Shown: piece by piece, positions 1 to 64,000 of the stretch
How the letters are laid out: every line of letters starts with the position of its first letter
Numbering within the stretch: the first letter of the stretch is position 1
Source of the DNA: an uncultured Chloroflexia bacterium
GTDB lineage: Bacteria > Chloroflexota > Anaerolineae > CG2-30-64-16
Direction: 5' to 3'
Assembly: GCA_963810095.1 (NCBI GenBank)
Contig: CAWEMM010000008.1
Coordinates: 96,001-160,000, forward strand
DNA length: 64,000 nt
Program-made: the position numbers and the translations under genes
Notes under the pieces: generated by a model
Database searches by the model: none
What the model saw: only the letters and a program-made list of their open reading frames with translations
What the model was told of the DNA's origin: nothing

Positions 1-246
<246 letters not shown>

Positions 247-253
247 TAGCTTT

Positions 254-298
254 GGGCCTGGCACTGTGGCGGACGACGCCGCTGCGCCAGGCCCTTTT
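254..298 (+). terminator. Rho-independent terminator after acr3
   Basis: GGGCCTGGC...GCCAGGCCC stem followed by TTTT. Confidence 0.55.
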
Positions 299-310
299 CG
301 CGGGTAAACG

Positions 311-1621
311 ATGCCAAGTACACTCGGCTTATGGGGCGCACGCTCGGAGTCGGAATCTCGGCGCGAATCCGTGTGGTTGCAGCCTGATCGTACTGGAATT
401 CGGTGCGCAAGGTCTGACCCTGACGCGCGATGTCCTGGCGCGTGCCGGGCTGGGTCAGGACGAAGACCTGCTCCTCGAGCTGACCGGCGACGGCCTGCGG
501 CTGACGTCCGACCGGTTGCGCAAAGTCTACGTCGAGGTGACGAGCGTTTGCAACCTGGCCTGCGCGACATGCATTCGGAACGCCTGGGACGAGCCGTTGG
601 GCCACATGCCCGTTGAGCGCTTCGAGCGGCTCCTGCAGGGACTGCCAGAGGCGAAGCCGGGTGATCGGGCCGATCACGATGTCGCTCAGCGGGTTTGGCG
701 AGCCCCTCGCCCATCCGCACTTCCTTGACCTGGTCCGGATGGCGCGTGAGCACGGCGTGCGCGTTGAGATCGTGACCAACGGGCTGCTGCTGGATGCGGC
801 GCTCGCTCGCGTGCATTGGCGGACCTCGGCGTCAGCCAGGTCGCGGTGTCGCTCGACGGCGGGGAGCCAGCCGGCTATGAGAGCATCCGGGGCGCGGACT
901 TTGGGGCGGCGGCGGAGGCAGCCCGCCTGCTGGTCGAAGCGCGACGGCGGACACGCAGGACGATGGCGGTGGGCGCGGCGTTCGTGGCAACCGGGCGCAA
1001 TGTCGACAGCTTGCCGGCCCTGCTGCGGCTGGCGCGAGGACTTGGCGCTCGACTTCGTGTCGATCAGCAATGTCGTGCCCCATACCGCCGAGATGGCGGC
1101 AGAGACGCTCTGGCGCCACGCGGCCTGGGCGGCTACGTTTCGGCCCGAGGGCTGGCGGCCACACGTAACGATGGGGCACCTGGACGTGGATGACAGACAC
1201 GCTGCCAGCACTGGCTGCGCTCGTCGCAAGCGGGCCGGTGTTCCCGCCCGCGTGGCTGGATCACGGTGCGGGGCGCAACTACTGCCGCTTCGTGCGCGAA
1301 GGCATGCTAGCAGTGAGCTGGGATGGCCGGGTTGCGCCCTGCCTGTCGCTGCTACACACGCACCCCGAGTACGTCAACGATCACTGGAAGACGGTCCGCA
1401 GTTATGCCGTCGGACACGTGGACGATCGGGGGTTGGCCGAGATCTGGCGCGAGGCGGCCTATCGGGAGCTTCGCGGCCGCGTGCGCAGCTTCGACTTCTC
1501 GCCGTGTTTCGCCTGCGGCGGGTGCCCGGAGACGGACACCAACGACACAGACTGTTATCGCAGCCCATTTCCCGCGTGCGGCGAATGCCTCTGGGCCCAA
1601 GGGATCGTCCTTTGTCCCTGA
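311..1621 (+). CDS. Radical SAM/SPASM protein resembling tungsten-cofactor oxidoreductase maturases (start uncertain; several frameshifts)
   Basis: KVYVEVTSVCNLACATC (CX3CX2C), SGFGEPL, VTNG, and C-terminal SPASM cysteines CRFV/CLSL/CFACGGC/CGECLW, split over ORFs 252, 613, 816 and 1190. Confidence 0.75.
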
Positions 1622-1739
1622 GGGCGAAAACCGCTCCGCTCCTGTCTTAGGCTCGCTTATGAACTGCACAACCAGCCGGAGACAGGAGAGCTTCGCCACG
1701 CTCCGAGTGATGCGCCAACCGATGCAGGGAGGAAAACTT

Positions 1740-2300
1740 GTGATCATCGAATCCTACGATATCGAGGTTTTTACACCGCCTTGCGATCCGGGTGCGGAAC
1801 GGTTCGCAGGCAAGGCGCTGTTGATGGCAGACATCTCGGACGTGCTCCCGTACCTCAACGCGACATTGCGCGGCGCGGTCTATACCCAGTCGGCGAACGC
1901 GCTCACCTGGAAGAAGGGCGGGCACAACCTCGCGTTTCACGCCTATGAGATCGCAACCAGCAACGTGGAAGACCGTGACGCTGCGATTAAGGAATTGGAA
2001 GGGCTGGTCGACCTGGTCAACCGGACGTGGGAACGGCGCGGGGAGATCACACCTGATTTTGCCTTGCACCAACGACCGACGGCGATGGCACTCTACAAAC
2101 TGCTACCCGCGACTAACTGTCGCAAGTGCGGACAGCCTTCCTGCTGGAATTTTGCTCTGAAGCTCGCCGCAGCGCAGGTCGGGCTGGATCCTTGTCCCCT
2201 GCTCGGCGAGCCAGCCTATGCGGAGCGCCGGACCAGCCTCGAGGTGCTCCTGGCGCCGATGCCAGCCATCGGACCGCGTGAAGATCAGCGCGGATCGTGA
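1740..2300 (+). CDS. (Fe-S)-binding protein with C-terminal FeS (AcsC/RnfB-type) domain
   Basis: GTG after GGAGG; N-terminal PPC; C-terminal LP.TNCRKCGQPSC..FA...CP. Confidence 0.75.
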   Translation: MIIESYDIEVFTPPCDPGAERFAGKALLMADISDVLPYLNATLRGAVYTQSANALTWKKGGHNLAFHAYEIATSNVEDRDAAIKELEGLVDLVNRTWERRGEITPDFALHQRPTAMALYKLLPATNCRKCGQPSCWNFALKLAAAQVGLDPCPLLGEPAYAERRTSLEVLLAPMPAIGPREDQRGS

Positions 2301-2320
2301 TCGTGTGTACGTTTCACTAT

Positions 2321-2370
2321 TTGACAGCGCGGCTGACGTGAGCTAAAATCACATTCAGTGAAATGAATGT
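2321..2370 (+). promoter_or_regulatory. Sigma70 promoter plus ArsR-type operator
   Basis: TTGACA-N17-TAAAAT (2321-2349); inverted repeat ACATTCA-N6-TGAATGT (2351-2370). Confidence 0.8.
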
Positions 2371-2389
2371 ATCTGTGGGGGTCGCAAGA

Positions 2390-2743
2390 ATGGAACCGTT
2401 TCAGGATATTGGCGAGCTGTTCAAACTGCTGTCGCACCCGACCCGCCTAGCAATTCTCGAAATGCTGCGGGGGGGCGAGGAGTGCGTGTGCCATATGACC
2501 GCCATGTTAGGCTCCCGTCAGGCGTATGTATCCCAGCAACTCATGGTCTTGCGCGAGGCGGGCTTCGTAATCGACCGTCGGGACGGCTGGAACATCTACT
2601 ACCGCGTCACGCGCCCCGAGGTGTACGCAGTGCTGGACGCAGCGCGCAAAGCGGTCCCAGTCCGGCCGCCTGAGACCTTCACCTTCAGCAGCATGTCAAA
2701 CGCGTGCCCTTGCCCGAAGTGCCAGGCTGCGGTCACGACTTAG
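2390..2743 (+). CDS. arsR: ArsR/SmtB metalloregulator
   Basis: LSHPTRLAIL, EECVCHM metal box, SQQLMVLREAG helix, C-terminal CPCPKC. Confidence 0.9.
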   Translation: MEPFQDIGELFKLLSHPTRLAILEMLRGGEECVCHMTAMLGSRQAYVSQQLMVLREAGFVIDRRDGWNIYYRVTRPEVYAVLDAARKAVPVRPPETFTFSSMSNACPCPKCQAAVTT

Positions 2744-2776
2744 TTCGTGGATTTCTCTCTCTTTTTTTATCATAAT

Positions 2777-2796
2777 ACATTCACTCGCTTGAATGT
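2777..2796 (+). promoter_or_regulatory. Second copy of the ArsR operator
   Basis: ACATTCA-N6-TGAATGT with arms identical to 2351-2370, upstream of the thioredoxin-arsP genes. Confidence 0.75.
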
Positions 2797-2826
2797 GATT
2801 CTATTCTGCTAACATGGAGAACGACA

Positions 2827-3077
2827 ATGGTCAACATCAAAGTGCTCGGCACAGGATGTGCCAATTGTCAGCGGCTGGAGGCCAGCGTGCGCCGGGTCGT
2901 GGCGACGCAGGGGATCGAGGCCCAGATCGAGAAGGTCACCGACCTGGGCGAGATCATGAAGTACGCCCTCCTGGCCACGCCGGGGCTGGTGATCGACGGC
3001 AAACTGGTCGCGGCCGGCCGCGTGCCTGCCGACAAAGAGATCGCCGGCTGGCTGCCGCGGCGACGCCGTCCGGCTGA
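2827..3077 (+). CDS. Small redox-active disulfide protein (thioredoxin family, MTH895 type); probable frameshift near the 3' end
   Basis: IKVLGTGCANC...TPGLVIDGK...GRVP. Confidence 0.88.
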
Positions 3078-3130
3078 GCCGGATCGCAACGTGCGGTCAG
3101 GAAGTCAGAACTATTTGAGTGGGAGACAAT

Positions 3131-4186
3131 GTGGCAATCCAGGAAACAACGCCAGCGCGGCATAGCCTGCGCGCCGATCTGCCGGTCTACGGCAAGCTCG
3201 CCGCTATCGCCCTGCTGTGGTGGGCGGCCTATTCCGTGTTGCTGCCGGTCAGCCAGTGGCTGACCTACAACGTGCTCGGGTTGGAGCGTGGCTCGCAGGT
3301 GGGCGAGTCGGTGGCCTTTTTCCTCTACGACGTGCCCAAAATCCTGCTCCTGCTCGCGGGCATGATCTTTCTGATCAGCATTGTGCGCACCTTTTTCAGC
3401 CCCGAGCGCACGCGAGCGCTGTTGGGTGGCAAGCGCCAGGGGCTGGGTAACGTGCTGGCGGCCACGCTCGGCATCGTGACCCCCTTCTGCTCCTGCTCGG
3501 CCGTGCCGCTCTTCATCGGGTTTGTCGAGTCGGGCATTCCGCTGGGGGTCACCTTCTCCTTCCTGATCGCCGCGCCGCTGATCAACGAGGTGGCGGTGAT
3601 TATGCTGGGCGGCCTGTTCGGCTGGCGGGTCGCGGCGCTGTATATCGGTACGGGCCTGGTGATCGCCATCGGCGCCGGCTTCGTCATCGGCCGCTTCCAC
3701 CTGGAGCGCTATGTCGAAGATTTCGTCTGGCAGTTGCAGATGGGCGCGAGCGGCCCGCAGGAGCGCCTCAGCTGGCCGGAGCGCATCAGCCGGGCCACGG
3801 ACAGCGTCAAGGAGATCGTCGGCAAGGTCTGGCCCTATGTCATCGTCGGCATTGGGATCGGCGCAGCCATCCACGGCTTCGTGCCCGAGAGCGCCCTGGC
3901 GAACATCATGGGCAAACAGGCGTGGTGGAGCGTGCCGGCGGCCGTACTGCTGGGCATCCCGTTGTATTCCAACGCGGCGGGGGTCATCCCCATCGTCGGC
4001 GCGCTGATCGAGAAAGGCGCCAGCGTGGGCACCGCACTGGCGTTCATGATGGCAGTGGTGGGCCTGAGCCTGCCCGAGATGATCATCCTGCGCCGGGTGC
4101 TCAAACCGCAACTGATCGCGGTCTTCATCGGCGTGCTGGCGCTGGCCATCATCTTTACCGGCTATCTGTTCAACCTGGTCCTGTAA
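3131..4186 (+). CDS. arsP: ArsP/DUF318 permease
   Basis: TPFCSCS, GIPLY, SLPE motifs; multiple TM helices. Confidence 0.88.
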   Translation: MAIQETTPARHSLRADLPVYGKLAAIALLWWAAYSVLLPVSQWLTYNVLGLERGSQVGESVAFFLYDVPKILLLLAGMIFLISIVRTFFSPERTRALLGGKRQGLGNVLAATLGIVTPFCSCSAVPLFIGFVESGIPLGVTFSFLIAAPLINEVAVIMLGGLFGWRVAALYIGTGLVIAIGAGFVIGRFHLERYVEDFVWQLQMGASGPQERLSWPERISRATDSVKEIVGKVWPYVIVGIGIGAAIHGFVPESALANIMGKQAWWSVPAAVLLGIPLYSNAAGVIPIVGALIEKGASVGTALAFMMAVVGLSLPEMIILRRVLKPQLIAVFIGVLALAIIFTGYLFNLVL

Positions 4187-4203
4187 ATCAAGGAGCGCTA
4201 CCC

Positions 4204-4758
4204 TTGTCCCAAGACTGTTGTTGTCTATCTGATGATGCAGGTTCCCAAACCTGCGAGCCGACCCCGGAGATCGCAGAACGTCCCGCAACGCCCGGCGATT
4301 GTCCGATCTGCGGGCAGCACGGCAAGCTGGTAGACGGGCAGACGGTGAAGGCCCTGCTGGCGATCAGCCTGGTCCAAGTGACTCACGAGCCGTACTTATT
4401 CTGCGCCAACCCGGGTTGCGCCATTGTCTATTATGCTGCCGACGGTGAGCAAACTTTCTCCACCGCCGAGGTGCGCGAGCGGGTCTACCAGAAGGAGCCA
4501 GGCGCCGAGGACGTGTTTGTCTGCTACTGCTTCCGGCACACGCGGGACGAAATCCGCGCCGAGATCGCGGCAACCGGTCGCAGCACCGTGGTAGATGCCA
4601 TCAACGCAGGCATCCGTGCCGGCGCCTGTGCCTGTGACCTGCGCAACCCGCAAGGTTCCTGCTGCCTGGGCAACGCACGCGCCCTGGTCAAGCTTCTGTT
4701 GGCTGAAAAAGGGTCAACGGCAACAGATCGACCGGAAAACAAGAGGAGAACATCATGA
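4204..4758 (+). CDS. CopZ-like Zn-binding plus BFD-like [2Fe-2S] protein
   Basis: TTG after AAGGAG; CPIC, FCANPGC, VCYCF, CACDLRNPQGSCCLG. Confidence 0.8.
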   Translation: MSQDCCCLSDDAGSQTCEPTPEIAERPATPGDCPICGQHGKLVDGQTVKALLAISLVQVTHEPYLFCANPGCAIVYYAADGEQTFSTAEVRERVYQKEPGAEDVFVCYCFRHTRDEIRAEIAATGRSTVVDAINAGIRAGACACDLRNPQGSCCLGNARALVKLLLAEKGSTATDRPENKRRTS

Positions 4759-5357
4759 CGGAGCATGAAATCCTGTTGGATGCACTGAAATTCCACGGGC
4801 ACCGCTGCTGGGCCAGCGTGGCGGGCGTGCGGGTGGGATTGGCCGCGCTGCGGGCGCTCGGCGTGCAACGCTCGGGCGGCACGCAGCTCTACGCCATCAT
4901 CGAGACCGGCGAAGAACATGGCGGCATGTGCTTCGGCGACGGCGTGCAATACACCACGGGCTGCACGTTCGGCAAGGGGAACATCCGCAAGAACCCCCTC
5001 GGCAAGCTGGCATTGACCCTGATCGACAAGGACAGCAACCAGGCCGTGCGCGTCTCCTACAAGCCCACGCTGCAGAAGCAGATCGCGGCGTCAGCCTTCA
5101 TGCAGCAGCGCGCCGCCGGGTACCAGCCGGACGAGATCCCCGAGGCTGACCAGATGGAGTTGGTCAACCTGGTGTGGGACGCGCCGGAAGACGACGTCCT
5201 GACCGTGGGCGAAGTCTTCACCTACGACTGCAACTGGCTGCCTGAGGTGATGGGCTTTACAAAATGTGACTCGTGCGGCGAGCTCGCGGCCCACGCGTAC
5301 GTGCGGCTGGTCGGCGATCGCAAGGTGTGCATCCCATGTTCCGGGTACGATCGCTGA
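4755..5357 (+). CDS. FmdE-family protein with C-terminal Zn finger (copy 1)
   Basis: FHGHRC, CFGDGVQYTTGCTFGKGN, CDSC...CIPC. Confidence 0.88.
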   Translation: MTEHEILLDALKFHGHRCWASVAGVRVGLAALRALGVQRSGGTQLYAIIETGEEHGGMCFGDGVQYTTGCTFGKGNIRKNPLGKLALTLIDKDSNQAVRVSYKPTLQKQIAASAFMQQRAAGYQPDEIPEADQMELVNLVWDAPEDDVLTVGEVFTYDCNWLPEVMGFTKCDSCGELAAHAYVRLVGDRKVCIPCSGYDR

Positions 5358-5358
5358 A

Positions 5359-6114
5359 ATGAGTCCGACTACCTACATCATCAGCGCCGTGTTGGTGTTC
5401 GTCTTCTCCGGCCTGCTGGCGATGGCCGGGCTGGGCGCGGCATTTCTGTTCGTGCCGCTCTTCTACTATCTCGGCGTCCCGCTGGCCGAGGCCACCCCGA
5501 CCGCCCTGCTGTTGAACGTCGTAAGCCTGTTATTTGCCACGATCAACTACTGGCGCGGCAAGCTGATCAACTTCCGGGTTGGGCTTCCGGTTTTGGTCAC
5601 AGCCGTGATCCTGTCGCCGCTCGGCGCGCGGCTGACACCGCAGATCGACAAGACAGTGCTGCTCGGACTGTTCGCGGCATTTCTGATTTTCGCCGGGTTC
5701 ATGATGCTATTCTACCGGCCGAAGAAACGCGGAGAGCCGCTCAGTCGGACGGTTGAGGTGAGCGCCGGCGTGGGCATCGGCGGCGTGGCGGGCTTCCTGG
5801 GCGGCCTGCTCGGCGTGGGCGGGGGCAATTTTATCCTGCCCGTGCTGAACTGGCTGGGGCTGGATGCAAAGGTGGCGGCTGGCACGACTGCGTTGGTGGT
5901 GGTCTTCGCATCGTTCTCGGGCTTTCTGGGTCACGCCACACTCGGCGGACTCGACCCCGTGTTCATTGGCATCATGGCTGTGATGGCTGCGGCTGGCTCC
6001 ATCGTCGGCTCACAACTGATGAAGACGAAGCTGTCCAGCGCACAACTCAAGCGCATGATCGGCGTGTTGCTGTTGCTGATCGCCGCCAAGATGATCTTTG
6101 ATCTCGTGAAGTAA
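5359..6114 (+). CDS. TauE/SafE-family sulfite exporter
   Basis: GLGAA and GLLGVGGG repeats, about 8 TM helices. Confidence 0.85.
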   Translation: MSPTTYIISAVLVFVFSGLLAMAGLGAAFLFVPLFYYLGVPLAEATPTALLLNVVSLLFATINYWRGKLINFRVGLPVLVTAVILSPLGARLTPQIDKTVLLGLFAAFLIFAGFMMLFYRPKKRGEPLSRTVEVSAGVGIGGVAGFLGGLLGVGGGNFILPVLNWLGLDAKVAAGTTALVVVFASFSGFLGHATLGGLDPVFIGIMAVMAAAGSIVGSQLMKTKLSSAQLKRMIGVLLLLIAAKMIFDLVK

Positions 6115-6172
6115 TTCGAGAGGCGGGCGCCTGGCGTTTCCGCAAATCCAAACCAAGAGAGGTACTTTCCTG

Positions 6173-6778
6173 ATGGACCGCAATGATGAACTGTACAAGG
6201 CCGGCCTGCTGCTGCACGGCCACAAGTGTCCCGCGATGCCGATGGGGCTGCGCGCCGGGCTGGCCGCGCTGGAGGCACTGGGTGCCGAGCGCGCCGCGGA
6301 CGGACAACTGACTGCGCTGATCGAGATCGACAGCGAGCACTGCGCCACCTGCTATGCAGACGGCATCCAGATGGCGACCGGCTGCACCTTCGGCAAGGGC
6401 AACATCCGCAAGCTCGGCTACGGTAAATTCGTGCTGACGCTGGTCGACAACAAGACCGGCCGCAGTGTGCGCGTCGCCACCCGCAACGAGGTGATCAAGC
6501 GCAACCAGGAATCCGAGTTCATCCAATATCGCAAGCGTGGCGTGCCGGCCTCCAAGATTGATCTGGCACTGGTCGAGCCCTACGTGGACTTCATCCTGTG
6601 CGCCCAGGCTGAGGAGTTGTTCAGAATCGGGCCGGTGACGGAGCTGAAGCTCCCGGCGGGCCGGCCGCACGACTTCAACACGATCATCTGCGCCGAGTGC
6701 GGCGAAGTCGCGGTCGAGCGGTACGCCCGGGTCAAGAACGGGCAGATCGTCTGCATGCCCTGCGCGGAGAAGAACTAA
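6173..6778 (+). CDS. FmdE-family protein with C-terminal Zn finger (copy 2)
   Basis: HGHKCPAMPMG, CYADGIQMATGCTFGKGN, CAEC...CMPC. Confidence 0.88.
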   Translation: MDRNDELYKAGLLLHGHKCPAMPMGLRAGLAALEALGAERAADGQLTALIEIDSEHCATCYADGIQMATGCTFGKGNIRKLGYGKFVLTLVDNKTGRSVRVATRNEVIKRNQESEFIQYRKRGVPASKIDLALVEPYVDFILCAQAEELFRIGPVTELKLPAGRPHDFNTIICAECGEVAVERYARVKNGQIVCMPCAEKN

Positions 6779-7182
6779 TGAAAATCGCAGCAGTCACAGA
6801 CGACGGCATTACCATCAGTCAACATTTCGGACGCGCACCCTACTACCTGGTGCTCACGGTCGAGGATGGACGCATCGTGAGCCGCGAGCAGCGCGAGAAG
6901 ATCGCCCATGGTCAGGGGCACAGCCACGGCCAGCCGAACGAGGTGCACCTGGCGGATCAGCCCCACGGCTTCGACCCGGCGTCACAGGACACGCACAGCC
7001 GCATGGCCGCGCCGATAAGCGATTGCCAGATGCTGCTGGCGCGCGGTATGGGGGCCGGGGCGTACGCCAGTTTGGAACAAGCCGGCATTCGACCCATTCT
7101 AACGACCCTCGTCAATATTGAGGAAGCCGCCCTGCAAGCGGCGGCTGGAACGATCGTCGACCACCGCGAACGGCTGCACTAG
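6778..7182 (+). CDS. NifB/NifX-family (FeMo-co-binding fold) protein with His-rich insert
   Basis: MKIAAVTDDG..ISQHFGRAPYY, GMGAGA. Confidence 0.85.
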   Translation: MKIAAVTDDGITISQHFGRAPYYLVLTVEDGRIVSREQREKIAHGQGHSHGQPNEVHLADQPHGFDPASQDTHSRMAAPISDCQMLLARGMGAGAYASLEQAGIRPILTTLVNIEEAALQAAAGTIVDHRERLH

Positions 7183-7212
7183 AAACATCGCTGGTTGTCG
7201 CAAGGGGAAATC

Positions 7213-7971
7213 ATGGATCTGGATGCAATTCGAATCATGGCCGTGCAGATGCACGACATCCTTCAGTTGTCAGCCCCGGCCATCGGCGTCAGCCTTCTGT
7301 TGGAGAGACCAGACGAGGGTATGGGCCGAGCGTTGTCGCAGTATCGCTTCTGCCAGGCGCTGATGCGTGCGCGACACGGTGAAACGGTCACTCTGGACGG
7401 TGGTGGCCTGACATGTCCGGCCGCTGCGGCGGCCTTCGGCTTCCGGCCCTTGCCCGAGGGGTTGAGAAACGGTAGCGGCCTGGTTGGTTTCGGCATCGTG
7501 CAAGACCCGGCCGTCGGACAAAGGATGTTTGAAGAAATGCCGCGGCTAGCGCCCAACCAGATCCACAGCCTGCTCATTTTCCCACTCTCCGACGCGCCGG
7601 TCGTCCCTGACGTGATCGTCGTGGAAGATGAAGTCGAGAAGTTGATGTGGATAAACCTGGCCTACCTGCATGCTAGCGGCGGGAAGCGCATCCACAGCTC
7701 GACCGCCATCCTGCAGGCCACGTGCGTCGATGCCGCCATCATCCCGTATCTCGATAAACGCTTGAACTTCAGCTACGGATGCTATGGCTGCCGCGATGCT
7801 ACCGACCTGGCTGGCTCTGAGACAGTGGTCGGCTTCCCGATCTCCGTGCTGCCTGATATCGTGAAGCATCTTGAATTCCTGGCGCAAAAAGCGATCCCGA
7901 CCTCGCGCGCCAAAAAAGCCTGGGGAGCGCTCAAGGCGAAAGAGCTTCAAGCGGTCGCGACGAACTCCTAA
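7213..7971 (+). CDS. DUF169-family protein
   Basis: RFCQA, TCPAAA, QATCVD, SYGCYGCR. Confidence 0.8.
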   Translation: MDLDAIRIMAVQMHDILQLSAPAIGVSLLLERPDEGMGRALSQYRFCQALMRARHGETVTLDGGGLTCPAAAAAFGFRPLPEGLRNGSGLVGFGIVQDPAVGQRMFEEMPRLAPNQIHSLLIFPLSDAPVVPDVIVVEDEVEKLMWINLAYLHASGGKRIHSSTAILQATCVDAAIIPYLDKRLNFSYGCYGCRDATDLAGSETVVGFPISVLPDIVKHLEFLAQKAIPTSRAKKAWGALKAKELQAVATNS

Positions 7972-8039
7972 TGTCGGCCGCAGCGGGCAGGGGCGCGTTC
8001 GGGACAGTCCAAGATTCATAACAGAGAGGGATTGATATC

Positions 8040-8258
8040 GTGCAACCTTTCATCAACAAACGCCGGTGCCCGGCGCAAGACCAAATCTGCAAGGCGATCC
8101 CGGCCTGCCCGCACGGGGCGATCAGCTATGTCGCCGACGAGACCGAGCGCCTGGGCGGCAAGATTGTCTTCGACTACGACAAGTGCGACGGCTGCGGAAT
8201 CTGCGTGACTGAGTGCTGTGGCAGCGCGATCGATATGCAGCAAGTCGTCGCAACATGA
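8040..8258 (+). CDS. Small 4Fe-4S ferredoxin
   Basis: C...C...CPHGAI and CDGCGICVTECC. Confidence 0.8.
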   Translation: MQPFINKRRCPAQDQICKAIPACPHGAISYVADETERLGGKIVFDYDKCDGCGICVTECCGSAIDMQQVVAT

Positions 8259-8380
8259 CGCGGCTCATGGTCACGCGAGGAAAAACAGGCATATGATGGT
8301 GTATGCAGTAAGGCATATATAGAAATACCCGCATACGGCGCCGGGCACAAGACGCGTGCGCAGCGACGAAGGAGATCGAT

Positions 8381-8830
8381 GTGAGCACCGAGTATCTCGA
8401 AACGACGGTCGACAAGTTCATCTTTCGGGTCAAGGTCGGTTACCTGTACAGCGAAGCCGGCGTGTGGGTGGATTTCGATCCGTCCCGCCAGATCGCACGT
8501 ACGGGCCTAACTGACTTCCGCCAGCAGGCGAGCGGGGACGTCGCGTTCGTCGACCTGCCGGCGGCCGGCGCCACCGTCGCAAGCGGCGGTGACCTGGCGA
8601 ACATCGAAACGATCAAGGTCGATCTCGTCGTGCCGGCGCCGCTAGAGGGCACGGTCGTGGCGGGCAACGAGGCGCTCGGCGACGCTCCGGAACTGATTAA
8701 CCAGCAGCCGTACGGCGATGGCTGGCTGGTCGAACTAACGCCGGCCGCCTGGCCGGCGCCCGGCCTGCTTGACGCGGCAGCCTACCTGGCCGTGATGCAA
8801 GCGCAGGCGGAAGCTGAGGCGAAGCAATGA
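8381..8830 (+). CDS. Glycine-cleavage H-like lipoyl carrier protein (no other gcv genes in the window)
   Basis: GLTDF..GDVAFVDLP, IETIK with the lipoyl Lys, INQQPYGDGWL. Confidence 0.88.
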   Translation: MSTEYLETTVDKFIFRVKVGYLYSEAGVWVDFDPSRQIARTGLTDFRQQASGDVAFVDLPAAGATVASGGDLANIETIKVDLVVPAPLEGTVVAGNEALGDAPELINQQPYGDGWLVELTPAAWPAPGLLDAAAYLAVMQAQAEAEAKQ

Positions 8831-9294
8831 GTGATGAAGCTGAGCAAGCGTCGCTCCCAGGAGCGGCTCGCACAGTGTGCATCGTGCCCTGTAGCGGGAT
8901 TGGCAAAACGTACGGCACGGTGACGCGCGAGGCAGCGTACGTCGTGAGCGAAGAGTTGCGACCGGACACCACGAAGGTGGTCCCCCTCTCGCTGCTCGTG
9001 CTCGGCGACGAGGCGGCGCGTGAGGCCGTGCAGGCGGCGCCAGCGCTCACGCTGGACGGCTGCAAGTTGGCCTGTGCGACGAACCTCGTGCGCCAGTCTG
9101 GGGGCATCGTGGCGCAGGACTTCGTCGTGCTCGACACGTTCCGGAAGAACCGGACGCTCAAGCCGGCGGGCATCGCCGAGCTAAACGACGGCGGGCTGGC
9201 CCTGGCGCGGGCGCTGGCAGACGAGGTCGCGGCGGCGGTAGATGCCGCCGTAGCGACGGATGGTTCATCGACTGGAGGAGAGCACGATGCCTAA
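8827..9294 (+). CDS. DGC-domain putative Zn-binding protein
   Basis: VPCSGIG and LDGCKLAC. Confidence 0.8.
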   Translation: MSDEAEQASLPGAARTVCIVPCSGIGKTYGTVTREAAYVVSEELRPDTTKVVPLSLLVLGDEAAREAVQAAPALTLDGCKLACATNLVRQSGGIVAQDFVVLDTFRKNRTLKPAGIAELNDGGLALARALADEVAAAVDAAVATDGSSTGGEHDA

Positions 9295-10022
9295 TCTACC
9301 AAAGCGCAAGGTGGGCATCGTCGCCTGTTCGGGCGAGGAGCTGCCCGGCGGCACGGTCACCCGGCTGGCGGCGCTCAAGGTGCTCGAGCATCTGCGACCG
9401 GATCAGACGGTGACAATCTGCTTGCCGCTATTCCTGGCCGGTGGCGAAGGCGACCGGGCATTTGCGAAGTTCTACCCGACCATCGCCGTCGACGGCTGCG
9501 AGAAGCGCTGCGCCGCCCGGGCGACCGAGATGTACAGCAATAAGCCGGCGGCAAGCATCGTGCTGGACGAGCTGCTGACCGAGCACGGCCTGCCGCAGCC
9601 GATAGGGAAGCGCCGGCTGACGCGCGAGAGCGGCCGGGCGGTGGATGCACTGGCCGATGCCATCGCGGTGGAAGTGGATCACTTGATGGCGGTGCGCTGG
9701 AGCCGCAGCGAAGGTACGATCCTGGAGGCCGGCCCGGATGCCGGAGCGGTCAGCACGTCGGCCTGCGCCTGTGGTTCGGGAATCCCTGTGACGACGGTGC
9801 AAGTGGGCGAGCAAGCCGTCGAGATCATGGCCCTCGTGCCGATCATGGAACTGGCTTATCAGCAAGGGTTGCGCGCCAACGGCGCTCTGCCGCCGCAGAT
9901 ACTTCAGACGGTGCAGGTGTACAACACCGTGCCCGCCGGCGAGGAAGCGCTGTTACGCGCAAGCCGTTGAACTGGCGTGGGCGGCGTACTGTATGGAACG
10001 TGAGGGGCAGAACCATGGCTAA
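9287..10022 (+). CDS. DGC-domain protein with C-terminal extension (probable frameshift near 9960)
   Basis: ACSGE, ICLPLF, VDGCEKRC, CACGSG. Confidence 0.78.
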
Positions 10023-10491
10023 GACGGCGACGTATCACACTGAGGTCGAGTGGCGCGGGGAACACACGGGGCAGATCGTCATGGGCAACGGGCCGGAGAT
10101 GCCGTTCTCAGCCCCGCCCGATGCTTACGGGCAGGCCGGGGTGCTGACGCCGGAGGATGCTTTCGTGGCCGCGGCCAACACCTGCGTCATGATGATGTTC
10201 CTGTGGGCGTGTGAACGGTTCAAGATTGACCTGGTCGACTACCGCTGCCGGACCGAAGGGACCAAGAAGATCGAGCTCGACCGGACCGAAATCTTCACGC
10301 ACCTGCGCTTCTGGCCGCAGATTACCGTGCGCGCCGATGTCGACGGGGATGCGAGCAGCACCGAAAAGAGGGTTCACAAAGCCCTTGCGTCCGCCCAGAA
10401 GTACAGCCTCGTCGCCAACTCGGTCAAGAGCGAGATTGTCGTGGAACCTCACATCACGGTTCTCGCCGGCGCCGCCGAGGCAGTGCGATGA
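10015..10491 (+). CDS. OsmC/Ohr-family protein
   Basis: TPEDAFVAAANTC retains the first Cys; KYSLVANSV has Ser where the second Cys usually is. Confidence 0.82.
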   Translation: MAKTATYHTEVEWRGEHTGQIVMGNGPEMPFSAPPDAYGQAGVLTPEDAFVAAANTCVMMMFLWACERFKIDLVDYRCRTEGTKKIELDRTEIFTHLRFWPQITVRADVDGDASSTEKRVHKALASAQKYSLVANSVKSEIVVEPHITVLAGAAEAVR

Positions 10492-10841
10492 CGACCGACT
10501 ACCAAGCCTATTACAAGCACCTGGAAGAGCGCCTGACCGAGTTGGGCCGGGAGCAGCCCGGTCCGATGAGCGGCTTCGCCCGGTTGCACAAGAAGGCCGT
10601 CGAGGACGGCGCGCTCAGTGCCAAGACCAAGGAACTGATGGCATTGGCGATCAGCATCGCGGTGCGCTGCGAGGGGTGTATCGCCTATCACGTCCACGCT
10701 GCGATTGCTGCGGGCGCGACACGGCCCGAGCTGCTGGAGACGATTAGCGTCGCCGTCTTAATGGGCGGCGGCCCGGCCTCCATGTACGCGGCGCATGCGC
10801 TGGATGCGATCGAGCAGTTCGGAGCGCCGCCCGGAAGCTGA
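10488..10841 (+). CDS. Carboxymuconolactone decarboxylase/AhpD-family protein
   Basis: KELMALAISIAVRCEGCIAYH, MGGGP. Confidence 0.88.
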   Translation: MTTDYQAYYKHLEERLTELGREQPGPMSGFARLHKKAVEDGALSAKTKELMALAISIAVRCEGCIAYHVHAAIAAGATRPELLETISVAVLMGGGPASMYAAHALDAIEQFGAPPGS

Positions 10842-10854
10842 AGAAGAGGCAACA

Positions 10855-11398
10855 GTGTCAAAGCAACGCCAGCAAGCAGCTCGAGCATCGCAAAACCAGC
10901 ACCCCGACCACGGCGGGTCGCCGTCGGGTTGGCGGCGTGCTTACCGTCCTCATCCTGGCGAGCGTAGTGCTGGCGCTGGGGGCGATCCTCCTCTTGAAGG
11001 AAGGGCGGCCGCCGACGTCAACGATCGTCAACCCGCCGCCCGGCAGCGCTGCGCCGGCCGGCAGCGCGACGGCGGTCGGATCGGCAGCGGACCAGTTGCA
11101 GGCGGCGCTGGCGGCAAACAAGCCGGCCCTCGTCTTCATGCATTCGACCACCTGCCAGTCCTGCATCGACATGATGCATGTCGTGGATCAGGTTTACCCG
11201 GAGTTTGCCGCTCAGATCGCCCTCGTGGATGTCGATGTCTATGACGAGGCTAACGAACCGCTGATGCAAGTGCTGGGCCTACGCTATATACCCACGATCG
11301 TCGTGTATGACCGGGCCGGCAAGGCCGCACAGAATGTGGGCGCCATGAAAGCCGATGCCTTCCGCACTTTCCTGCGCCAGCGCGCCTTGGGCGGCTGA
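10855..11398 (+). CDS. Membrane-anchored thioredoxin (frameshift in 5' part)
   Basis: One TM helix, TCQSC, IPT cis-Pro loop. Confidence 0.78.
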
Positions 11399-11399
11399 G

Positions 11400-12074
11400 A
11401 TGGACTGGGACTTTTCGGTCATCCAGCACATCTCGCCCCTGGCGATCGCGCTGGTCTTTGCGGGCGGCGTGGTGACAAGCATCGGCCCGTGTAACATGGC
11501 CATGATCCCGTTGATCATCGGCTACGTCGGTGGCAGCCGGGATTTGTCACGCGGGCGCAGCTTCGTCCTCTCCACCACCTTTGCAACCGGGCTCGCCATC
11601 ACCTTCATGATGCTGGGGGTGGTCGTGTCGTTCGTCGGCGGGCTGATCGGGACCGGCCACAAGTGGTTCTACTATGGGGTCGCCGGGGTCTGCCTGCTGA
11701 TTGGACTGCAACTGCTGGGGGTCATTCACCTGCCGATGCCCGACTTCCTGGCCGAACGCAGGCAGCGCATGGCCTGGCGGGGTGTGCCGGGAGCCATGGC
11801 GTTGGGGCTGGTCTCGGGATTGGTCGCCTCGCAATGCGCAACACCGGTATTGGCCGCGATCCTGACGTACGTTATGGCGGAAGGTGCGATCGCATACGGC
11901 GCAGCTCTGTTGTTCATTTATGCGCTCGGACGCGGGGTGCCCATCGTACTCGCGGGGACCTTTGCGGGAGTGCTCAAGCAGTTCCGCGTTTTCGGCCGCT
12001 GGTCGGGGGCGATGGAGAAGGTAAGCGGCGTGATTATCATTGGCGTGGCGTTGTACCTGGTGTGGCTGGCGTGA
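11400..12074 (+). CDS. ccdA: CcdA/DsbD-beta transmembrane electron transporter
   Basis: SIGPCNMAMIP and SQCATPVL, about 6 TM helices. Confidence 0.85.
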   Translation: MDWDFSVIQHISPLAIALVFAGGVVTSIGPCNMAMIPLIIGYVGGSRDLSRGRSFVLSTTFATGLAITFMMLGVVVSFVGGLIGTGHKWFYYGVAGVCLLIGLQLLGVIHLPMPDFLAERRQRMAWRGVPGAMALGLVSGLVASQCATPVLAAILTYVMAEGAIAYGAALLFIYALGRGVPIVLAGTFAGVLKQFRVFGRWSGAMEKVSGVIIIGVALYLVWLA

Positions 12075-12096
12075 GAAACGAAAGATAAGGGGTGCG

Positions 12097-12363
12097 ATGA
12101 CGGCTACACCGCAGATCACGATATTACCGGCGCAGGGCTGCCGGCGTAGCCGCAAGCTGCTGGCATACCTGCAGGCGCATGACGTCCCTTTCACGCGCAT
12201 CGAGCTCGACTCAGCGGAAGGCGCGGCGCTGGCGGCCCAGTACGATCTGCGGGCCTCGCCCGGCATTCTGATTGATGGGGTCAGCATCAACCCGTTTGAT
12301 TTGCTGATCCAGCCAGCCTGCCGCGTGGATGAGGCGAAGGCACGCGAGCTGTTTGCTGCGTAG
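12097..12363 (+). CDS. Glutaredoxin-like protein (CxxS)
   Basis: GCRRSRKL...ASPGILIDG. Confidence 0.7.
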   Translation: MTATPQITILPAQGCRRSRKLLAYLQAHDVPFTRIELDSAEGAALAAQYDLRASPGILIDGVSINPFDLLIQPACRVDEAKARELFAA

Positions 12364-12429
12364 CGCCGCGGCCGAGGGCGTACGGACGGCAGAGCACAGC
12401 CTGAACAACCCCTACCTGAAGGAACCCAT

Positions 12430-12603
12430 ATGCCGAAGGTATCTGTAGTGCTCGACGAGCAAGAGCAGCAAGAACTGCAGATGATCCTGACCGATGCGGA
12501 CGATGAGGCGGCACTGCGCTTCTTGAAGGAAGTGGTGTGGGCGCAGGTGCAGGCGGCGCGGCGCAAGGGTTTGCGCAGCCACCTGGAGGCAGGCCAGTCG
12601 TAG
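12430..12603 (+). CDS. Small 57-aa hypothetical protein (missing from the ORF track)
   Basis: AAGGA then ATG; MPKVSVVLDEQEQQELQMILTDADDEAALRFLKEVV...AGQS*; fills the operon gap. Confidence 0.65.
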   Translation: MPKVSVVLDEQEQQELQMILTDADDEAALRFLKEVVWAQVQAARRKGLRSHLEAGQS

Positions 12604-12619
12604 CGCGTCGAGCGGTCGT

Positions 12620-13222
12620 GTGGAGGGCAATTTGACCAGCCGATCAGAAGATACTGAGCCTCTCGTAGGCGCCATAACCCTGGTTCGCACCTTGCCCTGC
12701 CTGGCCGAGCCGGGGAAGATCATCGTCGTCGGGGAGCCGGACGCGACGATCGACGCCGCGTTGCCACTCCTCAACGCCATCCTGCCCAATGTCATCAGCT
12801 ATTACCCCTTGGCCGGCGTCATGACATTGCGACGGCGGCCGGGGCTCATCACGCTCTATCCTCGCCGCGTCACGATCACCCAGGTGGCGGACGTGGAAGA
12901 GGGGCTAACGCTGCTGGCCGCGGTGCGCGACCTGGTCAACCAGGCCTGGTCGCGCCGGAACGAAATCCAGCCGAAGACCGAAAGCCGGCGGGTGCCTCGC
13001 CCGCTGGATGTTTACGAGCTGCTGCCGCGATCGAATTGCAGGTCGTGCGGCGCGGCGACGTGCATGGCGTTCGCCTTCGGACTTCTAGAAAGCCGCTATC
13101 AGCCCGGGGAGTGTCCTGTGCTGGGCGAGGCGGCATTCGACGCGCGGCGCCAGGCGCTCATTGACATGCTGCCGCCACAAGAAGACGGCAGCCCGCGGCC
13201 GGTCAACCTGCATGCCCTATAG
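12620..13222 (+). CDS. (Fe-S)-binding protein, paralog of 1740-2300
   Basis: LPCLAEPGK; LPRSNCRSCGAATCMAFA...CP. Confidence 0.78.
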   Translation: MEGNLTSRSEDTEPLVGAITLVRTLPCLAEPGKIIVVGEPDATIDAALPLLNAILPNVISYYPLAGVMTLRRRPGLITLYPRRVTITQVADVEEGLTLLAAVRDLVNQAWSRRNEIQPKTESRRVPRPLDVYELLPRSNCRSCGAATCMAFAFGLLESRYQPGECPVLGEAAFDARRQALIDMLPPQEDGSPRPVNLHAL

Positions 13223-13231
13223 GGGCAGAAA

Positions 13232-13912
13232 GTGAGCAGTCCCGTGTCCGTCATTACCATCTCCCGGGAGTTCGGAAGCGTCGAGGACGACTTTGGTGAG
13301 CGCGTGGCACACGAGCTGGGGTACCACTGCGTGTGCAAAGAGTTTATCGCCGACGTGTTAGCGCAATACGGCTTGATCGAGTTCGAGCGGGAATACGAAT
13401 CCAAGCCGGGCTTCTGGAACAGCCTGAGTGCCCTGCGGGGTGAGCGACGCAGCGACGTTGTGGCCATGCTCAATCAGGTGCTACAAGCGGTTGCCAAGCA
13501 CGGCAACGTGGTTATCCAGGGGCGCAGCGGCTTTGCGGCCCTGCGCGGGTTGGCCGACGTCTTGCACGTGCGCCTGCAAGCCCCGCTCGAGGCGCGTATC
13601 GAGCGTGTGGCCGGAGAACAGCGCATTACGCTCGACGAGGCTAGCCGGATCGTGAAGGAAGGCGACGGGGTGCGGACGGGGTTCGTGGAAGGGTTCTACG
13701 GGGTGCCGTGGAATTCTATCCAGGCATTCGATCTCGTAATCAACACCCAAAAGGTCGCCACTGAAGCAGCTGTAGCCTGGGTAGCTGAGGCGGCAAGAGC
13801 GCTCGCACTGCGCCCGACCGGCGGTCAGCCGTGCGCCGGCGACCTGGCAGTAGACGACGTTCTGGCGCGGGAGGTCGTGCGGCAGCTCGAGAAGCCTGCG
13901 CGGGCGTGCTGA
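13232..13912 (+). CDS. Cytidylate-kinase-like family protein
   Basis: VITISREFGS, NVVIQGR, LHVRLQAPLEARIERV, FDLVINT. Confidence 0.8.
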   Translation: MSSPVSVITISREFGSVEDDFGERVAHELGYHCVCKEFIADVLAQYGLIEFEREYESKPGFWNSLSALRGERRSDVVAMLNQVLQAVAKHGNVVIQGRSGFAALRGLADVLHVRLQAPLEARIERVAGEQRITLDEASRIVKEGDGVRTGFVEGFYGVPWNSIQAFDLVINTQKVATEAAVAWVAEAARALALRPTGGQPCAGDLAVDDVLAREVVRQLEKPARAC

Positions 13913-14070
13913 CGACACGATGTTCGGAACGGGAGAACGAGCGCAGACAAGGCGCCCGTTCTCCTGGCTGCAGGCCTTCACAGATGTACTTCAGCCGCAA
14001 TTGCATTGTCTCGCTCCCGTCGGCGCCCCATGAGCGTTGAGAGGATCGCCCGACTCGCGCATTTTATCAC

Positions 14071-14130
14071 TTGACAGGCAGTGGGCTGCGTGGTAATATG
14101 TCGGACATCGATATATAGACCTCCGACATA
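14071..14130 (+). promoter_or_regulatory. Sigma70 promoter plus PadR operator
   Basis: TTGACA-N17-TAATAT; inverted repeat TATGTCGGA-N16-TCCGACATA (14097-14130). Confidence 0.72.
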
Positions 14131-14141
14131 AGAGAGGCGTC

Positions 14142-14504
14142 ATGCCACTAGAAGACCCAGGATATTGGAAAGCGCTCGTCAACATGGGCCTGTCGCGCTT
14201 CTTCGTGCTCCGCACGTTACATGAGCGTCCAACGCACGGCTATGCGCTGCTCGACAGCCTCAGTATCTTCACGGAGGGTTGCTGTACCCCCGCCTATGGC
14301 ACGATCTACCCGATCTTGAAGGAACTCGTGGAGGGCGACTATGCGCGAGTAACTGTGGAGTCCGATGGCGGGCGCCAGCGCAAAGTATACGAGCTGACCC
14401 CGCGCGGCGAACTAGCCTACCAGACGGCCATGCAGACCTGGCAGGAAGTGCTCCCCTACATCGAACGCGCTGTGCGAGAAAGCAAAGAGGCGATCAATGA
14501 CTGA
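14142..14504 (+). CDS. PadR-family regulator with vicinal Cys pair
   Basis: PTHGYAL, EGCCTPAYGTIYPIL, RKVYELTPRG. Confidence 0.88.
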   Translation: MPLEDPGYWKALVNMGLSRFFVLRTLHERPTHGYALLDSLSIFTEGCCTPAYGTIYPILKELVEGDYARVTVESDGGRQRKVYELTPRGELAYQTAMQTWQEVLPYIERAVRESKEAIND

Positions 14505-15435
14505 CACGCTACTTCGTTCCGGACAGTTCTTTCTGACCATCCTGGTCGAATTGATCCCACTGTTCCTTATCGTCACGTTCCTTTCCGGGCTCGCGCTGGA
14601 GTACATCTCGCCCGAGAAGCTGCGCCAGGGGCTGAGCGGTAGAAAAGGCATCGTCGGCCAGACGGCGGCTATGGGACTTGGCTGGGTGACGCCCTTCTGT
14701 TCTTGCTCCACGATCCCGATCCTGGCGAGCATGGTGAAGGCCGGCATCCCCATTGGGATTATGACCACCTTTCTGTATGCCTCGCCGTATCCCGTCGAAA
14801 TCGCGATCCCCATCCTGGCGCCCCTGTTCGGCGTGCCTACGGCGGCGGCATTCATGTTCGCGGGCGGCGCGATCGCCCTGACCATGGGCGTCGTCGTGGA
14901 GCACCTCGGGTGGCAACGCCAGATCAAGACCGCGGTCATCGAAAGCAGCGCGGGTGGGTTGGGCGATGCCAGCATCGACCTGGCCGGTGTTGGCCTGGTC
15001 CTCGCGCTGGACGACAGCTTCAGGGGCAAGGCCACGCGTGCGGGTGCATACACGCTGGACTTCGCCCGCAGACTGCTGCCGATCATCATCGTCAGCAGCG
15101 CCATCGGGGCGCTGATCTACGGCTTCATTCCTGAGGAGTGGATCCTGCGCTATGCGGGCGGCACGAGCCTGTTGGTCGTCCCCATCGCCGCGCTCATCGG
15201 CGTTCCTCTCTACGTCAACGCGGCAGCCGTCGTGCCGATCATCTACTCGCTCTCGCTAAAGGGCATGAGCGAGGGCGCCGTGATCGCCTTCCTGATCACC
15301 GCCACGACTATCAGCCCGCCCGAGATCATCATGTTGTCTGCCCTTTTCAAGCAGAAGTATGTCTGGGCGTTTGTCCTGGCCATGATCGTCGGTGCCATCA
15401 TCACCGGCTACCTGTTCAACCTGATTGCTCGCTAG
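14497..15435 (+). CDS. arsP: ArsP/DUF318 permease (copy 2)
   Basis: TPFCSCS, GVPLYV, SPPE. Confidence 0.85.
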   Translation: MTDTLLRSGQFFLTILVELIPLFLIVTFLSGLALEYISPEKLRQGLSGRKGIVGQTAAMGLGWVTPFCSCSTIPILASMVKAGIPIGIMTTFLYASPYPVEIAIPILAPLFGVPTAAAFMFAGGAIALTMGVVVEHLGWQRQIKTAVIESSAGGLGDASIDLAGVGLVLALDDSFRGKATRAGAYTLDFARRLLPIIIVSSAIGALIYGFIPEEWILRYAGGTSLLVVPIAALIGVPLYVNAAAVVPIIYSLSLKGMSEGAVIAFLITATTISPPEIIMLSALFKQKYVWAFVLAMIVGAIITGYLFNLIAR

Positions 15436-15458
15436 TCACACCAACGGAGGATGATCCA

Positions 15459-15800
15459 ATGTCGGATTCCAAGGCGCCGGAAGTCATTACGGTCTCGGGC
15501 GCATGCTGTGCGCCGCAGATGGCGAAGCTGGATCAAGCGCTGGAGAAGGCCCTGCAACAGGCTTTCACGGACCTGGGCCTGACCATCGACGTGCGCAAAG
15601 CAAGCCTCAGCGCCGTGCTGAACAGCGAACAGGCGCTACCGTCGAAGGAGCGCCAGCAAATGCTCGCACTGTTCCAGCGCTACGGCACTCGCTGCACACC
15701 CACCGTGTTCATCAACGGGCAAGTCCGTTTTGCCGGCGTGCCGCCGAGCGTCCAGCAGATCAAGGATGCGCTGCAGGCCGTTGTCGGTGAGCAGGCCTGA
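15459..15800 (+). CDS. Thioredoxin-fold protein with N-terminal CC (ArsD metallochaperone-like)
   Basis: GACCAP...TPTVFINGQVRFAGVPP. Confidence 0.6.
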   Translation: MSDSKAPEVITVSGACCAPQMAKLDQALEKALQQAFTDLGLTIDVRKASLSAVLNSEQALPSKERQQMLALFQRYGTRCTPTVFINGQVRFAGVPPSVQQIKDALQAVVGEQA

Positions 15801-15845
15801 CGCCGGCCGGAAATGACCTGCGCAACGAACCCCAGGAGAGTACCG

Positions 15846-16067
15846 ATGCCAAACTACGAGTATATGTGCCGAGAGTGCGGCAAGCTGTTTGAAGTCCAGG
15901 CAACCTTTGCCGAGAAGAGCGCCGGCCTGCAGCCGGAGTGCCCGGATTGCCATGGCATGGAGACGCACCCGGTCATTACGACCGGACTGCTCGTGCATGC
16001 AAGCCCCGGGCGGTCTGGCGGGAGCTGCTGTGGTCCCGATTCCGGACCATCAGGATGCTGTGGGTAG
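15846..16067 (+). CDS. FmdB-family zinc-ribbon protein
   Basis: MPNYEYMCRECG...CPDC; CC...CC tail. Confidence 0.85.
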   Translation: MPNYEYMCRECGKLFEVQATFAEKSAGLQPECPDCHGMETHPVITTGLLVHASPGRSGGSCCGPDSGPSGCCG

Positions 16068-16097
16068 CTGAACCCAGCGAACGACACCGGAGGATCG

Positions 16098-17321
16098 ATG
16101 ATTCACGACCAATTGCTCGCGGTGGCTCTCGAAAAAGCGCAGGCAGTCTTGAGTCGGGAATGCAGCCCGATCGGGCTGATGGCTTCTCCTGAAGGCTATC
16201 CGCATGTCTGGGCGCGCGACAGCGTCATCACGGCGCTGGGCGCGCTCCACTCGCCCGGCTACGAAAGCTGCCTGCGCGTCTCGCTGGAGACTCTGGCCGG
16301 GCAGCAGTCCGAGTTGGGCGCAATCCCGAACAATGTGAGCGTGGCGACCGGCCGGCTGGATCACACCAACGCCGGCTCGGTGGATTCGAACCTGTGGTTC
16401 ATCCTGGGCCACGCCTTCCAGTATCGTGCCTCCGGCGACGCCGCGTTCCTGCGCTCCCAATGGCCGGCGCTCGAAAAGGCGCTGCTGTGGCTGCGCTACC
16501 AGGACTCCAACGGCTGCGGACTGCTCGAGGTGCACGAGGCGGCGGATTGGGCGGACCTGCTGGCCAACCGCTTCAACATCCTTTATGACAACGTGCTCTG
16601 GTACGCCAGCCTGCGCGCGATGGCGGAGCTGGCCGAGGCGCTGGGCCTCGACGGCGCGCGGTATGGCTGCCTGGCGGATGACGTGCGCCACAAGATCCGG
16701 ATCGTGTTGTGGGTGGGCGAGGAAAGCAAGGGCGAGTGGGGTCCGGGCTGTCCCGGGCACACCGAGTGGAAACACACGCTCAGCCAGGTCGACCCGGTCC
16801 TCGTCAAGCGGCCCTACTTCCTGCCCTACGTGGCCTTCCGCGACTTTGGCGATTATTGCGACGTCTTCGGCAACCTGCTGGCAATCCTCTTAGGAGTAGC
16901 CAACCCGGCGCAGGAAAAGCGCATCCTCGACTACCTGCACCAGGTCGGGATTGCCGATCCGTACCCTGTGCGGGTGCTGCACCCCATCATCTATCCCGGC
17001 AATAAGGACTGGCGCGAGTACTACCGCAACAACAACCTGAACCTGCCCGAGCAGTACCATAACGGGGGGATCTGGCCGTTCGTGGGCGGGTTCTACGTTG
17101 CGGCGCTTGTGAAGGCGGGGCGGCTGGAGGAGGCCCGGCGCCACCTGGTCAAGCTGGTCGAGGTCAACCGCCAGGGCTGCGAGGAGGAATGGGAGTTCAA
17201 CGAGTGGTGCCACGGCCGAACCGGGCAGCCGATGGGGCATCCCCACCAGGCATGGTCGGCTGGGATGTTCCTCTTCGCGTACCGCTGCGTTGACGCAGGG
17301 ATTGTGCCGCTCCTCAGCTAA
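16098..17321 (+). CDS. GH100/amylo-alpha-1,6-glucosidase-like (alpha/alpha)6 glycoside hydrolase
   Basis: YPHVWARDS, DSNLWF, YHNGGIWPFVGG, FNEW...QAWSAG. Confidence 0.8.
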   Translation: MIHDQLLAVALEKAQAVLSRECSPIGLMASPEGYPHVWARDSVITALGALHSPGYESCLRVSLETLAGQQSELGAIPNNVSVATGRLDHTNAGSVDSNLWFILGHAFQYRASGDAAFLRSQWPALEKALLWLRYQDSNGCGLLEVHEAADWADLLANRFNILYDNVLWYASLRAMAELAEALGLDGARYGCLADDVRHKIRIVLWVGEESKGEWGPGCPGHTEWKHTLSQVDPVLVKRPYFLPYVAFRDFGDYCDVFGNLLAILLGVANPAQEKRILDYLHQVGIADPYPVRVLHPIIYPGNKDWREYYRNNNLNLPEQYHNGGIWPFVGGFYVAALVKAGRLEEARRHLVKLVEVNRQGCEEEWEFNEWCHGRTGQPMGHPHQAWSAGMFLFAYRCVDAGIVPLLS

Positions 17322-17403
17322 GCTGGCCTGCAGGTCTTCGTGTGGGCAACACCCGGGTGGCCTGTGGAAATATATCCTTGGATTGTGTTCTCCCCTGCCG
17401 ATA

Positions 17404-17453
17404 TTGACACCCCCGCGCGGCTAGGATATTATATCAAGCAGGTTTGATATAAT
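17404..17453 (+). promoter_or_regulatory. Sigma70 promoter plus operator of arsR-arsC
   Basis: TTGACA-N17-TATTAT; perfect IR ATTATATCAA-N6-TTGATATAAT (17428-17453). Confidence 0.8.
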
Positions 17454-17463
17454 TCCTACGATT

Positions 17464-18243
17464 ATGAGCACGTATCCTAACGGTCGCGCACCGGAAATCT
17501 TCAGGCTGCTGGCGAACGATTTACGTTGGCAGCTGATCGTCGCGCTTGCCCGATCGGACCTTAAGGTGCAGGAATTGGCCGCTCGGACGGACCGGCCACA
17601 AAACCTCGTCTCCTATCATCTCAAGGAGCTCCGCGCGGCGGAGCTGGTTGTCGAGCGGCGTAGCAGCGCAGACGCGCGCGACGTCTACTATAGTCTCGAC
17701 CTCGGCCGGCTCCGCGACCGATTGCTCGAGAGTGGGCAAGTCCTCCATGCAGTTCTGGGAAGCTCCGGTCGGTCATCACGGATAATCGCCGAACGGGAAT
17801 TGCCCGTATCGGTCCTATTCTTATGCACCCGCAATAGTGCGCGCTCCCAGATGGCCGAAGCCCTACTACGGGCGCGCGGTCCGGCGTCGCTGCACGTCTG
17901 CAGCGCAGGCAGTGAGCCGGCTGCTGTTCATCCGTTGGCAATCGAAGCGATGGCCGAGATGGGCATTGACCTGCGCGGGCACGTGGCGAAGCACTTTGAG
18001 CAGCTCGTGGGGCAACACTTCGACTATGTGATCACGGTATGCGACCGCGTGCGCGAGGTCTGCCCCGTCTTTGCGGACGAATCCGAAGCGATCCACTGGA
18101 GCTTGCCCGACCCTGCAGCCGTGACTGGCTCGCCGGCCGAGCGCTATAAGGCGTTCCGGGAGACCGCCGCGGAGCTCACTACCCGCATTGATTTCCTATT
18201 GCCAGCCCTATTGAGTGACTATTCGAAAGGAAGAGACGCGTGA
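17464..18243 (+). CDS. ArsR-ArsC fusion protein
   Basis: N-terminal ArsR HTH (VSYHLKELR) plus LMWP domain CTRNSARS...VCD...VCP...DP. Confidence 0.88.
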   Translation: MSTYPNGRAPEIFRLLANDLRWQLIVALARSDLKVQELAARTDRPQNLVSYHLKELRAAELVVERRSSADARDVYYSLDLGRLRDRLLESGQVLHAVLGSSGRSSRIIAERELPVSVLFLCTRNSARSQMAEALLRARGPASLHVCSAGSEPAAVHPLAIEAMAEMGIDLRGHVAKHFEQLVGQHFDYVITVCDRVREVCPVFADESEAIHWSLPDPAAVTGSPAERYKAFRETAAELTTRIDFLLPALLSDYSKGRDA

Positions 18244-18695
18244 GCAAGGTGAACGTACTGTTCTTGTGCACCGGCAACTCGGCGCGCAGCCAGATGGCGG
18301 AGGCATTCCTCCGCGCGTATGGCGGCGAGCAATTTGAGGCGTTCAGCGCAGGGCTGGATCCGAAAGACATCAGCCCCTACACACGACAGGTGATGGCGGA
18401 GCGCGGCTACGACCTGGCCGGCCAGCGCTCCAAAAATGTCAGCGAATACCTGGCCAAGAAGCACTTCGGCTACCTGATCACCGTGTGCGGTCAGGCTGAG
18501 CAGAACTGCCCGCGGGCGTTCATGGGCATGGGGCGCCGCGTGCATTGGGACCTGGAGGACCCGGCGGCATTCGTGGGGACGGATGAGCAGATACTCGAAA
18601 AGTACCGTCAGGTGCGCGACGAGGTCGAGGCACGAGTTCGTGGTTGGGTCGCCGAGACGCGACCGACACTGCAGGGAGTGAATCTGAATGGCTAA
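18240..18695 (+). CDS. arsC: Thioredoxin-dependent arsenate reductase (LMWP family)
   Basis: CTGNSARSQMAE, VCG...NCP, DP. Confidence 0.9.
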   Translation: MSKVNVLFLCTGNSARSQMAEAFLRAYGGEQFEAFSAGLDPKDISPYTRQVMAERGYDLAGQRSKNVSEYLAKKHFGYLITVCGQAEQNCPRAFMGMGRRVHWDLEDPAAFVGTDEQILEKYRQVRDEVEARVRGWVAETRPTLQGVNLNG

Positions 18696-19116
18696 GCGAC
18701 GAGTGTTGTTTCTATGCACCGGCAACTCCTGCCGCAGCCAATTGGCCGAAGCGATCGTCAACGCGCGCCTGGGCGATGAGTGGGAGGCGTATAGTGCGGG
18801 TACGCAGCCAGCGGGCTATGTTCACCCGTTGGCCGTGAAGGTCTTACGGGAGAACGGTATCGAGCACGAAGGGCGCTCGAAGAGTGCCAACGAGTACCGC
18901 GACATGGCGTTCGACCTTGTCGTGACGGTCTGTGACGATGCCGCCGAGAACTGCCCGGTGTGGTTGGGCAAGGGGCGGCGGGTCCACCTCGGCTTTCCCG
19001 ATCCCGCCAAGGCAACGGGCAGCGCGGACGAGGTGCTGGCCGTGTTCCGGCGCGTGAGAGACGATATTGCACTCCGGGTCACTGAGCTTCTGGAGGAGAC
19101 AAAACTCGGGGCTTGA
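18688..19116 (+). CDS. arsC: Thioredoxin-dependent arsenate reductase (LMWP family)
   Basis: CTGNSCRSQ, VCDDAAENCP, FPDP. Confidence 0.92.
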   Translation: MAKRRVLFLCTGNSCRSQLAEAIVNARLGDEWEAYSAGTQPAGYVHPLAVKVLRENGIEHEGRSKSANEYRDMAFDLVVTVCDDAAENCPVWLGKGRRVHLGFPDPAKATGSADEVLAVFRRVRDDIALRVTELLEETKLGA

Positions 19117-19147
19117 CAAATCGCGAACTATATCGTATAAATACGAT
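19113..19147 (+). promoter_or_regulatory. Promoter plus ArsR operator
   Basis: TTGACA at 19113; palindrome ATCGTAT-AA-ATACGAT; related TCATCG-N8-CGATGA at 19609-19628 before arsM. Confidence 0.7.
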
Positions 19148-19183
19148 GTGAATTGCGAGAGCAGATAGGCGGGGTTGGACGAA

Positions 19184-19570
19184 ATGGACACGATCACATT
19201 GCAGGAACGACGTAACACCCAGGACGAAGAGCGGCTGGTGCAGATGTTGAAAGCGCTGGGCAATCCCATCCGCTTTCGGATCATGCAGACGCTGGCCGAG
19301 CGCAAGACGTGCATTACGCAGGAGATCGTCGACACCACGCCGCTCGCCCAGTCCACTGTCAGCCAGCATCTGAAAGTGCTACGCGAGGCTGGGCTGATCG
19401 ACGGCGAGACCGAGGGGCCGGCGACCTGCTACTGCCTCAGCGAGTCGGGCATCCGGTGGCTTAAGGAACAGATCGAAGGCTGGTTGCCAGGCTGCTGCAC
19501 CCCGAGCACTGGCAGGGTGCGCGACTTCGCGCCGGTGGACATCAAGGCGGCGAGCGGCTGCTGCAGCTGA
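19184..19570 (+). CDS. arsR: ArsR-family regulator
   Basis: KALGNPIRFRI, QSTVSQHLKVLREAG, GPATCYC, C-terminal CC..CC. Confidence 0.9.
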   Translation: MDTITLQERRNTQDEERLVQMLKALGNPIRFRIMQTLAERKTCITQEIVDTTPLAQSTVSQHLKVLREAGLIDGETEGPATCYCLSESGIRWLKEQIEGWLPGCCTPSTGRVRDFAPVDIKAASGCCS

Positions 19571-19656
19571 GCTACTCCGGCTTGACGGTGCTATTTTTTT
19601 GAGGTCAATCATCGTAATTAGCCGATGAAATCCAACCAAGATAGGGAGATCGCATC

Positions 19657-21165
19657 ATGACGACCATGAGCGTAACGGGCAAGGCCACTATGCCTCGGGC
19701 TTCAGCCGAGTACTTCGAACGGGTGGCGGGCGAGTGGGACAGCCTGCGCAGTGGCTACTTCGGGGAGGCCGTGCGAGACGCGGCGATTGCGCGGTCATAC
19801 CTGCGGCCAGAGATGGTCGTGGCCGACATCGGCTCGGGCACCGGGTTCATGGCAGCAGGGCTCGCGCCACTGGTCGCCAAGGTCTACGCGGTCGATGGCT
19901 CGGAGGCGATGCTCGAGGTGGCGCGCGAGAAGCTGGCGAGCTTCGGTAATGTAGAGCTGCAACTGGCCGATGGCGCGACGCTGCCGTTTGACGACGCGGC
20001 GCTGGATGCGGTCTTCGCGAACATGTACCTGCACCACTGCCCCGATCCACAAGCAGCTATCACCGAGATGGTGCGGGTGCTCAAGCCCGGCGGCCGCCTG
20101 GTGATCACGGACATGGACCAGCATGAGCACACCTGGCTGCGCGACGAAATGGCGGACGTCTGGCTGGGCTTCGCGCGGCAGGACCTGCGAGCGTGGTTCC
20201 GGACGGCGGGATTAGTGAACATCATCGTCGACCGCACCGGCGAGACCTGCAGTTCAAAGTCGACGAGCTGTGCAGGGGAAGGCATGGCGGATATCAGCAT
20301 CTTCGTTGCTACCGGCAGCCGGCGGGTGAGCGGTGCAAAGGACGCGGTGCAGGAGAATTACGGCGCGCTGGCGGTCAACGGGGGGTGCTGTGGCTCGACC
20401 TCATCGCAGAGCAGCTGCTGCTCGACGTCGGACAGCGGCTCGCCAGCGAGCGGCTCGCCAGCGAGCAATTGCTGTTCTCCCGCTTCGAACGCTATGGAAC
20501 TGGTCGAAGCCGGAGACCCGGACCTGGTCCTGTGGGAGACGGGGTACACCGCCGAGCAGATCAGCCTGGTGCCCGCCGAGGCGGTGAATCTCTCGCTAGG
20601 GTGCGGCAATCCGACGGCGATGGCATCGTTGAAGCCGGGCGAGACGGTACTGGATATCGGGAGTGGCGCGGGGATCGACGCCTTCTATGCAGCCAAGCGT
20701 GTTGGACCTGAAGGGCATGTGATTGGACTGGACATGACGCCGGCCATGATCGAGCGGGCGGAGCGATCCGCAGAGGAAGCGGGGCTGACGCAGGTCGAGT
20801 TTCGGCTCGGCCAGGCGGAAGAGATGCCGGTCGAGGATGGAACGGTTGACGTGATCCTGTCCAACTGCGTCATCAACCTCGCTGAGGACAAAGGCCGGGT
20901 CTTTGAAGAGGCGCACCGGGTACTAAAGTCGGGCGGGCGGTTGAGCATCAGCGACATGGTCACCGCCGGGCCGCTGCCGATGAGCCTTCGGAGCGATCCT
21001 GAGATGTGGGCGGGGTGTATCAATGGCGCCCTGCCCGAACGGGAGTATCTGGACCTGGTGCGGCAGGCCGGGTTTGTCGATGTGGTTGGGACGCGGAGCT
21101 TGAGCGGGGGCGAGTTGGAGGGTATCGAGGTGTACAGCCTGGGGGTCTCGGGGAGGAAGGGATAA
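19657..21165 (+). CDS. arsM: Arsenite S-adenosylmethionine methyltransferase fused to an N-terminal second class I methyltransferase
   Basis: Two SAM motifs (DIGSGTG; DIGSGAG); ArsM cysteines SLGCGNP, SNCVINL, WAGCING; CC-rich linker. Confidence 0.9.
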   Translation: MTTMSVTGKATMPRASAEYFERVAGEWDSLRSGYFGEAVRDAAIARSYLRPEMVVADIGSGTGFMAAGLAPLVAKVYAVDGSEAMLEVAREKLASFGNVELQLADGATLPFDDAALDAVFANMYLHHCPDPQAAITEMVRVLKPGGRLVITDMDQHEHTWLRDEMADVWLGFARQDLRAWFRTAGLVNIIVDRTGETCSSKSTSCAGEGMADISIFVATGSRRVSGAKDAVQENYGALAVNGGCCGSTSSQSSCCSTSDSGSPASGSPASNCCSPASNAMELVEAGDPDLVLWETGYTAEQISLVPAEAVNLSLGCGNPTAMASLKPGETVLDIGSGAGIDAFYAAKRVGPEGHVIGLDMTPAMIERAERSAEEAGLTQVEFRLGQAEEMPVEDGTVDVILSNCVINLAEDKGRVFEEAHRVLKSGGRLSISDMVTAGPLPMSLRSDPEMWAGCINGALPEREYLDLVRQAGFVDVVGTRSLSGGELEGIEVYSLGVSGRKG

Positions 21166-21287
21166 AGCGAGCGTTTCCCCGAGCGGCCGATCCTGCTCGT
21201 AACGACAAAGCGGGCGCCCGTCCTGATGACTGACTGCCCGTTGTTGCCCAAACTCATTGTCAGCACACAACTGGCGCGGCAGAGGGA

Positions 21288-21316
21288 TTGACCCGCGCTA
21301 GTCGTAGTGCTATGAT
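21288..21316 (+). promoter_or_regulatory. Sigma70 promoter
   Basis: TTGACC-N17-TATGAT with TG extended -10. Confidence 0.6.
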
Positions 21317-21352
21317 TTGCACAGGCGTAGGCTAACGCTGAAAGGAGATGGC

Positions 21353-21571
21353 ATGATGAAACGTCTTCAGAAAGCGATGCGGCCGGGCTACATTGAGGAC
21401 ACGCTGCAGGCGTGGGAGGACATGCGGGCCGAGGTCCTGCATGAGATCCAGGATGGCGGGCCGGTGCGGGAAGAACGGGTCGAGGCGGCCAGCGATATCG
21501 CGGCACATGTATTCCCGTGGGTGCTCGCCGAGCCGCAATCCGCTCGTCCAAGTCATGCTCACCGAAGGTAG
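21353..21571 (+). CDS. Small hypothetical protein (72 aa)
   Basis: AAGGAG RBS, downstream of the promoter; no recognisable motif. Confidence 0.55.
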   Translation: MMKRLQKAMRPGYIEDTLQAWEDMRAEVLHEIQDGGPVREERVEAASDIAAHVFPWVLAEPQSARPSHAHRR

Positions 21572-21622
21572 CTAGATCAAGCACGGGGGCCAGTGCAGGT
21601 CTGACCAGGCGCACAACCGTAT

Positions 21623-23033
<1,411 letters not shown>

Positions 23034-23039
23034 GTGCCC

Positions 23040-23660
23040 ATGACGCGCTTCGTCCTGGTTCGGCACGGTCAGACGGAGTGGAACCGGGTCGAACGGTTCC
23101 GCGGACGGGCCGATGTGCCGTTGAACGACGCCGGGCTGGCGCAGGCGGAGGCGACCGGGCGGCGGGTGGCCGAGGAATGGCAGCCCGCCGCCGTGTACGC
23201 CAGTCCGCTTAGCCGGGCATACGTGACGGCGGAAGCGATTAGCGTACGCTGCGGCCTGCCGGTGGCGCCGTTGGCCGGCGTGATCGATATCGATTACGGG
23301 GAGTGGCAGGGACTGACGCCCGAGGAGGTCGCCGCCCGCTGGCCAGACCTGCTGCACGCCTGGTATACCGCGCCGCAGACGGTGCAGGTCCCCGGCGGTG
23401 AGTCGCTGGCGGGACTGCGCGAGCGGGCCATGCGGTCTCTTTGTGAGCTGGTGGACCGGCACCGTGACGAGACAGTCGCGGTCGTGAGCCACACGGTGGT
23501 CAACCGGGTGATCCTGTTGGGCATCCTCGGGCTGGGCAATGAACGGTTTTGGCGGCTGCGGCAGGACAACTGCGCAATCAATGTGTTCGACGCGGACGCC
23601 AGCGATTTCACGCTGGTGACACTAAACGATACCAGCCATCTGCGCTGCGCTGAGAAATGA
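23040..23660 (+). CDS. Histidine phosphatase / phosphoglycerate-mutase family
   Basis: LVRHGQTEWN, SPLSRA, GGES, VVSH. Confidence 0.9.
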   Translation: MTRFVLVRHGQTEWNRVERFRGRADVPLNDAGLAQAEATGRRVAEEWQPAAVYASPLSRAYVTAEAISVRCGLPVAPLAGVIDIDYGEWQGLTPEEVAARWPDLLHAWYTAPQTVQVPGGESLAGLRERAMRSLCELVDRHRDETVAVVSHTVVNRVILLGILGLGNERFWRLRQDNCAINVFDADASDFTLVTLNDTSHLRCAEK

Positions 23661-23682
23661 GCCGCCGCGCACCTGGAACGAG

Positions 23683-24234
23683 GTGACCGTGAATAACTTA
23701 TGGCTTGAGCTGCGCATGGGGCCGAAAGCGCCTGATATCGTATATGCCATCGTCGAGTCGCCCAAGGGCCAGCGGAACAAGACGGAGTATAACATCAACA
23801 GTGGTGCGCTCGTGTTGAGCCGCACGCTCGCCTCGTCGCTGCACTACCCGGGCGACTATGGGCTCATCCCGCAGACCTTCTTCGAAGATGGTGAGCCCAT
23901 GGACATCCTGACCATGACCGGCGAGCCGACTTTCCCCGGCTGCGTCATCCAGGCGCGCCCCGTGGGCATTCTGCGACTGATGGACGCCGGCCATCACGAC
24001 GACAAGGTGCTGGCGGTGGCTGCCACGGACCCACTCTTCGCCGAGTACCAGGCGCTGAAGGACATCCCCCCTCACTTCCTGCGCGAGGTGCAGCACTTCT
24101 TCGAGACGTACAAAGACCTGGAGGGCGGCAAGCGCGCGCAGGCGATGGGGTGGGAGGACGCGGCGGCGGCCAAGGAGGCCATCCTGCGCGCCCACCAGGT
24201 GTTCTTGGAGCGTTTCAGTCTGAAGGGCCTGTAG
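23683..24234 (+). CDS. ppa: Family I soluble inorganic pyrophosphatase (DGEPMD variant)
   Basis: VESPKG, K.E, YPGDYG, DGEPMD, DDK, FFETYK. Confidence 0.92.
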   Translation: MTVNNLWLELRMGPKAPDIVYAIVESPKGQRNKTEYNINSGALVLSRTLASSLHYPGDYGLIPQTFFEDGEPMDILTMTGEPTFPGCVIQARPVGILRLMDAGHHDDKVLAVAATDPLFAEYQALKDIPPHFLREVQHFFETYKDLEGGKRAQAMGWEDAAAAKEAILRAHQVFLERFSLKGL

Positions 24235-24322
24235 GACAGCGGCATCGTAGGGCGCCTGAGAGACGAGCCTATGAGCCGCGAGCGCCTGGTGTGGAGGCGT
24301 GCAGCAATGCAGAGGGGAGTGC

Positions 24323-24697
24323 ATGACGAGGTTCCTGTTGATTGGCCTGGGCGGCATGGTGGGCGCGAATGTGCGCTACTGGCTGCAGCAATGGGCTGCC
24401 AACCGCTGGGGTGCGGCGTTTCCCTATGGGACGTTGATCATCAATGTGAGCGGGAGTTTCATCCTCGGTTTCTTCATCGTATTGGTCACCGACCGGCTCG
24501 CGGTCTCGCCCAACTGGCGTTACCTGATTGCGGTCGGGCTGTTAGGCGGCTACACGACCTTTTCGTCGTTCACGGTCGAAACGCTTACGCTGGCCGGGAG
24601 CGGGCGCCTGCTGCCCGCGTTGTTGTATCTGGGCGGCAATGTGGGGCTTGGCCTCATCTTCGCCTATCTTGGCATGGCACTGGCACGGGCGCTTTAG
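24323..24697 (+). CDS. crcB: Fluoride channel Fluc/CrcB
   Basis: GANVRY, PYGTLIIN, GLLGGYTTFSSF. Confidence 0.95.
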   Translation: MTRFLLIGLGGMVGANVRYWLQQWAANRWGAAFPYGTLIINVSGSFILGFFIVLVTDRLAVSPNWRYLIAVGLLGGYTTFSSFTVETLTLAGSGRLLPALLYLGGNVGLGLIFAYLGMALARAL

Positions 24698-24749
24698 GAG
24701 CGCCTGCGAGCGGAGCACGCGCTCCTGGCAGAGCGTTCGGAGGTGCGAG

Positions 24750-26026
24750 ATGGAAATCGTCGGGACTGCCAAGAAAGTGACGGTATACATCGGCGAGAGC
24801 GACCGCTGGGCCGGTAAGCCGTTGTACATGGCGATCTTGGAGGTGCTCAAGGCGGCCGACTGCGCGGGGGCAACAGTAACGCGAGGCGTCGCAGGTTTCG
24901 GCGCGCACAGCCGCATCCGGACCGCAACCATCGTCGACCTGTCGCCCGACCTGCCCCTCATCGTGGAGTGGGTCGACGACCCGGGGCGGGTCGAGCGTGT
25001 CATGCCGAAGCTGATCGAGATGGTCGCCGAAGGCATGATCACCTGCTCGGAGGTCGAGGTGCATGACTTACGGGCATCGCGAGCTGCGCCGGCTGCGGGC
25101 CTCGGCGCCGGTGCATGACTTGATGAGTCGCGAGGTCCGTTCTGTGCGGCCAGACACGAGCGTGGCGGATGCCGTAGAGATGCTGATCGGCAAGGCCTAT
25201 AAGGCGCTCCCCGTCGTCGACGATGAGCGCCGCGTGGTCGGGATCCTCACGGACGGCGACGTGCTGCGGCGATTGGGACTCCCGGCTGCTGGCGTGCAGT
25301 CGGCACTGACGCGCGCGGAGCTCGGCCGGGAGCTCGAGGCGCTGCGCCACAGCGGGCAGACGGTCAAGGATATCATGGTGAGCCCGGTGGTAACGACCAC
25401 GGAGGATGCGCCAATCGCCCAGGCCGTCAAAGTGATGACACAGCGGGGCATCAAGCGGCTGCTGGTCGTGGATCGGGACGGCCGGCTCATCGGCGTGGTC
25501 AGCCGGGTCGACGTGCTCCGTGCGTTAGCTCAGCCGGCCGTGGCGGAGGCCCCCCAAGCCGAGGTGCGGCCGGGGCACCACGTCCAGGTACGCGACGTGA
25601 TGGTGACGGAAGTGCCAAAGGTGCACGTCGATGCTGGGCTCAACAAAGTCGTGGACCTGCTGGTCAGCTCGGCCGAGCGCCGCATCGTGGTGGTGGATAC
25701 GGATGAACGGGTACTGGGCATCATCACGGACGGCGATCTGATCAAGCGCGCCAGCGGGACCGAACGCAGCGGGTTGCTGGGCGCCCTGAGCCGCCGGCTT
25801 AGCAGTGCAGAGGGAGTCAACCTTGCCGCTCGGACCGCGGGCGAGGTGATGACGGCTAACCCCGTCACGGTGACACCCGAAACCCGCCTGTTGGATGCCC
25901 TGCAATTGCTCTTGCGCGCACAAGGTCAAGCGTTTGCCTGTCGTGGACGACACGGGGCGGCTCGTGGGTCTCGTCGGTCGGGGCGAGATACTGCAGGCGC
26001 TCGCTTCCGAGCTGCCTGAGGAGTGA
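24750..26026 (+). CDS. DUF190 (PII-like) domain fused to four CBS domains (frameshifts near 25060 and 25915)
   Basis: YIGESD...GATVTRGVAGFG...SPDLP, then CBS repeats LPVVD..VGILTDGD. Confidence 0.85.
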
Positions 26027-26027
26027 C

Positions 26028-26471
26028 GTGCTCAACACGGCGCAGCGCGCGGCGATCACGATCGGCCTGCGCGCCTTCGAGATGCACTTGCACGAGATCG
26101 CGCGCTGGCTGCGAGGCGCACCGGATGCCGGCGTTCTGTTTTGGGAGCACCTTGATTTCAGCGACGAGGTGCGCATACAGGCCGAGGAGCAAGTTGCGGC
26201 TGCGCTTGCCCTGGTCGCGGAGCTGGCCCAGCGTTTTGAACTGGAACGGACCCCAATCGACCTGGGGGCGAAGATCACGGGCATGATGAGCGTCGACTGG
26301 GCCGACCTGGTGGACCTGCAGGCGAGCAAACTGCGGCGCTACGGCGGGGTAGCGGCTGAATTGAGTGGTTTGCTGGACGCCGATGTCGAACGACTCGCGG
26401 ACACGGCGAAGGAGCTGGCAAAGCTCAGAGGGGCTCCGAGCGGACACGGGGCGGCAGAAGTAGATGGCTGA
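26028..26471 (+). CDS. Hypothetical helical protein
   Basis: Clean ORF closely coupled to its neighbours. Confidence 0.65.
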   Translation: MLNTAQRAAITIGLRAFEMHLHEIARWLRGAPDAGVLFWEHLDFSDEVRIQAEEQVAAALALVAELAQRFELERTPIDLGAKITGMMSVDWADLVDLQASKLRRYGGVAAELSGLLDADVERLADTAKELAKLRGAPSGHGAAEVDG

Positions 26472-27144
26472 GCAGGACACGCTATTCCACGAAATCTTGG
26501 ACGCGCTCAAGGCGGGTGGCTGCCCGATATGCCGGCTGGGACACCGTGCGCGCGACGCGCTACATCGACACGCTCAACTACGAGGGCGTCAACGATCCGG
26601 GCCTGCGCGAGAGCCTCCGCAAGTCGCGCGGGCTCTGCAACCGGCATGCGTGGGAATGGTCGCATGTGCGCGGCAGCCCGCTGGGTGTTGCCATCGTTTA
26701 CCAGAACCTGGTCCGGGACCTGGCCGAGGTGGTCGCGAACGGCAAGGCTCGCTACCAGAGCAAGGCCATGGCCGTCGAGGAGTCGGGGGGCCGCTGGCTC
26801 CTGCGGCACGCTGTCCAGCCTGCGTGGCCGAAGACGATGCAGGCGACCGTTATGCGACGACGCTGCTAGAAGTACCTCGAAGGCCGGAGATCGACGAGGT
26901 GTACGTCAGATCGGGCGGACTGTGTCTGCTACACTTACGGGTGGCCGTCAACTTAGCGGACGTCGGGCAGATCACGAAACTGGCGAACTGGCAGGCGGCC
27001 GTGTATCGCGGGCTGGACGAGCAGCTCGGCGAGTTCATCCGCAAGCACGACTACCGGTTCGCGGGCGAGCCGATGGAGGCAGAGAAAGACTCGTGGACGC
27101 GCGCCGTGGCGGCAATCGCGGGCCAGGAGGAAGACGTGCGTTAG
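26464..27144 (+). CDS. DUF6062-like Cys/His Zn-binding protein (frameshifted)
   Basis: CPIC...YEGVNDP..GLCNRHAW; CPAC...GLCLLH...FIRKHDYRF...SWTRA. Confidence 0.7.
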   Translation: MAEQDTLFHEILDALKAGGCPICRLGHRARDALHRHAQLRGRQRSGPAREPPQVARALQPACVGMVACARQPAGCCHRLPEPGPGPGRGGRERQGSLPEQGHGRRGVGGPLAPAARCPACVAEDDAGDRYATTLLEVPRRPEIDEVYVRSGGLCLLHLRVAVNLADVGQITKLANWQAAVYRGLDEQLGEFIRKHDYRFAGEPMEAEKDSWTRAVAAIAGQEEDVR

Positions 27145-27209
27145 CAGGGCGGCTGGCGGCATGCTCGCCTTGCTTACATCAATGAATACATTGTCTACAA
27201 GGAGCTTGC

Positions 27210-27644
27210 ATGACTTCCTTTCCAACCTGGTTCGTCTGGGCGCTTTTATCCGCCGTCTTCGCGGCGTTCACCGCCATCTTCGCAAAGATTGGCATTAAAG
27301 GCGTAGATTCAGACTTGGCTACGCTCGTGCGAACTGCAGTCATCATTGTCCTGTTGGCGGGCTTCGTTTGGGCAACTGGGAAGTGGAGTAACCCGCTTAC
27401 ACTCCCGCACAAGACCTTGCTATTTCTTGGACTGTCCGGCCTTGCCACTGGAGCTTCCTGGGTTTGCTATTTCCGCGCGCTCCAGATCGGAGATGCTTCG
27501 AAGGTCGCTCCCGTAGACAAGCTGAGCTTGGTGCTCGTCGCCATTTTTGCTTTCGCGTTGCTCGGCGAACGGCCAACACTCCGCGAATGGACGGGCATTG
27601 CGATGGTCGCGGGCGGCGTGCTTGTGCTCGCGCTTAAGAGATGA
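27210..27644 (+). CDS. Single-domain EamA/DMT transporter
   Basis: WALLSAVFAAFTAIFAKIG, SWVCYFRAL, VAPVDKLS. Confidence 0.88.
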   Translation: MTSFPTWFVWALLSAVFAAFTAIFAKIGIKGVDSDLATLVRTAVIIVLLAGFVWATGKWSNPLTLPHKTLLFLGLSGLATGASWVCYFRALQIGDASKVAPVDKLSLVLVAIFAFALLGERPTLREWTGIAMVAGGVLVLALKR

Positions 27645-27744
27645 GGCGAAGGGGACCTCCTGCGGTCATTGGGCAGACCGATCGTGAGCAGAACCCCAGC
27701 GTTTTGATGTTTGCGCCTTAGGTGCTAAGATGCGCCCAACTGAA

Positions 27745-27840
27745 TAGGGATGAGGCTCCCGGCCGGGGCGAACGCTCCGGTTGTCGCAAGACTGATAGCC
27801 TCTACCAGTGCGCTACGGCACTGGTAGAGGCTTTTTTGTT
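27745..27840 (+). ncRNA. Fluoride riboswitch 2 with terminator
   Basis: GGGATGAGGCTCCC, inserted hairpin, GTCGCAAGAC-TGATAGCCTCTAC; terminator ending GGTAGAGGCTTTTTTGTT. Confidence 0.9.
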
Positions 27841-27872
27841 GTTTAGGGTTGGATCGGATCGTGAGGCGAGGC

Positions 27873-29099
27873 ATGAGCGACGATGTCGACGGAATGGCGG
27901 AGAAGGTTCCGGCGGACGCGTGGCTGAACCGCAACGTGGTCGGCATGGCGCTGGCCAGCTTCTTCAGCGACGCGGGGCACGAGATGGCGACCGCGGTGCT
28001 GCCATTGTTCCTGGTAGCAATCGGCGCACCGGCCGCAGCGCTCGGTGCGATCGAAGGCGTGGCGGACGCCGTCTCCTCCTTCGTGAAGCTGGGCTCAGGC
28101 TGGCTTAGCGACCAACTCGGGCGCCGCAAGCCGATCGCCGTTACGGGGTACGTGCTAACCGGCGTGACGACAGGATTGTTCGCGCTGACAACTACATGGC
28201 CGCAGGTGTTGGTGGTGCGAGCCGCTGGCTGGTTCGGCCGCGGCATGCGCGGTCCAGTGCGCGATGCGATGCTGGCAGATTCGGTTCCTGATGCGGCGCG
28301 CGGTCGGGCCTTCGGCTTCCACCGAGCCGGCGATACACTGGGCGCTATCGTCGGACCGTTGCTCGCCCTGCTCATGCTGCGACTGTTGGGCGGGCGCGAG
28401 ACGCCGGAAACGACCTACCGCCAGATCTTCTGGCTGACTCTCATCCCTGGTCTGCTGGCTGCACTCGCATTCGCAACCTTAGTGAAGGAACAGCGGCGGA
28501 CGGGCAACGGCAAGTTCAACCTGTTCCATGCAATCGGACGGCTCCCGACGCCCTTTCGACGATTCCTCCTTGGGGTAGGGATATTCGGAGCAGGCGACTT
28601 CGCACACAGCTTGCTGACACTCCGCGCCGCGACCATGCTGGCGCCGTCGCTCGGCGTAAACCAAGCTGGCCAGGTCGCAATCGGCCTCTACGCAGTGCAC
28701 AACATCGTCTACGCTGCGCTGTCTTACCCAATAGGCTCGCTCGGAGACCGCATCGGCAAGCGAGGCCTCCTCGCCTTTGGCTACAGCCTCGCGGGCGTAA
28801 TGGCGCTCGGCTGGATCTTCGCCGTGCCCTCAGTCTGGTACCTCGGCGTGTTGTTTGCGCTCGGCGGGGCGTTCATCGCGGCCGAGGATACGCTCGAAGG
28901 CGCGCTGGCCGGAGATCTGCTGCCGGTTGACGTGCGCGGCACGGGCTACGGCGTTCTGGCCACCGTGAACGGCGCTGGGGACTTCCTGTCGAGCCTGCTC
29001 GTCGGCCTGTTGTGGTCGGCCGTGAGCCCTGCCGCCGGCTTTGCTTATGCAGGTGTGCTGGCTCTTATCGGGGCGACCATCGTGTTTCGAGTGCGATAG
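27873..29099 (+). CDS. MFS transporter
   Basis: About 12 TM helices; GWLSDQLGRRK motif A; RGRAFGFHRAGD. Confidence 0.9.
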   Translation: MSDDVDGMAEKVPADAWLNRNVVGMALASFFSDAGHEMATAVLPLFLVAIGAPAAALGAIEGVADAVSSFVKLGSGWLSDQLGRRKPIAVTGYVLTGVTTGLFALTTTWPQVLVVRAAGWFGRGMRGPVRDAMLADSVPDAARGRAFGFHRAGDTLGAIVGPLLALLMLRLLGGRETPETTYRQIFWLTLIPGLLAALAFATLVKEQRRTGNGKFNLFHAIGRLPTPFRRFLLGVGIFGAGDFAHSLLTLRAATMLAPSLGVNQAGQVAIGLYAVHNIVYAALSYPIGSLGDRIGKRGLLAFGYSLAGVMALGWIFAVPSVWYLGVLFALGGAFIAAEDTLEGALAGDLLPVDVRGTGYGVLATVNGAGDFLSSLLVGLLWSAVSPAAGFAYAGVLALIGATIVFRVR

Positions 29100-29152
29100 G
29101 CGAGGAGAAACCAGATGGACGCCAAAGGCGGAATGAATTCGGAGGTTGCTTG

Positions 29153-30735
29153 ATGGCCGTCAGCGTGCCAGAGACTCGGATCAGCACGTCCAAGACGGCG
29201 TTCTGTAGCGTCCTGTTTCTGCGACCCGAGGATAGGACCGAGAGCGAGACGCGCGAGGAGCCGGCCTGCTTCGGCGATCTGAACCTCGACCAGGTCGTCG
29301 ATGCCGTGACAATCGGCAAGCAGGGCTATGACCTCAAACGCTTCTACTATACGCCCTTGCACGACGTGGACGCGATCCAGTACCGCCACGAGGTCATGCA
29401 GGACCTCGAACGCCGGACGCTGTTCGAGAAGATCGAGGAGTTCGCGCGCCGGATGCGGACCATGCGCGAGCATCTCAAGCAGGCCGAGAAGCTGTATTAC
29501 AAGCTGCAGAAGCAGCGCTGGTTCCTGGATGCGGTGAATACGTCTATTGCAGCGCCGTCCAGCCGCCTGGCCGAGGACCTGGCCGCGGAGAATCCGCAGT
29601 CGCGCGGGTTTGGAGCCCTGCGCGCCCACCTCGACGCGTACGTAGCCGGCGAACCTTTCCAGGTGCTCGCGGGCGAACTGCACGAGCTGCTCTCAGGCCT
29701 GGCCGGCGTGCGCTATGCGTTCGTGCTCAAGGGCCAGACGGTGAGCGTGCGGAAGTACGAGGAGGAGACCGACTACAGCGCCGAAGTGCTGCGGACTTTC
29801 GAGCGGTTCAAGCAGGGCGCGGTCAAGGAGTACCTGGCCGAATTTCGCGAGCCAGTGGACATGAACCACGTCGAAGCACAGGTGCTCGAGTTGGTCGCCC
29901 GGCTCTACTCTGACCTCTTTGGTCGCATCGAGAGTTACTGCACCCGGCACGTCGATTTTATCGACGAGGTGCTTGGCGTCTTCGACCGCGAGGTGCAGTT
30001 CTATATCGGGTACATCGACTTCATGCGGTCGTTGCAGCGGCGGGGCTTGCGGTTCTGCTACCCGGTCGTGTCGGCTGACAGCAAGGCTGTATCCAGCCGT
30101 GAAGGGTTCGACGTGGCGCTTGCGCGCAAGCTGGCGGGCGAAGAAGCGAACGTGGTCTGCAACGACTTCAGCATGCAGGGGGTGGAGCGGGTATTCGTGG
30201 TATCGGGGCCGAACCAGGGTGGGAAGACCACGTTTGCCGCGGGCTTTCGGCCAGCTGCACTACCTCGCCAGCATCGGCTGTCCCGTGCCGGGCCGAGAAG
30301 CCCACCTCTACCTGTTCGATCAGCTCTTGACGCACTTCGAACAGGAGGAGAACCTCACTAACCTGCGCGGCAAACTGGAAGACGAACTGGTGCGCATCCA
30401 TGAAATCCTCCAAGCGGCGACGCCGCGCAGCATCGTGATCATGAACGAGATCTTCACGTCGACGACGCTGCAGGACGCGGTCTTCCTGGGCGAGCGGGTC
30501 ATGCAGCGCATCCTCGACCTGGATCTCCTGTGCGTCTGCGTGACCTTCATCGACGAGCTGGCTGCGCTGAGCGACAAGATCGTCAGCATGGTCAGCACCG
30601 TGACGCCGGAGAACCCGAGCATGCGGACCTACAAGATCGTGCGGCGGCGGGCCGACGGGCTCGCGTACGCGATTTCGATCGCCGAAAAGCATCGCTTGAC
30701 CTACGAAGCGTTGAAGGAGCGCCTCGCGACCGTGA
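29153..30735 (+). CDS. MutS-related ATPase A (domain V, no mismatch-binding domain; frameshift near 30240)
   Basis: DLNLDQ N-terminus; [10 protein letters not shown]; GCPVPG; MNEIFTST; YAISIAEK. Confidence 0.85.
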
Positions 30736-32253
30736 AAGCCTTCCTGATGTATCCGCAGCGGGATTTCGACGTGAAGCAGGCGTTGCCGCCGAATGCAGAA
30801 GCCCTGGTGCAGGACCTCGAGCTCAGCACCTTGTTCGCCGCGATGGCGCACGGCGACAAGTTCCTGTTCGAGGTGGCCCGGGTTGCCGTTTTGTCCGGCG
30901 CGGACGCCGACGTGCGCACGATCCTGTATCGGCAGGGCGTGCTCAAAGACTGCCTGAACCATGCGGCGCTCATTCGGCAGATCTACGACTTGGCTGTGGA
31001 CACCATCGAACGCGAGAAGCATGTGTGGTGGGGCGCATTCGGGAGAATGCCGGACACAATACTGCACCGGTCGGTCGAAGTGCTTGAGCTATTCGTCGGC
31101 GTGCTCAAGACGTTGAGGCGGATCGCCGACGAGCATGTTTCAGGCTTCGAGTCGGAGGGCTTCAAGGCGTTCTTCGCCATGCTCCAGCGGGAGCTCGACG
31201 ACGTGTTCTTTGCCGAGGTCCAGCAGCACGTGCGCAATCTCAAGTTTCGCGACGGCATCCTGGTCAGCGCGCAGCTCGGCCAGGGCAACCGGGGGGTGGA
31301 CTACGTGCTGCGAAAGCCGAACCGCAAGCAAGGCAACTGGTTCCAGCAGGCATTGGGGCCGCGGCCGACCGCCTATTCCTTCCGTATCGCGGATCGGGAC
31401 GACAACGGTGCGCGGGCCCTCTCCGAGTTGCGGGACCGGGGCGTCAACCTGGTGGCAAACGCGGCCGCCCAGTCATGCGACCACATCCTTTCGTTCCTCA
31501 CGCTGCTGCGCACCGAGCTCGCCTTCTACGTGGGTTGTCTGAACCTGCACGACCGGCTACAGGAGAAAGCCACGGCAACGTCCTTCCCGGTTCCCTTGCC
31601 GCCGACGGAGTGCCGGCACACGGCGCGCGGGCTGTACGACGTTTGCCTGGCACTCGTCGTCGACCAGCCGGTGGTGGATAACGACCTGGACGCTGACGGC
31701 AAGAACCTTGTCGTCATCACCGGCGCGAACCAGGGGGGCAAGTCTACCTTCCTGCGGGCCATTGGCCTGGCCCAGACGATGATGCAGTGCGGCATGTTCG
31801 TGCCGGCCGAGGCGCTGACAGCGAACGTCGCGGATCGCGTCTTCACGCACTATAAGCGCGAGGAAGATGAGAGCATGAAAAGCGGCAAACTCGACGAGGA
31901 GTTGGGCCGGATGAGCGAGATCGTGGACCACATGACCCCGGATTCCCTGCTGTTGCTAAACGAGTCGTTTGCCGCTACGAACGAGCGGGAGGGATCGGAG
32001 ATCGCGAGGCAGATCGTCACCGCACTGCTGGAGCGCGGGATCAAGCTCTTCTACGTGACGCACCTATACACATTCGCCCGCGCGATGTATGATAAGAATC
32101 TATCTCATGCCCTGTTCTTGCAGGCCGAACGGCGCGAGGACGGCGAGCGCACGTTCAAGCTGGTTGCCGGTACGCCATCGCAAACGAGCTTCGGCCCGGA
32201 CCTGTACGAGAAGGTTTTTGCACGGGACGGCTCGGTCGGCCGAGGTTTCGTAG
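30732..32253 (+). CDS. MutS-related ATPase B (reads in frame with both neighbours in this assembly)
   Basis: GTG with AAGGAG; KAFLMYP..DF; [10 protein letters not shown]; [12 protein letters not shown]; VTH; SFGPDLY. Confidence 0.85.
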
Positions 32254-32270
32254 ACGCCGGAGTATCGCCC

Positions 32271-33959
32271 TTGGAAACCATTGTCACGGTCCTTCGGGAC
32301 GGCAAGCCGACAAACATCGGAGAGGACGCGCTGCGCAAGGGAGACACCTTGCTCCTCCAGGCGGGCGAACTCGTCGCGGCCGATCTGAAGCTGGTCGGGG
32401 CCAGGGGCCTGGAAGTCGACGAATGGGACCTGACCGGCGAGATCGTGCCCGTTGCGAAGCGCGTCGACGGACACGAGGACGTCTTCGTTTACCGCGGCAG
32501 CCGGGTGACACGCGGGAATGGCAGCGGCGTGGTCACGGCCGTCGGGGAAGCGACAGAGTACGCCCAGTGCGTGAAGCAGTCCTGGGAGCGCACGCGTTAT
32601 CGCCGGCCGTCGGCTCCTCACCCGGGGCTCCTTCGTCGTGTTGGCCCTCCTGGCGCCGCCCTTTGCCATGGCCGCGGTGCGGCACGAGAACGGGATCTTG
32701 CTGGGGCTCCTCGCCGCCGCCTTGGCCGTCCTCGCTGTCGTTCTTGAGAACAGCGCGCTGTTCGACTATGCGGTGACCGGGAAGGAAGTCAGCCGGATCG
32801 AGCAACAGGGCATTCAGATGCGTGACGTTGGTGCACTTGAAGTGATGGAGCGCCTGAATGTCCTGTGCGTGGACAAGACCGGCGTCCTGACGACCCGCGA
32901 CCTGAAGGTGAAGGAGATCTACCTGGCAGATGGTCCCTGCGAGCTGGCGGTACTTTGGCACCAACGAGGAGCCGGCCACGCTGGTCCGCACCGGCTGCGC
33001 GCTCTGCAACGACGTAATGTATGCCGAGAAAGCGAGCCTGGCCGCGCCGATCGATCGGGCCCTCATCGCGTTCGCGCGGGCCAGCGGGACCGACATCGCG
33101 GACGCGCACCAGACCTATCACAGGGTGTACGACAAGCCGTTCGATTCCGAGGAGCGCTACATGGCCTGTGGCTTCGAATCTGGCGAGAAGACCGTGTTCT
33201 TTGCCAAGGGCGACCCGGACGTCGTGCTGAAAATGTGCGGCACGTACAGCACGCCCTCGGGCAGTCAGCAGAAGCTAGACTTGCCTTTCTGGATATCCAC
33301 GCGAACTCATGCCGAATCGATCAGCAAGGCGGGCGACGTGGTCATGGCGCTGGCCTACGGCGTCGGGGGATCGGCGACACCTCCGCTGCACTACACGTTT
33401 CTCTGCCTGATCCAGCTCGAGAATCCGCTTCAGCCAAACGTGCCCGGCACGCTGCGCGAGCTCAGGGGGAGGGCATCCGTACTGTGATGCTGACCGGCGA
33501 TAGGACAGAGACCGCGTCAAAATCGCGGTCGCGGCCGGCATTGCCTCGGACGAGAGGCTGTGTCTGACCGGCCGGCTGATGGCGCACATGGGCGCGTTTG
33601 ATATCCGCGAGCAGGCAACCTTCATCCCCATCTTTGCGCGGCTCCTGCCATCACAAAAGGCGCTCATCGTCAGGCTATTGCAGCAGAAGAACAAGGTCGT
33701 GGCCATGGTGGGTGACGGGGCAAACGACACACTGGCGTTGAAGGCGGCGGACGTCGGCATGGCCTTTGGCAGCGACGCGTCGCCCATGGCGAAGCGGGTA
33801 GCCCCCATCCTCATCAACGACCTGGCCGATCTGGTTACGCTTGTTGAAGGCGGCAGGCGCATTCACGAGCGCCTGGGTGAACTGGCCATGTTCCGGGTCG
33901 CGCTGCTGATCGTGATGTTCCTGGGGCTGTATGGGTGGGTATATAGCTTGTTGAGATAG
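32271..33959 (+). CDS. Atypical, membrane-reduced P-type (HAD-IC) ATPase (several frameshifts)
   Basis: A-domain VLRDG...LTGE, DKTGVLT phosphorylation site, PFDSE, KG, MLTGD, GDGAND; only about 3 hydrophobic segments. Confidence 0.75.
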
Positions 33960-33997
33960 GACAAGAGCCGGGAGTGGAAGCGGGTGAACCTCAATAG

Positions 33998-35118
33998 TCA
34001 GCTATTGCCAAGCAGTAGTATGAGCGCCTCTCTCCGTAAGGCCAGCCGAACCGGCTCGCCTGCCTCCAGGCTAAGCGGCGTGTAGCTATACGGCGGGTGT
34101 GACACCTCGATCTGGTGCCCGTTCGGCAGCAGCACCTTCAGGCGCCGGGCGCCAGGCCGCAGGTAGCTCTCGATGATCCGTCCGGTCACCACGTTGTGCC
34201 GAACGGTCTCCGACAGCGGTCGATCCACGTAGAGCACCTTGACGTCTTCGGGACGGATGTAAGCTGTCACGGTGCTGCCCGGCTCAACCTCCTGCGGCGG
34301 CGCAGTAAGGGACATGCCGTCCCAGTCGAGAGTCAGACCGCCTGCCTCCGCCGCGACCACTTGCGCACGGAATACGTTCGCGATCCCCATGATTTGGGCC
34401 ACGTCGGCGTTGGCGGGATACCGAAAGACCTCGTCGATGGGGCCGACCTGTTTGACCTCGCCGTCGCGCATGATGGCCAGGCGCCGCCCCACTGCAAAGG
34501 CGTCTTCGAGACGGTGCGTTACGTACACGACAGGCAAACGCAGTTCGCGCTGCAGCGCGACAAGGTCCAGCTGGAGGCGATGGCGTGCGGCGACATCAAG
34601 GGCCGAAAAGGGCTCGTCCAGGAGGAGAACACGAGGTGCTGCCGCCAGGGCGCGGGCAATTGCGATGCGCTGTTGCTGCCCCCCGAAAGTCGCTCGGGGT
34701 AGCGATCCGCCAGGTGAGGGATGCCCATGCGATCCAGCAGCTCAGCAGCGCGCTTCCGCCCTTCCCGACCTTGCAATGGGTAAGCTACATTCTCAAGTGC
34801 GGTGAGGTGCGGAAATAGTGCATAGTGTTGAAATACATAGCCCAAGCGCCGAGCGTGGGCGGGGAGGTTCACCGTCGGGGTTCCAGCCTCTCGCTGGAAG
34901 AGTATCTGTCCGCCCAGGGTGATCCGGCCCCGCTCGGGAACGATCAACCCGGCGATGGCGTTCAGGGTTGTCGTCTTGCCCGACCCGGAAGGGCCGAACA
35001 ACACGAGGACCTCGGCGTCTACCTGCAAATGCACGTGCAACTCAAAGTTCAACTGCCGGACGGAGAACCCAGCGTAGAGACAAGGAGTCGGGCAAGGGTC
35101 CGAAACGTTGTCCATCAT
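33998..35118 (-). CDS. modC: Molybdate/tungstate ABC transporter ATPase (frameshift near 34680)
   Basis: GPSGSGKT, FQHYALFPHL, LSGG, LLDEPFSALD, VTH, TOBE-like C-terminus. Confidence 0.85.
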
Positions 35119-35119
35119 G

Positions 35120-35798
35120 CTAACCTTGCTCGGCTGGGTCCAAGGCAACAGGGGCCCGCCTGGGCTGTTCGAACCGGCGCACCGCCCACAGACTTAGGAA
35201 GGCTAGCGCGGTCATCAGCACCACCATCGCGTTGGCCTGGTCATACTGGCGGTTCTGCACGGCGTCGTAGACCGCGAGCGGCAAGGTCTGTGTGCGGCCG
35301 GGAATGTTCCCGGCAACCATGAGGGTGGCGCCGAACTCGCCGAAGGCGCGCGTCGCGGCCAGTACCAGCCCGGCGAGGATACCGCGGCGTGCGAGCGGCA
35401 GCGTCACGCGGCGCAATAGCGCGAGCTCGGAGGAGCCCAACGTGCGAGCAGCCTGCTCGAGCGCCGGGTCCACTCCCGCGATGGCGGCACGCGCGGCCTG
35501 CACGAGCAGCGGCAGCCCGACGATCGCCGACGCCAGGGCCGCCGCGGGCCAGGTGAACAGGATGCGCCAGCCAAACCACTCCACCACCGGACTGCCGCGG
35601 CCCAAGAGCAAGCAGCAGGTAATAACCGACGACGGAGGGCGGCAGAATCAATGGGAGCATGATGACGGCCTCTACGATCGTGGCGCCTCGGAACTTCTTG
35701 CGCGCCAACAACAGGGCGAGGGGAAGTCCACCGACGATCATCAGGACGGTCGCAACGGCCGTAACCTGGAGCGATAACAGCAGTGGGTGCCAGCTCAT
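35120..35798 (-). CDS. modB: Molybdate ABC permease (frameshift near 35605)
   Basis: LPLILPPSVVGYYLL, ARTLG, RAFGEFGAT, GNIPGRTQTLPLAVY. Confidence 0.9.
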
Positions 35799-36632
35799 TG
35801 CACGGGCGCCTCGCCGGGTAAGATAAAGCCGTACTTGCGCATGATCAGCCGTCCTTGAGGTCCGTTCACGAACTCGGCAAACGTGCGGCGCCGCAGCCTC
35901 GTGCGGCGTGCCCTTAATGACTGCCAGCGCCTGGTCGATCGGCGGATGCAGCTCTTGCGGAATGAGCGTGTAGCGACCGGGAGCTCCCTGGGCGGCTGCC
36001 GGGATGCTTAACGACAGGGCGACGATCGCTACCTCCACGTTGCCGGTTTCGGCGTACTGCAGGGTCTGACTGACATTCTCGCCGAGCACCAGCTTGGGCT
36101 GCACTGCGTCCCAGATGCCTGCCGACTGCATGGCCTGGCGCGCGGCGACACCGTAAGGCGCGTGGTCCGGGTTGGCAATCGCGACGTGGACGATCTCGGG
36201 GCGTGTCAGGTCCTCCAGCTGGGTGACCTCCAGCGGGCTATCGGCACGGCTCCAGAGCGCGATGCGACCTCGCGTGTACAGATGTTTCGTGTCCGGTAGG
36301 ATCAGATCCTGCTTTTCCAGGTCATCGATGTAGCTCTGGTTCGCGGCCGCAAATACGTCAACGGGTGCGCCCTTCTCGATCTGCTGCGCGAGCTGCCCGG
36401 TCGAGCCGAAGTTGAACACGACCTTGTTCCCGGTGTCGGCCTCGAACTGCTTACCAATCTCGCCGAAGGCGTAAGTCAGGTCGGCAGCAGCGGACACGGT
36501 GAGGGTGACCGGTTGCTGCTGAGCCGGCGCACGGGAAGCGGCTGGCAGCCGGCCAGGACCAGGCAGGCCAGTATCAGTAGGGGAAAGCGCGGTAGACCCG
36601 GCACGCTGCGAGAGTCGGGTGTGGCGTATCAT
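35795..36632 (-). CDS. modA: Molybdate-binding periplasmic lipoprotein (frameshifts)
   Basis: SAAADL, FGSTGQLAQQI..GAPVDVF, ANPDHAPYG, GENVSQ. Confidence 0.88.
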
Positions 36633-37181
36633 GGAGCTTCCGTTGTGTGTGGGGAGCAGCGGGAAACCGCCAGGCGGCGAAACTCATCGAGCGCATCCAG
36701 GGTCGCCTGGACCTGCGCCTCGCGCAAGTGATGAACCAGGGCGACCACGTCGTTCTCGAAATGTCTGCTGCTGTGCCTGATTGAGCCAGTCGCCAAGCGC
36801 ACGCTTTTGCGCGTCAATGAGTCTCGACTGCTTCGGACGGGTCCCGGCGCAGTGCCATCCAGACCCTGGCCAGGAGTGCGGTTCGCAGGTTACGCGGCCG
36901 GACTTCGGGGGTGCGAATCCACTGCTCAAAAGCCGCGCGGCCGCTGTTCGGTCGGTTCAAACATGTCCGTGCCGGCCCCTTCGATTGCTCTTCGGCCAAC
37001 TCGACGATGAAGGCCTTCTGCTTGAGCTTGCCCAGCAGGAAGTAAATCTCGCTGCGCTCAATCCGCCAGATCGCGCGCAGAGCTGCATCCGCTTGCACGA
37101 AACGCGAAGCTCGTAGCCGTGGATCGGGCGTTCGCACAGCAGCCCCAGGATGATGTTCTCACTTGGCCAATCAGCATGCAC
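36629..37181 (-). CDS. PadR-family regulator (frameshifted) heading modABC
   Basis: ILGLLCERPIHGYEL, WRIERSEIYFLL.KL, split over three frames; TTGACA-N17-TATACT promoter at 37270-37242 on the minus strand. Confidence 0.72.
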
Positions 37182-37266
37182 AGAGGACGCTCCGAACCAA
37201 TGGTGGAGAGACTATTCAGAATCTAACCACGACTCGGTTGCAGTATAGGGCTTGTCATTGTGCATG

Positions 37267-38892
37267 TCAATTGTGACGGACAACGCGGAAGAGGATGCAA
37301 GAGGTGACAGAGAAAGGACCGGCGGGAGAACGGTCGCCGGGGGTCCTGGCTGCCCAGGCGCCCACGCGACCCCGGCACAGTGGAGGCGCTGCGGGCTGTG
37401 CCGTCAGGTACGTCCAGCGTCCACGCTCCAAGACGCTCGAGCAGGCCCTCAATCGATCCGCCCGAAAGCCTGCCCAGGCCTCGACGGCGGACCGCGCGAC
37501 GTCCTCCGAAACGGGTGCGGCACTGTAGCGCGCTTGCATATAGGCGTCCGTAATCGTAGCCAGCGCGGCGCCTTGCTCCGGATGCGCAGCGCTCAGGCTC
37601 GCCAGGTACTCCAGCGGCGTGACGCCGGGCGGCGACCGCCCGCCCCGTCAGCAGCCCATGCCAGCAACGCCTGGTAGACCCGCCGGACCTGCGCGGCGGG
37701 ATCGTCTCCGACGACGGACGCGAAGGGCGGGGGCGCCTCAGTGCGTTTTCGGCCTTTAAGCAGGTTGCCCAGCTGCGCGTGGAGCAGGTCGAGTGAGAGC
37801 ACGCTCTCGCGCTGCTCTTCGACATCCTCCTCGCTGTAGGTGCGAAAACGGCGGAACGCCAGGGCGAACAAGAAAAAGACGAGCGCCGCAACGAGTGCGG
37901 CCCCGACTACGCGGAAGATAAGGTAGGCGGTCGGCGACAGGCCGGCCGGCTGTTGCTGTAGATCACCAAACTGGTCGGCCAGGCTCGGGGGTGTCTGGAT
38001 GTTGACATCCGATAGGGTGAGCGGCCGGAAGTGAAGGACCAGGCCGACGAGGCCGCCTACTTTGAACACGACCCAGGCGATGGCAAGGATAACCCAATAG
38101 AGGATTCGTGCGACTATGTCGAGCACGCCGGACAGCGCGGCCATAAGCTTGCTGACGGCCGAGGGCGTAAAGAGCTGCGCCAGCAGCAGGCCGCTCACTA
38201 ACAAGGCTGCGATGACCACGACCACGGTGACAGCCCAATAGCGTGTCAGGCGGAAGGCTGATGGGTCGGGCGCCCCTTGAGCGCGCGCGGTGCTGCGCAA
38301 GCTGGCGATGGCGAGGCTTGCGAGCCCCAAGGCAAAGAACGCCAGGATGGGCGACAGCATGGCGCCCAGGCCTACGGGATCAAGCGCATAGTGCCAGATT
38401 GCCGCTCCGCCCAGGGCAAAGACGCCCAACGCGAAGTTGGCCGCATAGGTATCGTAGCCGGGGGTATCGCGGCCCGCAAGCAAGCCCCACCACCACAGCC
38501 ACGCTGCGAAGATGACGATCACAATGGCCTCGAGCGGCTGGTTTGCGAGCGAGAATAACCAGGCGCGGCTCCAGAGCGGGAAGCGCGCCGCTGCCGAGCG
38601 CCGCGTAGAGGGTGAGGGCGATCGCGAGCAGGCCGGCGCACGCGACAAGCAGCTGGCCTTGGCGCTCCGAGCGAATCCGGAAGGCGGCGGTCTCGGCTGC
38701 GGCTGTACTCAGAGCCAGGAGCGCAAGGATGATGGGGAAGCCGATCAGCTCACCGTGGCCAGGACCCCGGACGGATGCACTAAGGACGAAGAGCAGGGCA
38801 TAGACCCAGACGGCTCGCATGCCGGCAAGGAGATACGGCAGAAGGCCGTTGTCGATCGGGTGCCACTTGCGATCATGCAGGTCGAGACGCAT
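37267..38892 (-). CDS. DUF4129-type multi-pass membrane protein (frameshifted; 3' end uncertain)
   Basis: Many TM helices, then VRRVYQALL...TPLEY...ITDAYMQARYS C-terminal motif; third gene of the moxR operon. Confidence 0.7.
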
Positions 38893-40105
38893 CGAGCACG
38901 AGCTCCGTCAGGTGGTTGTAGGCCGAGCGGCCGCCGATCCAGAAGGTCGGAATGTCAGGAGAAAACGTGCGCGGTGGCGCGTCCCCGACGGTGACCAGCC
39001 CGACCGGATGGCGGGCTGCGCGCACGTCCAGCAGTACGGCGGCAAGGTCGGTATTGGGCACCGCGGTAATGACAAGGACGGTTGCGCCGAAGGGGAGCCG
39101 CGGCGTCTCGACCTGGAGCATGTGTTTGAAATCGGCTGCCGTGAGCCCGGACAAGCGGGCGAGGCCATCCAGGATATCGAACCAGTGATCGGGCCGGCGC
39201 GAGGGCGGGAGGCGCAGGGTGAGCGCTCCCGTCCCGCGCCACCCCCCGTTCACGTAAAGTCCGACCGCATGGCGCTGGTCGAGCAAGTGGCGCGCCAGTG
39301 ACGCCGCGGCACTGATCCCGTATTCGAGGTATTCGGGTACGTAGCCCGGCGAATCGGGTAGTGTGCGAAGGTCAAGGAACAGGCCGGTCACCTGCGCTGC
39401 GCTGGGATCGAAAGTCCTGGTCTGGAGCTCGCCCCGCCGGGCGGTGGCGCGCCAATGAATCGTGCGCAAGCTGTCGCCTGCTGCGTAGGCACGGACGCCG
39501 GAAATCCGCAGCGGATCGTCGGCCACGCGGCGCAAGGCCTTCTCGTCGCCGAAAGGATACCCGGCGGGCAGCCGGAACGGTGCAACGGGCACGACGCGTG
39601 GGTAGACGATGAGGCGGTCTACTTGGAGCACCTCCTGCTGTTGATCGCGGAACCCGAACATATCGCCTGAGCTAATCTCGGCCGGGCCAAATTCCAGCGC
39701 GCCGCGGTGCACGGCCTGGATCCGGTACCGCTTGCGGATGCGTTGGTAGAAGCGTAGCGAGACGATGTTGATCAGCAGGCGGCGCCCCGGCTTCCAGTGA
39801 TAGTGTAGCGTCCCGCGCAGGAGCTTGACCTCGTTCGGCCACTCATCCTCGACCTTGAGCCAAGATAGCGGCAGCGGCTTAGCGTTGACGATCTCGACCG
39901 TCACGTCCGTCTCCTCCCCAACAAAGAGCCGGGGTTCGCCAAAGTGGCGGGTGTAGGTGACCCCCGCGAGGGCGTAGCGGTCCCAGAGCCCGGTTACGAT
40001 CGCGAGCAGGAGCAGCAAGACGCCGGCCAGGAAGAGCAGGGGGTTGCGCAGCACGAGCGCAATTGCGAGCGCCAGGAACGTCAGCCACTTGAGAAGACGG
40101 CTCAC
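38873..40105 (-). CDS. DUF58-domain protein
   Basis: N-terminal TM; VYPR; GVRAYAAGDSLRTIHWRATARRGEL. Confidence 0.9.
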   Translation of the reverse strand: MSRLLKWLTFLALAIALVLRNPLLFLAGVLLLLLAIVTGLWDRYALAGVTYTRHFGEPRLFVGEETDVTVEIVNAKPLPLSWLKVEDEWPNEVKLLRGTLHYHWKPGRRLLINIVSLRFYQRIRKRYRIQAVHRGALEFGPAEISSGDMFGFRDQQQEVLQVDRLIVYPRVVPVAPFRLPAGYPFGDEKALRRVADDPLRISGVRAYAAGDSLRTIHWRATARRGELQTRTFDPSAAQVTGLFLDLRTLPDSPGYVPEYLEYGISAAASLARHLLDQRHAVGLYVNGGWRGTGALTLRLPPSRRPDHWFDILDGLARLSGLTAADFKHMLQVETPRLPFGATVLVITAVPNTDLAAVLLDVRAARHPVGLVTVGDAPPRTFSPDIPTFWIGGRSAYNHLTELVLDASRPA

Positions 40106-41079
40106 GGGGTGGAGGGCTCCAGCGACCAGGTTTCTTCTACCGGCACAGGCGTGCGGGCGGCGATCTCTAGCAGCACATCGTTGATCGAACGGCCACGCAC
40201 GCGGGACTGGCTGCTGGCAAGCAGGCGGTGAGCCAGGACGGGCTGGAGCAGGCGCTTGACGTCGTCCGGCAGCACGAAGACGCGGCCGGAGAGCGCGGCA
40301 AGCGCCTGGCCAGTGCGGTAGAGAGCGAGAGAGCCGCGCGGGCTCGCGCCCAGCTGCAGAGCTTCATGTTCGCGGGTGGCCCGCACGAGGCGCAGGATGT
40401 AGGTTTCTATGGCCGGATGCACGAAGACCTGGCGGATCGCCTGTTGAAGCCAGAGGATATCCTCCACCGAGGCAACGGGCCGGAGTGTGGCGAGAGGCTG
40501 CTGCTCGCGGAAGCGGCGCAGAATCTGACGCTCATCGTCCTCGCCGGGGTAGCCGAGCGCCAGGCGCAGCAGGAAACGGTCGACCTGGGCCTCGGGCAGC
40601 GGGAACGTGCCCTCCAACTCGATGGGGTTCTGCGTCGCCAGGACGAGGAAGGGCCGGGGGAGTGGGCGGGTGACGCCGTCGACAGTGACCTGGCGTTCTT
40701 CCATCGCCTCGAGCAGGGCTGACTGAGTACGCGGTCCGGCGCGATTCACCTCGTCGGCGAGCAGGATCTGTGCCATAAGCGGGCCGGGGCGATACTCGAA
40801 ATCGAGCGTGCGCTGATTGAAGACGCTCACGCCCGTGATGTCGCCAGGCAACAGGTCGGGCGTGAACTGGATGCGCTGGAAGCTGCATCCGAGCGAGCGG
40901 GCGAGCGCCTTGGCAAGCGTGGTCTTGCCGATGCCCGGCACATCCTCGAGTAGCACGTGGCCTTCACAGGCCAGCGCTACGAGCAGTAGCTCGATGACCT
41001 CGTCCTTCCCCACGATGACCCGTGCCACGCTTTCACGCACGTCGCCCGCGATGCACTGCACCCGTTCGATGTCGGTCAT
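40102..41079 (-). CDS. moxR: MoxR-family AAA+ ATPase
   Basis: LLEDVPGIGKT, RIQFTPDLLPGD, DEVNRA, ATQNPIE.EGTFPLPEAQ.DRF. Confidence 0.95.
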   Translation of the reverse strand: MTDIERVQCIAGDVRESVARVIVGKDEVIELLLVALACEGHVLLEDVPGIGKTTLAKALARSLGCSFQRIQFTPDLLPGDITGVSVFNQRTLDFEYRPGPLMAQILLADEVNRAGPRTQSALLEAMEERQVTVDGVTRPLPRPFLVLATQNPIELEGTFPLPEAQVDRFLLRLALGYPGEDDERQILRRFREQQPLATLRPVASVEDILWLQQAIRQVFVHPAIETYILRLVRATREHEALQLGASPRGSLALYRTGQALAALSGRVFVLPDDVKRLLQPVLAHRLLASSQSRVRGRSINDVLLEIAARTPVPVEETWSLEPSTP

Positions 41080-41135
41080 GCCAAACGGCCTCCTTCTTTA
41101 ATTCTGCCAGTCTCCTGCGGCTGGCCACATAGGGC

Positions 41136-41215
41136 AAACAAAAAGCCTCTACGGAACCGGTCCCGTAGAGGCCATCAGTCGGCAGTCCGACGGTTGACAG
41201 CGAGCCTCATCGCAT
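41136..41215 (-). ncRNA. Fluoride riboswitch 4 (minus strand) with terminator, upstream of moxR
   Basis: Reverse complement: GCGATGAGGCTCGC-TGTCAACC-GTCGG/CCGAC-TGATGGCCTCTAC, then GCCTCTACGG...CCGTAGAGGC-TTTTTGTTT. Confidence 0.9.
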
Positions 41216-41237
41216 GGCGACTGCGTCGCCGAGCAAC

Positions 41238-41288
41238 ATTCTATGCTTGCGATAGGTCGTTGTCAACTGCGCGCCGATCTGGTATAAT
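41238..41288. promoter_or_regulatory. Bidirectional sigma70 promoter with overlapping -35 boxes
   Basis: Plus strand TTGTCA(41260)-N17-TATAAT(41283); minus strand TTGACA(41266-41261)-N17-TAGAAT(41243-41238). Confidence 0.8.
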
Positions 41289-41302
41289 GGGACTAATCGA
41301 AT

Positions 41303-41399
41303 AAGGGATGAGGCTCCCGGCCGGCGCATCGCGCACGGCCTGTCGCAGGACTGATAGCCTCTACCGGCGCGTTGCCGCGTTGGTAGAGGCTTTTTTGTT
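41303..41399 (+). ncRNA. Fluoride riboswitch 3 with terminator
   Basis: GGGATGAGGCTCCC...GTCGCAGGAC-TGATAGCCTCTAC...GGTAGAGGCTTTTTTGTT. Confidence 0.9.
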
Positions 41400-41416
41400 A
41401 CGGTGTGGAGGTCAGT

Positions 41417-42425
41417 ATGACGGCCCTGGATCGATTCGCAGATGAAGTAAAAGACATGGCGAGTCTCGCAGAACCCGTGCAAATCGCCATCGAAAAGGAG
41501 TTATTGCCCGGGGAGGTCGTGCGCCGGATCATCTACGCGCCGCCTCATGAGGGGGCGGCCCGCAGGCGCAGGGTGGGCGGGTGGCTTTCCTGGCGACCTT
41601 CCCCGGCGTGGGTCCTGGTGTTGAGTGACACCCGGCTGCTGCTAGCGACGATCGAAGCGGACGAGCCTGTCCCGACGGTAAGCGCGGCCCCCGTGGCCGA
41701 CATGCTTCGGATCGAGCTCGGCGAGATCCTCTTATACGCCTGGTTGGAATGGTCGTGGGCCGCTGACGGCGAGCTACGACAGGAGCGGGTCTATTTCAAC
41801 TCGGTGCGCGCAGATCTGTTCTCGAAGGTGGTGGAAACGGTTCGCGCGGATATCGTCGCGCAATCTGGTCTGCCGCTGGCGGGCCAGGAGCGCGACCTGG
41901 CCTCGTTCAAGAGTCTACCATTCAAGTTCGCGAACATCATTCCGCACTTTCTGCTCTTCCGCGGCGAGTATGCAGAAAGCGTCGTCTTTCAGCCGGCGAT
42001 CTGGGGGCGGCACCTGGGCCTTCTGCCCGTACAAGCGCGCGCCAGTAACCGTTGCTGTCTTGACGCCTCACTACCTGCTGTTCGTACAAGATGATCTGTC
42101 TCACCAGAAGGCAGCCTACGGAGTGATCGCCAGCTACTGTCCTCGCAATCGGGTGACAGCTCTCGAGCTCGATCGCAAGGAGAACGACGTAGTGCTGAAT
42201 GCGACGCTTCGGTGGCAAGAGGCCGAAGAGAAGCTGAGCTACCTCTTTGAAGCAGAGGCAGAGCCGAGGCTGCGGGCGTTGATTGCCACGCTGGAGGGAT
42301 CGACGAGCGTGGTGAAGATGGCTGGTCCCGATGCGGGCGAGGAATCGAGCAACGGCAGAGCGGAGACGAACGCCGGGGAAGATGGCGCCGAGATCGAACG
42401 AAGAGGCCTTGGGAGGCCGCAATAG
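41417..42425 (+). CDS. Hypothetical protein (frameshift near 42030)
   Basis: GGAGG RBS directly after riboswitch 3; ORFs 41405 and 41970 join. Confidence 0.65.
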
Positions 42426-42481
42426 GAATCGCTGCCAGCTTCGTGCCAGCCCGACTGACTCGCTTTGGGTATGGAAGTGAG

Positions 42482-42800
42482 ATGCTGATGGGGTTGATCA
42501 TTGGTTTAGGAGGGCTGCTCCTCTCCATGTTCATGCTGAACGACCTGGTCTCCCAAGTGACGGACGCGGCATGGAACGCGGCAGAAGTGGCGGGCGAACA
42601 TGCGCCGGCTCCTGCGCGCGCCCCTGTTGTGGCTCTTTCTGGCGGGCTGTGCCGTCACCGTCCTGTCGGGGACGCGTGCAGGAGCGTTGTCAGCTGAGGA
42701 GGGCCGGAGCTTCTTCGCCGTATCGCTCACTTGGTGCTGCGTCATCATGGTCGCCGTGCGCTGGGTCCGCGCCCGTGCGGACCGCAGCGATGACGGATGA
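42482..42800 (+). CDS. Hypothetical small membrane protein (frameshifted)
   Basis: Hydrophobic segments in ORFs 42443 and 42600. Confidence 0.4.
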
Positions 42801-42861
42801 CGTGCAGTGTGTGACTAATGCAACTAAAATGTGAGGCAGTGCAGCGCACAAGGAGTCAAAG

Positions 42862-43317
42862 ATGATTACCCCGCGAGTGCTTTTCGTGTGTACGACGAAT
42901 TCGGTGCGCAGCCAGATGGCCGAGGCGCTCTTGCGCAAGCATGCCGCTGGCAGGTTTGAGGCCTACAGTGCGGGCATCGAGCCGGGCAAGGTGAACCCCC
43001 TGACCGTGCGCGTGCTCAACGAGGTGGGCATCGATCCGTCGCTACAGTGGGCGAAACCCGTCGAGCTCTTTCGCGGCAAGATGCATGTCGACTACGTGAT
43101 CACCTTGTGCAACAAGGCGGAACAACGCTGCCCTACTTTTCCGGCTGCGACCAGCCGGCACCACTGGTCTTTCGACGATCCGGCTGCGGGCGGCGGTTCG
43201 GAGGATGAGAAGCTAGCACGGTTTCGCAAGGTGCGCGACGAGATTGAAAAACAGATCCTGACCTGGATCGCCGAACTGAACGCGGAGCGAAATGGCGCCA
43301 CGCTCAAGGCCAGCTGA
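42862..43317 (+). CDS. arsC: LMWP-family arsenate reductase / phosphatase
   Basis: CTTNSVRSQMAE, LCNKAEQRCP, FDDP. Confidence 0.85.
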   Translation: MITPRVLFVCTTNSVRSQMAEALLRKHAAGRFEAYSAGIEPGKVNPLTVRVLNEVGIDPSLQWAKPVELFRGKMHVDYVITLCNKAEQRCPTFPAATSRHHWSFDDPAAGGGSEDEKLARFRKVRDEIEKQILTWIAELNAERNGATLKAS

Positions 43318-43358
43318 TGCCGGTGCCAGGTCCGACGCCGTCACGCGCGTGAGGTTGA

Positions 43359-43396
43359 GGGGGGGAGCGACCTAACAGCCTCGCTCCCCCCCTTTC
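43359..43396 (+). terminator. Hairpin terminator
   Basis: GGGGGGAGCGA...TCGCTCCCCCC followed by TTT. Confidence 0.55.
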
Positions 43397-43437
43397 CGTT
43401 CTCTACGCAGCTCAGTCGTGCCAGGGAGGAGAGTGTT

Positions 43438-43889
43438 ATGGCAGAATGTCTATTCTGCAAGATAGCGGCTGGCGAAGCACGGTGTCACAGGATTTGGGAA
43501 GACGACAACGATCTCGCATTCCTTTCCATCTTTCCCAATACCGCGGGGTAGGCGTAGTCATCACCAAGGAACACTATCCGAGCTATGCCTTCGAGCTCCC
43601 AGACGGCGTGCTTATGGCGTTGATGCTCGTGGCCAAGAAGGTCGCGCTGCTCCTTAATCGGAAACTCGACGACGTTGGTCGAACGGGAGCAGTTGTGGAG
43701 GGTTTTGAGATCGACCATGTCCATGTGAAGCTCTATCCGTTGCATGGCACGATGATGGACGCCTGGGGTCCCGTACCATCGTCGGTGGACAAGTACTTCG
43801 AGAAGTACGAGGGATACATCTCGTCGCACAACTTGCGCAGAGCGGACGATGAAGCGCTATAGCGACTGGCTGCGCTGATTAGCGGGTGA
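43438..43889 (+). pseudogene. HIT-family hydrolase, frameshifted, with early TAG
   Basis: MAECLFCKI...AFLSIFPN, then frame change to EIDHVHVKLYP; TAG ending at 43862 falls before the expected end. Confidence 0.6.
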
Positions 43890-43934
43890 CCGGTGCTCTC
43901 ACCAAGTGTGAGCTTTGAACGGGCTTGCCTTCAA

Positions 43935-44246
43935 TCAACGACGTCGCTCCCCCTTTCGCATCCTCATCCCGGCGTGTTCGAGTCCTGGTGTGCTTCCTCG
44001 CTCTTCTCCCCGGTCGCGACCTTCCGCGCGGCCCCGTTGCTGCTCGGCGCAGCTTTCAGCCGGATGATCACCCAGCTCCCGGCCGGCGACGCGGATCGGC
44101 GTCGGCTCGAACTGCACCTTCTTGCCGAAGCAGGCGGTCACGTCGTCGCCGAAGAGCGCCTGCAAGGCGTCCTGGTTGGCGCCGGACAGCACCAGCCCCT
44201 TCTTGGCCTCCTGGAAGTGTAGTGCTAGAATCGAGATGGATGACAT
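43935..44246 (-). pseudogene. Remnant of a phage/ICE-type hypothetical protein
   Basis: LHFQEAKKGLVLSGANQDAL..LFGDD...GKKV resembles phage proteins; 5' end broken; next to the att-like site. Confidence 0.4.
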
Positions 44247-44357
44247 TCAGCTTCACTGAAGACGATGGTCATCAAGCTGGCATCGGACGGCAAAAATGCC
44301 TTCTGAGGCATGTAGGACGTCCGCTGCGAGGACATGCTTAGCGACACGGGGAAAAAG

Positions 44358-44410
44358 GCATCCATCTTCCCAAGCTGGATGTCACCGGTTCGAATCCGGT
44401 TACCCGCTCC
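44358..44410 (+). mobile_element. 3' fragment of tRNA-Gly(CCC), putative attachment site
   Basis: TTCCCAA anticodon loop, GGTTCGAATCC T-arm, acceptor 3' strand ACCCGC-TCC; no matching 5' half; hairpin at 44416-44445 follows. Confidence 0.75.
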
Positions 44411-44976
44411 TCCTACGACCGGTAGTGGTTCGCCGCTACCGGTCGCCTGTATTTAGAACACCTAACCAAACCCGGTCTGTCGGACGATTTGCGCTCAGAT
44501 GCACGCTGTCTGGCAAAATGGGTGGCGGCATTCAAGCGCAAGCTTGCCCGCGCCGACCCGTGGGCGACGGAGTTCCTCTGGGATCACGTCGTCGGGAAGG
44601 CGCCGGCCAGGCAGGAGCTCGGCGGCATGGAAGGCGAGCCGCTGGAGATCATCGTCCGGCACGTGGCGGTGCCACTGCCCGACCTCGCTTCGGTGGAGTG
44701 AGGCAGGTTCAAGCCCCTCCCGCTCCACGTTCACTTCGCAGGTGTCGCCGGCCCGTCGCTAGCCCGCCGGCGTACCTCCCGCCACGCCGGCCTAATCTGC
44801 GCTGCTCGTCGCTTGCGCTATGGCTAACGCAACGCCGAGCGTCAGTTTCCTGACGACCTGCGAGCTATTGTTGCTTCTTTTCCGGAGCGGCGTAGCGGCG
44901 CCTCCCGACCTCCAGCACGCCTCGCTTCCGGCGTCGCTCCAAGTGACCTGGTAACCGAAGAAGGTACATCGCAGTC

Positions 44977-45060
44977 GTGGCAGACAAGAACGGAACCACC
45001 GCCAAGAACGGCACGGCCGGTCCCCTCGGCTTCGAGGCGAAGCTGTGGGCGGCGGCTGAG
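44977..45060 (+). pseudogene. N-terminal remnant of type I RM methyltransferase HsdM
   Basis: GTG...KNG...LGFEAKLWAAA, then similarity ends. Confidence 0.5.
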
Positions 45061-45199
45061 CGAGCCGTGGTTATCATCGGGGGAGACGCGGCAGCGCTTG
45101 ATCGTGGGTACTGAGAAGAAGATCACCCAGGCGGGCATCGATGGATCAAGCACTAGGTTCGCTAGGTGCGGCTCGGTCGTAATTGCGGGGGCGGGACAT

Positions 45200-45832
45200 C
45201 GTCTGGTGGACCCATCCCAACCGACCACGTCACCGTGCTGCGCCGTCTTGGTCAGGGCGTGGACAAAGCAGCCGACCAGGAAGGCAAGACATTCAAATTC
45301 GAGGAAGCGCAGGGCGGTTTGATCCAGCATGATTTGGATGTTGGCCGGAAACTCGTCATCCGCCTCGTAGAAGACAACCCGCAAGGGGATTTTTGGCAGA
45401 ACTGCGAAGTCCCAGTACATGTTTGCCTTCCCATGCCTCTTCGGCTACCCCACCCAATTTCAGCGCTGCTTCGCCGAACTTGGCGTAGTCGTTACGGAAA
45501 CAGCGTTCTAGCGGTCGATTCATCAACCGGAGCTCTGTGTGAAGTCCGCCCCCCATTCCCGGTATGCTCTCGAACAAAACGAAACGGTTCTCCGGGTCTC
45601 CGCTGCCGCGCGATAGGAGGTAATAGAGAAGCACGCTGCGGTTGTTTACATTCACCGGTTGGCCGTCCAGCGGTTCGGCGCCGTCCACAGTAATACGATA
45701 GTCTCTCTCCAGGAAACTTGCTTGAATGCGTCCATCGACATAGCTGAGGCCGAGCCGTCTGGCAGCTTCTTGAAAGTCGCAGCCAGGGAGTCTGCTCACC
45801 AATCCGAGGTAAATTGAATCATAGCCCGTCAT
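45200..45832 (-). CDS. DUF3786-like protein (frameshift near 45420; 3' end uncertain)
   Basis: LLYYLL...FVLFESIPG; LPKIPLRVVFYEADDEFPA.IQIMLD. Confidence 0.7.
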
Positions 45833-45880
45833 TAAACGAATCCCGCCTCCTTGCTGCCTGTCCGAAGAACCGGCATAGAG

Positions 45881-46327
45881 CTAGCGCCCTTTGGCCGTCT
45901 CTTCGCGCAGCGTCATTTGGGTGCTACTCGCACGCGCCACCAGTGACTCCGCCTCATCAAAAATGTCACACTCCACCAACCCCACCGTCCGCCCGCCCTT
46001 AACGACGTGCCCTACAGCGGTAAGCTTTGTTTTCCAGACGGGCTTCAGAAAATTGATCTTCAACTCAAGCGTGGTGAAAGATTCGCCTGGACGCAGCAGG
46101 CTTGCGTAGGCCATGCCCATAGCAGCGTCGGCCAGGTCGCACAGTATGCCGCCGTGTAGTGTTCCCATCGGATTAGCATGGCGTTCGTCCGTTTGAAGCT
46201 CAAAACGAGCTATGCCGGGCTCAAGCGAGACGAGATCGAAACCGATCAGGCCGGCAACGGGCGGTGGTAGTTTCATCTTGCTCGCGAGTTCCTCGAGCAG
46301 AGGATGATCGGCTGGAATATTGGCCAT
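45881..46327 (-). CDS. PaaI-family thioesterase
   Basis: HANPMGTLHGGILCDLADAAMG, TTLELKINFLKP. Confidence 0.92.
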   Translation of the reverse strand: MANIPADHPLLEELASKMKLPPPVAGLIGFDLVSLEPGIARFELQTDERHANPMGTLHGGILCDLADAAMGMAYASLLRPGESFTTLELKINFLKPVWKTKLTAVGHVVKGGRTVGLVECDIFDEAESLVARASSTQMTLREETAKGR

Positions 46328-46768
46328 TTTTCACTCCTCAGTGATGCTCTTGAAGCGTTTGCTCGGCAATGCCGTCCTCGCGGCACAGGTCCGCAAGCGG
46401 CTTCTCGCCTTTGTCTGCCGCCCGCAGAGTACCAACGATCCCTTCTTCGAGAACCGCTCCTGCCTCGTTTAGAACCTCTCACCTATCCTGAGATTCTAAC
46501 ACATCAAGTGGCGCGAATTTCGGGGACCAGGTCACTCTGCGACGAGCCGTATTTGTGGGTAGCGCTGAAGAATTGCCACAGCGCGAGATGTGGGCACTGT
46601 TACAACTTTCCGCCGTTCCCAACGGCTTCGCTTTAGGCTAAAATCGTTTCGATGACCCGGAGCAGGTTTCGAGTTTGCCGGGCATCGCGTTGCGACTGCG
46701 CGATTGCGATCGCTGCTCATGCCTGTCGTGGCAGTATCTTGATGGCAGAAGGATGACCAAAGCAGCGT

Positions 46769-49495
46769 ATGGCCCCAAACGTACTCGAAAACCGTCCTCA
46801 TTCCGCAGATACCGGCGCGCTTCCTGACGAGCGCGGAGACGCGCACGCTCGTCTTCTGGCCCCCGAGCTGGCGGAGATCGCCGAGGCAGCGCGCTTTCCC
46901 GAAGAGAATCCCAATCCGGTCTTTCGCGTGGCCGCTGATGGCCGGCTGCTCTACGCCAATCGCGCGAGCCGGCCGCTGCTGGCGACGTGGGGCGTGGATG
47001 ATGGCGGATGCGTTCCGCCGCCGTGGCGGAATCGGATCACTGAGGTTCTGGCAGGGGGTCAGCCCCGCAAGTGGGACGCCGAATGTGGCGACCAGCTCTT
47101 GCAGCTGCATTATGTGCCCATTCTCATCAGTGGATATGTCAATGTCTACGGGGCCGATGTCACCGAGCGTGTCACGGCGCTTCAGGCTGGGCGCGCGTCT
47201 GACGCTAAGTATCGTCTATTATTCGACTCGATTGATGTGGCTTTCTGCATCATCGAAGTCCTGTTTGACGAGAGCGGGAAGCCGGTCGACTATGTCTTCC
47301 TCGAAGCCAACCCGGCGTTCGAGCGCCAGACGGGCCTCGTCGACGCAATCGGGCGCCGCATGCGAGACTTGGCTCCCCTGCATGAGGAATATTGGTTCCA
47401 AATCTACGGCAAGATCGCACTCACGGGCGAGCCGGCGCGTTTTGAGAATGCCGCCGCACAGTTTGGCCGGTATTATGACCTCTACGCCTTTCGCATTGGC
47501 GATCCCGCAGAAAGAAAAGTCGCGGTCCTGTTCAGCGATATAACTTCGCGCAAGCAGGCGGAGGCAGAGCGAGACCGGCTGTGGCGTGAGGTCGAGGCGC
47601 GTAATCGTGAGCTCGAGGCTCAAGCGGAGCAGATCCGGACGCTGAACGCGGGTCTCGAGCAGCGCGTGCTCGAGCGAACGGCGGAGCTGGAGGCGATTTT
47701 TGCGAGCATACCGGACGCACTCTATGTCGCCGACGAAAGCGGGGTGCTGCGCTGCAACCGGGCCGTGCTCGATGCCTTCGGGTGCGAGACCGTGGACGAA
47801 CTCAACGAGAAGCGCCGACAGCTGGTATCCCAGATGTCGCCACGCTATGCCGGCACCGGGCAGTCAATCCCGCACGCGGAGCTCGAACGGGGGCCGCGGC
47901 GGCGAGGCGAGCGGGCAGTCGTCGAAATGACGATCCGTCATCAAGCGACCCAGCAAGATCGGACCTATCGTGTGGCGGCTGCGCCAGTGCCATTGCACGG
48001 CCAGACCGTCGCGTTCGTGGCTCATGCCACCGACATCACCGAACAGAAGCGCACTGAACTGGAACTGGCTTATCAGGCGAACCTGCTGGCCAACGTGAGC
48101 GATGCGGTGATCGCGACCGACCTGGACCACCGGATTACGTCGTTGAATCGCGCCGCCGAGGAGATGTTCGGTTGGACGATTGCAGAAGCGCGGGGCCGGC
48201 CAATTGAAGAAGTCCTGCCGAGCCGCTTCATTAAAACGTCGGTTGCGGAGGTCTACCGTGAACTGGCGGAAGAGGGACGGTGGCGCGGGGAAATGATCGT
48301 GACCTGTCGCGACGGGCGGGAGCTGCACGTCGATGCGAGCCGCATGCCCGTGCGTGATGCCCGCGGCCAGGTCATCGGCCAGGTGGGCGTGAAGCGCGAC
48401 ATCACGGCGCAGAAGCAAGCCCGCGCACAGATAGACCACATGGCCGATCTGCTCGAGAACGTCAACGACGCTATCTTTGCCTACGATGTCAACATGCGCA
48501 TCACCGCTTGGAACAAGCGCGCGGCGGAACTGTACGGCTGGAGCGCCGCCGAGGCGATCGGGGCTTATGGGCCTGATATCGTCGGTTCGCGCCTAACCGT
48601 GGATCAGCGGGACGCCGCGATGCGGCACATAGCCGAGATCGGTCGCTGGCAGGGCCAGGCTATGCATACTCGGCGCGACGGCACCCCCATCATCATCGAG
48701 GCGACCGCAATGCGGTTGTGCGACGAGACCGGCCGCGTCAACGGCTACGTGACCGTGAACCGTGACATCACCGAGCGCAAGAGGATGGAGGACGAACTCA
48801 AGGCCCGTCGGGAGGAGCTAGAGGGTTTGTCGCGGCGACTGGTAACCATGCAGGAGAGCGAACGCAGCTACGTGGCGGATCAGTTATATAACCAGGCGGG
48901 GCAGGTCCTGGCAGCGCTCCAAATGCAGCTCTCTCGGCTCGGTCGTGAGGACGGACGCGAGGGGCCGGCGGAGCAGTTGCCGCGCATGCAAGCCATGCTG
49001 CAAGAGGCGATTGGGGAACTGCACGACCTGGCCAAGGAGCTGCGGCCGGCCGGCCTCGATCGTTCGAGCCTGGCCCGCGTTTTGGGGACTTACGTGACCG
49101 AGTTCGGCAAGTCGCATGGGCTGGCGGTGCAATTCCGGCCGGGCACGGCGGAAGCGCTGCGCGTGCCGGCGGACGTTGGAACTGCGATCTTCCGCTCTGT
49201 ACAAGAGGGGCTGACGAACGTCGCGCGGCATGCTCGGGCATCGGAAGTTGTCCTGTCGTTGGCAGTGGAGGGCGACGACCTGGTGGTGACGCTAACGGAC
49301 AACGGCGTCGGGTTTGGCGCCGGCGTTGCTTTCGGGGAGGACGGTCGCGAGCTGAGGGCCGCGATGGGCCAGCCGGGTTGGCTCGGCCTGGCCAGCATTC
49401 GGGAGCGACTGGAAATCATTGGCGGTCACCTGACGATTCTGAGCGGGAAATCAGGGACAACGCTGACGATGACGGCGCCAATCGTCGGGCGCTAA
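46769..49495 (+). CDS. Cytoplasmic multi-PAS sensor kinase, NarX/HisKA_3 type, with Tyr at the phospho-His position
   Basis: Several PAS/PAC repeats (DITERK); ERSYVADQLYNQAGQ; QEGLTNVARHA, DNGVGF, GLASIRER. Confidence 0.85.
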   Translation: MAPNVLENRPHSADTGALPDERGDAHARLLAPELAEIAEAARFPEENPNPVFRVAADGRLLYANRASRPLLATWGVDDGGCVPPPWRNRITEVLAGGQPRKWDAECGDQLLQLHYVPILISGYVNVYGADVTERVTALQAGRASDAKYRLLFDSIDVAFCIIEVLFDESGKPVDYVFLEANPAFERQTGLVDAIGRRMRDLAPLHEEYWFQIYGKIALTGEPARFENAAAQFGRYYDLYAFRIGDPAERKVAVLFSDITSRKQAEAERDRLWREVEARNRELEAQAEQIRTLNAGLEQRVLERTAELEAIFASIPDALYVADESGVLRCNRAVLDAFGCETVDELNEKRRQLVSQMSPRYAGTGQSIPHAELERGPRRRGERAVVEMTIRHQATQQDRTYRVAAAPVPLHGQTVAFVAHATDITEQKRTELELAYQANLLANVSDAVIATDLDHRITSLNRAAEEMFGWTIAEARGRPIEEVLPSRFIKTSVAEVYRELAEEGRWRGEMIVTCRDGRELHVDASRMPVRDARGQVIGQVGVKRDITAQKQARAQIDHMADLLENVNDAIFAYDVNMRITAWNKRAAELYGWSAAEAIGAYGPDIVGSRLTVDQRDAAMRHIAEIGRWQGQAMHTRRDGTPIIIEATAMRLCDETGRVNGYVTVNRDITERKRMEDELKARREELEGLSRRLVTMQESERSYVADQLYNQAGQVLAALQMQLSRLGREDGREGPAEQLPRMQAMLQEAIGELHDLAKELRPAGLDRSSLARVLGTYVTEFGKSHGLAVQFRPGTAEALRVPADVGTAIFRSVQEGLTNVARHARASEVVLSLAVEGDDLVVTLTDNGVGFGAGVAFGEDGRELRAAMGQPGWLGLASIRERLEIIGGHLTILSGKSGTTLTMTAPIVGR

Positions 49496-49575
49496 TGGTA
49501 GACCCGTTTAGCAGTGTGGAGAGATGGGCATGAACGATCCTCAGCCGCGACGGAAATGCCGGCAATTCGATCCGG

Positions 49576-49986
49576 GTGCTAATCGCCGACGACCATGCGA
49601 TGGTGCGGACGGGCCTGTGTATGATCCTGGAAGACGAGCCGGATTTGGAAGTGGTTGGGGAGGCCGAGGATGGGGCCCGGGCCCTGGAATTGGCGCTGGC
49701 GCTGCTGCCCACCGTGGTTCTGGCAGACATCAGCATGCCGCGGCCGGACGGGATCGAGCTGGCGCGCCTGCTTTGCCGGGACGCGCCCAGCGTAAAGACG
49801 ATCATGGTTAGCATGCATCAGGATCCGGAAATCGTGGACGACGCCTTCGCGGCCGGGGCGGCCGGCTTTGTTCTTAAGCAGTCGGGGCCTGATGAGCTCG
49901 TGCAGGCAATCCGGCGCGTGGCGGCAGGCGGGCGGTATCTCGACGCGCAACTGCGCGAGCGCGGGATGAAGTTTGGGGAGATCTAG
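49576..49986 (+). CDS. NarL-type receiver domain without HTH (start uncertain)
   Basis: LIADDHAMVR, LADISMP, GFVLKQ; stops after the receiver domain. Confidence 0.8.
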   Translation: MLIADDHAMVRTGLCMILEDEPDLEVVGEAEDGARALELALALLPTVVLADISMPRPDGIELARLLCRDAPSVKTIMVSMHQDPEIVDDAFAAGAAGFVLKQSGPDELVQAIRRVAAGGRYLDAQLRERGMKFGEI

Positions 49987-50020
49987 AGCCGCCATTCTTC
50001 TGGTCGCGACCAAGCAAGAC

Positions 50021-51961
50021 CTATTCAATCTGATACGGCACGTTGGTAATAACTACTCCATGTCGGCCACGCAGCGCAAGCTCCAGCCACGTTGCCGTCT
50101 GAGTGTGGAGCAGATTCGCCGCGGCCTGCTCGGGCACGAACTGCGGGACCACAACAGTGATGATTTCGTTCGGCTGCCGTTCCTTGTAGATGCCCTCGAT
50201 GTACTGCAGTAAAGGCTCCATCAGCAGGCGGTAGGGCGACTCAAGCACCACCAGGCGCACGCCTTCGCCCCACGTGTCCCATTTCTTCTTGACTCGCTCA
50301 GCATCGTCCGGATCGATGGAGACATGCACAGCGGTGACGTCTGGCGACAAGGCCTGGGCGTAACGCAGTGCAGCCAGCGTCCCGCGGTGAACCCCGCTCA
50401 GCGGCAGTATGACGCGCTGACGCGTAATGGGTGGCGGGCCGCCAAAATCGTCCAGAGACAGGCTCCGCGCCAAGCGCCGGTAATGGCGGTGAATCGTGCT
50501 AAGGCCAAGGACCAGAGTAGGAATCAAAACAAGAATGATCCATGCGCCGTCCTTGAATTTGGCAACCGCAAAGACGACAGCGACGATCGCGGTCATCACT
50601 GCGCCGAACCCGTTGACGAACAGCTTGCCGTGCCACCCGGATTCATACGCCAGCTTCGAGCCGCGCTCCTGAACTTCCTCACCCGGCTTCAGCTGGCCGA
50701 TCTTCCGCCAGCGGAGCGCCATACCGGTCTGCGAAAGCGTAAAGGAGAGAAACACGCCGATTGCATACAACGGGATGAGGGCGGTGACCGATGCCTCGAA
50801 CACGATAATCAGCAGGGAGGCGATGAGCGCCAGGGCCACAATGCCACGCGAGAAAACCAGGCGGCTGCCACGATACGCGAGCTGGCGCGGCAAGAAGCCA
50901 TCCTGCGCAAGGAGAGCCGACAGACGTGGAAAGTCGGCGAAGGCGGTATTGGCGGCCAGGATGAGGATCAGCGATGTCGCGGCGATCAGGAGCAGATAGG
51001 GCAGGTCGCGTCCCCCGTAGACCGTGCGCCCCAATTGCGAGATGACGGTCTCGAGCTCCGACGGCACTGCGCCGATCTGCACTGACAGAAATGTGATACC
51101 GAGGAGCAGCGTACCCAGGATCGCCGACATCCAGATGAGCGTGATGCCCGCATTGTGACTGCGCGGCTGCTTGAACGCGGGGATGCCGTTCGAGATCGCC
51201 TCCACACCCGTTAGCGCGCTGGTTCCGTTGGCGAACGCACGCAGGATCAGGAAGAGCGAGACGGCTTGGGCGCCGTGAATCATCTCAAGCTCGGGGGGAT
51301 CGACAACGGTGCCGAGGTCGCCTGTCAGGTAGCGCAGCAAGCCGACAATCACCGTAACGAACATCATGACGATGAAAAAGTAGGTGGGGATGGCGAAGAC
51401 GGCGCCGGATTCCTTTACCCCGCGCAGGTTCATCACCATTACGAAGAGCACCAAGGCTACCGAGAGCTCGACCCGCAGCGGAAAAAGCGCCGGAACAGCG
51501 GAGGTAACCTGCGCGACGCCAGACGAAACCGAAACTGCGACGGTCAGGATATAGTCCGTGAGCAGCGCGGCACCTGCAATTTGTGCCGGCAGCTCGCCTA
51601 AATTGTCACGCGAGACGATGTATGCACCGCCGCCACCCGGATAGGCGTGGATCGTCTGCTCGTACGAGATGGTAACAATGGCGAGCAGGCCAACAATCGC
51701 GATCGAGAGCGGGATTGCGTAGCCGAGCGCGGCTGAGCCGGCGAGCGCCAGGACGACGAGCATTTCCTGGGTCGCGTAGGCTGAGGACGACATCGCATCG
51801 GAAGAAAAAACGGCCAGGCCAACGATCTTGCTGATCGCCTGATGCGGCGCATCGGCCGTTCTCAGAGGTCGCCCAAACAGCCAGGTGCTCCACGAACGGC
51901 GGGGCACTGAGCCCGCAGTGCGGTGTTGAATGGTTATGGCTTCTTCTTCAACTCGTTGCAT
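50021..51961 (-). CDS. APC-family permease, KimA-like K+ transporter
   Basis: SSDAMSSSAYAT, YPGGGGAY, TGVEAISNG, PLYAIGVF, C-terminal SPYR cytosolic domain. Confidence 0.85.
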   Translation of the reverse strand: MQRVEEEAITIQHRTAGSVPRRSWSTWLFGRPLRTADAPHQAISKIVGLAVFSSDAMSSSAYATQEMLVVLALAGSAALGYAIPLSIAIVGLLAIVTISYEQTIHAYPGGGGAYIVSRDNLGELPAQIAGAALLTDYILTVAVSVSSGVAQVTSAVPALFPLRVELSVALVLFVMVMNLRGVKESGAVFAIPTYFFIVMMFVTVIVGLLRYLTGDLGTVVDPPELEMIHGAQAVSLFLILRAFANGTSALTGVEAISNGIPAFKQPRSHNAGITLIWMSAILGTLLLGITFLSVQIGAVPSELETVISQLGRTVYGGRDLPYLLLIAATSLILILAANTAFADFPRLSALLAQDGFLPRQLAYRGSRLVFSRGIVALALIASLLIIVFEASVTALIPLYAIGVFLSFTLSQTGMALRWRKIGQLKPGEEVQERGSKLAYESGWHGKLFVNGFGAVMTAIVAVVFAVAKFKDGAWIILVLIPTLVLGLSTIHRHYRRLARSLSLDDFGGPPPITRQRVILPLSGVHRGTLAALRYAQALSPDVTAVHVSIDPDDAERVKKKWDTWGEGVRLVVLESPYRLLMEPLLQYIEGIYKERQPNEIITVVVPQFVPEQAAANLLHTQTATWLELALRGRHGVVITNVPYQIE

Positions 51962-52062
51962 GTTTTCCTGGCCCCGCCTACTGGCGCGACTTAACCTCCC
52001 TGCTGGGTGATGACCAAACGCGATGGACGAGCTCTCCAACAAGGGAGTGTACCTGAGGACAC

Positions 52063-52111
52063 ATCAAGACGGCGTCAAATCGGGGCCAAAACGTGTCAAG
52101 AAAACGTCAAG
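52063..52111 (-). promoter_or_regulatory. Putative KdpE/OmpR-type direct-repeat array
   Basis: Five RTCAAR-like hexamers at about 11-bp spacing upstream of the APC gene. Confidence 0.6.
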
Positions 52112-52802
52112 ATGCCCGCAGCCGGTACCCAACGCCAGGCTCGTTCAGGATGTACCGGGGCATCGCGGGTTCCGCCTCGATCTTGCGCCGGAGGTTGCTG
52201 ATGTTGACGCGCAGCAGGTGCGACTCCGATTCGGACGTCGGCCCCCACACCTCCCGCAGCAACTGTCGCTGGGTAAGCACCTTTCCGGCATGGGTGATCA
52301 GCACACGCAAGAGGTCGTACTCGGTCGGCGTCAGCTGCACTGCTTGTCCGGCAATGGTCACGAGCCGCCGCGACAAATCGACGGCCAACTCGCCGGAACT
52401 GAGTGTTGCGTTCGCAATCTCTGGCGTCCGGTGGCGTACCGCAACCCGCAGTCTTGCCAGCAGCTCGCCGACGCCGAAAGGCTTTGTCAGGTAATCATCG
52501 GCTCCCGCGTCAAGGGCACGGATCTTCTCTGCCTCGTCGTTACGGACGGATAGGACAAGGACCGGCGTCGTGCTCCACTCGCGCAGCCGTGTCGTAACCT
52601 CGACGCCGTCGACGTCGGGCAGACCGAGGTCAAGGATTACGATGTCAGGCCTGGTGACCAGGACGGCGTTGACTGCTTCCGCGCCAGTCGTCGCCTCGAA
52701 GACCGTGTAGCCATGGGCCGAGAGGGACGCGCGCAGAAAGCGGCGAATGGGCCTTTCGTCGTCAACGATGAGCACGCGCAGCTGGTCAAGTTCATTCGAC
52801 AA
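52107..52802 (-). CDS. kdpE: KdpE-like response regulator (copy 1)
   Basis: DDERPIRRFL, LDLGLPD, DDYLTKPF, LTPTEY, EPGVGYRL. Confidence 0.88.
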   Translation of the reverse strand: MSNELDQLRVLIVDDERPIRRFLRASLSAHGYTVFEATTGAEAVNAVLVTRPDIVILDLGLPDVDGVEVTTRLREWSTTPVLVLSVRNDEAEKIRALDAGADDYLTKPFGVGELLARLRVAVRHRTPEIANATLSSGELAVDLSRRLVTIAGQAVQLTPTEYDLLRVLITHAGKVLTQRQLLREVWGPTSESESHLLRVNISNLRRKIEAEPAMPRYILNEPGVGYRLRAS

Positions 52803-54738
52803 GGTAGGGCACGTCCGTTATCACGATCTCGGGCCGCGTCAACAGCGCGAGCCGGAGCCATGTCGCGGTCTGGGCGTGCAGCAGATTTGCCCACCAATGA
52901 CGAGACACGAATTGCGGCACGACAACCGTGATCTTATCGCCCGGCTGCCGAACCGCGTCGAGCTCGGTGATATAGGCGAGCAACGGCTCCAGAAGCATGC
53001 GATAGGGCGACTCAAGGATTTCCAGACGCACCCCATCCCCGTACAGCTCCCACTTATGGCGCACCCTTTCGGCTTCCGCAGCGTCCATGCTCACGTGTAC
53101 GGCCGTGACGTCCGTACCGAGAAGCTCGGCGTAGCGCAGCGCGGCCAGCGTTCCCTGGTGCACACCGCTGATCGGCATGATCACCCGGTGACGCCGCGCG
53201 GGGAGCTCGGGCTGGTAGTCGTCCAGCGACAAAGTGTGTGCAACCGTCTTGTAATGATGATGGATCTGGAAGAAGATGAACACCATTACGGGGACGAGCA
53301 AGACGATGATCCATGCCCCGTCGTGGAATTTGGTCGACGCGAACACGATCATCACGACGAACGTCATCACGGCGCCCACGCCGTTGATCAGGAGTTTAGC
53401 CTGCCAACCCTTTTCGTAGCGCAACGTCGAGCCGGGGTCTACGATCTCCTCGCCGGGTTTCAGATGGCCGACCCGCCACCAGCGCTTCGCCATGCCGCTT
53501 TGGGACAGCGTGAAGGACAGAAACACGCCGATGGCGTAGAGGGGAATCAGCCGGCTGACGCTGGCCTGGAACGCGATAATCAGGAGCGACGCGATGAGGC
53601 CCAGTGCCATGATGCCGCGCGAGAAGACCAGCCGGCTGCCCTTGTAGGTAAGTTGCCGCGGCAGGAAGCCGTCGCCCGCATGGAGGGCCGCCAGGCGGGG
53701 GAAGTCGGCAAACGCCGTGTTGGCTGCCATGATCAGGATTAAGGTCGTGGATGCGATGACGGCCAGGTAAAGGGCTTGACCGCTCAAGGCAGTGCGCGCA
53801 AGCTGCGAAATGACGGTTTCGCCCGTCTCCGTCGGCACCGCGCCGATCTGGCGGGCGAGAAAGGTGATCGCGAGCATCAGCGAGCCCAAGATGACGGACA
53901 TGACCAGCAGCGTACGGCCGGCGTTGTGGCTTCTGGGCTCCTTGAAGGCCGTGATGCCGTTCGAAATGGCCTCAACTCCGGTAACAGCGCTTGTGCCGCT
54001 GGCAAACGCGCGCAACACCAGGAACAGTGTTAGCGGCAGGACCCCTTCTGCTGCCATTGTCGGTGGATTGCTGACCATCGGCAGCGTGCCGGTAAAGTGC
54101 TTGAACAGGCCAATGCCCACGGTCAGGAAGGCCATCAAGAGGAAGAAGTAGGTGGGCACGGCGAAGATCCGCCCCGATTCCTTCACCCCCCGCAGGTTGA
54201 TCACAGTGACCACCGCGACCATAGCGACCGACAGTTCGACGCGGTAGTTGTACAGTCCGGGGAAGGCGGAGACGATTTGGGCCACCCCGGACGAAATCGA
54301 CACCGCGACCGTCAGGATGTAGTCGGTTAGCAGCGCTGCGCCCGCGGTCTGCGCGGGCAACTCGCCGAGGTTGTCACGCGCGACGATGTACGCGCCACCG
54401 CCGCCAGGGTAGGCGTGAATTGTCTGCTCGTAGGACAGCGTCAGTATGGTGAGCAGGACGCAGATGCCAATCGCGAGCGGCACGGCGAGCGCAAGCGCGC
54501 CCGCACCTGCCAGCGCCAGGATCAGCATGAGTTCCTGGGGTGCGTAGGCCACCGACGACATCGCATCCGAGGAGAAGACGGCCAGCCCGATCACCTTGTT
54601 GATGGCCTGGTGGGGCGCATCGGCTGTCGCCAACGGCCTTCCGATCAGCCACGTTCGCCACGATCGAGCGGGACGATATTCCGGCATCCGCTGTAATATG
54701 CCGATGTGCTCCGCACCGGCGCTCTCCACAATCTGCAT
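52792..54738 (-). CDS. APC-family permease, KimA-like (copy 2)
   Basis: Same motifs as 50021-51961. Confidence 0.85.
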   Translation of the reverse strand: MQIVESAGAEHIGILQRMPEYRPARSWRTWLIGRPLATADAPHQAINKVIGLAVFSSDAMSSVAYAPQELMLILALAGAGALALAVPLAIGICVLLTILTLSYEQTIHAYPGGGGAYIVARDNLGELPAQTAGAALLTDYILTVAVSISSGVAQIVSAFPGLYNYRVELSVAMVAVVTVINLRGVKESGRIFAVPTYFFLLMAFLTVGIGLFKHFTGTLPMVSNPPTMAAEGVLPLTLFLVLRAFASGTSAVTGVEAISNGITAFKEPRSHNAGRTLLVMSVILGSLMLAITFLARQIGAVPTETGETVISQLARTALSGQALYLAVIASTTLILIMAANTAFADFPRLAALHAGDGFLPRQLTYKGSRLVFSRGIMALGLIASLLIIAFQASVSRLIPLYAIGVFLSFTLSQSGMAKRWWRVGHLKPGEEIVDPGSTLRYEKGWQAKLLINGVGAVMTFVVMIVFASTKFHDGAWIIVLLVPVMVFIFFQIHHHYKTVAHTLSLDDYQPELPARRHRVIMPISGVHQGTLAALRYAELLGTDVTAVHVSMDAAEAERVRHKWELYGDGVRLEILESPYRMLLEPLLAYITELDAVRQPGDKITVVVPQFVSRHWWANLLHAQTATWLRLALLTRPEIVITDVPYLVE

Positions 54739-54826
54739 CTCGTTCTCCAGGCAAAGCTATGGCGCAACGCCACGTTGTCACATGCGGCACTGCGCCCTCA
54801 CGCAACAGAGCATACAGCGCCTGCGC

Positions 54827-54967
54827 GTCAAAGGGACGAAAAGAAACGCAGCAGGAAGGTCAAGGTTGCGTCAAGGTGCACGAGCAATACAGGCACCGTG
54901 CCGGCGGCGAATCTCCGGCTTGACCTGTTCTTGACCCGCGGCGACTCCTTCTTGTCCCCTCCGTGAC
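54827..54967. promoter_or_regulatory. Divergent control region with mirrored GTCAAG/CTTGAC repeats
   Basis: GTCAAG at 54859 and 54870 (toward APC); CTTGAC at 54919 and 54930, CTTGTC at 54951, CGTGAC at 54962 (toward kdp). Confidence 0.6.
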
Positions 54968-55080
54968 CTGATTTGTCCTACAGTAAGTCTCGAAAGGCAC
55001 CGACCCGCGGCACTGGCGCTGGACGCCAGGCGCCGTGAAGGTAGGCGCCGTCCAACCGACGAGGAGAGGAAAGAGTAGCG

Positions 55081-55167
55081 ATGGCGGACATTCTCTATCT
55101 GGCAATTGGTCTCGGTTTCTTCGGCCTCTGCGCGGCACTGGCCGGGCTCTTCAAGCGACTTATGTGA
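55081..55167 (+). CDS. 28-aa hydrophobic peptide upstream of kdpF
   Basis: [28 protein letters not shown] after a purine-rich RBS. Confidence 0.65.
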
Positions 55168-55178
55168 GGCTACGGACG

Positions 55179-55271
55179 ATGGATGCGACGTATGTACTCG
55201 CCGGGTTGGTCGCCTTGCTCTTGCTTGGGTACCTTGTGGCGACCCTGCTCAAACCGGAGTGGTTCGGATAA
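55179..55271 (+). CDS. kdpF: KdpF subunit
   Basis: ...[15 protein letters not shown]; stop codon overlaps the kdpA ATG. Confidence 0.85.
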
Positions 55272-56989
55272 TGTTTGAAACTTCGCTTCAACAAGACTGG
55301 CTGCAACTCGGGATTTTCATCGCGCTGCTGGTGCTACTGGTACGGCCGCTCGGTGCATACATGGCCCGGGTCTATCGCGGCGATCGCACGCTGCTCTCGG
55401 CCGTCTTCGGGCCACTTGAGCGCGGCCTGTACCGGGTCGCCGGCATCAGGTCGGACGCCGAGATGACGTGGCAGATGTACGCGGTGGCGGTGCTCCTGTT
55501 CAGCGCGGTGAGCTTCGCACTCCTATATGTACTGCTACGCGTTCAGCATCTGCTGCCGCTGAATCCGCAAGGTCTCGGCCCACTCTCGCCGGATCTGGCG
55601 TTCAACGCTGCTGCAAGCTTCGTGACCAACACGAACTGGCAGGCCTACGGCGGCGAGACGACGATGAGCTACCTCTCCCAGATGTTGGGGCTGACGGTGC
55701 AGAACTTCGTGTCAGCCGCAGCCGGCATGGCGGTGTTGGTCGCATTCATTCGCGGCCTGAGCCGCGAGAAGAGCCAGGGGCTCGGCAACTTCTGGGTCGA
55801 CCTCACGCGGACCGTGCTGTACATCCTGCTGCCGCTCGCGTTCGTGCTGGCTCTCGCGCTCGTCTCGCAAGGTGTCGTGCAGACGCTCGGCAACTACCAG
55901 CCGGTGACGGGGCTGCAACCCGGCTCCGGCCAATTGCTGCCCCTTGGACCGGCCGCGTCACAGGTCGCGATCAAGCAGCTCGGCACCAACGGGGGCGGCT
56001 TTTTCAACGTGAACTCGGCGCACCCGTTCGAGAACCCGACGCCGCTCAGCAACCAGCTCGAACTGCTGTCGATCCTGCTTATCCCGGCCGCGTTGACCTA
56101 CACGTTCGGCCGGATGATCGGCGACACGCGGCAAGGCTGGGCGCTGCTGGTGGTCATGGTCGTCGTATTCGTCGCAGTCGCCGGGGTGACGATCTGGGCG
56201 GAAGCCCGGCCGAACCCTGCCCTCACAGGGCTCCCGATCGATCAGTCGGCAGGGAACCTGGAGGGCAAAGACCTGCGCTTTGGCGCGGCAGGATCGGCGC
56301 TCTGGGCATCCGCGACGACCGCGGCGTCGAACGGGTCCGTCAACTCGATGCACGACTCGTTCACGCCGCTCGGGAGCCTCGGCCCCATGTGGCTGATGCA
56401 GCTCGGCGAGGTCATCTTTGGTGGCGTGGGCTCGGGCCTCTATGGCTTACTCGCGTTCGCCATTATCGCAGTATTCATCGCGGGGCTCATGGTGGGGCGT
56501 ACGCCTGAATACCTGGGCAAGAAGATCGAAGTGTTCGAGATGAAAATGGCCGCACTGATCGTGCTGATTCCGGTTGTCACGGTGCTGCTGGGGACGGCCG
56601 CCGCTGTGACGGCGCCGGCGGGCGTGGCAGGCATCTTCAACAAGGGGCCGCAAGGCTTTAGTGAAGCGCTCTACGCATTCTCGTCGGCCGGCAATAACAA
56701 CGGCAGTGCTTTTGCGGGGCTGGGAGCCAACTCCCCGTTCTATAACACGGCCCTGGGGATCGCGATGTTGATCGCGCGCTTCTGGCTCGTCGTGCCGACC
56801 TTGGCGATGGCCGGGAGCCTGGCTGCCAAGAAACGGGTGCCGGCGAGCGCGGGCACTCTGCCAACCCATTCGCCACTGTTCGTCAGTTGGCTGGTCGGCG
56901 TGGTGCTGTTGGTGGGCGCGCTGAGCTTCCTGCCTGCCCTGGCACTAGGACCGATCGTACAGGAGTTGATGCGGGGGAGGTTGTTCTGA
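55271..56989 (+). CDS. kdpA: K+-transporting ATPase subunit A
   Basis: [41 protein letters not shown]. Confidence 0.96.
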
Positions 56990-59131
56990 TGTCGGTCGAG
57001 TTGAGAAACGATGCGGCGACTTTGCGCAGGCGGCTTTATCGCCGGGCCTTTCTGGAGAGCTTCGTTAAGCTTGATCCGCGGCGCCAAGTGAAGAACCCGG
57101 TCATGTTCGTGACCGAGGTGGGGGCGCTCTGCGTAACGGTGTTAGCCGTTCAGGCCATCGCCTCCAGCGCAAACCTCGTGGCTTTCACGATCGGGATTGC
57201 CGGCTGGCTCTGGCTAACCGTGCTGTTTGCGAACTTCTCGGAGGCTCTCGCGGAGGGCCGCGGCAAGGCCCAGGCAGAGGCCTTGCGGAAGACGCGCCGG
57301 GATACCCAGGCCCGCAAGATCGTACCCCCGGCCCGGGGTGGGTCGGGGCATGGTGCAAACCGCCGGGTAGAGGTCGCTCCGTCGACCTCCCTCCGGCAGG
57401 GCGACCTTTACCTCGTCGAAACGGGCGACGTGCTGCCGGCCGACGGCGAAATCGTGGAAGGCATCGCTTCCGTGGACGAGAGCGCGGTGACGGGTGAAAG
57501 CGCGCCGGTGGTGCGCGAGGCAGGCGGCGACCGCAGCGCGGTCACGGGCGGAACCCGGCTGTTGTCGGACTGGCTCGTCGTGCGCGTAACGGCGGAGCCC
57601 GGCCACGGCTTTCTCGAGCGAATGATCGCGATGGTGGAAGGTGCGAAGCGCCAGCGGACGCCTAACGAGATCGCCTTGAGCATCCTGTTATCGAGCTTCA
57701 CGATCATGTTCCTGGTCATCTGCGCGACTTTGCTCCCCTTCTCAATCTACAGCGTGCAGGCGGCGGGCCAGGGTGCGCCTTTGTCGATCACCGTGCTCGT
57801 TGCGCTGCTCGTGTGCCTCATCCCGACGACCATCGGCGGGCTACTGTCAGCTATTGGCATTGCCGGCATGGACCGCATGATCCGGCGGAACGTCGTTGCC
57901 ACGTCGGGGCGGGCAGTCGAAGCCGCGGGCGACGTGGACGTCCTGCTCTTGGACAAGACGGGGACGATCACCTTGGGCAACCGGCAGGCGGTCGAGTTCG
58001 TCCCGGTTGCCGGGACAGCGGTCCGTGACCTGGCGGAGGCTGCGCAACTCGCTTCACTCGCCGACGAGACGCCGGAGGGTCGCAGCATCGTCGTGCTGGC
58101 GAAGGAGAAGTACGGCCTGCGGGCACGCACGCTGGGATCGAGCGACGGAGCGCCGGATTCGCATTCGCATGAGATGGAGTTCATCCCCTTCACCGCGCAG
58201 ACCCGCATGAGCGGGGTCGATATTCCGGCCAATGGGCGGGCCGCGGCGACAACCGCATACCGCAAGGGCGCGCCGGATGCCATCATCAACCTGGTCGAGG
58301 CTGCAGGCAACTCGACGCCACCCGACTTGCGCGGCGGCAGTGGAAGCTATTGCGCGCTCGGGCGGTACGCCGCTGGTCGTCAGCCAGGACGGCTGCGCGC
58401 TGGGGGTGGTGCACCTGAAGGACATCGTCAAGGGTGGGATCAAAGAGCGCTTCGAGCAACTGCGCCGGATGGGCATTAAGACGGTGATGATCACGGGCGA
58501 TAACCCGCTGACCGCGGCCGCGATTGCGGCGGAGGCCGGGGTCGACGACTTCCTGGCGCAGGCGACTCCCGAGACAAAGCTGAAGTTGATCCGCGAGTAC
58601 CAGGCCGGTGGGCGGCTGGTCGCCATGACGGGGGATGGGACGAACGACGCACCTGCGCTCGCCCAGGCCGACGTCGCTGTGGCGATGAATACCGGCACGC
58701 AGCCCGCCCGCGAGGCTGCCAATATGGTCGACCTGGACTCGAACCCGACGAAGCTGATCGAAATCGTCGAGATCGGCAAGCAGTTGCTGATGACGCGCGG
58801 CGCGCTGACGACGTTCAGCATCGCCAACGATGTGAGCAAATACTTCGCCATCATCCCGGCCGCGTTTGCCGCGATCTACCCGGAGTTGGGCGTGCTCAAC
58901 TTCATGCACCTGGCTACGCCGCAGAGTGCGATCCTGTCGGCGGTTATTTTCAACGCGCTGATTATCGTCCTGCTGGTGCCGCTGGCCTTGCGCGGCGTGC
59001 CCTACCGGGCGCTGCCGGCCAGCCAACTGCTCCGAAACAATCTCTTGATCTACGGCCTGGGCGGGCTGATCGCGCCCTTCATCGGGATTAAGCTGATCGA
59101 CATGCTCCTGGTTGCCCTTCGGGCGGCGTAA
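56989..59131 (+). CDS. kdpB: K+-transporting ATPase subunit B (frameshift near 58330)
   Basis: [37 protein letters not shown]. Confidence 0.95.
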
Positions 59132-59166
59132 TCGCCGAAGCATGACACGCCGAGTAGGAGTTTCGA

Positions 59167-59373
59167 ATGAGAAGAATTGACGAGATGCGAAGATCTGGCC
59201 CAGCCCGGAGCTGGCTCCCGCTATACGTGGCGTTTGCGGTCGTACTGGGTATGCTGTGGCTAGAGCGACATGCGTCACTGACGCCGACAGACCACACGAT
59301 CGCATTACTCACCGTCCTGGCGATCTTCTTCGTCGTGACGTGGCTGTGGCTCGGGACGGAGGAGCGAAGATGA
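59167..59373 (+). CDS. Small 2-TM membrane protein between kdpB and kdpC
   Basis: AGGAG RBS; two hydrophobic helices; ATGA overlap with kdpC. Confidence 0.6.
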   Translation: MRRIDEMRRSGPARSWLPLYVAFAVVLGMLWLERHASLTPTDHTIALLTVLAIFFVVTWLWLGTEERR

Positions 59374-59981
59374 CTTTGAGAGCCCAAGTGCGTCCGGCGT
59401 TAGTGACCTTCGCACTGCTGTCGCTGTTGACCGGGTTGATCTATCCTCTCGTCGTGACAGGGGTGGCGCAGGTCGCGCTGCCTGGCCGGGCCAACGGCAG
59501 CCTGGTCAGGGGCGTCGACGACGGCTACATCGGCTCCAGCTTGATCGGTCAGAACTTCACCGATGCCAAGTACTTCTGGGGCCGGCCATCGGCTACGGCG
59601 GGCGCGCCGTACACGCCCTACGACGCCAAGGCGCTCACCGGGTCGAGCGGCTCGAACTTGGGACCGCTCTCCGCCGACCTGCGTACGGCGGTCGAGGATC
59701 GGATCGCGGCGTTACGCGCCGCAGACCCTGGGAACACCGCCGACATCCCGGCCGACCTGGTGACCGCCTCGGCCAGTGGGCTCGACCCAAGCATCAGCAT
59801 CGGGGCCGCACTCTACCAGGCGCCGCGTGTAGCGCGTGTGCGTGGCATCGAAGAGGCGATCGTGCGCGGGCTGATCGACAAGCACGCAGAGAGCCGGTGG
59901 CTGGGCGTCTTCGGCGAGCCGCGCGTGAATGTACTGGCCCTGAACCAGGCATTGGACAGCCTGCAGCAAGGTGTACAATGA
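59370..59981 (+). CDS. kdpC: K+-transporting ATPase subunit C
   Basis: ANGSL, YFWGRPSA, TASASGLDP, VNVLALN. Confidence 0.95.
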   Translation: MTLRAQVRPALVTFALLSLLTGLIYPLVVTGVAQVALPGRANGSLVRGVDDGYIGSSLIGQNFTDAKYFWGRPSATAGAPYTPYDAKALTGSSGSNLGPLSADLRTAVEDRIAALRAADPGNTADIPADLVTASASGLDPSISIGAALYQAPRVARVRGIEEAIVRGLIDKHAESRWLGVFGEPRVNVLALNQALDSLQQGVQ

Positions 59982-59985
59982 GGTC

Positions 59986-62648
59986 ATGATCGAGCGACCG
60001 GATCCTGATGCATTGCTGAAGCGTGTGCAAGCCGAGGAAGAGCGTGCGGGTCGTGGTCGACTGAAGATCTTCCTCGGCTACGCTGCAGGCGTCGGCAAGA
60101 CTTTCGCCATGCTCGAGGCGGCACACCAGCGCAAGGCCGAAAGCGTCGACGTCGTGGTGGGATACATCGAAACCCACGGCCGCGCCGAGACCGAAACGAT
60201 GCTCGCAGGACTCGAGGTGCTGCCTCGGCAGCAGGTGTCATACCGAGGCGTTACCCTCCCCGAACTCGACGTCGACGCGCTGCTCGCACGCCACCCGCAA
60301 CTCGCGCTCATCGACGAGCTGGCGCACACCAACGCCGAGGGCGTCCGGCATCTGAAACGCTACCAGGATGTGGAGGAGCTCCTGGCGGCGGGCATTGACG
60401 TCTATACGACCCTCAATGTGCAGCACCTGGAAAGCCTGAACGACGTCGTCGCCCAGATCACAGGGACACGCCAACGCGAGACCGTGCCTGACCGGGTGTT
60501 GGACGAGGCCGCCGAGATCGAGATGGTGGACCTCCCGCCCGACGAGTTGCTCCGGCGCCTGCGTGAGGGCAAGGTCTACGTGCCGGATCAGGCCAGCCGG
60601 GCTATCGAGCAGTTCTTCCGCAAGGGCAACCTGACGGCCCTGCGCGAAATGGCGCTGCGTCGGGCTGCGGAACGCGTCGACGATCAGATGCGCAGCGTAC
60701 ATGCAGACGCGCGCGATCCCTGGGCCGTGGCACGCCAGCGAGCGCATCCTGGTCTGCGTGAGCGCCAGCCCTTCATCCGAGCGGCTAATCCGTTCCGCGA
60801 GGCGTCTGGCGGATGAGCTAAAGGCACCCTGGTACGCCTTGCACTTCCAGTCCGCAAGGCGACCGGATTTGCGCGAGACGGATCGCGAGCGCGTCACCGC
60901 GCACCTGCAACTGGCCGAATCGCTCGGCGCCGAGGCCGCGACGTTGACGGGCGAATCCTTTGCGGACACAGTGCTCGACTTTGCCGTCACGCATAACGTC
61001 ACCAAGATCGTTATTGGGGCCTGGGTTCGTTCGCGCTGGCTCGACGCACTTCGTGGCTCAGTTGTCGAGGACCTGGTGCACAAGAGCGGCGATATCGACG
61101 TCTACATCATCAGCGACACGCCCTCGCCAGCCCCCCAACTGGCGCCTGTGCATCACCCCCGCGTCCAGCTCGCTTGGCGCGGGTATGCGTGGAGCGCCGG
61201 CCTGGTCGCGCTTGCAACGCTATTCGGCCTGGCGCTGCGCGGCCGGGTTGAGCCGACCAACCTGGTCATGCCCTACCTGGCCGTCGTCCTCCTTGCCGCC
61301 CTCTACCTGGGCCGCGCGCCCGCGGTGCTGAGCGCGCGTCCTGGGCGTGCTGGCCTTTGATTTCTTCCTCGTGCCGCCCTATTTCACGTTTGCGGTTAGC
61401 GATACGCAGTACGTGCTGACGTTCTTTGGCCTGGGTCTCCTCGGGCTGATCGTCAGCGACCTGGCGGCCCGGGCGCGCGACCAGGCGGTGGCCGCGATCC
61501 GCCGCGAGGCCCAAACTGCCGCGCTGTACGACTTGAGCCGCGAACTGACCTCCGCCACAGACCTGCAGGGAATCGTAAACGTAGTGATTGCGCAGGTCGA
61601 GCGCGTGTTCGAGCGCGGCGCCGTGGTTTTCCTGCCTCAGGGCGAGATGCTCGAGCCATTTGCGGGCGCGGGGATCGCGGAAGCGAGCGAACACGATCTG
61701 GCGGTAGCCACGTGGGCCTTCGAGCACGGTCAGCCTGCCGGCAGGGGGACCGACACGTTACCGGCTGCCGGCCTGCGCTGCCTGCCCATGCTCACCCCGC
61801 GGGGGGCCGTCGGGGTGCTGGGGATCCGGCCGGGGCCAGAAGAACGGATGCTGACGACAGATCAGCGCCGCACGCTCAATTCCTTTGCGAACCAGGCAGC
61901 TCTCGCAGTGGAGCGCGAGCAGCTCCTCGAAAAGGCGCGCGCCGCCGAGTTGCTGCAGGCCACCGAGAAGCTGCAGCGCTCGCTGCTTGATTCGGTGTCC
62001 CACGAACTCCGCACCCCGCTCGTAACGATCACGGGCGCACTCAGCACGCTGGAGGAAGACGGCGCTCAGTTGGATAGGGCCACCCAGCACAGCCTGGTCG
62101 ACAGCCGCGCGCGAAGAAGCGGACCGTTTGAACCAGGTGGTCGCGAATCTCTTGAGCATGAGCCGGTTGGAAGCCGGGCGCGCTGCATCTGTTATTGGCC
62201 GGGCGCCGATGTGGAAGACCTGGTCGGCAGCGCACTGGACGCGCTGGGCCGGCGGATCAAGGGGCGAGAAATCGCTACGTGCTTACCGACTGATCTACCC
62301 ATGGTGCGAGTTGATTTCGTCCTGATGGTCCAGGTCTTCGTCAACCTGTTGGATAATGCGCTAAAATACTCGCGAGCCGACCAGCCAATCAGCATCGAGG
62401 CCGTCCGGGAGGGCCATGTCGTGAAGGTGGCTGTGGCCGACCACGGCCCCGGCATCCCGGCGACGGACATCGACCGCGTCTTCGACAAATTTTACCGGGT
62501 TCAGCATGCAGGAGTGGCCAGCGGGACAGGGCTGGGGCTGTCGATCTGTCGCGGCATAGTCGAGGCGCACGGCGGGCAGATTTGGGCGAAGCCAACCTCG
62601 GGCGGCGGGACCACGGTCACCCTGGCCCTGCCCATAGATAATTCGTAG
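59986..62648 (+). CDS. kdpD: Sensor kinase KdpD (frameshifts near 60700, 61330 and 62100-62180)
   Basis: GYAAGVGKT, DELAHTN, USP domain, TM helices, GAF, SHELRTPL, GTGLGL. Confidence 0.93.
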
Positions 62649-62655
62649 CGATGCG

Positions 62656-63348
62656 ATGAGCGAGCCTGCCTTGCGAGTTCTGGTGATCGACGATGAGGCG
62701 TCCATCCGGCGCTTCCTGCGGACCGCGCTCACGACCCACGGCCACAAGGTATTCGAGGCGGGGACGGCGCAAGAGGGTATGGTTCGCATCATCGACGACC
62801 GCCCGGATCTTGTCATCCTCGACCTCGGTCTCCCAGATGGGGACGGCGTGGAGGTGACGCGCCGCGTGCGCGAGTGGAGCCAGGTGCCGATCATCATCCT
62901 TTCAGTCCGGGAGGCGGAGGCGGAGAAGGTCGGCGCACTTGACGCGGGTGCGGATGACTATCTGACCAAACCCTTCGGCCTGAGCGAACTCCTGGCCCGC
63001 ATGCGGGTGGCGATGCGACGCCAGGTCCGGGAGACCAGCGAGCCGGTCATCCGGGTGGGAGAGCTGACAGTCGACCTGGCGCGGCGTATGGTCACGGTTG
63101 GCGAGGCGCCGGTCAGCCTGACGCCAACTGAGTATGCACTGCTCCGAGTACTGGCCATGCATGCGGGACGCGTGCTGACACACAACCAACTCCTGCGCGA
63201 AGTCTGGGGGATGGGCTACGAAGACGATCTCCACATGTTGCGCGTGAACATGAGCAACCTGCGGCGCAAGATCGAGCCGGATTCGACGCGGCCGACTTAT
63301 ATTCAGACCGAGCCCGGTGTAGGGTACCGGCTAAGGGTGACCGACTAG
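62656..63348 (+). CDS. kdpE: Response regulator KdpE (copy 2)
   Basis: Receiver plus OmpR winged HTH, directly after kdpD. Confidence 0.93.
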   Translation: MSEPALRVLVIDDEASIRRFLRTALTTHGHKVFEAGTAQEGMVRIIDDRPDLVILDLGLPDGDGVEVTRRVREWSQVPIIILSVREAEAEKVGALDAGADDYLTKPFGLSELLARMRVAMRRQVRETSEPVIRVGELTVDLARRMVTVGEAPVSLTPTEYALLRVLAMHAGRVLTHNQLLREVWGMGYEDDLHMLRVNMSNLRRKIEPDSTRPTYIQTEPGVGYRLRVTD

Positions 63349-63686
63349 AGCATCATCATTGAATGACCTACGATGACATTGAGCTTCGCTAGATGATCCT
63401 GGTGATCGATCTGGCACCGGACGACAGAAATCCCTTCTGACGTATGTACGACGTTCGCTGTGAGATTGCTCTTGGTAAGATCGGGAATAAGACATCCAGC
63501 TTCCGAAGTAGTCGGCAAAACGGTGAGACTGGGCTGACGCTCCGCACTGGCTGCCCTGCGCATAGCGGTGTACAATGGAACCAAGCTGCTGGCTACAGTC
63601 AATAGCACTGCTGCGAGTCCATGCGTGCGGCCAGCCCGGCTCCGCGCTTGCGAATCTTCTAATAGCGAGGAGAGGTCTTCCTACAG

Positions 63687-64000
63687 ATGCGGACGGTTGA
63701 GTTGCTGCAGCCCAAGCTGCAGAGGCCGCGAGTTCCTCGCTATTACCTGCCGCGCCCCCGCCTCATCGAGCGGCTCGGCCAGGGAGCCCAAGGGCCCCTC
63801 ACCCTGGTCTGCGCCGGGGCGGGCTACGGCAAAACGACGCTGGTAAGTTCATGGGTCGAGAGCCTGACGGTTCGGAACGACCCGGTCTCACGCCAGCGTG
63901 TCATCTGGCTATCTCTCGACGAACGGGATAGCGATCTTGACGTTTTTCTGCGGTACCTAATCGCAGGGCTGCGCACGGTCTTCCCTGACGCCTGCCAAAA
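63687..64000 (+). CDS. MalT-like STAND/LuxR regulator, N-terminus (runs off the window)
   Basis: LLQPKLQRP...RPRLIERL...LVCAGAGYGKTTLV..W...WLSLDERD. Confidence 0.85.
   Translation, partial: MRTVELLQPKLQRPRVPRYYLPRPRLIERLGQGAQGPLTLVCAGAGYGKTTLVSSWVESLTVRNDPVSRQRVIWLSLDERDSDLDVFLRYLIAGLRTVFPDACQ

Follow-up and report, generated by a model that had tools for sequence, protein, structure and literature searches.

An orphan GcvH-like lipoyl carrier with paired DGC proteins and a noncanonical OsmC-like protein in arsenic gene clusters: a candidate lipoyl relay

Gene content of the module and its surroundings

We analyzed a 64-kb window (the whole stretch of DNA studied, 64,000 nucleotides) from an uncultured Chloroflexia bacterium, in which four core genes are followed by accessory genes and flanked by arsenic genes, as follows.

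8381..8830, + strand: GcvH-like lipoyl carrier, core (PF01597, E value of 1.6e-25)
8827..9294, + strand: DGC1, core (PF08859, passing the Pfam cutoff)
9287..10022, + strand: DGC2, core (PF08859; the ORF as read ends at 9970)
10015..10491, + strand: OsmC-like protein, noncanonical, core (PF02566)
10488..10841, + strand: AhpD/CMD protein with CxxC (C61xxC64), accessory (TIGR00778, 44.6 against a cutoff of 27.8)
10855..11398, + strand: thioredoxin (CQSC) with a hydrophobic N-terminal anchor, accessory (open frame from 10937)
11400..12074, + strand: CcdA/DsbD-TM protein (C31, C146), accessory (5/27 loci)
12097..12363, + strand: Grx-like protein with CxxS, accessory (PF00462, weak, below cutoff; 1/27 loci)
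12430..12603, + strand: 57-aa ORF of no family, unlinked to the module (0/27 loci at threshold)
8300..8319, + strand: candidate ArsR-type operator 5' of the gcvH-like gene, a 7-6-7 inverted repeat with 6/7 pairs (weak alone)
2363..4186, + strand: context, arsR (CVC plus a C-terminal Cys), ArsE/MTH895-type thioredoxin gene (2827-3165), and arsP
17464..21165, + strand: context, arsR-arsC fusion, two arsC-like genes, arsR, and arsM (NF008823, above cutoff)

All ORFs named by an earlier, sequence-only reading were confirmed in position. The run of overlapping genes that it described is real at the junctions at 8827, 9287, and 10488, whereas the dgc2/osmC overlap is present only by way of a probable frameshift near 9950-9955; the alternative dgc2 frame stays open until 10022 and agrees in its tail with homologs. 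The membrane thioredoxin probably starts at 10855, upstream of a frameshift, as judged from the ribosome-binding site.

The arsenic cluster around the module comprises arsR, an ArsE-type thioredoxin gene, and arsP upstream, and arsP, arsR-arsC, two arsC genes, arsR, and arsM downstream. CopZ-N, FmdE, TauE, NifX-like, and tungsten-maturase-like radical SAM genes are also found in the same cluster. No match to gcvT/gcvP, lpd, lipA, or a lipoate ligase gene was found within the 64-kb window. The window CcdA was rejected as an ArsG, with no match to NF040495 at an E value of 0.01; the same model identified true ArsG at two other loci (L004 and L023).

Conservation of the unit and its link to arsenic genes

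Comparison of 27 loci revealed that the conserved unit is gcvH-like–dgc1–dgc2–osmC-like, usually together with an ArsE-type thioredoxin gene and arsR, in diverse, mostly uncultured bacteria and archaea. The loci were drawn from among the matches listed (600 rows), and since 16 of the 27 belong to Chloroflexota, they are not independent of one another. The DGC pair is adjacent to the H-like gene in 25/27 loci and OsmC in 22/27; OsmC was undetected in L025 and L029, the latter a 5-kb contig. The partner set proposed earlier was misdrawn: all of its genes are present and the DGC pair belongs to the unit, but AhpD (2/27 loci, plus a partial Pfam match in L029), the membrane thioredoxin (3/27), CcdA (5/27), and Grx (1/27) are only occasional and were rejected as core parts on these occurrences, and the central ArsE-type thioredoxin, whose gene commonly joins the module as a fifth member at other loci (19/27), had been missed.

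Arsenic-specific genes neighbor the module in 13/27 loci, compared with 0/53 canonical-gcvH controls; the figures become 25/27 and 0/53 when ArsR and ArsE, which are not arsenic-exclusive as neighbor markers, are counted too. At the thresholds used, 14/27 loci have no arsenic-specific gene, and 12 of these 14 have ArsR and/or ArsE only. The arsenic-linked loci span Chloroflexota, Acidobacteriota, deltaproteobacteria, one Asgard archaeon, and Vulcanimicrobiota. Synteny with ars genes, which the sequence-only reading had put forward as a check, is therefore borne out in this sample, where the module did not occur mainly outside ars contexts. Acr3 (10/27 loci) and ArsM (4/27) recur across phyla, and ArsC-like genes are found in 8/27 loci with matches below the NCBIfam cutoffs; other metal transporter families each turned up in a few loci at most, cation-efflux genes being found in L008 and L020. 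ArsD is encoded separately in L020.

In three loci (L022 to L024), lipA and a lipoate ligase gene lie 3' of osmC, and lpd is co-encoded in two of them (L022 and L024); LipA and Lpd of these loci score above the NCBIfam cutoffs. Since lpd, lipA, and the ligase gene are absent from 24/27 loci and from the window, host enzymes must be assumed there. In a plasmid collection, the H search gave canonical gcvH only among the best 20 of 152 records, there was no DGC1 match, and OsmC matches were distant (≤32% identity among the matches listed).

We further examined regulatory sites. The 7-6-7 repeat in the window (8300..8319) was equaled in 37/500 shuffles and is not significant, whereas 7/7 palindromes in L020, L021, and L028 were matched in 2, 5, and 6 of 500 shuffles, respectively. 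One palindrome is shared, being located before arsR in L004 and before the H gene in L020, L021, and L028, and was found in 0/53 controls. Altogether, 4 of the 15 upstream regions tested for the 7-6-7 palindrome were clearly above shuffles; the box of the first arsR in the window, since it overlaps with the presumed start, escaped this test. According to the alignment, 18/22 neighboring ArsR proteins have a CxC site, although such sites in ArsR/SmtB proteins are not exclusive to arsenic. A sigma-70 scan gave just a 9/12 site before the H gene.

Features of the carrier, the DGC pair, and the OsmC-like protein

The GcvH-like protein contains an N-terminal D11-K12-F13 hairpin, E76, K79, and G90, has no Cys, and has a pI of 4.05. 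K79 aligns with the lipoyl lysine of E. coli, and the structural model has the H-protein fold (rmsd of 1.1 Å to 3A7L) with this Lys at the hairpin tip. DKF, E76, K79, and G90 are invariant in 27/27 loci, and K79 is conserved in 119/119 close matches. The description of a GcvH-like gene with its lipoyl Lys and without gcvP/T was thus upheld, given this alignment and the 64-kb search. K79 may be lipoylated by LipA plus a ligase or octanoyltransferase, judging indirectly from E76, G90, the acidic pI, and the presence of lipA and a ligase gene in three loci, and the acidic pI fits GcvH-type ligase substrates according to the available text of a preprint.

The protein was rejected as a canonical GcvH on several grounds. 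Its scores against NCBIfam gcvH models (88.8 versus 115.85 and 97.2 versus 117) are below the cutoffs; linkage to gcvT/gcvP was found in 0/27 loci compared with 28/53 controls, the other 25 canonical controls also having no gcvT/gcvP nearby; and the H-like proteins form their own branch (28 rows versus 53 canonical, SH-aLRT of 99, in an unrooted quick tree). The fused members in L025 and L029 narrowly pass the gcvH cutoffs, so that relatives are annotated as gcvH. DGC-GcvH fusions account for 12/31 selected long representatives, and 11/14 fused DGC domains fall into a third clade, neither DGC1 nor DGC2, in a quick tree.

DGC1 has invariant C22, K27, R34, C79, and C83; a fourth Cys is missing in the window and in 19/26 relatives and is kept in 7/26, so that a three-Cys site is not universal. 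Binding of Zn or Fe-S by these cysteines is equally possible. DGC2 has four invariant Cys (C14, C45, C71, and C75) in 25/25 loci and a CxC-bearing C-terminal domain, for which neither Atlas nor Pfam gave a match and whose four short homologs may be fragments. In both DGCs, an invariant Cys and Arg follow the first strand. A profile search found no solved DGC homolog, Foldseek gave nothing at an E value of 0.001 or better, and the best VIA-align Z score was 8.6; the match to ArsC (ArsC/LMW-PTP fold; Z of 6.3, rmsd of 3.1, 102 aligned, rank 47) was within background. These weak matches indicate a generic alpha/beta fold from which no function follows. An Atlas search with DGC1 returned DGC clusters only, and the available portions of selenoprotein papers made no mention of DGC or GcvH.

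A DGC1·DGC2·H ternary complex was predicted with a score of 0.69, a value that says nothing of affinity and was obtained on a case unlike the calibration set (three chains, own alignments), in which the score mark was reached by 116/157 solved complexes and 2/215 mismatched pairs. The best control scored 0.01, and replacement of DGC2 gave 0.00. The runs agreed in at least 92% of contacts, with partner pLDDT of at least 90, and placed the lipoyl hairpin on the three-cysteine face of DGC1 and the DKF hairpin on DGC2.

The OsmC-like protein had been said to keep only one Cys. This is incorrect: it has three, of which C57 and C78 are invariant in 22/22 loci and 120/120 matches. The peroxidatic C57 and catalytic E47 are kept in 120/120 matches, whereas the resolving Cys position, aligned with AEKYC of Ta0195, is Ser (S131) in 120/120 matches and 21/21 loci, and the catalytic Arg of the first loop of Ohr corresponds to H17, which is His in 119/120 matches, in weak Ohr alignments (E values of 0.03 to 0.05). 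The suggestion that this is not a classical peroxidase is consequently supported for another reason, namely, the replacement of these two residues. R68, R90, and K129 are, like H17 and S131, conserved in the remodeled site, and we consider that these features define a noncanonical OsmC subfamily.

A candidate lipoyl relay and competing explanations

The four-gene unit in ars clusters appears, on this comparative evidence, to reuse lipoic acid as a dedicated carrier for arsenic handling. That the lipoyl relay is dedicated and tied to arsenic genes, as first proposed, is supported by the synteny (13/27 versus 0/53), by lipA plus a ligase gene in three loci (Lpd in two), by the DGC-GcvH fusions, and by the predicted complex; the specific chemistry, be it capture, stripping, or repair, we infer. 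Our tentatively preferred reading is an ArsR-controlled thiol relay (NADH→Lpd→lipoyl) in which either trivalent arsenic or electrons would pass between the carrier and the thiols of DGC and OsmC.

According to the available text of a review, As(III) can bind as many as three thiols and also binds dihydrolipoamide. The H-like protein, once lipoylated on K79, would be held reduced by Lpd/NADH, and its DKF hairpin is predicted to dock on DGC2 with the lipoyl hairpin set against the DGC1 Cys face. The dihydrolipoyl arm might draw As(III) or MAs(III) out of the cytosol or off poisoned dithiol proteins and exchange it onto DGC cysteines; we know of no route for As(III) release from such a Cys site. 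Arsenic would then pass, probably via the ArsE-type thioredoxin, to efflux by Acr3/ArsP or to ArsM. The OsmC-like protein may be another thiol partner fed by the lipoyl arm, which would return C57/C78 to the reduced state, as its family suggests, and AhpD, the membrane thioredoxin, CcdA, and Grx would be local add-ons. With slightly less confidence, the module might be a previously undescribed arm of arsenic metabolism that runs on NADH rather than on glutathione or TrxR, with the lipoyl carrier as working cofactor, a DGC1-DGC2 heterodimer that strips As(III)/MAs(III) from the lipoyl arm, and a remodeled OsmC that reduces or releases arsenicals.

Dihydrolipoate is able to reduce As(V) species, and the module might instead be a lipoyl-dependent reductase in which electrons travel from NADH via Lpd and the lipoyl-H protein either to the DGC pair or to C57/C78 of the OsmC-like protein, which would reduce As(V), MAs(V), or DMAs(V) for efflux or methylation. 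Lpd in the operon implies electron turnover, and the remodeled OsmC-like site (H17, R68, R90, K129, and S131), the invariant Cys and Arg of both DGCs, and the neighboring Acr3 and ArsM agree with this explanation. We nevertheless regard it as unlikely: ArsC-like genes co-occur in 8/27 loci, this cluster alone having three, so that the module is no replacement for ArsC, the DGC match to ArsC is within background, and OsmC was undetected in L025 and L029 (5-kb contig).

The nearest precedent is the Lpd–H–OsmC peroxide relay, which reportedly detoxifies peroxide in the hydrogenosomes of Trichomonas vaginalis (Nyvltova 2016). In Hyphomicrobium denitrificans, a gcvH-like gene lies near osmC (Hden_1299/Hden_1301) and is proposed as the electron donor of OsmC in the available text (10.64898/2026.10.01.755906). 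Both resemble the module in that an orphan H protein serves as lipoyl redox carrier between Lpd and a partner of the OsmC family; the module differs in an OsmC with a new Cys and no resolving Cys or catalytic Arg, in its two near-obligate DGC partners, and in the ArsR/Acr3/ArsM context. A relay of this general type for peroxides or disulfides, co-induced by ArsR against arsenic-linked oxidative stress or recharging the thiols of ArsE, ArsC, and ArsM with no direct arsenic contact, would fit the reduction of Ohr/OsmC enzymes by lipoylated proteins and the ArsE-type thioredoxin in 19/27 loci. It is improbable, however, in that the resolving Cys and Ohr catalytic Arg are replaced in 119 to 120 of 120 matches, and the DGC pair and the predicted DKF docking go unexplained; besides, an arsenite-poisoned dithiol arm would be a poor general antioxidant under arsenite unless arsenic were also removed.

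We give little credence to a lipoate reserve or decoy, in which the H-like protein would sequester As(III) or keep fresh lipoyl groups in store for poisoned 2-oxoacid/glycine complexes, like GcvH-L of Staphylococcus aureus. The available text on GcvH-L describes storage and transfer of lipoate under stress, and lipA and a ligase gene are co-encoded in three loci, but such a reserve has no need for the DGC pair or OsmC (adjacent in 25/27 and 22/27 loci), and no amidotransferase, SirTM, or macrodomain was found among 102 neighbors scanned. GcvH-L (lplA2-SirTM-macrodomain operon, Staphylococcus/Streptococcus) is likewise a stress-linked orphan lipoyl carrier, yet similarity to 5A35 is weak (E value of 2.7e-4), and identity with it was rejected, the adjacent genes being dgc, dgc, and osmC rather than those for LplA2, SirTM, and a macrodomain. 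Very improbable is the same relay for another thiophilic metal or metalloid (Sb, Hg, Cu, or Cd) or for metal-cofactor handling, with the arsenic link due to shared resistance islands, for although CopZ-N, FmdE, TauE, NifX-like, and tungsten-maturase-like radical SAM genes in the cluster, cation-efflux genes in L008 and L020, and CxC sites that are not arsenic-exclusive would suit it, Acr3 (10/27) and ArsM (4/27) recur across phyla and other metal transporter families occur in few loci at most.

The preferred arsenic-linked thiol relay also has partial likenesses elsewhere. In the Lpd-lipoyl E2-AhpD-AhpC system of Mycobacterium tuberculosis, NADH is likewise connected to thiol proteins by a lipoyl arm and an adaptor, and an AhpD/CMD gene is present in the window, whereas the carrier here is a stand-alone H protein, AhpD occurs in only 2 to 3 of 27 loci, and the DGC pair is more likely to serve as adaptor. 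The LbpA protein of sHdr sulfur oxidation is similarly GcvH-like, with a dedicated role outside the glycine cleavage system and its own lipoylation genes in some loci; identity was rejected, as the H-like protein has no Cys and a pI of 4.05, whereas LbpA, according to the available text, has a pair of conserved Cys and binds its ligase through a basic surface, and the module differs also in its LipA-type synthase and arsenic context. A general scan found no shdr genes among 102 of 505 predicted neighbor genes. In Pseudodesulfovibrio mercurii ND132, the arsR5-arsP-arsE-DND132_2314 operon has the same domain (PF08859) beside arsP and arsE, with no H gene named in the available text; in the module, by contrast, the lipoyl carrier is accompanied by two paralogs or fused to a DGC domain. 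The metallochaperone ArsD uses three Cys to bind As(III), which it then passes on to ArsA, and the proposed Cys-based hand-off is alike in logic.

Our literature search revealed neither a description of the module nor any lipoate-based system of arsenic resistance; figures and supplements of bioRxiv preprints may hold additional gcvH-osmC contexts. A lipoyl relay conserved among the ars operons of several bacterial phyla and one Asgard archaeon would be an additional mechanism in arsenic cycling, and lineages with the module are common in soil, sediment, and groundwater samples. Many annotations as glycine cleavage H protein are flagged as misannotated, and the orphan DGC domain gains a testable partner and interface. 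Furthermore, the L022-type operon, with the carrier, partners, Lpd, LipA, and ligase together, makes direct reconstitution possible. Dihydrolipoamide is the classic victim of arsenite; if the proposed arm of arsenic metabolism is true, it would provide the first function for PF08859, and a textbook arsenite target would become a detoxification catalyst.

Conservation of the module and its arsenic linkage

All genes that the sequence-only reading had placed in the arsenic cluster, from the GcvH-like gene to a 57-aa ORF, were found on the plus strand with ars genes on both sides, and the window begins with a C-terminal fragment of Acr3. A tblastn search of the 64-kb window gave no gcvT, gcvP, lpd, lipA, or lipoate ligase, in agreement with the claimed absence of gcvP/T.

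Genes of the module and its surroundings in the window
8381-8830, +, GcvH-like protein (H)
8827-9294, +, DGC (DGC1)
9287-9970, +, DGC (DGC2); tail extends to 10022 in a different frame, as it does in homologs
10015-10491, +, OsmC-like protein
10488-10841, +, AhpD/CMD
Downstream of AhpD/CMD, +, Trx, CcdA, weak Grx, 57-aa ORF
2363-4186, one flank of the module, arsR, ArsE-type Trx, arsP
14497-21165, other flank, arsP, arsR-arsC, two arsC, arsR, arsM
252-1621, radical SAM/SPASM gene; also in loci L004, L011, L014 (8708-9958), L015, and L019 (12859-14148)

The Trx start is probably 10855, behind a frameshift. Probable single-base frameshifts (252-1650, 3060-3165, 9950-9970, 10855-10937, and others) suggest an error-prone assembly, not pseudogenes.

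From at least 600 rows of a GTDB scan, we took the best 80 loci (L numbers), comprising 27 of the H-like subfamily and, as controls of similar mean length, 53 with canonical gcvH. The 27 belonged to Chloroflexota (16), Acidobacteriota or Aminicenantes (5), deltaproteobacterial lineages (3), and Verrucomicrobiota, Asgard, and Vulcanimicrobiota (1 each); among the best 80, the locus nearest to the window was from an Anaerolineae genome. Together with one hit named as Chloroflexi, this suggests that the host belongs to the Chloroflexota. In this set, dgc1 follows the H gene in 26/27 subfamily loci and dgc2 comes next in 25/27, the exceptions being L007, where the contig ends, and L029, a fusion with a different order; osmC is present in 22/27, with 3 of the 5 misses at contig ends. 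The module is real and conserved. AhpD (2 of 27 loci), Trx (3), CcdA (5), Grx (1), and the 57-aa ORF (0) fall outside the core.

At bit-score thresholds of our own choosing, the best-80 subfamily loci encoded Acr3 (10/27), ArsC-like proteins (8/27), ArsM (4/27), ArsP (3/27), ArsG (2/27), ArsA/D (1/27), ArsE-type Trx (19/27), and ArsR (21/27), each found in 0/53 controls. NCBIfam cutoffs were passed by 9/10 Acr3 and 4/4 ArsM proteins, and the ArsC-like proteins fell below. At least one arsenic-specific gene occurred in 13/27 subfamily loci versus 0/53 controls, and counting ArsR and ArsE raised this to 25/27; the two loci left over are the 4-kb L018 and L024, at whose edge lies an Acr3 fragment. 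Genes for gcvT/P lay nearby in 0/27 subfamily loci versus 28/53 controls. The proposed synteny with ars genes thus held against the controls, whereas 14/27 loci had no arsenic-specific gene at threshold, which counts against the arsenic reading. Because of these 14 loci, and because the loci are related to one another, the Fisher P value of 6e-8 overstates the linkage. Gene neighborhood nevertheless argues strongly for an arsenic link.

A CxC site was seen by eye in the alignment of 18/22 nearby ArsR proteins. The repeat ATTCAA-N6-TTGAAT occurred in 4/80 of the best loci, all subfamily, ahead of arsR in L004 and of the H gene in L020, L021, and L028. At these three H genes, the best palindromes exceeded shuffles (matched by 2-6 of 500); the window's own repeat upstream of the H gene did not (37/500 as good). 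From these sequences, we infer that ArsR may control the module.

Other neighbors were also observed. The window's ArsM (19657-21165) has two MTase domains, the extra one at the N terminus, and a linker rich in Cys. Genes for CopZ-N-like, two FmdE, TauE, NifX-like, DUF169, and ferredoxin proteins occupy 3922-8258; in L020 (2265-5684), matches to TauE, FmdE, and DUF169 are seen again ahead of the module. PF04060 Fe-S proteins are repeatedly present (window 1725-2300 and 12620-13222; L004 11581-12111, between dgc2 and osmC; L023 3633-4181). The radical SAM/SPASM gene, like TIGR04317 (tungsten-cofactor maturase) but below cutoff, occurs in 5/27 loci of the best-80 set; in L014 and L015 it is immediately flanked by arsR on one side and the H gene on the other, and it has an AbrB-like N terminus in L019, and is fragmented in the window. 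By eye, window segments 29012-32747, 33998-36632, and 50021-63348 hold MutS-like ATPase domains, an ABC transporter of the molybdate/tungstate type, a pair of APC transporters, and a kdp operon that includes two regulators resembling KdpE.

The H-like carrier and its lipoate supply

In alignment, K79 of the H-like protein corresponds to the lipoyl lysine of the E. coli protein, and the model (pLDDT 95.6) fits H proteins at ~1.1 Å, with an extra N-terminal hairpin. The protein scores below gcvH cutoffs. K79 and E76 were retained in 119/119 close hits, and D11-K12-F13, E76, K79, and G90 in 27/27 loci of the best 80; the DKF motif was present in 0/53 canonical H proteins of that set. In an unrooted quick tree, 28 subfamily rows formed one side of a branch (SH-aLRT 99). 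According to a preprint (10.64898/2026.10.01.755906), acidic surfaces are linked with recognition by canonical ligases, and LbpA is characterized by two Cys. By these criteria, the acidic (pI 4.05), Cys-free protein is GcvH-type rather than an LbpA. A few H-like relatives have lost the lipoyl Lys (P0124, P0161, P0188, and P0248); another, P0122, has three H domains fused to an FAD oxidase-CCG enzyme, and P0208 combines an Lpd-like and an H domain.

Lipoate genes accompany the module in L022 (H-dgc-dgc-osmC-lpd-lipA-ligase, with acr3 nearby on the opposite strand), L023 (acr3-H-dgc-dgc-osmC-lipA-ligase), and L024 (lpd, lipA, and a ligase match by tblastn). The encoded Lpd and LipA score above the cutoffs of TIGR01350 and of the lipoyl synthase models, respectively; for the ligases, there is a PF21948 match but no NCBIfam cutoff is reached. 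These genes are the best evidence that the carrier would be lipoylated and redox-cycled, and the other 24 loci must rely on host lipoate enzymes. In L025 (an Asgard archaeon; 8873-9581) and L029 (a Vulcanimicrobiota genome; 816-1494), a DGC-GcvH fusion is preceded by a ferredoxin and by a Cys-rich protein of 130 aa that has no Pfam match; the latter may resemble the HdrA N-terminal Fe-S domain and might feed in electrons by another route. A Grx-thioredoxin reductase-like fusion divergent from the H gene in L008 (8483-9700) is a possible further reductant source.

DGC partners and the predicted complex

DGC-GcvH fusions were found in 12/31 long representatives chosen from 150 listed, besides L025 and L029. 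DGC1, DGC2, and most fused domains (11/14) formed three separate groups in a quick tree. In DGC2, four Cys and R26 are invariant (25/25), and where the tail is present it carries CxC (18 and 17 of 18); in DGC1, C22, K27, R34, C79, and C83 are invariant (26/26), with a fourth Cys in only 7/26. Profile and structure comparison gave the DGC fold no clear match among solved structures. The DGC2 C-terminal domain (window 9700-10022; CxC, hairpin, and three helices), confidently modeled in the L028 homolog, had no Pfam or Atlas match and is missing from L019 and L022-L025.

A three-chain DGC1·DGC2·H prediction scored 0.69, against 0.01 for the best of three controls and 0.00 with DGC2 replaced; runs agreed in at least 92% of contacts, with partner pLDDT of at least 90. 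The score mark was reached by 116/157 solved complexes and 2/215 mismatches, counts that apply only roughly to a three-chain job. The prediction supports binding. H residues 9 and 11-14 would contact DGC2 (42-44, 54-59), so docking is predicted to occur through the subfamily's signature hairpin. Contacts with DGC1 (28-29, 78-80, 102-113) are predicted for the H residues that flank K79 (53-56, 76, and 78), so that the lipoyl hairpin would face DGC1 C79.

Possible functions of the module

The OsmC-like protein retains C57 and E47; Ser takes the place of the resolving Cys (aligned with AEKYC of Ta0195), His that of the Ohr Arg, and C78 is additional, a pattern kept in 119-120 of 120 hits and 21-22 of 22 loci. 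In one study (PMC5962072), Cp, Cr, Arg, and Glu define Ohr/OsmC peroxidases, which lipoylated proteins reduce. With the resolving Cys and Arg replaced, the protein is an OsmC-family member failing two defining peroxidase features; this supports the suspicion that it is not a classical peroxidase, although not for having only one Cys, since both C57 and C78 are conserved. Strand register would place C78 near C57.

In the proposed mechanism, the carrier would be lipoylated, reduced by NADH-Lpd, and docked in the predicted ternary complex; the dithiol arm would then exchange As(III) or MAs(III) with the cysteines of the DGC proteins, and the arsenic would be passed on to ArsE, Acr3, ArsP, or ArsM. 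As(III) binds three thiols, and also dihydrolipoamide, according to a review (PMC3368394). We regard this exchange chemistry with hand-off as a tentative reading, with chances slightly under even. Reduction of pentavalent arsenicals by the module is unlikely, and we give the same low standing to a general peroxide or thiol relay. A lipoate reserve is less likely still, and handling of another metal is very improbable.

Known lipoyl relays offer precedents for how the module would work. One is reportedly the Lpd-H-OsmC relay of Trichomonas. Others are H. denitrificans Hden_1299/1301 (10.64898/2026.10.01.755906), the mycobacterial AhpC-AhpD-lipoyl E2 relay (PMC12440151), S. aureus GcvH-L, and LbpA (PMC6067878, PMC10332631). 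One report (10.1101/2022.10.17.512643) notes an ars operon containing a DGC gene, the function of which it gives as unknown. The openly accessible literature that was searched, including two selenoprotein papers, yielded no description of the module, which is apparently undescribed so far.

The direct observations, which cover gene content, conservation, and linkage as well as the lipoate enzymes encoded with the module, together with the fusions and the predicted complex, argue for the dedicated lipoyl relay that had been proposed, although its AhpD, CcdA, and Grx partners are not core. An arsenic-responsive lipoyl relay, more broadly taken, is quite probable; it would resemble the known lipoyl relays and differ from them by its arsenic link.

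Follow-up and report, generated by a model that had tools for sequence, protein, structure and literature searches.

A fluoride-riboswitch operon of a Chloroflexia bacterium encodes a second family I pyrophosphatase with a predicted remodelled nucleophile site

The closest described system is the FRM operon of Enterobacter cloacae, which has the order riboswitch-ppaC-uspA-eno-gpmA-crcB-orf5249 and is induced by fluoride (PMC5533749, available sections). In that operon as in the one described below, a riboswitch heads genes for a pyrophosphatase (PPase), an enolase and a phosphoglycerate-mutase-like protein together with crcB, and the ordinary copies are kept. According to the same sections, the PPase of E. 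cloacae is a Mn-dependent family II enzyme encoded by the first gene, whereas the PPase reported here is a family I enzyme with an Asp-to-Glu exchange and stands fourth in line. Furthermore, the present operon additionally encodes a DUF190 protein and a CBS-domain protein and lacks uspA, and fluoride induction, which was shown in E. cloacae, is predicted here. In the available sections of PMC5533749 and PMC11139923, riboswitch-linked PPases and enolases are explained as extra copies of the inhibited enzyme and not as an altered enzyme; the accessible part of a review counts PPase among the most frequent gene partners of fluoride riboswitches. Yeast becomes fluoride-tolerant either by overexpression of IPP1 or by its replacement with the fluoride-insensitive PPase of S. 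mutans, as reported in the accessible part of PMC11857102. The replacement is a parallel to the present case inasmuch as an insensitive PPase raises fluoride tolerance; it differs in that the enzyme belongs to another protein family (family II, to which fluoride-insensitive isozymes have belonged so far) and the setting is engineered. In the literature searched, neither a natural family I PPase with the Asp-to-Glu exchange nor a fluoride-tolerant family I isozyme was found. The operon type is already known from E. cloacae; the Glu-type family I PPase within it is the new part.

The window, i.e. the whole stretch of 64,000 nucleotides of an uncultured Chloroflexia bacterium analysed here, carries on its plus strand an open reading frame for a 183-amino-acid family I inorganic pyrophosphatase (ppa, 23683..24234), which matches PF00719 with 170.8 bits (cut-off 23.5) over profile positions 1-150 of 153. 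The best solved relatives among the PDB matches are archaeal PPases (E 7e-54). With the NCBIfam model NF002317 (equivalog cut-off 200) the protein reached 143 bits; the canonical copies, namely the housekeeping PPase of the same genome (164 bits) and a riboswitch-linked canonical PPase (173 bits), also remained below this cut-off, which does not discriminate among the PPases compared here. The start of ppa is probably GTG 23689: this codon is preceded by GAGG, and the database protein P0284, which equals the window's PPase, and all homologues start with MNNLW.

Codon 71 of ppa is GAG (23893-23895), and the family motif reads DGEPMD with Glu in place of the middle Asp; codon 46 is AGC (23818-23820), which gives L-S-R in the window and L-D-R in relatives. 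With Glu and Ser at these two sites, the full canonical active-site set, including the D-x-D-x-x-D triad, is not present. Alignment A4 shows no variation at any of the other catalytic positions. All three observations, i.e. the Glu codon, the Ser before the Arg and the otherwise intact set of catalytic residues, had been made in a sequence-only reading of this DNA and were confirmed by the codon reading, the profile match and the alignment. That reading had also stated that the middle Asp holds the nucleophilic water and that fluoride replaces this water, with which the available text of two publications agrees: in yeast PPase, the attacking water is held by Asp117 together with two metals (PMC11210485), and fluoride takes the place of the nucleophilic water (PMC6770254).

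Read contigs over ppa are thin and fragmentary, and a single divergent record, which ends at 23897, extends as far as the GAG codon. The junction between the phosphatase gene and ppa is bridged by contigs from two runs of two studies, one of which may be the source sample, so that the operon arrangement is not an assembly artefact. We take the GAG site to be D67 of E. coli and D117 of yeast PPase, and the AGC site to be D42 of E. coli, in a numbering that also covers Y30 and K34 of E. coli; this numbering is consistent with the offsets of the PDB match (query 10-170 on chain 5-168). In the yeast variant D117E, attributed to Tuominen 1998 and Pohjanjoki 2001, the Glu carboxylate reportedly displaces the bridging water, the enzyme is slower and the change in fluoride binding is the largest. 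Engineered Asp-to-Glu variants of PPase are reportedly much slower enzymes, and E. coli D42N is reportedly more active with weaker Mg2+ binding. Given the assumed numbering, D117E has the same substitution at the same water-holding residue as the window's PPase. It is, however, a single laboratory mutation, whereas the natural enzyme has additionally lost the Asp before the Arg and departs from its relatives at three further conserved positions. These extra changes may compensate for the Asp-to-Glu exchange; by analogy with the slower engineered variants, the natural Glu form could also be a poor PPase.

The ppa gene lies in a row of genes with the order fluoride riboswitch, enolase, histidine phosphatase, PPase, crcB, DUF190 and CBS. 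From 21720 to at least 26471 every gene is encoded on the plus strand, and the junctions are overlapping or short. The first gene (21720..23033) encodes the second enolase of the genome (Pfam Enolase_N and Enolase_C; TIGR01060, 654 bits) with a likely start at GTG 21750, ahead of which AGGAGG is found. The other enolase is encoded on contig C2, and the genome also harbors a second crcB. The following gene (23034..23660) encodes a protein of the histidine-phosphatase superfamily (PF00300, 208 bits), either phosphoglycerate-mutase-like or phosphoserine-phosphatase-like, for which every NCBIfam match stayed below its cut-off. Downstream of ppa are the genes for a CrcB/Fluc fluoride channel (24323..24697, frame open from 24299; PF02537, 98.9 bits; TIGR00494, 101 bits with a cut-off of 80.45), a DUF190 protein (24639..25118; PF02641, 120.8 bits) and a protein with four CBS domains (25063..26019; four stretches matching PF00571). 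The last one (26028..26471) is a conserved ORF of 147 amino acids, for which no match was found in Pfam and NCBIfam; it is syntenic in the sister genome G022 (85% identical, same order). No terminator-like sites were found between the phosphatase gene, ppa and crcB. The location of the Glu-type PPase inside a fluoride-riboswitch/crcB operon is supported by these data.

A Cys-rich DUF6062-like ORF is located at the tail of this operon (26464-27144, +), and another one lies beside the housekeeping enolase on contig C2 (L088, 555-1637, -). Directly upstream of the operon (17464-21165) is an arsenic-type gene set, including genes for an ArsC-type low-molecular-weight phosphatase (18688-19116), an ArsR-family regulator (19175-19570) and a double methyltransferase (19657-21165). 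This region looks like an island for stress and toxic anions.

The aptamer ahead of the enolase gene (riboswitch A, crcB motif, 21616..21688, +) matched RF01734 with 26.7 bits (E 3e-4 in a 7-kb search), which is below the Rfam gathering score of 34, and an RF01734 search of the whole window at gathering level found nothing. The low score results from a 13-nt extra hairpin inserted between P1 and the linker. The same element was found in G022 (25.6 bits). A hand-made regular expression recovered only four of the eight known riboswitch copies; instead, a covariance model (R1) built from eight elements (two of the window, one of G022 and five of G430, a genome from another family of the Chloroflexota) was used. 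Among 16 hits aligned to R1, 94.6% of the cells were paired, 9 of 14 pairs were changed on both sides and 0 of 500 shuffles scored as high, values to be read with the caveat that helices 1 and 3 were fitted by R1 and that the 16 rows include a probable false match (20044-20107). This weak match (20044-20107, -) was rejected as a riboswitch; it is antisense within the methyltransferase ORF and the loop is absent. The pseudoknot helix, which is outside the R1 model, was 97.8% paired, with changes on both sides in 4 of 6 pairs. Compensatory changes across the aligned hits hence preserve P1, P3 and the pseudoknot of riboswitch A.

A terminator hairpin with a T-rich tail (21671..21716, +) was obtained in the MFE and the centroid fold of 21610-21730 (z-score -3.24). 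The 3' pseudoknot strand of the aptamer is contained in the 5' arm of this terminator, which points to a transcriptional ON switch: the expression platform competes with the aptamer, and the downstream genes for CrcB, DUF190, CBS protein and enolase provide a fluoride-related context. Riboswitch A and its terminator are predicted to form a classical fluoride ON switch. The description of the PPase as riboswitch-controlled is upheld in so far as ppa is part of an operon headed by riboswitch and terminator; it needs qualifying in that the aptamer scores below the gathering level and is located thirty bases upstream of the enolase gene and 2 kb upstream of ppa. Co-transcription of ppa from the riboswitch is a well-founded prediction, as terminator-like sites are absent from the phosphatase-ppa-crcB stretch.

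Three other fluoride riboswitches were found in the window. Riboswitch B (27737-27840, +; 38 bits with R1, terminator stem 27797-27832) was missed by Rfam at E <= 1. The genes behind it, which run to 32747, encode an MFS transporter (27849-29099, +), an unassigned ORF (29012-30361, +) and an ORF with matches to MutS domain V and E1-E2 ATPase (29919-32747, +). Riboswitches C (41159-41223, -; 30.6 bits with Rfam) and D (41296-41370, +; 34 bits with R1) are divergently oriented, each with its own terminator. The former is followed by genes for a MoxR-type AAA_3 ATPase (40102-41079) and a DUF58 protein (38873-40105), the latter by an unassigned ORF of 229 amino acids (41405-42094). A MoxR/DUF58 operon under fluoride control, as predicted here, would be unusual.

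The genome holds two PF00719 genes. The housekeeping PPase, encoded on contig C11, has the canonical DGDPLD and LDR and is 69% identical to the Glu-type copy, in line with the earlier proposal of a second isozyme beside a housekeeping enzyme. Among the best 120 database proteins, Glu was present at the site only in the six nearest (71-93% identical; five with DGEP, one with DEEP), all of which lack the Asp before the Arg, and both sites are Asp in the remaining 114. Beyond these six, four Glu-type sequences were obtained from cluster members and one from G022, and together with the window's own the set comprises 12 distinct sequences (window = P0284, P0121/P0285, P0001-P0006, P0273, P0274, P0281 and P0283). 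Glu is present and the Asp before the Arg is lost in 12 of 12 of them, compared to 0 of the 116 closest Asp-type relatives. Because of this occurrence throughout the clade, Glu at the nucleophile site appears to be neither chance nor sequencing error. Only five positions that are at least 90% conserved in the 116 Asp-type relatives are changed in the clade (S to Q/E/H/A, Y to T/M/L, K to I, D to S/N/K and D to E); three of these otherwise conserved positions are in the neighbouring hairpin, and the D-to-E change was found in 8 of 8 clade rows versus 0 of 116 Asp-type relatives.

In a quick IQ-TREE tree of 80 rows, from which 57 even-numbered proteins among P0007-P0120 were left out, all eight Glu-type rows group together (SH-aLRT 100), and the stem leading to them has a length of 0.36 changes per site. 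This group is nested in a group of 23 rows (SH-aLRT 99) that includes the housekeeping PPases of the family. Given the nested position and the long stem, the Glu type is a local duplicate with an early phase of rapid evolution and a later, calmer one; it is a small clade derived from a duplication of the lineage's own housekeeping PPase. For the Glu-type orthologues of the window and G022, dN/dS was 0.116 (dS 0.72), compared to 0.036 (dS 0.89) for the housekeeping pair, and the Glu-type gene is under purifying selection (dN/dS 0.12). Since the dS values are similar (0.72 and 0.89), the gene is probably older than the split of the window's species and G022. Fixation and selection of the Glu and Asp-loss changes are supported by these comparisons.

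Outside this clade, Glu at the site is rare. It was found in 0 of 80 genome loci listed, in 0 of 80 metagenome matches listed and in 6 of the 160 stretches matched among 150 diverse representatives; most of these six representatives show further damage at the catalytic site, and P0140, P0166 and P0217, for instance, are visibly degenerate. A search of 37 genomes of the order yielded the Glu type in G000 and G022 only. With a degenerate pattern, it was found in G000 and G430 only among 401 sampled genomes of the phylum, and in G000, besides one spurious match, among 401 sampled genomes of the class. A pattern match in G769 was rejected as a Glu-type PPase, as the protein is not a PPase. G430 encodes two closely related PPases of its own, one of which (P0272) contains DGEPLD and combines the D-to-E change with D to Q at the Asp before the Arg, whereas its sister copy keeps both Asp residues. 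A second lineage of the Chloroflexota has thus made the same two changes independently, in a duplication of its own. That separate duplications made the same pair of changes argues for a functional coupling of the two sites and for selection of this state.

The link to fluoride is less consistent across relatives. In G022, a sister species of the same genus, the operon is present at 90% nucleotide identity but without ppa: 21278-23630 and 24312-26435 of the window align to contig 40 of G022, and the 681 nt between the phosphatase gene and crcB that contain the ppa cassette (23631..24311, +) correspond to approximately 40 nt, a single-gene indel. The Glu-type orthologue of G022 (84-86% identical) is encoded on another contig, where it neighbours a GNAT gene and a divergently transcribed ABC-transporter operon. 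No match to RF01734 was found within about 9 kb around this gene at E <= 0.1, and the R1 model gave no significant match at this locus (best 13.7 bits, E 0.11). A perfect 27-bp inverted repeat with arms approximately 50 nt apart is located between a modA-like gene and this stand-alone ppa (L121, G022 contig 39, about 10260-10390); nothing comparable is present in the window or in G000, and the repeat may act as a regulatory hairpin or represent a small mobile element.

The fluoride island of G430 has five RF01734 hits, four of which are above the gathering score. The Glu-type gene is not encoded on this island but on a different contig of 12.6 kb, on which no riboswitch was found. There, it is accompanied by a start-overlapping MFS gene (L204, G430 contig 48, 3756-5581, +), the product of which shares 38.5% identity, over 376 residues, with the MFS transporter behind riboswitch B of the window; this likeness might tie the Glu-type gene of G430 to fluoride, albeit weakly. 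A gene of the PEP-mutase/isocitrate-lyase family and a LysR regulator gene also adjoin this PPase gene. On contig 46 of G430 (L222, 9662-12031, -), a fluoride riboswitch (40.9 bits) is followed by two small membrane ORFs and a 499-amino-acid ORF with an N-terminal degenerate PPase-like domain (PF00719, 17 bits; Asp triad lost), which could represent a pseudo-PPase in a fluoride regulon.

In three near-identical metagenome loci (L170-L172), which represent one lineage, the gene for a fully canonical PPase (DGDPLD, DR, KYE) follows an RF01734 hit of 43.9-44.7 bits at a distance of 44-46 nt. Like the window, these loci place a family I PPase under a fluoride riboswitch; unlike the window's enzyme, their PPase has all canonical residues and the riboswitch immediately upstream. 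Riboswitch linkage therefore does not depend on Glu, nor does Glu occur only where such linkage exists, and plain extra copies of PPase do serve in fluoride regulons. The expectation that DGEP co-occurs with crcB riboswitches largely fails, since only one of the three Glu-type genes with readable context is linked to fluoride genes (window yes; G022 and G430 no).

Taken together, the window's gene is best described, as judged from the comparisons above, as a genuine paralogue that is linked to a riboswitch and has a remodelled nucleophile site. We consider it an even chance that this PPase, induced via the riboswitch, keeps the hydrolysis of pyrophosphate going under fluoride. According to this model, the aptamer pseudoknot would form and the terminator would not when cytoplasmic fluoride rises, and enolase, phosphatase, Glu-type PPase, CrcB, DUF190 protein and CBS protein would then be transcribed together. 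Fluoride would bind less well to the altered water site, and the Glu-type enzyme would hydrolyse pyrophosphate while the canonical copy is inhibited, i.e. target replacement would act on top of dosage and export. This reading is favoured because the substituted Asp is the holder of the fluoride-replaceable water. It is weakened by G022, where the operon has no ppa and the Glu-type gene is found elsewhere without a riboswitch, by G430, where the Glu-type gene is off the fluoride island, and by the canonical Asp-type PPase behind a bona fide riboswitch in L170-L172. Extra enzyme as the published explanation, given in the available sections of PMC5533749 and PMC11139923, also weakens the reading of an altered enzyme.

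That the operon copy only adds PPase, with the Glu and its companion changes as tolerated drift and fluoride sensitivity unchanged, seems rather unlikely to us. Such a dosage effect is what the canonical PPase directly behind the L170-L172 riboswitch would represent, overproduction accounts for the riboswitch-linked PPases and enolases in the two papers just cited (same sections), and overexpression of IPP1 alone makes yeast fluoride-tolerant (PMC11857102, accessible part); the rate of non-synonymous evolution in the Glu-type pair is, moreover, about three times that of the housekeeping pair. Drift, however, would leave unexplained why Glu is fixed in all 12 clade sequences against Asp in 116 of 116 close relatives, why the changes are concentrated at five otherwise conserved positions and why both substitutions recur independently in G430, and a dN/dS of 0.116 indicates constraint. 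The paralogue might instead have been neofunctionalised for another metal, pH range or phosphoanhydride and have come into the fluoride operon by an accident of recent rearrangement. Two of the three readable contexts lie outside fluoride loci (GNAT/ABC transporter in G022, MFS in G430), ppa is a clean one-gene indel between two species and the stem branch of the clade is long, all of which would fit; we nevertheless hold this to be unlikely, given that the insertion falls precisely at the junction of two riboswitch-operon genes and is retained with the frame intact and terminator-like sites absent around ppa, that the G430 MFS offers a weak tie to fluoride by its likeness to the riboswitch-B transporter and that the substituted residue is the very one tied to the fluoride-replaceable water.

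A catalytically dead or regulatory pseudoenzyme that binds pyrophosphate, metal or fluoride is the most improbable of the alternatives. The Asp that holds the nucleophile is replaced, other Glu-bearing representatives (P0140, P0166, P0217) are degenerate and a degenerate PPase-like domain is encoded in the fluoride island of G430. On the other hand, the window's protein keeps all other catalytic residues, Glu is a conservative replacement, and 69% identity to the housekeeping enzyme and a dN/dS of 0.116 speak against a dead enzyme.

A Glu-type enzyme less sensitive to fluoride would mean that resistance is reached not only by making more enzyme but also by swapping in an altered target. It would then also offer a naturally occurring, selected counterpart of a classic mutant of mechanistic studies, complete with compensating changes. 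More tentatively, and with doubt outweighing confidence, PPases with Glu and without the Asp before the Arg might constitute a recurrent, convergent class of naturally fluoride-insensitive isozymes which arise by duplication of housekeeping PPases and are wired to riboswitches in some genomes. In that case they would be an example of target-replacement resistance to an inorganic anion, with the first natural fluoride-resistant family I PPase. If the reading holds, a compact family I PPase would be available for fluoride-tolerant strains and organofluorine work, a need stated in the available sections of PMC11139923.

Follow-up and report, generated by a model that had tools for sequence, protein, structure and literature searches.

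The moxR-DUF58-DUF4129 operon of an uncultured Chloroflexia bacterium is, on well-supported sequence grounds, a new member of the fluoride regulon, under predicted riboswitch control. The window analysed here is a stretch of 64,000 nucleotides of contig CAWEMM010000008.1, and all coordinates refer to it. The link between the fluoride aptamer and moxR is real, recurrent and lineage-restricted; it belongs to some lineages of one Chloroflexota class and not to MoxR-DUF58 systems generally. MoxR/DUF58 operons are, to our knowledge, among the most widespread bacterial modules without a known trigger or client. A ligand-specific riboswitch ahead of a MoxR module is an unusually clean signal of when the cell wants the module, and a fluoride riboswitch ties this poorly understood chaperone-like system to fluoride stress. 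The known fluoride-riboswitch regulon comprises exporters, genes of pH and ion homeostasis and extra copies of inhibited enzymes, and an AAA+ remodelling module would be a new functional class in it.

The riboswitch upstream of moxR

The leader of the moxR operon contains the following elements.

41238..41266, minus strand: sigma-70-like promoter of the moxR unit (TTGACA, 17 nt, TAGAAT; 11/12 matches)
41159..41223, minus strand: fluoride (crcB-motif) aptamer, compact form (RF01734 covariance-model match and invariant core)
41135..41173, minus strand: intrinsic terminator, 13-bp stem and U-run (dG -21.4 kcal/mol)
41089..41096, minus strand: ribosome-binding site GAAGGAGG, 9 nt upstream of the moxR ATG, read from the sequence

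The aptamer aligns with all of RF01734 (model positions 1-64) and scores 30.6 bits (E 2e-6); this misses the Rfam gathering score of 34 bits, and for this reason an Rfam scan of the whole window at gathering level is empty. A lineage-tuned model, whose own seed included this sequence, gives it 71.1 bits. The outermost P1 pair is a U-U mismatch, and every invariant core position is retained (alignment, 12 elements). In a 16-row alignment (A3), which holds 14 real aptamers and favours the structure because it was fitted to the model, 95.3% of the P1/P3 cells are paired as against 32-53% in slid-partner controls, and five of the nine P1/P3 pairs show both-sided changes. The pseudoknot strands GAGGC and GCCUC are complementary, and the core is invariant across all real aptamers. 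Because both strands are invariant there is no covariation between them, and the pseudoknot is therefore consistent with the alignment, not independently proven by it.

The terminator stem spans 41173 to 41144 with 13 pairs and is followed by the U-run. Its 5' arm shares the final 15 nt of the aptamer and re-uses the 3' GCCUCUAC strand, and an ON-switch expression platform is therefore predicted. A terminator beginning at this strand is present in 12/12 riboswitches examined, with dG from -16.7 to -30.6 kcal/mol. The moxR ATG (41079) lies 79 nt from the aptamer end and about 55 nt from the end of the U-run, in agreement with the sequence-only reading, which had placed a minus-strand riboswitch and terminator some 60 nt upstream of the gene. 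Two promoter-like sites were found in the intergenic region, where shuffled sequences give an expectation of 0.2. Contigs from four runs, belonging to three studies, overlap parts of the leader and differ from it little or not at all.

These elements strongly support a scheme in which a sigma-70-type promoter starts transcription into the fluoride aptamer, whose 3' pseudoknot strand doubles as the 5' arm of the terminator. As this riboswitch class is established to behave, the terminator would form without fluoride and end transcription about 55 nt ahead of moxR. Binding of the Mg-fluoride complex would lock the pseudoknot and block the terminator, so that the translationally coupled moxR-DUF58-DUF4129 genes would be transcribed. 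Because the leader is short and self-contained, this claim is directly testable in vitro and with reporters.

The divergent riboswitch unit

A second riboswitch unit is read in the opposite direction from the same intergenic region.

41260..41288, plus strand: divergent sigma-70-like promoter (TTGTCA, 17 nt, TG-TATAAT; promoter scan)
41295..41370, plus strand: second intergenic fluoride aptamer, with an extra hairpin between P1 and P3 (own model R1 and core pattern)
41356..41400, plus strand: divergent riboswitch terminator, 16-bp stem and U-run (dG -29.7)
41417..42425, plus strand: divergent gene of no Pfam family under predicted riboswitch control, read through an insertion at 42026

The two aptamers stand back-to-back, and the -35 boxes of the two promoters overlap. 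The divergent aptamer scores 32.1 bits (E 2e-7) with model R1 and is undetected with RF01734 even at E<=10. Its gene aligns in two frames to an intact 301-aa orthologue in genome G013.

The proteins of the operon

Three genes follow the moxR leader.

40102..41079, minus strand: moxR, MoxR-type AAA+ ATPase, 325 aa, intact (Pfam AAA_3 and AAA_lid_2)
38873..40105, minus strand: DUF58 protein, 410 aa, intact (Pfam PF01882)
37267..38892, minus strand: third gene, polytopic membrane protein with C-terminal DUF4129 (alignment to intact orthologues)

The description of these as three overlapping genes stands as regards the overlaps (4 nt between moxR and DUF58, 20 nt between DUF58 and the third gene) but not as regards the third gene, which is no single open reading frame. 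It falls into three pieces (38892-38572, 38576-37626 and 37644-37267) in frames -2, -3 and -2.

MoxR matches AAA_3 at 213.7 bits (E 8.6e-64) and AAA_lid_2 at 81.2 bits (E 4.5e-23), with intact Walker A (PGIGKT) and Walker B (LLADE) motifs. The DUF58 match (38.1 bits) exceeds the curated cut-off of 23.4, and the protein has two N-terminal hydrophobic helices and a vWA-like domain. A functional vWA MIDAS motif has the metal-binding form DxSxS. The position is degenerate (D-L-R-T) in the window protein, and D/N-x-x-T stands in place of DxSxS in all 13 aligned orthologues and in a housekeeping paralogue.

The C-terminal piece of the third gene (37267..37647) is a DUF4129 domain (PF13559, E 4.4e-13), as in intact orthologues of 484 and 492 aa (about 1e-13). 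Pfam found neither TgpA_N nor the transglutaminase core in these orthologues or in two genomic paralogues. A PDB sequence search gave no match for the third protein, and Foldseek none at E<=0.001 (best TM 0.33); TgpA-type clusters are among its weak structural neighbours (TM 0.24-0.44). A wider structure search gave only middling helical-bundle matches; that of the DUF4129 end to the HEPN-type bundle 2hsb (Z 8.2, rmsd 3.5, 94 residues) is below the level meaningful for helical bundles and serves as a lead only. Set beside TgpA-type proteins, which consist of TgpA_N, a transglutaminase core and DUF4129, the third protein looks at best like a core-less relative. NCBIfam names neither it nor the DUF58 protein, the divergent protein or DUF6062. 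The three products may associate as a membrane-anchored AAA+ remodelling module, in which a cytosolic MoxR hexamer would work with a DUF58 vWA-like adaptor, held in the membrane by its two helices, and with the polytopic DUF4129 protein.

Frame breaks and assembly quality

The pieces of the third gene are separated by two frame breaks.

38572..38580, minus strand: first frame break, at a CCC run (piecewise alignment)
37626..37644, minus strand: second frame break, at C/G runs, where the first frame is restored (piecewise alignment)

Together the pieces align end to end with the intact orthologues at 46-53% identity and contain no internal stops. The true stop is uncertain because the orthologues terminate close to the position that aligns with 37465. 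In the divergent gene, the 1-base insertion at 42026 is missing from independent contigs of runs X1 and X4, which proves that frameshift to be an assembly error. Because this neighbouring frameshift is an error, the breaks in the third gene are probably assembly artefacts as well. One contig of run X2 ends at 38591; no indels are listed at the third-gene breaks, where read coverage is uninformative. All three breaks fall at C/G runs, within 3 nt of which 24.7% of positions lie, and this placement fits run-associated indels, arising from either error or mutation. Two further genes in the window, those for DUF3786 and a P-type ATPase, are split. Should the third-gene breaks be real, this genome would hold a decaying operon.

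The fluoride-riboswitch regulon of the genome

Exactly four fluoride aptamers were found genome-wide, all inside the window, and none in the reversed-genome control. With RF01734, two of them score below the gathering cut-off and the two with an extra P1-P3 hairpin are undetected. Besides moxR, one unit comprises enolase-PPase-crcB and downstream genes, 20 kb from the moxR aptamer, so that classic fluoride genes (enolase, histidine phosphatase, PPase, crcB, DUF190 and CBS) stand behind the same aptamer type in the window. A further unit begins with an MFS gene; genes for a MutS-like protein and a P-type ATPase lie downstream of it in the same orientation. The last is the divergent gene. The moxR operon is one of four units forming the whole fluoride-riboswitch regulon of the genome.

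The genome has two enolase, two PPase and two crcB genes and five AAA_3 genes. Of both enolase and PPase, one copy is riboswitch-controlled and the other unregulated. Contig C6 carries two more moxR-DUF58-DUF4129 triads, both without an aptamer, and their DUF58 proteins are only about 35% identical to the riboswitch-linked one. By its sequence divergence, the riboswitch-linked triad is an old, distinct paralogue class and not a recent spare copy. The base composition of the region shows no deviation that would indicate an island. G001 (75% complete) is the sole congener that has the enolase-crcB part (90% identity); a moxR orthologue was not found in this genome. The orthologue is missing from the other seven genomes of the genus, in which the best DUF58 matches are 35-37% identical.

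Recurrence of the link between aptamer and moxR

The count of moxR-DUF58-DUF4129 loci preceded by an aptamer, which the sequence-only reading had proposed, gave 9/31 orthologous operons, the window included, each with the same terminator platform. On the DUF58 tree they occupy at least four separate clades, so that at least four gains or losses are needed; support for the clade of the window is 99/97. Aptamers at the orthologous position score 40.7 bits in G020 and 37.8 bits in G013 against RF01734, both passing 34, and 27.6 bits in G029. A scan of 151 genomes of the class gave 73 aptamer matches, at least 8 of which precede a moxR operon. The expectation that homologous operons carry the riboswitch holds for these nine operons but fails for the other 22. 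The aptamer is also missing from all 80 more distant MoxR loci, and moxR is downstream of 0/84 metagenomic aptamers of the same type, whose 78 first open reading frames include 16 Na+/H+ exchangers, 8 NuoH-like proteins and 6 CrcB. It is because of these three sets that we call the link lineage-restricted. A scan of 16 aptamer-negative orthologous loci found no other Rfam family upstream. The order of the triad is conserved over the 30 loci fetched with two exceptions: L056 (G154) has no DUF58 match, leaving the moxR-DUF58 order in 29/30 loci, and the third gene is undetected in L057 (G121).

Because 22 of the 31 operons have no aptamer, the function of the orthogroup is independent of fluoride control. 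None of the 325 MoxR columns separates linked from unlinked orthologues, and the six DUF58 positions that differ do so weakly and conservatively; nothing therefore marks a specialised fluoride protein. No MIDAS difference was found between fluoride-linked and other DUF58 proteins. As judged from these sequences, the difference between linked and unlinked operons is regulatory. For the orthogroup, the aptamers in 9/31 operons supply the physiological cue that had been hoped for in this MoxR subclass.

No neighbour of the triad is conserved across the 30 loci (129 open reading frames), and no companion gene is common to all nine aptamer-linked ones; companions vary between clades. In G115 and G154, TerC lies downstream of the triad. 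DUF6062, which has two CxxC motifs, belongs to the triad operon in G073 and G115; in G094 and G013 it is part of the divergent riboswitch unit. Two more uncharacterised families to which the window points, DUF6062 and a PH-like protein, are found repeatedly downstream of fluoride aptamers.

Possible roles under fluoride stress

Mg-nucleotide enzymes are inhibited by fluoride. We tentatively favour the reading that the module has no task other than that of its unregulated orthologues and that fluoride increases the demand for it. Fluoride would poison Mg-nucleotide chemistry, whether of the ATPase or of its membrane client, demand would rise for that reason, and more module would be made. Such a response would parallel the riboswitch-controlled second enolase and second PPase, and the logic of making more of an inhibited enzyme is stated for enolase in an excerpt of PMC11139923. 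The analogy with enolase is weakened because the riboswitch-linked triad is a distinct paralogue class and not a spare copy. Confidence in preferring such compensation to a purpose-built machine for fluoride rescue is low. Taken as a whole, the account of a fluoride ON-switch, a coupled triad, an AAA+ module and a compensating role is the best explanation and has, in our estimate, a little better than an even chance of being right.

A bolder and rather unlikely possibility is that the orthogroup truly serves as a fluoride-stress machine: anchored in the membrane, the AAA+ remodeller would repair or mature Mg-dependent proteins poisoned by fluoride. It would go with a similarly speculative history, in which several Chloroflexota lineages independently put the module under a fluoride riboswitch, often beside DUF6062 and the PH-like protein. 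If true, it would provide the first defined physiological cue for orphan MRP-type MoxR/DUF58 systems, a route to MoxR clients and a proteostasis arm of fluoride resistance.

Two more specific roles are each less probable. One, an improbable role, is that the module metallates or assembles some membrane protein on which the cell relies when fluoride is present, for example TerC, a P-type ATPase or a transporter. The insertion of metal cofactors recurs as a theme of MoxR systems, the DUF58 and DUF4129 products are membrane proteins, and the positions of TerC and DUF6062 described above would suit this role. However, companions differ by clade, none accompanies all nine linked loci, and the window triad itself is followed by a weak PadR-like gene and an ABC solute-binding protein. 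The other, likewise quite unlikely and put forward in the sequence-only reading, is a dedicated rescue chaperone that would recognise and remodel enolase, PPase or a P-type ATPase trapped by Mg-F or ADP-Mg-F and return it to service. The aptamer link was gained or kept in at least four clades, neighbouring riboswitch units encode such fluoride-sensitive enzymes, and MoxR ATPases in other systems mature or remodel specific clients, for example RipA with MoxR1 (an excerpt of PMC12067865). However, linked MoxR and DUF58 proteins carry no marking substitution, identical-looking orthologues lack fluoride control in 22/31 operons, enolase and PPase are soluble but two of the module's three proteins are anchored in the membrane, and no client gene is conserved beside the triad.

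That the system is a relic in this genome, with a decayed aptamer, a pseudogene in third place and a non-functional aptamer or operon, is very unlikely: the sub-threshold Rfam score, the mismatched outer P1 pair, the two frame breaks and the lack of orthologues elsewhere in the genus fit it, but the aptamer core is complete, promoter, terminator and ribosome-binding site are intact, as are the MoxR and DUF58 genes, the third-gene pieces align without stops, the shift at 42026 is an assembly error, the DUF3786 and P-type ATPase genes are likewise split, and the contigs of four runs that overlap parts of the leader show little or no difference from it.

Comparison with known systems

The moxR leader resembles the RF01734 riboswitches of crcB, eriC-F, enolase and PPase operons in P1, P3, the pseudoknot strand and the GAUG...CUGAU...CUAC core, and in a terminator overlapping the aptamer 3' end, which predicts an ON switch. 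Overlapping terminators are described for the crcB motif in an excerpt of Weinberg 2010 (PMC2864571). In contrast to those riboswitches, the controlled genes here are a MoxR AAA+/DUF58/DUF4129 triad, a class unnamed in the literature excerpts examined, and the aptamers of this lineage diverge from the Rfam model. No published report of a link between a fluoride riboswitch and MoxR was found in a search that left aside the gene lists of Baker et al. 2012, which possibly hold a MoxR-type entry.

As with the extra enolase and PPase, unregulated and riboswitch-controlled MoxR triads coexist in one genome. Unlike those enzymes, the regulated triad is old, as the DUF58 identity of about 35% indicates, and its fluoride sensitivity is assumed. 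The bifidobacterial PFNA cluster and TgpA-type systems share the order AAA ATPase, DUF58, membrane protein (make-up from an excerpt of PMC12067865), and of the TgpA-type domains Pfam found only DUF4129 here. The mycobacterial moxR1 operon, of the MRP subfamily, likewise has an AAA_3 ATPase followed by DUF58 and then a membrane protein, and the same excerpt gives the roles of DUF58 and of the MoxR-DUF58 pairing in MRP-type operons as unknown. The third protein is a vWA membrane protein there, whereas it is a polytopic DUF4129 protein here, and the window triad is further set apart by its degenerate DUF58 MIDAS and its predicted control by a fluoride riboswitch.

Riboswitch and layout of the moxR operon

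The sequence-only reading had placed a riboswitch and a terminator before moxR and three overlapping genes behind them. This observation is correct, since the aptamer, a promoter, the terminator and the gene overlaps have all been located:

41266..41238, minus strand: near-consensus sigma-70 promoter, upstream of the aptamer
41159..41223, minus strand: fluoride (crcB-motif) aptamer
41173..41144, minus strand: terminator (13-bp stem and U-run), downstream of the aptamer
between the terminator and the moxR ATG (41079), minus strand: ribosome-binding site GAAGGAGG
40102..41079, minus strand: moxR (AAA_3, 8.6e-64; Walker A and B intact)
38873..40105, minus strand: DUF58 gene
start at 38892, minus strand: third gene

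The aptamer was detected by a permissive Rfam scan of 40900-41700 as a full-model match (30.6 bits, E 2e-6), under the Rfam cut-off of 34 bits for the fluoride family, and a scan of the whole window at the gathering threshold gave no matches. The 3' strand of the aptamer itself forms the 5' arm of the terminator. The leader region contains two promoter-like sites against 0.2 expected, and consecutive genes of the triad overlap by 4 and 20 nt.

The third gene is split over three frames. Intact orthologues in two relatives encode polytopic membrane proteins of 484 and 492 aa with a C-terminal DUF4129, and the window gene can be aligned over their whole length by changing frame (-2, -3, -2) at two breaks, one near 38572-38580 and one near 37626-37644. 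The final piece of the window gene matches DUF4129 (4.4e-13). Small indel errors are present in the assembly. An extra base at 42026, in the divergent neighbour gene, is absent from independent contigs of two sequencing runs, one of them at least 99% identical over that piece, and hence the assembly is wrong at this frameshift. Further genes are broken as well:

44842-45832, minus strand: DUF3786 gene, split in two ORFs
29919-33959, plus strand: P-type ATPase, in pieces and seemingly fused in frame to a MutS-like ORF
L149:4765-6088, a locus elsewhere in the genome: paralogous DUF58 gene, split

Because the 42026 break is an error and other genes are split too, the two breaks of the third gene are probably artefacts as well.

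Fluoride aptamers of the genome

A covariance model trained on seven compact aptamers from this lineage recognizes four aptamers in the window, namely that of moxR and three on the plus strand:

21616..21688, plus strand: second sub-threshold aptamer (Rfam, 26.7 bits); its terminator is of the same kind as that of moxR
21616-27644, plus strand: operon behind it, with enolase, histidine phosphatase of the phosphoglycerate-mutase type, PPase, crcB, DUF190, CBS protein, a gene of no known function, DUF6062 and EamA
27737..27811, plus strand: fourth aptamer, with a terminator to about 27845
27849..29099, plus strand: MFS transporter, followed on the same strand by a MutS-domain-V gene and the P-type ATPase
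41295..41370, plus strand: divergent aptamer, back-to-back with that of moxR
41356-41400, plus strand: terminator of the divergent riboswitch
41417-42425, plus strand: divergent gene, encoding a protein of about 300 aa

In the 6.1-Mb genome, a fuzzy search for the invariant core found exactly these four, no two of which are more than 20 kb apart; the reversed genome gave none. In an alignment of 16 rows (14 real aptamers), which had been fitted to the model, 95.3% of cells pair, compared with 32-53% when the partners are slid, and five of the nine pairs show changes on both sides. The terminator starts at the GCCUCUAC strand of the aptamer in all 12 riboswitches examined (dG -16.7 to -30.6 kcal/mol). 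The unit at 21616-27644 is a textbook fluoride operon and provides, within the window, a positive control for aptamers of this divergent type.

In the aptamers at 41295 and 27737, which escape the Rfam model, an extra hairpin stands between P1 and P3. RF01734 misses lineage aptamers with such a hairpin of 13-50 nt (these two and L061:1869-2107, a fetched locus), and its gathering score leaves out all four aptamers of the genome. Therefore, fluoride riboswitches are under-counted in Chloroflexota.

The promoters of the divergent gene and of moxR have overlapping -35 boxes in common, and the pairing of the divergent aptamer is also found in two relatives (G013 and G094). No Pfam or NCBIfam family was found for the divergent protein; in the Atlas its structural neighbours are bacterial proteins with tandem PH domains (TM 0.53-0.61), and the pyrophosphatase family makes up 72% of one neighbouring Chloroflexota cluster.

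DUF6062, a protein with two CxxC motifs, is found repeatedly directly behind fluoride aptamers (window 26464-27144; L052:333-1031; L053:5621-6319; L061:259-1824; L038:11859-12581; L150, L170, L194, L221). Two copies lie in the divergent riboswitch unit of G094, and that of G013 also contains the gene. A full-text literature search found no mention of DUF6062.

Recurrence and reach of the link

DUF58 orthologues occur in other genera of the family at 54-64% identity; none is present in the seven other genomes of the window's own genus, which give only paralogue-level matches (35-37%). The link was scored by crossing Rfam and own-model aptamer matches with gene coordinates. The expectation that homologous operons carry the riboswitch held in part: an aptamer precedes 9 of the 31 orthologous operons examined, and none was detected by model or core pattern before the remaining 22. 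Four of the nine belong to the family of the window (the window itself, G013, G020 and G029). In G073 and G115 a DUF6062 gene stands between the aptamer and moxR, G094 has a second, divergent aptamer as in the window and G013, and the G069 operon is also linked. The variant in G154 (L056 2125-5865) consists of aptamer, moxR, a DUF4129 membrane protein and TerC, with no DUF58 match. Across 30 loci no flanking genes are conserved except DUF6062, in or beside four of the eight linked relatives, and TerC, after the triad in two of them (G115, and G154 there without DUF58). In a class sample of 151 genomes, at least 8 of 73 aptamer matches precede an orthologous operon, with the best 150 MoxR matches listed.

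In the DUF58 tree, linked operons stand at four separate places (support for the clade of the window, 99/97), requiring at least four gains or losses. Because kin are not independent, the evidence for the link amounts to about four events rather than nine. The element at 41159..41223 is very probably a fluoride ON-riboswitch that selection has repeatedly coupled to the moxR operon.

A core-pattern scan of MoxR loci further removed (80 loci at 51-67% identity, from Chloroflexota, Bacillota, Actinomycetota and other groups) gave no aptamer among the matches listed. In metagenomes, the aptamer core matched at least 84 times in 80 loci; a pair of these loci overlaps on a single contig, so that two matches are counted in both. 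The first downstream ORF was examined for 78 aptamers.

Table. First ORF downstream of metagenomic aptamers
Na+/H+ exchanger: 16/78
NuoH-like: 8/78
CrcB: 6/78
DUF6062: 4/78
Usp, HEAT, dynamin-like, MFS: 2/78 each
enolase, PPase, MutS: 1/78 each
small membrane protein with DUF4129 (L227): 1/78
no family: 32/78
MoxR: 0/78 among the matches listed

The sole moxR fragment in the listed loci lies on the opposite strand. With no aptamer listed at the distant MoxR loci and no MoxR listed behind the metagenomic aptamers, the link is recurrent, yet confined to part of one Chloroflexota class. On a metagenome contig of another lineage (L227:1501-2422), the small membrane protein, whose DUF4129 is C-terminal, directly follows an aptamer of this type; the contig stops there.

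Properties of the encoded proteins

Linked and unlinked MoxR proteins differ in none of 325 columns, and the DUF58 proteins differ at six weak positions. The MIDAS position is degenerate in all DUF58 proteins compared, including the housekeeping paralogue. The model of the third protein is confident (pLDDT 83.1) and shows a membrane protein built of helices only, with a bundle of them at the C-terminus. Sequence and structure comparisons gave no convincing match among solved proteins; its Atlas neighbours are Chloroflexota DUF4129 clusters, TgpA-type transglutaminase proteins being only weak structural neighbours, and Pfam detected no transglutaminase core in its orthologues or in the paralogues of the genome. 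The DUF4129 domain (residues about 391-484 of model m452173715e36) is predicted to fold as a bundle of four helices. Its best structural neighbours are HEPN-domain proteins (Z 8.2, rmsd 3.5, 94 residues aligned), at a level below that regarded by the comparison tool as meaningful for helical bundles. The genome has two more moxR-DUF58-DUF4129 triads, both without an aptamer; enolase, PPase and crcB each have a second, unregulated copy.

Possible role and comparison with known systems

Under fluoride the cell may make more of a generic, membrane-anchored MoxR remodelling module, the ion being harmful to its Mg-nucleotide chemistry or to its client. This tentative explanation ranks first because the proteins are unspecialised and the other riboswitch units mostly encode additional copies of enzymes sensitive to fluoride. 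A dedicated chaperone rescuing enzymes from Mg-F, as the sequence-only reading proposed, comes next and is unlikely, as is a maturation factor for a membrane protein of the fluoride response. The analogy of increased supply with compensation by extra enzyme copies fits only in part, since the riboswitch-controlled triad is no recent duplicate but an orthogroup that is old and distinct.

Full-text searches found only an unrelated co-mention of a fluoride riboswitch or crcB with MoxR (Baker et al. 2012 and its supplement lie outside their scope) and no report of a fluoride riboswitch with DUF58. The available parts of a 2024 review (PMC11139923), a 2020 review of orphan riboswitches (PMC7266159) and the crcB-motif discovery paper (PMC2864571) list exporters, antiporters, PPase, HAD phosphatases and enolase, together with formate hydrogen lyase, MutS and K+/Cl- transporters, and make no mention of a MoxR-type gene. 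Both the riboswitch itself and the gene module itself are already known, and what appears to be new is their evolutionarily recurrent combination.
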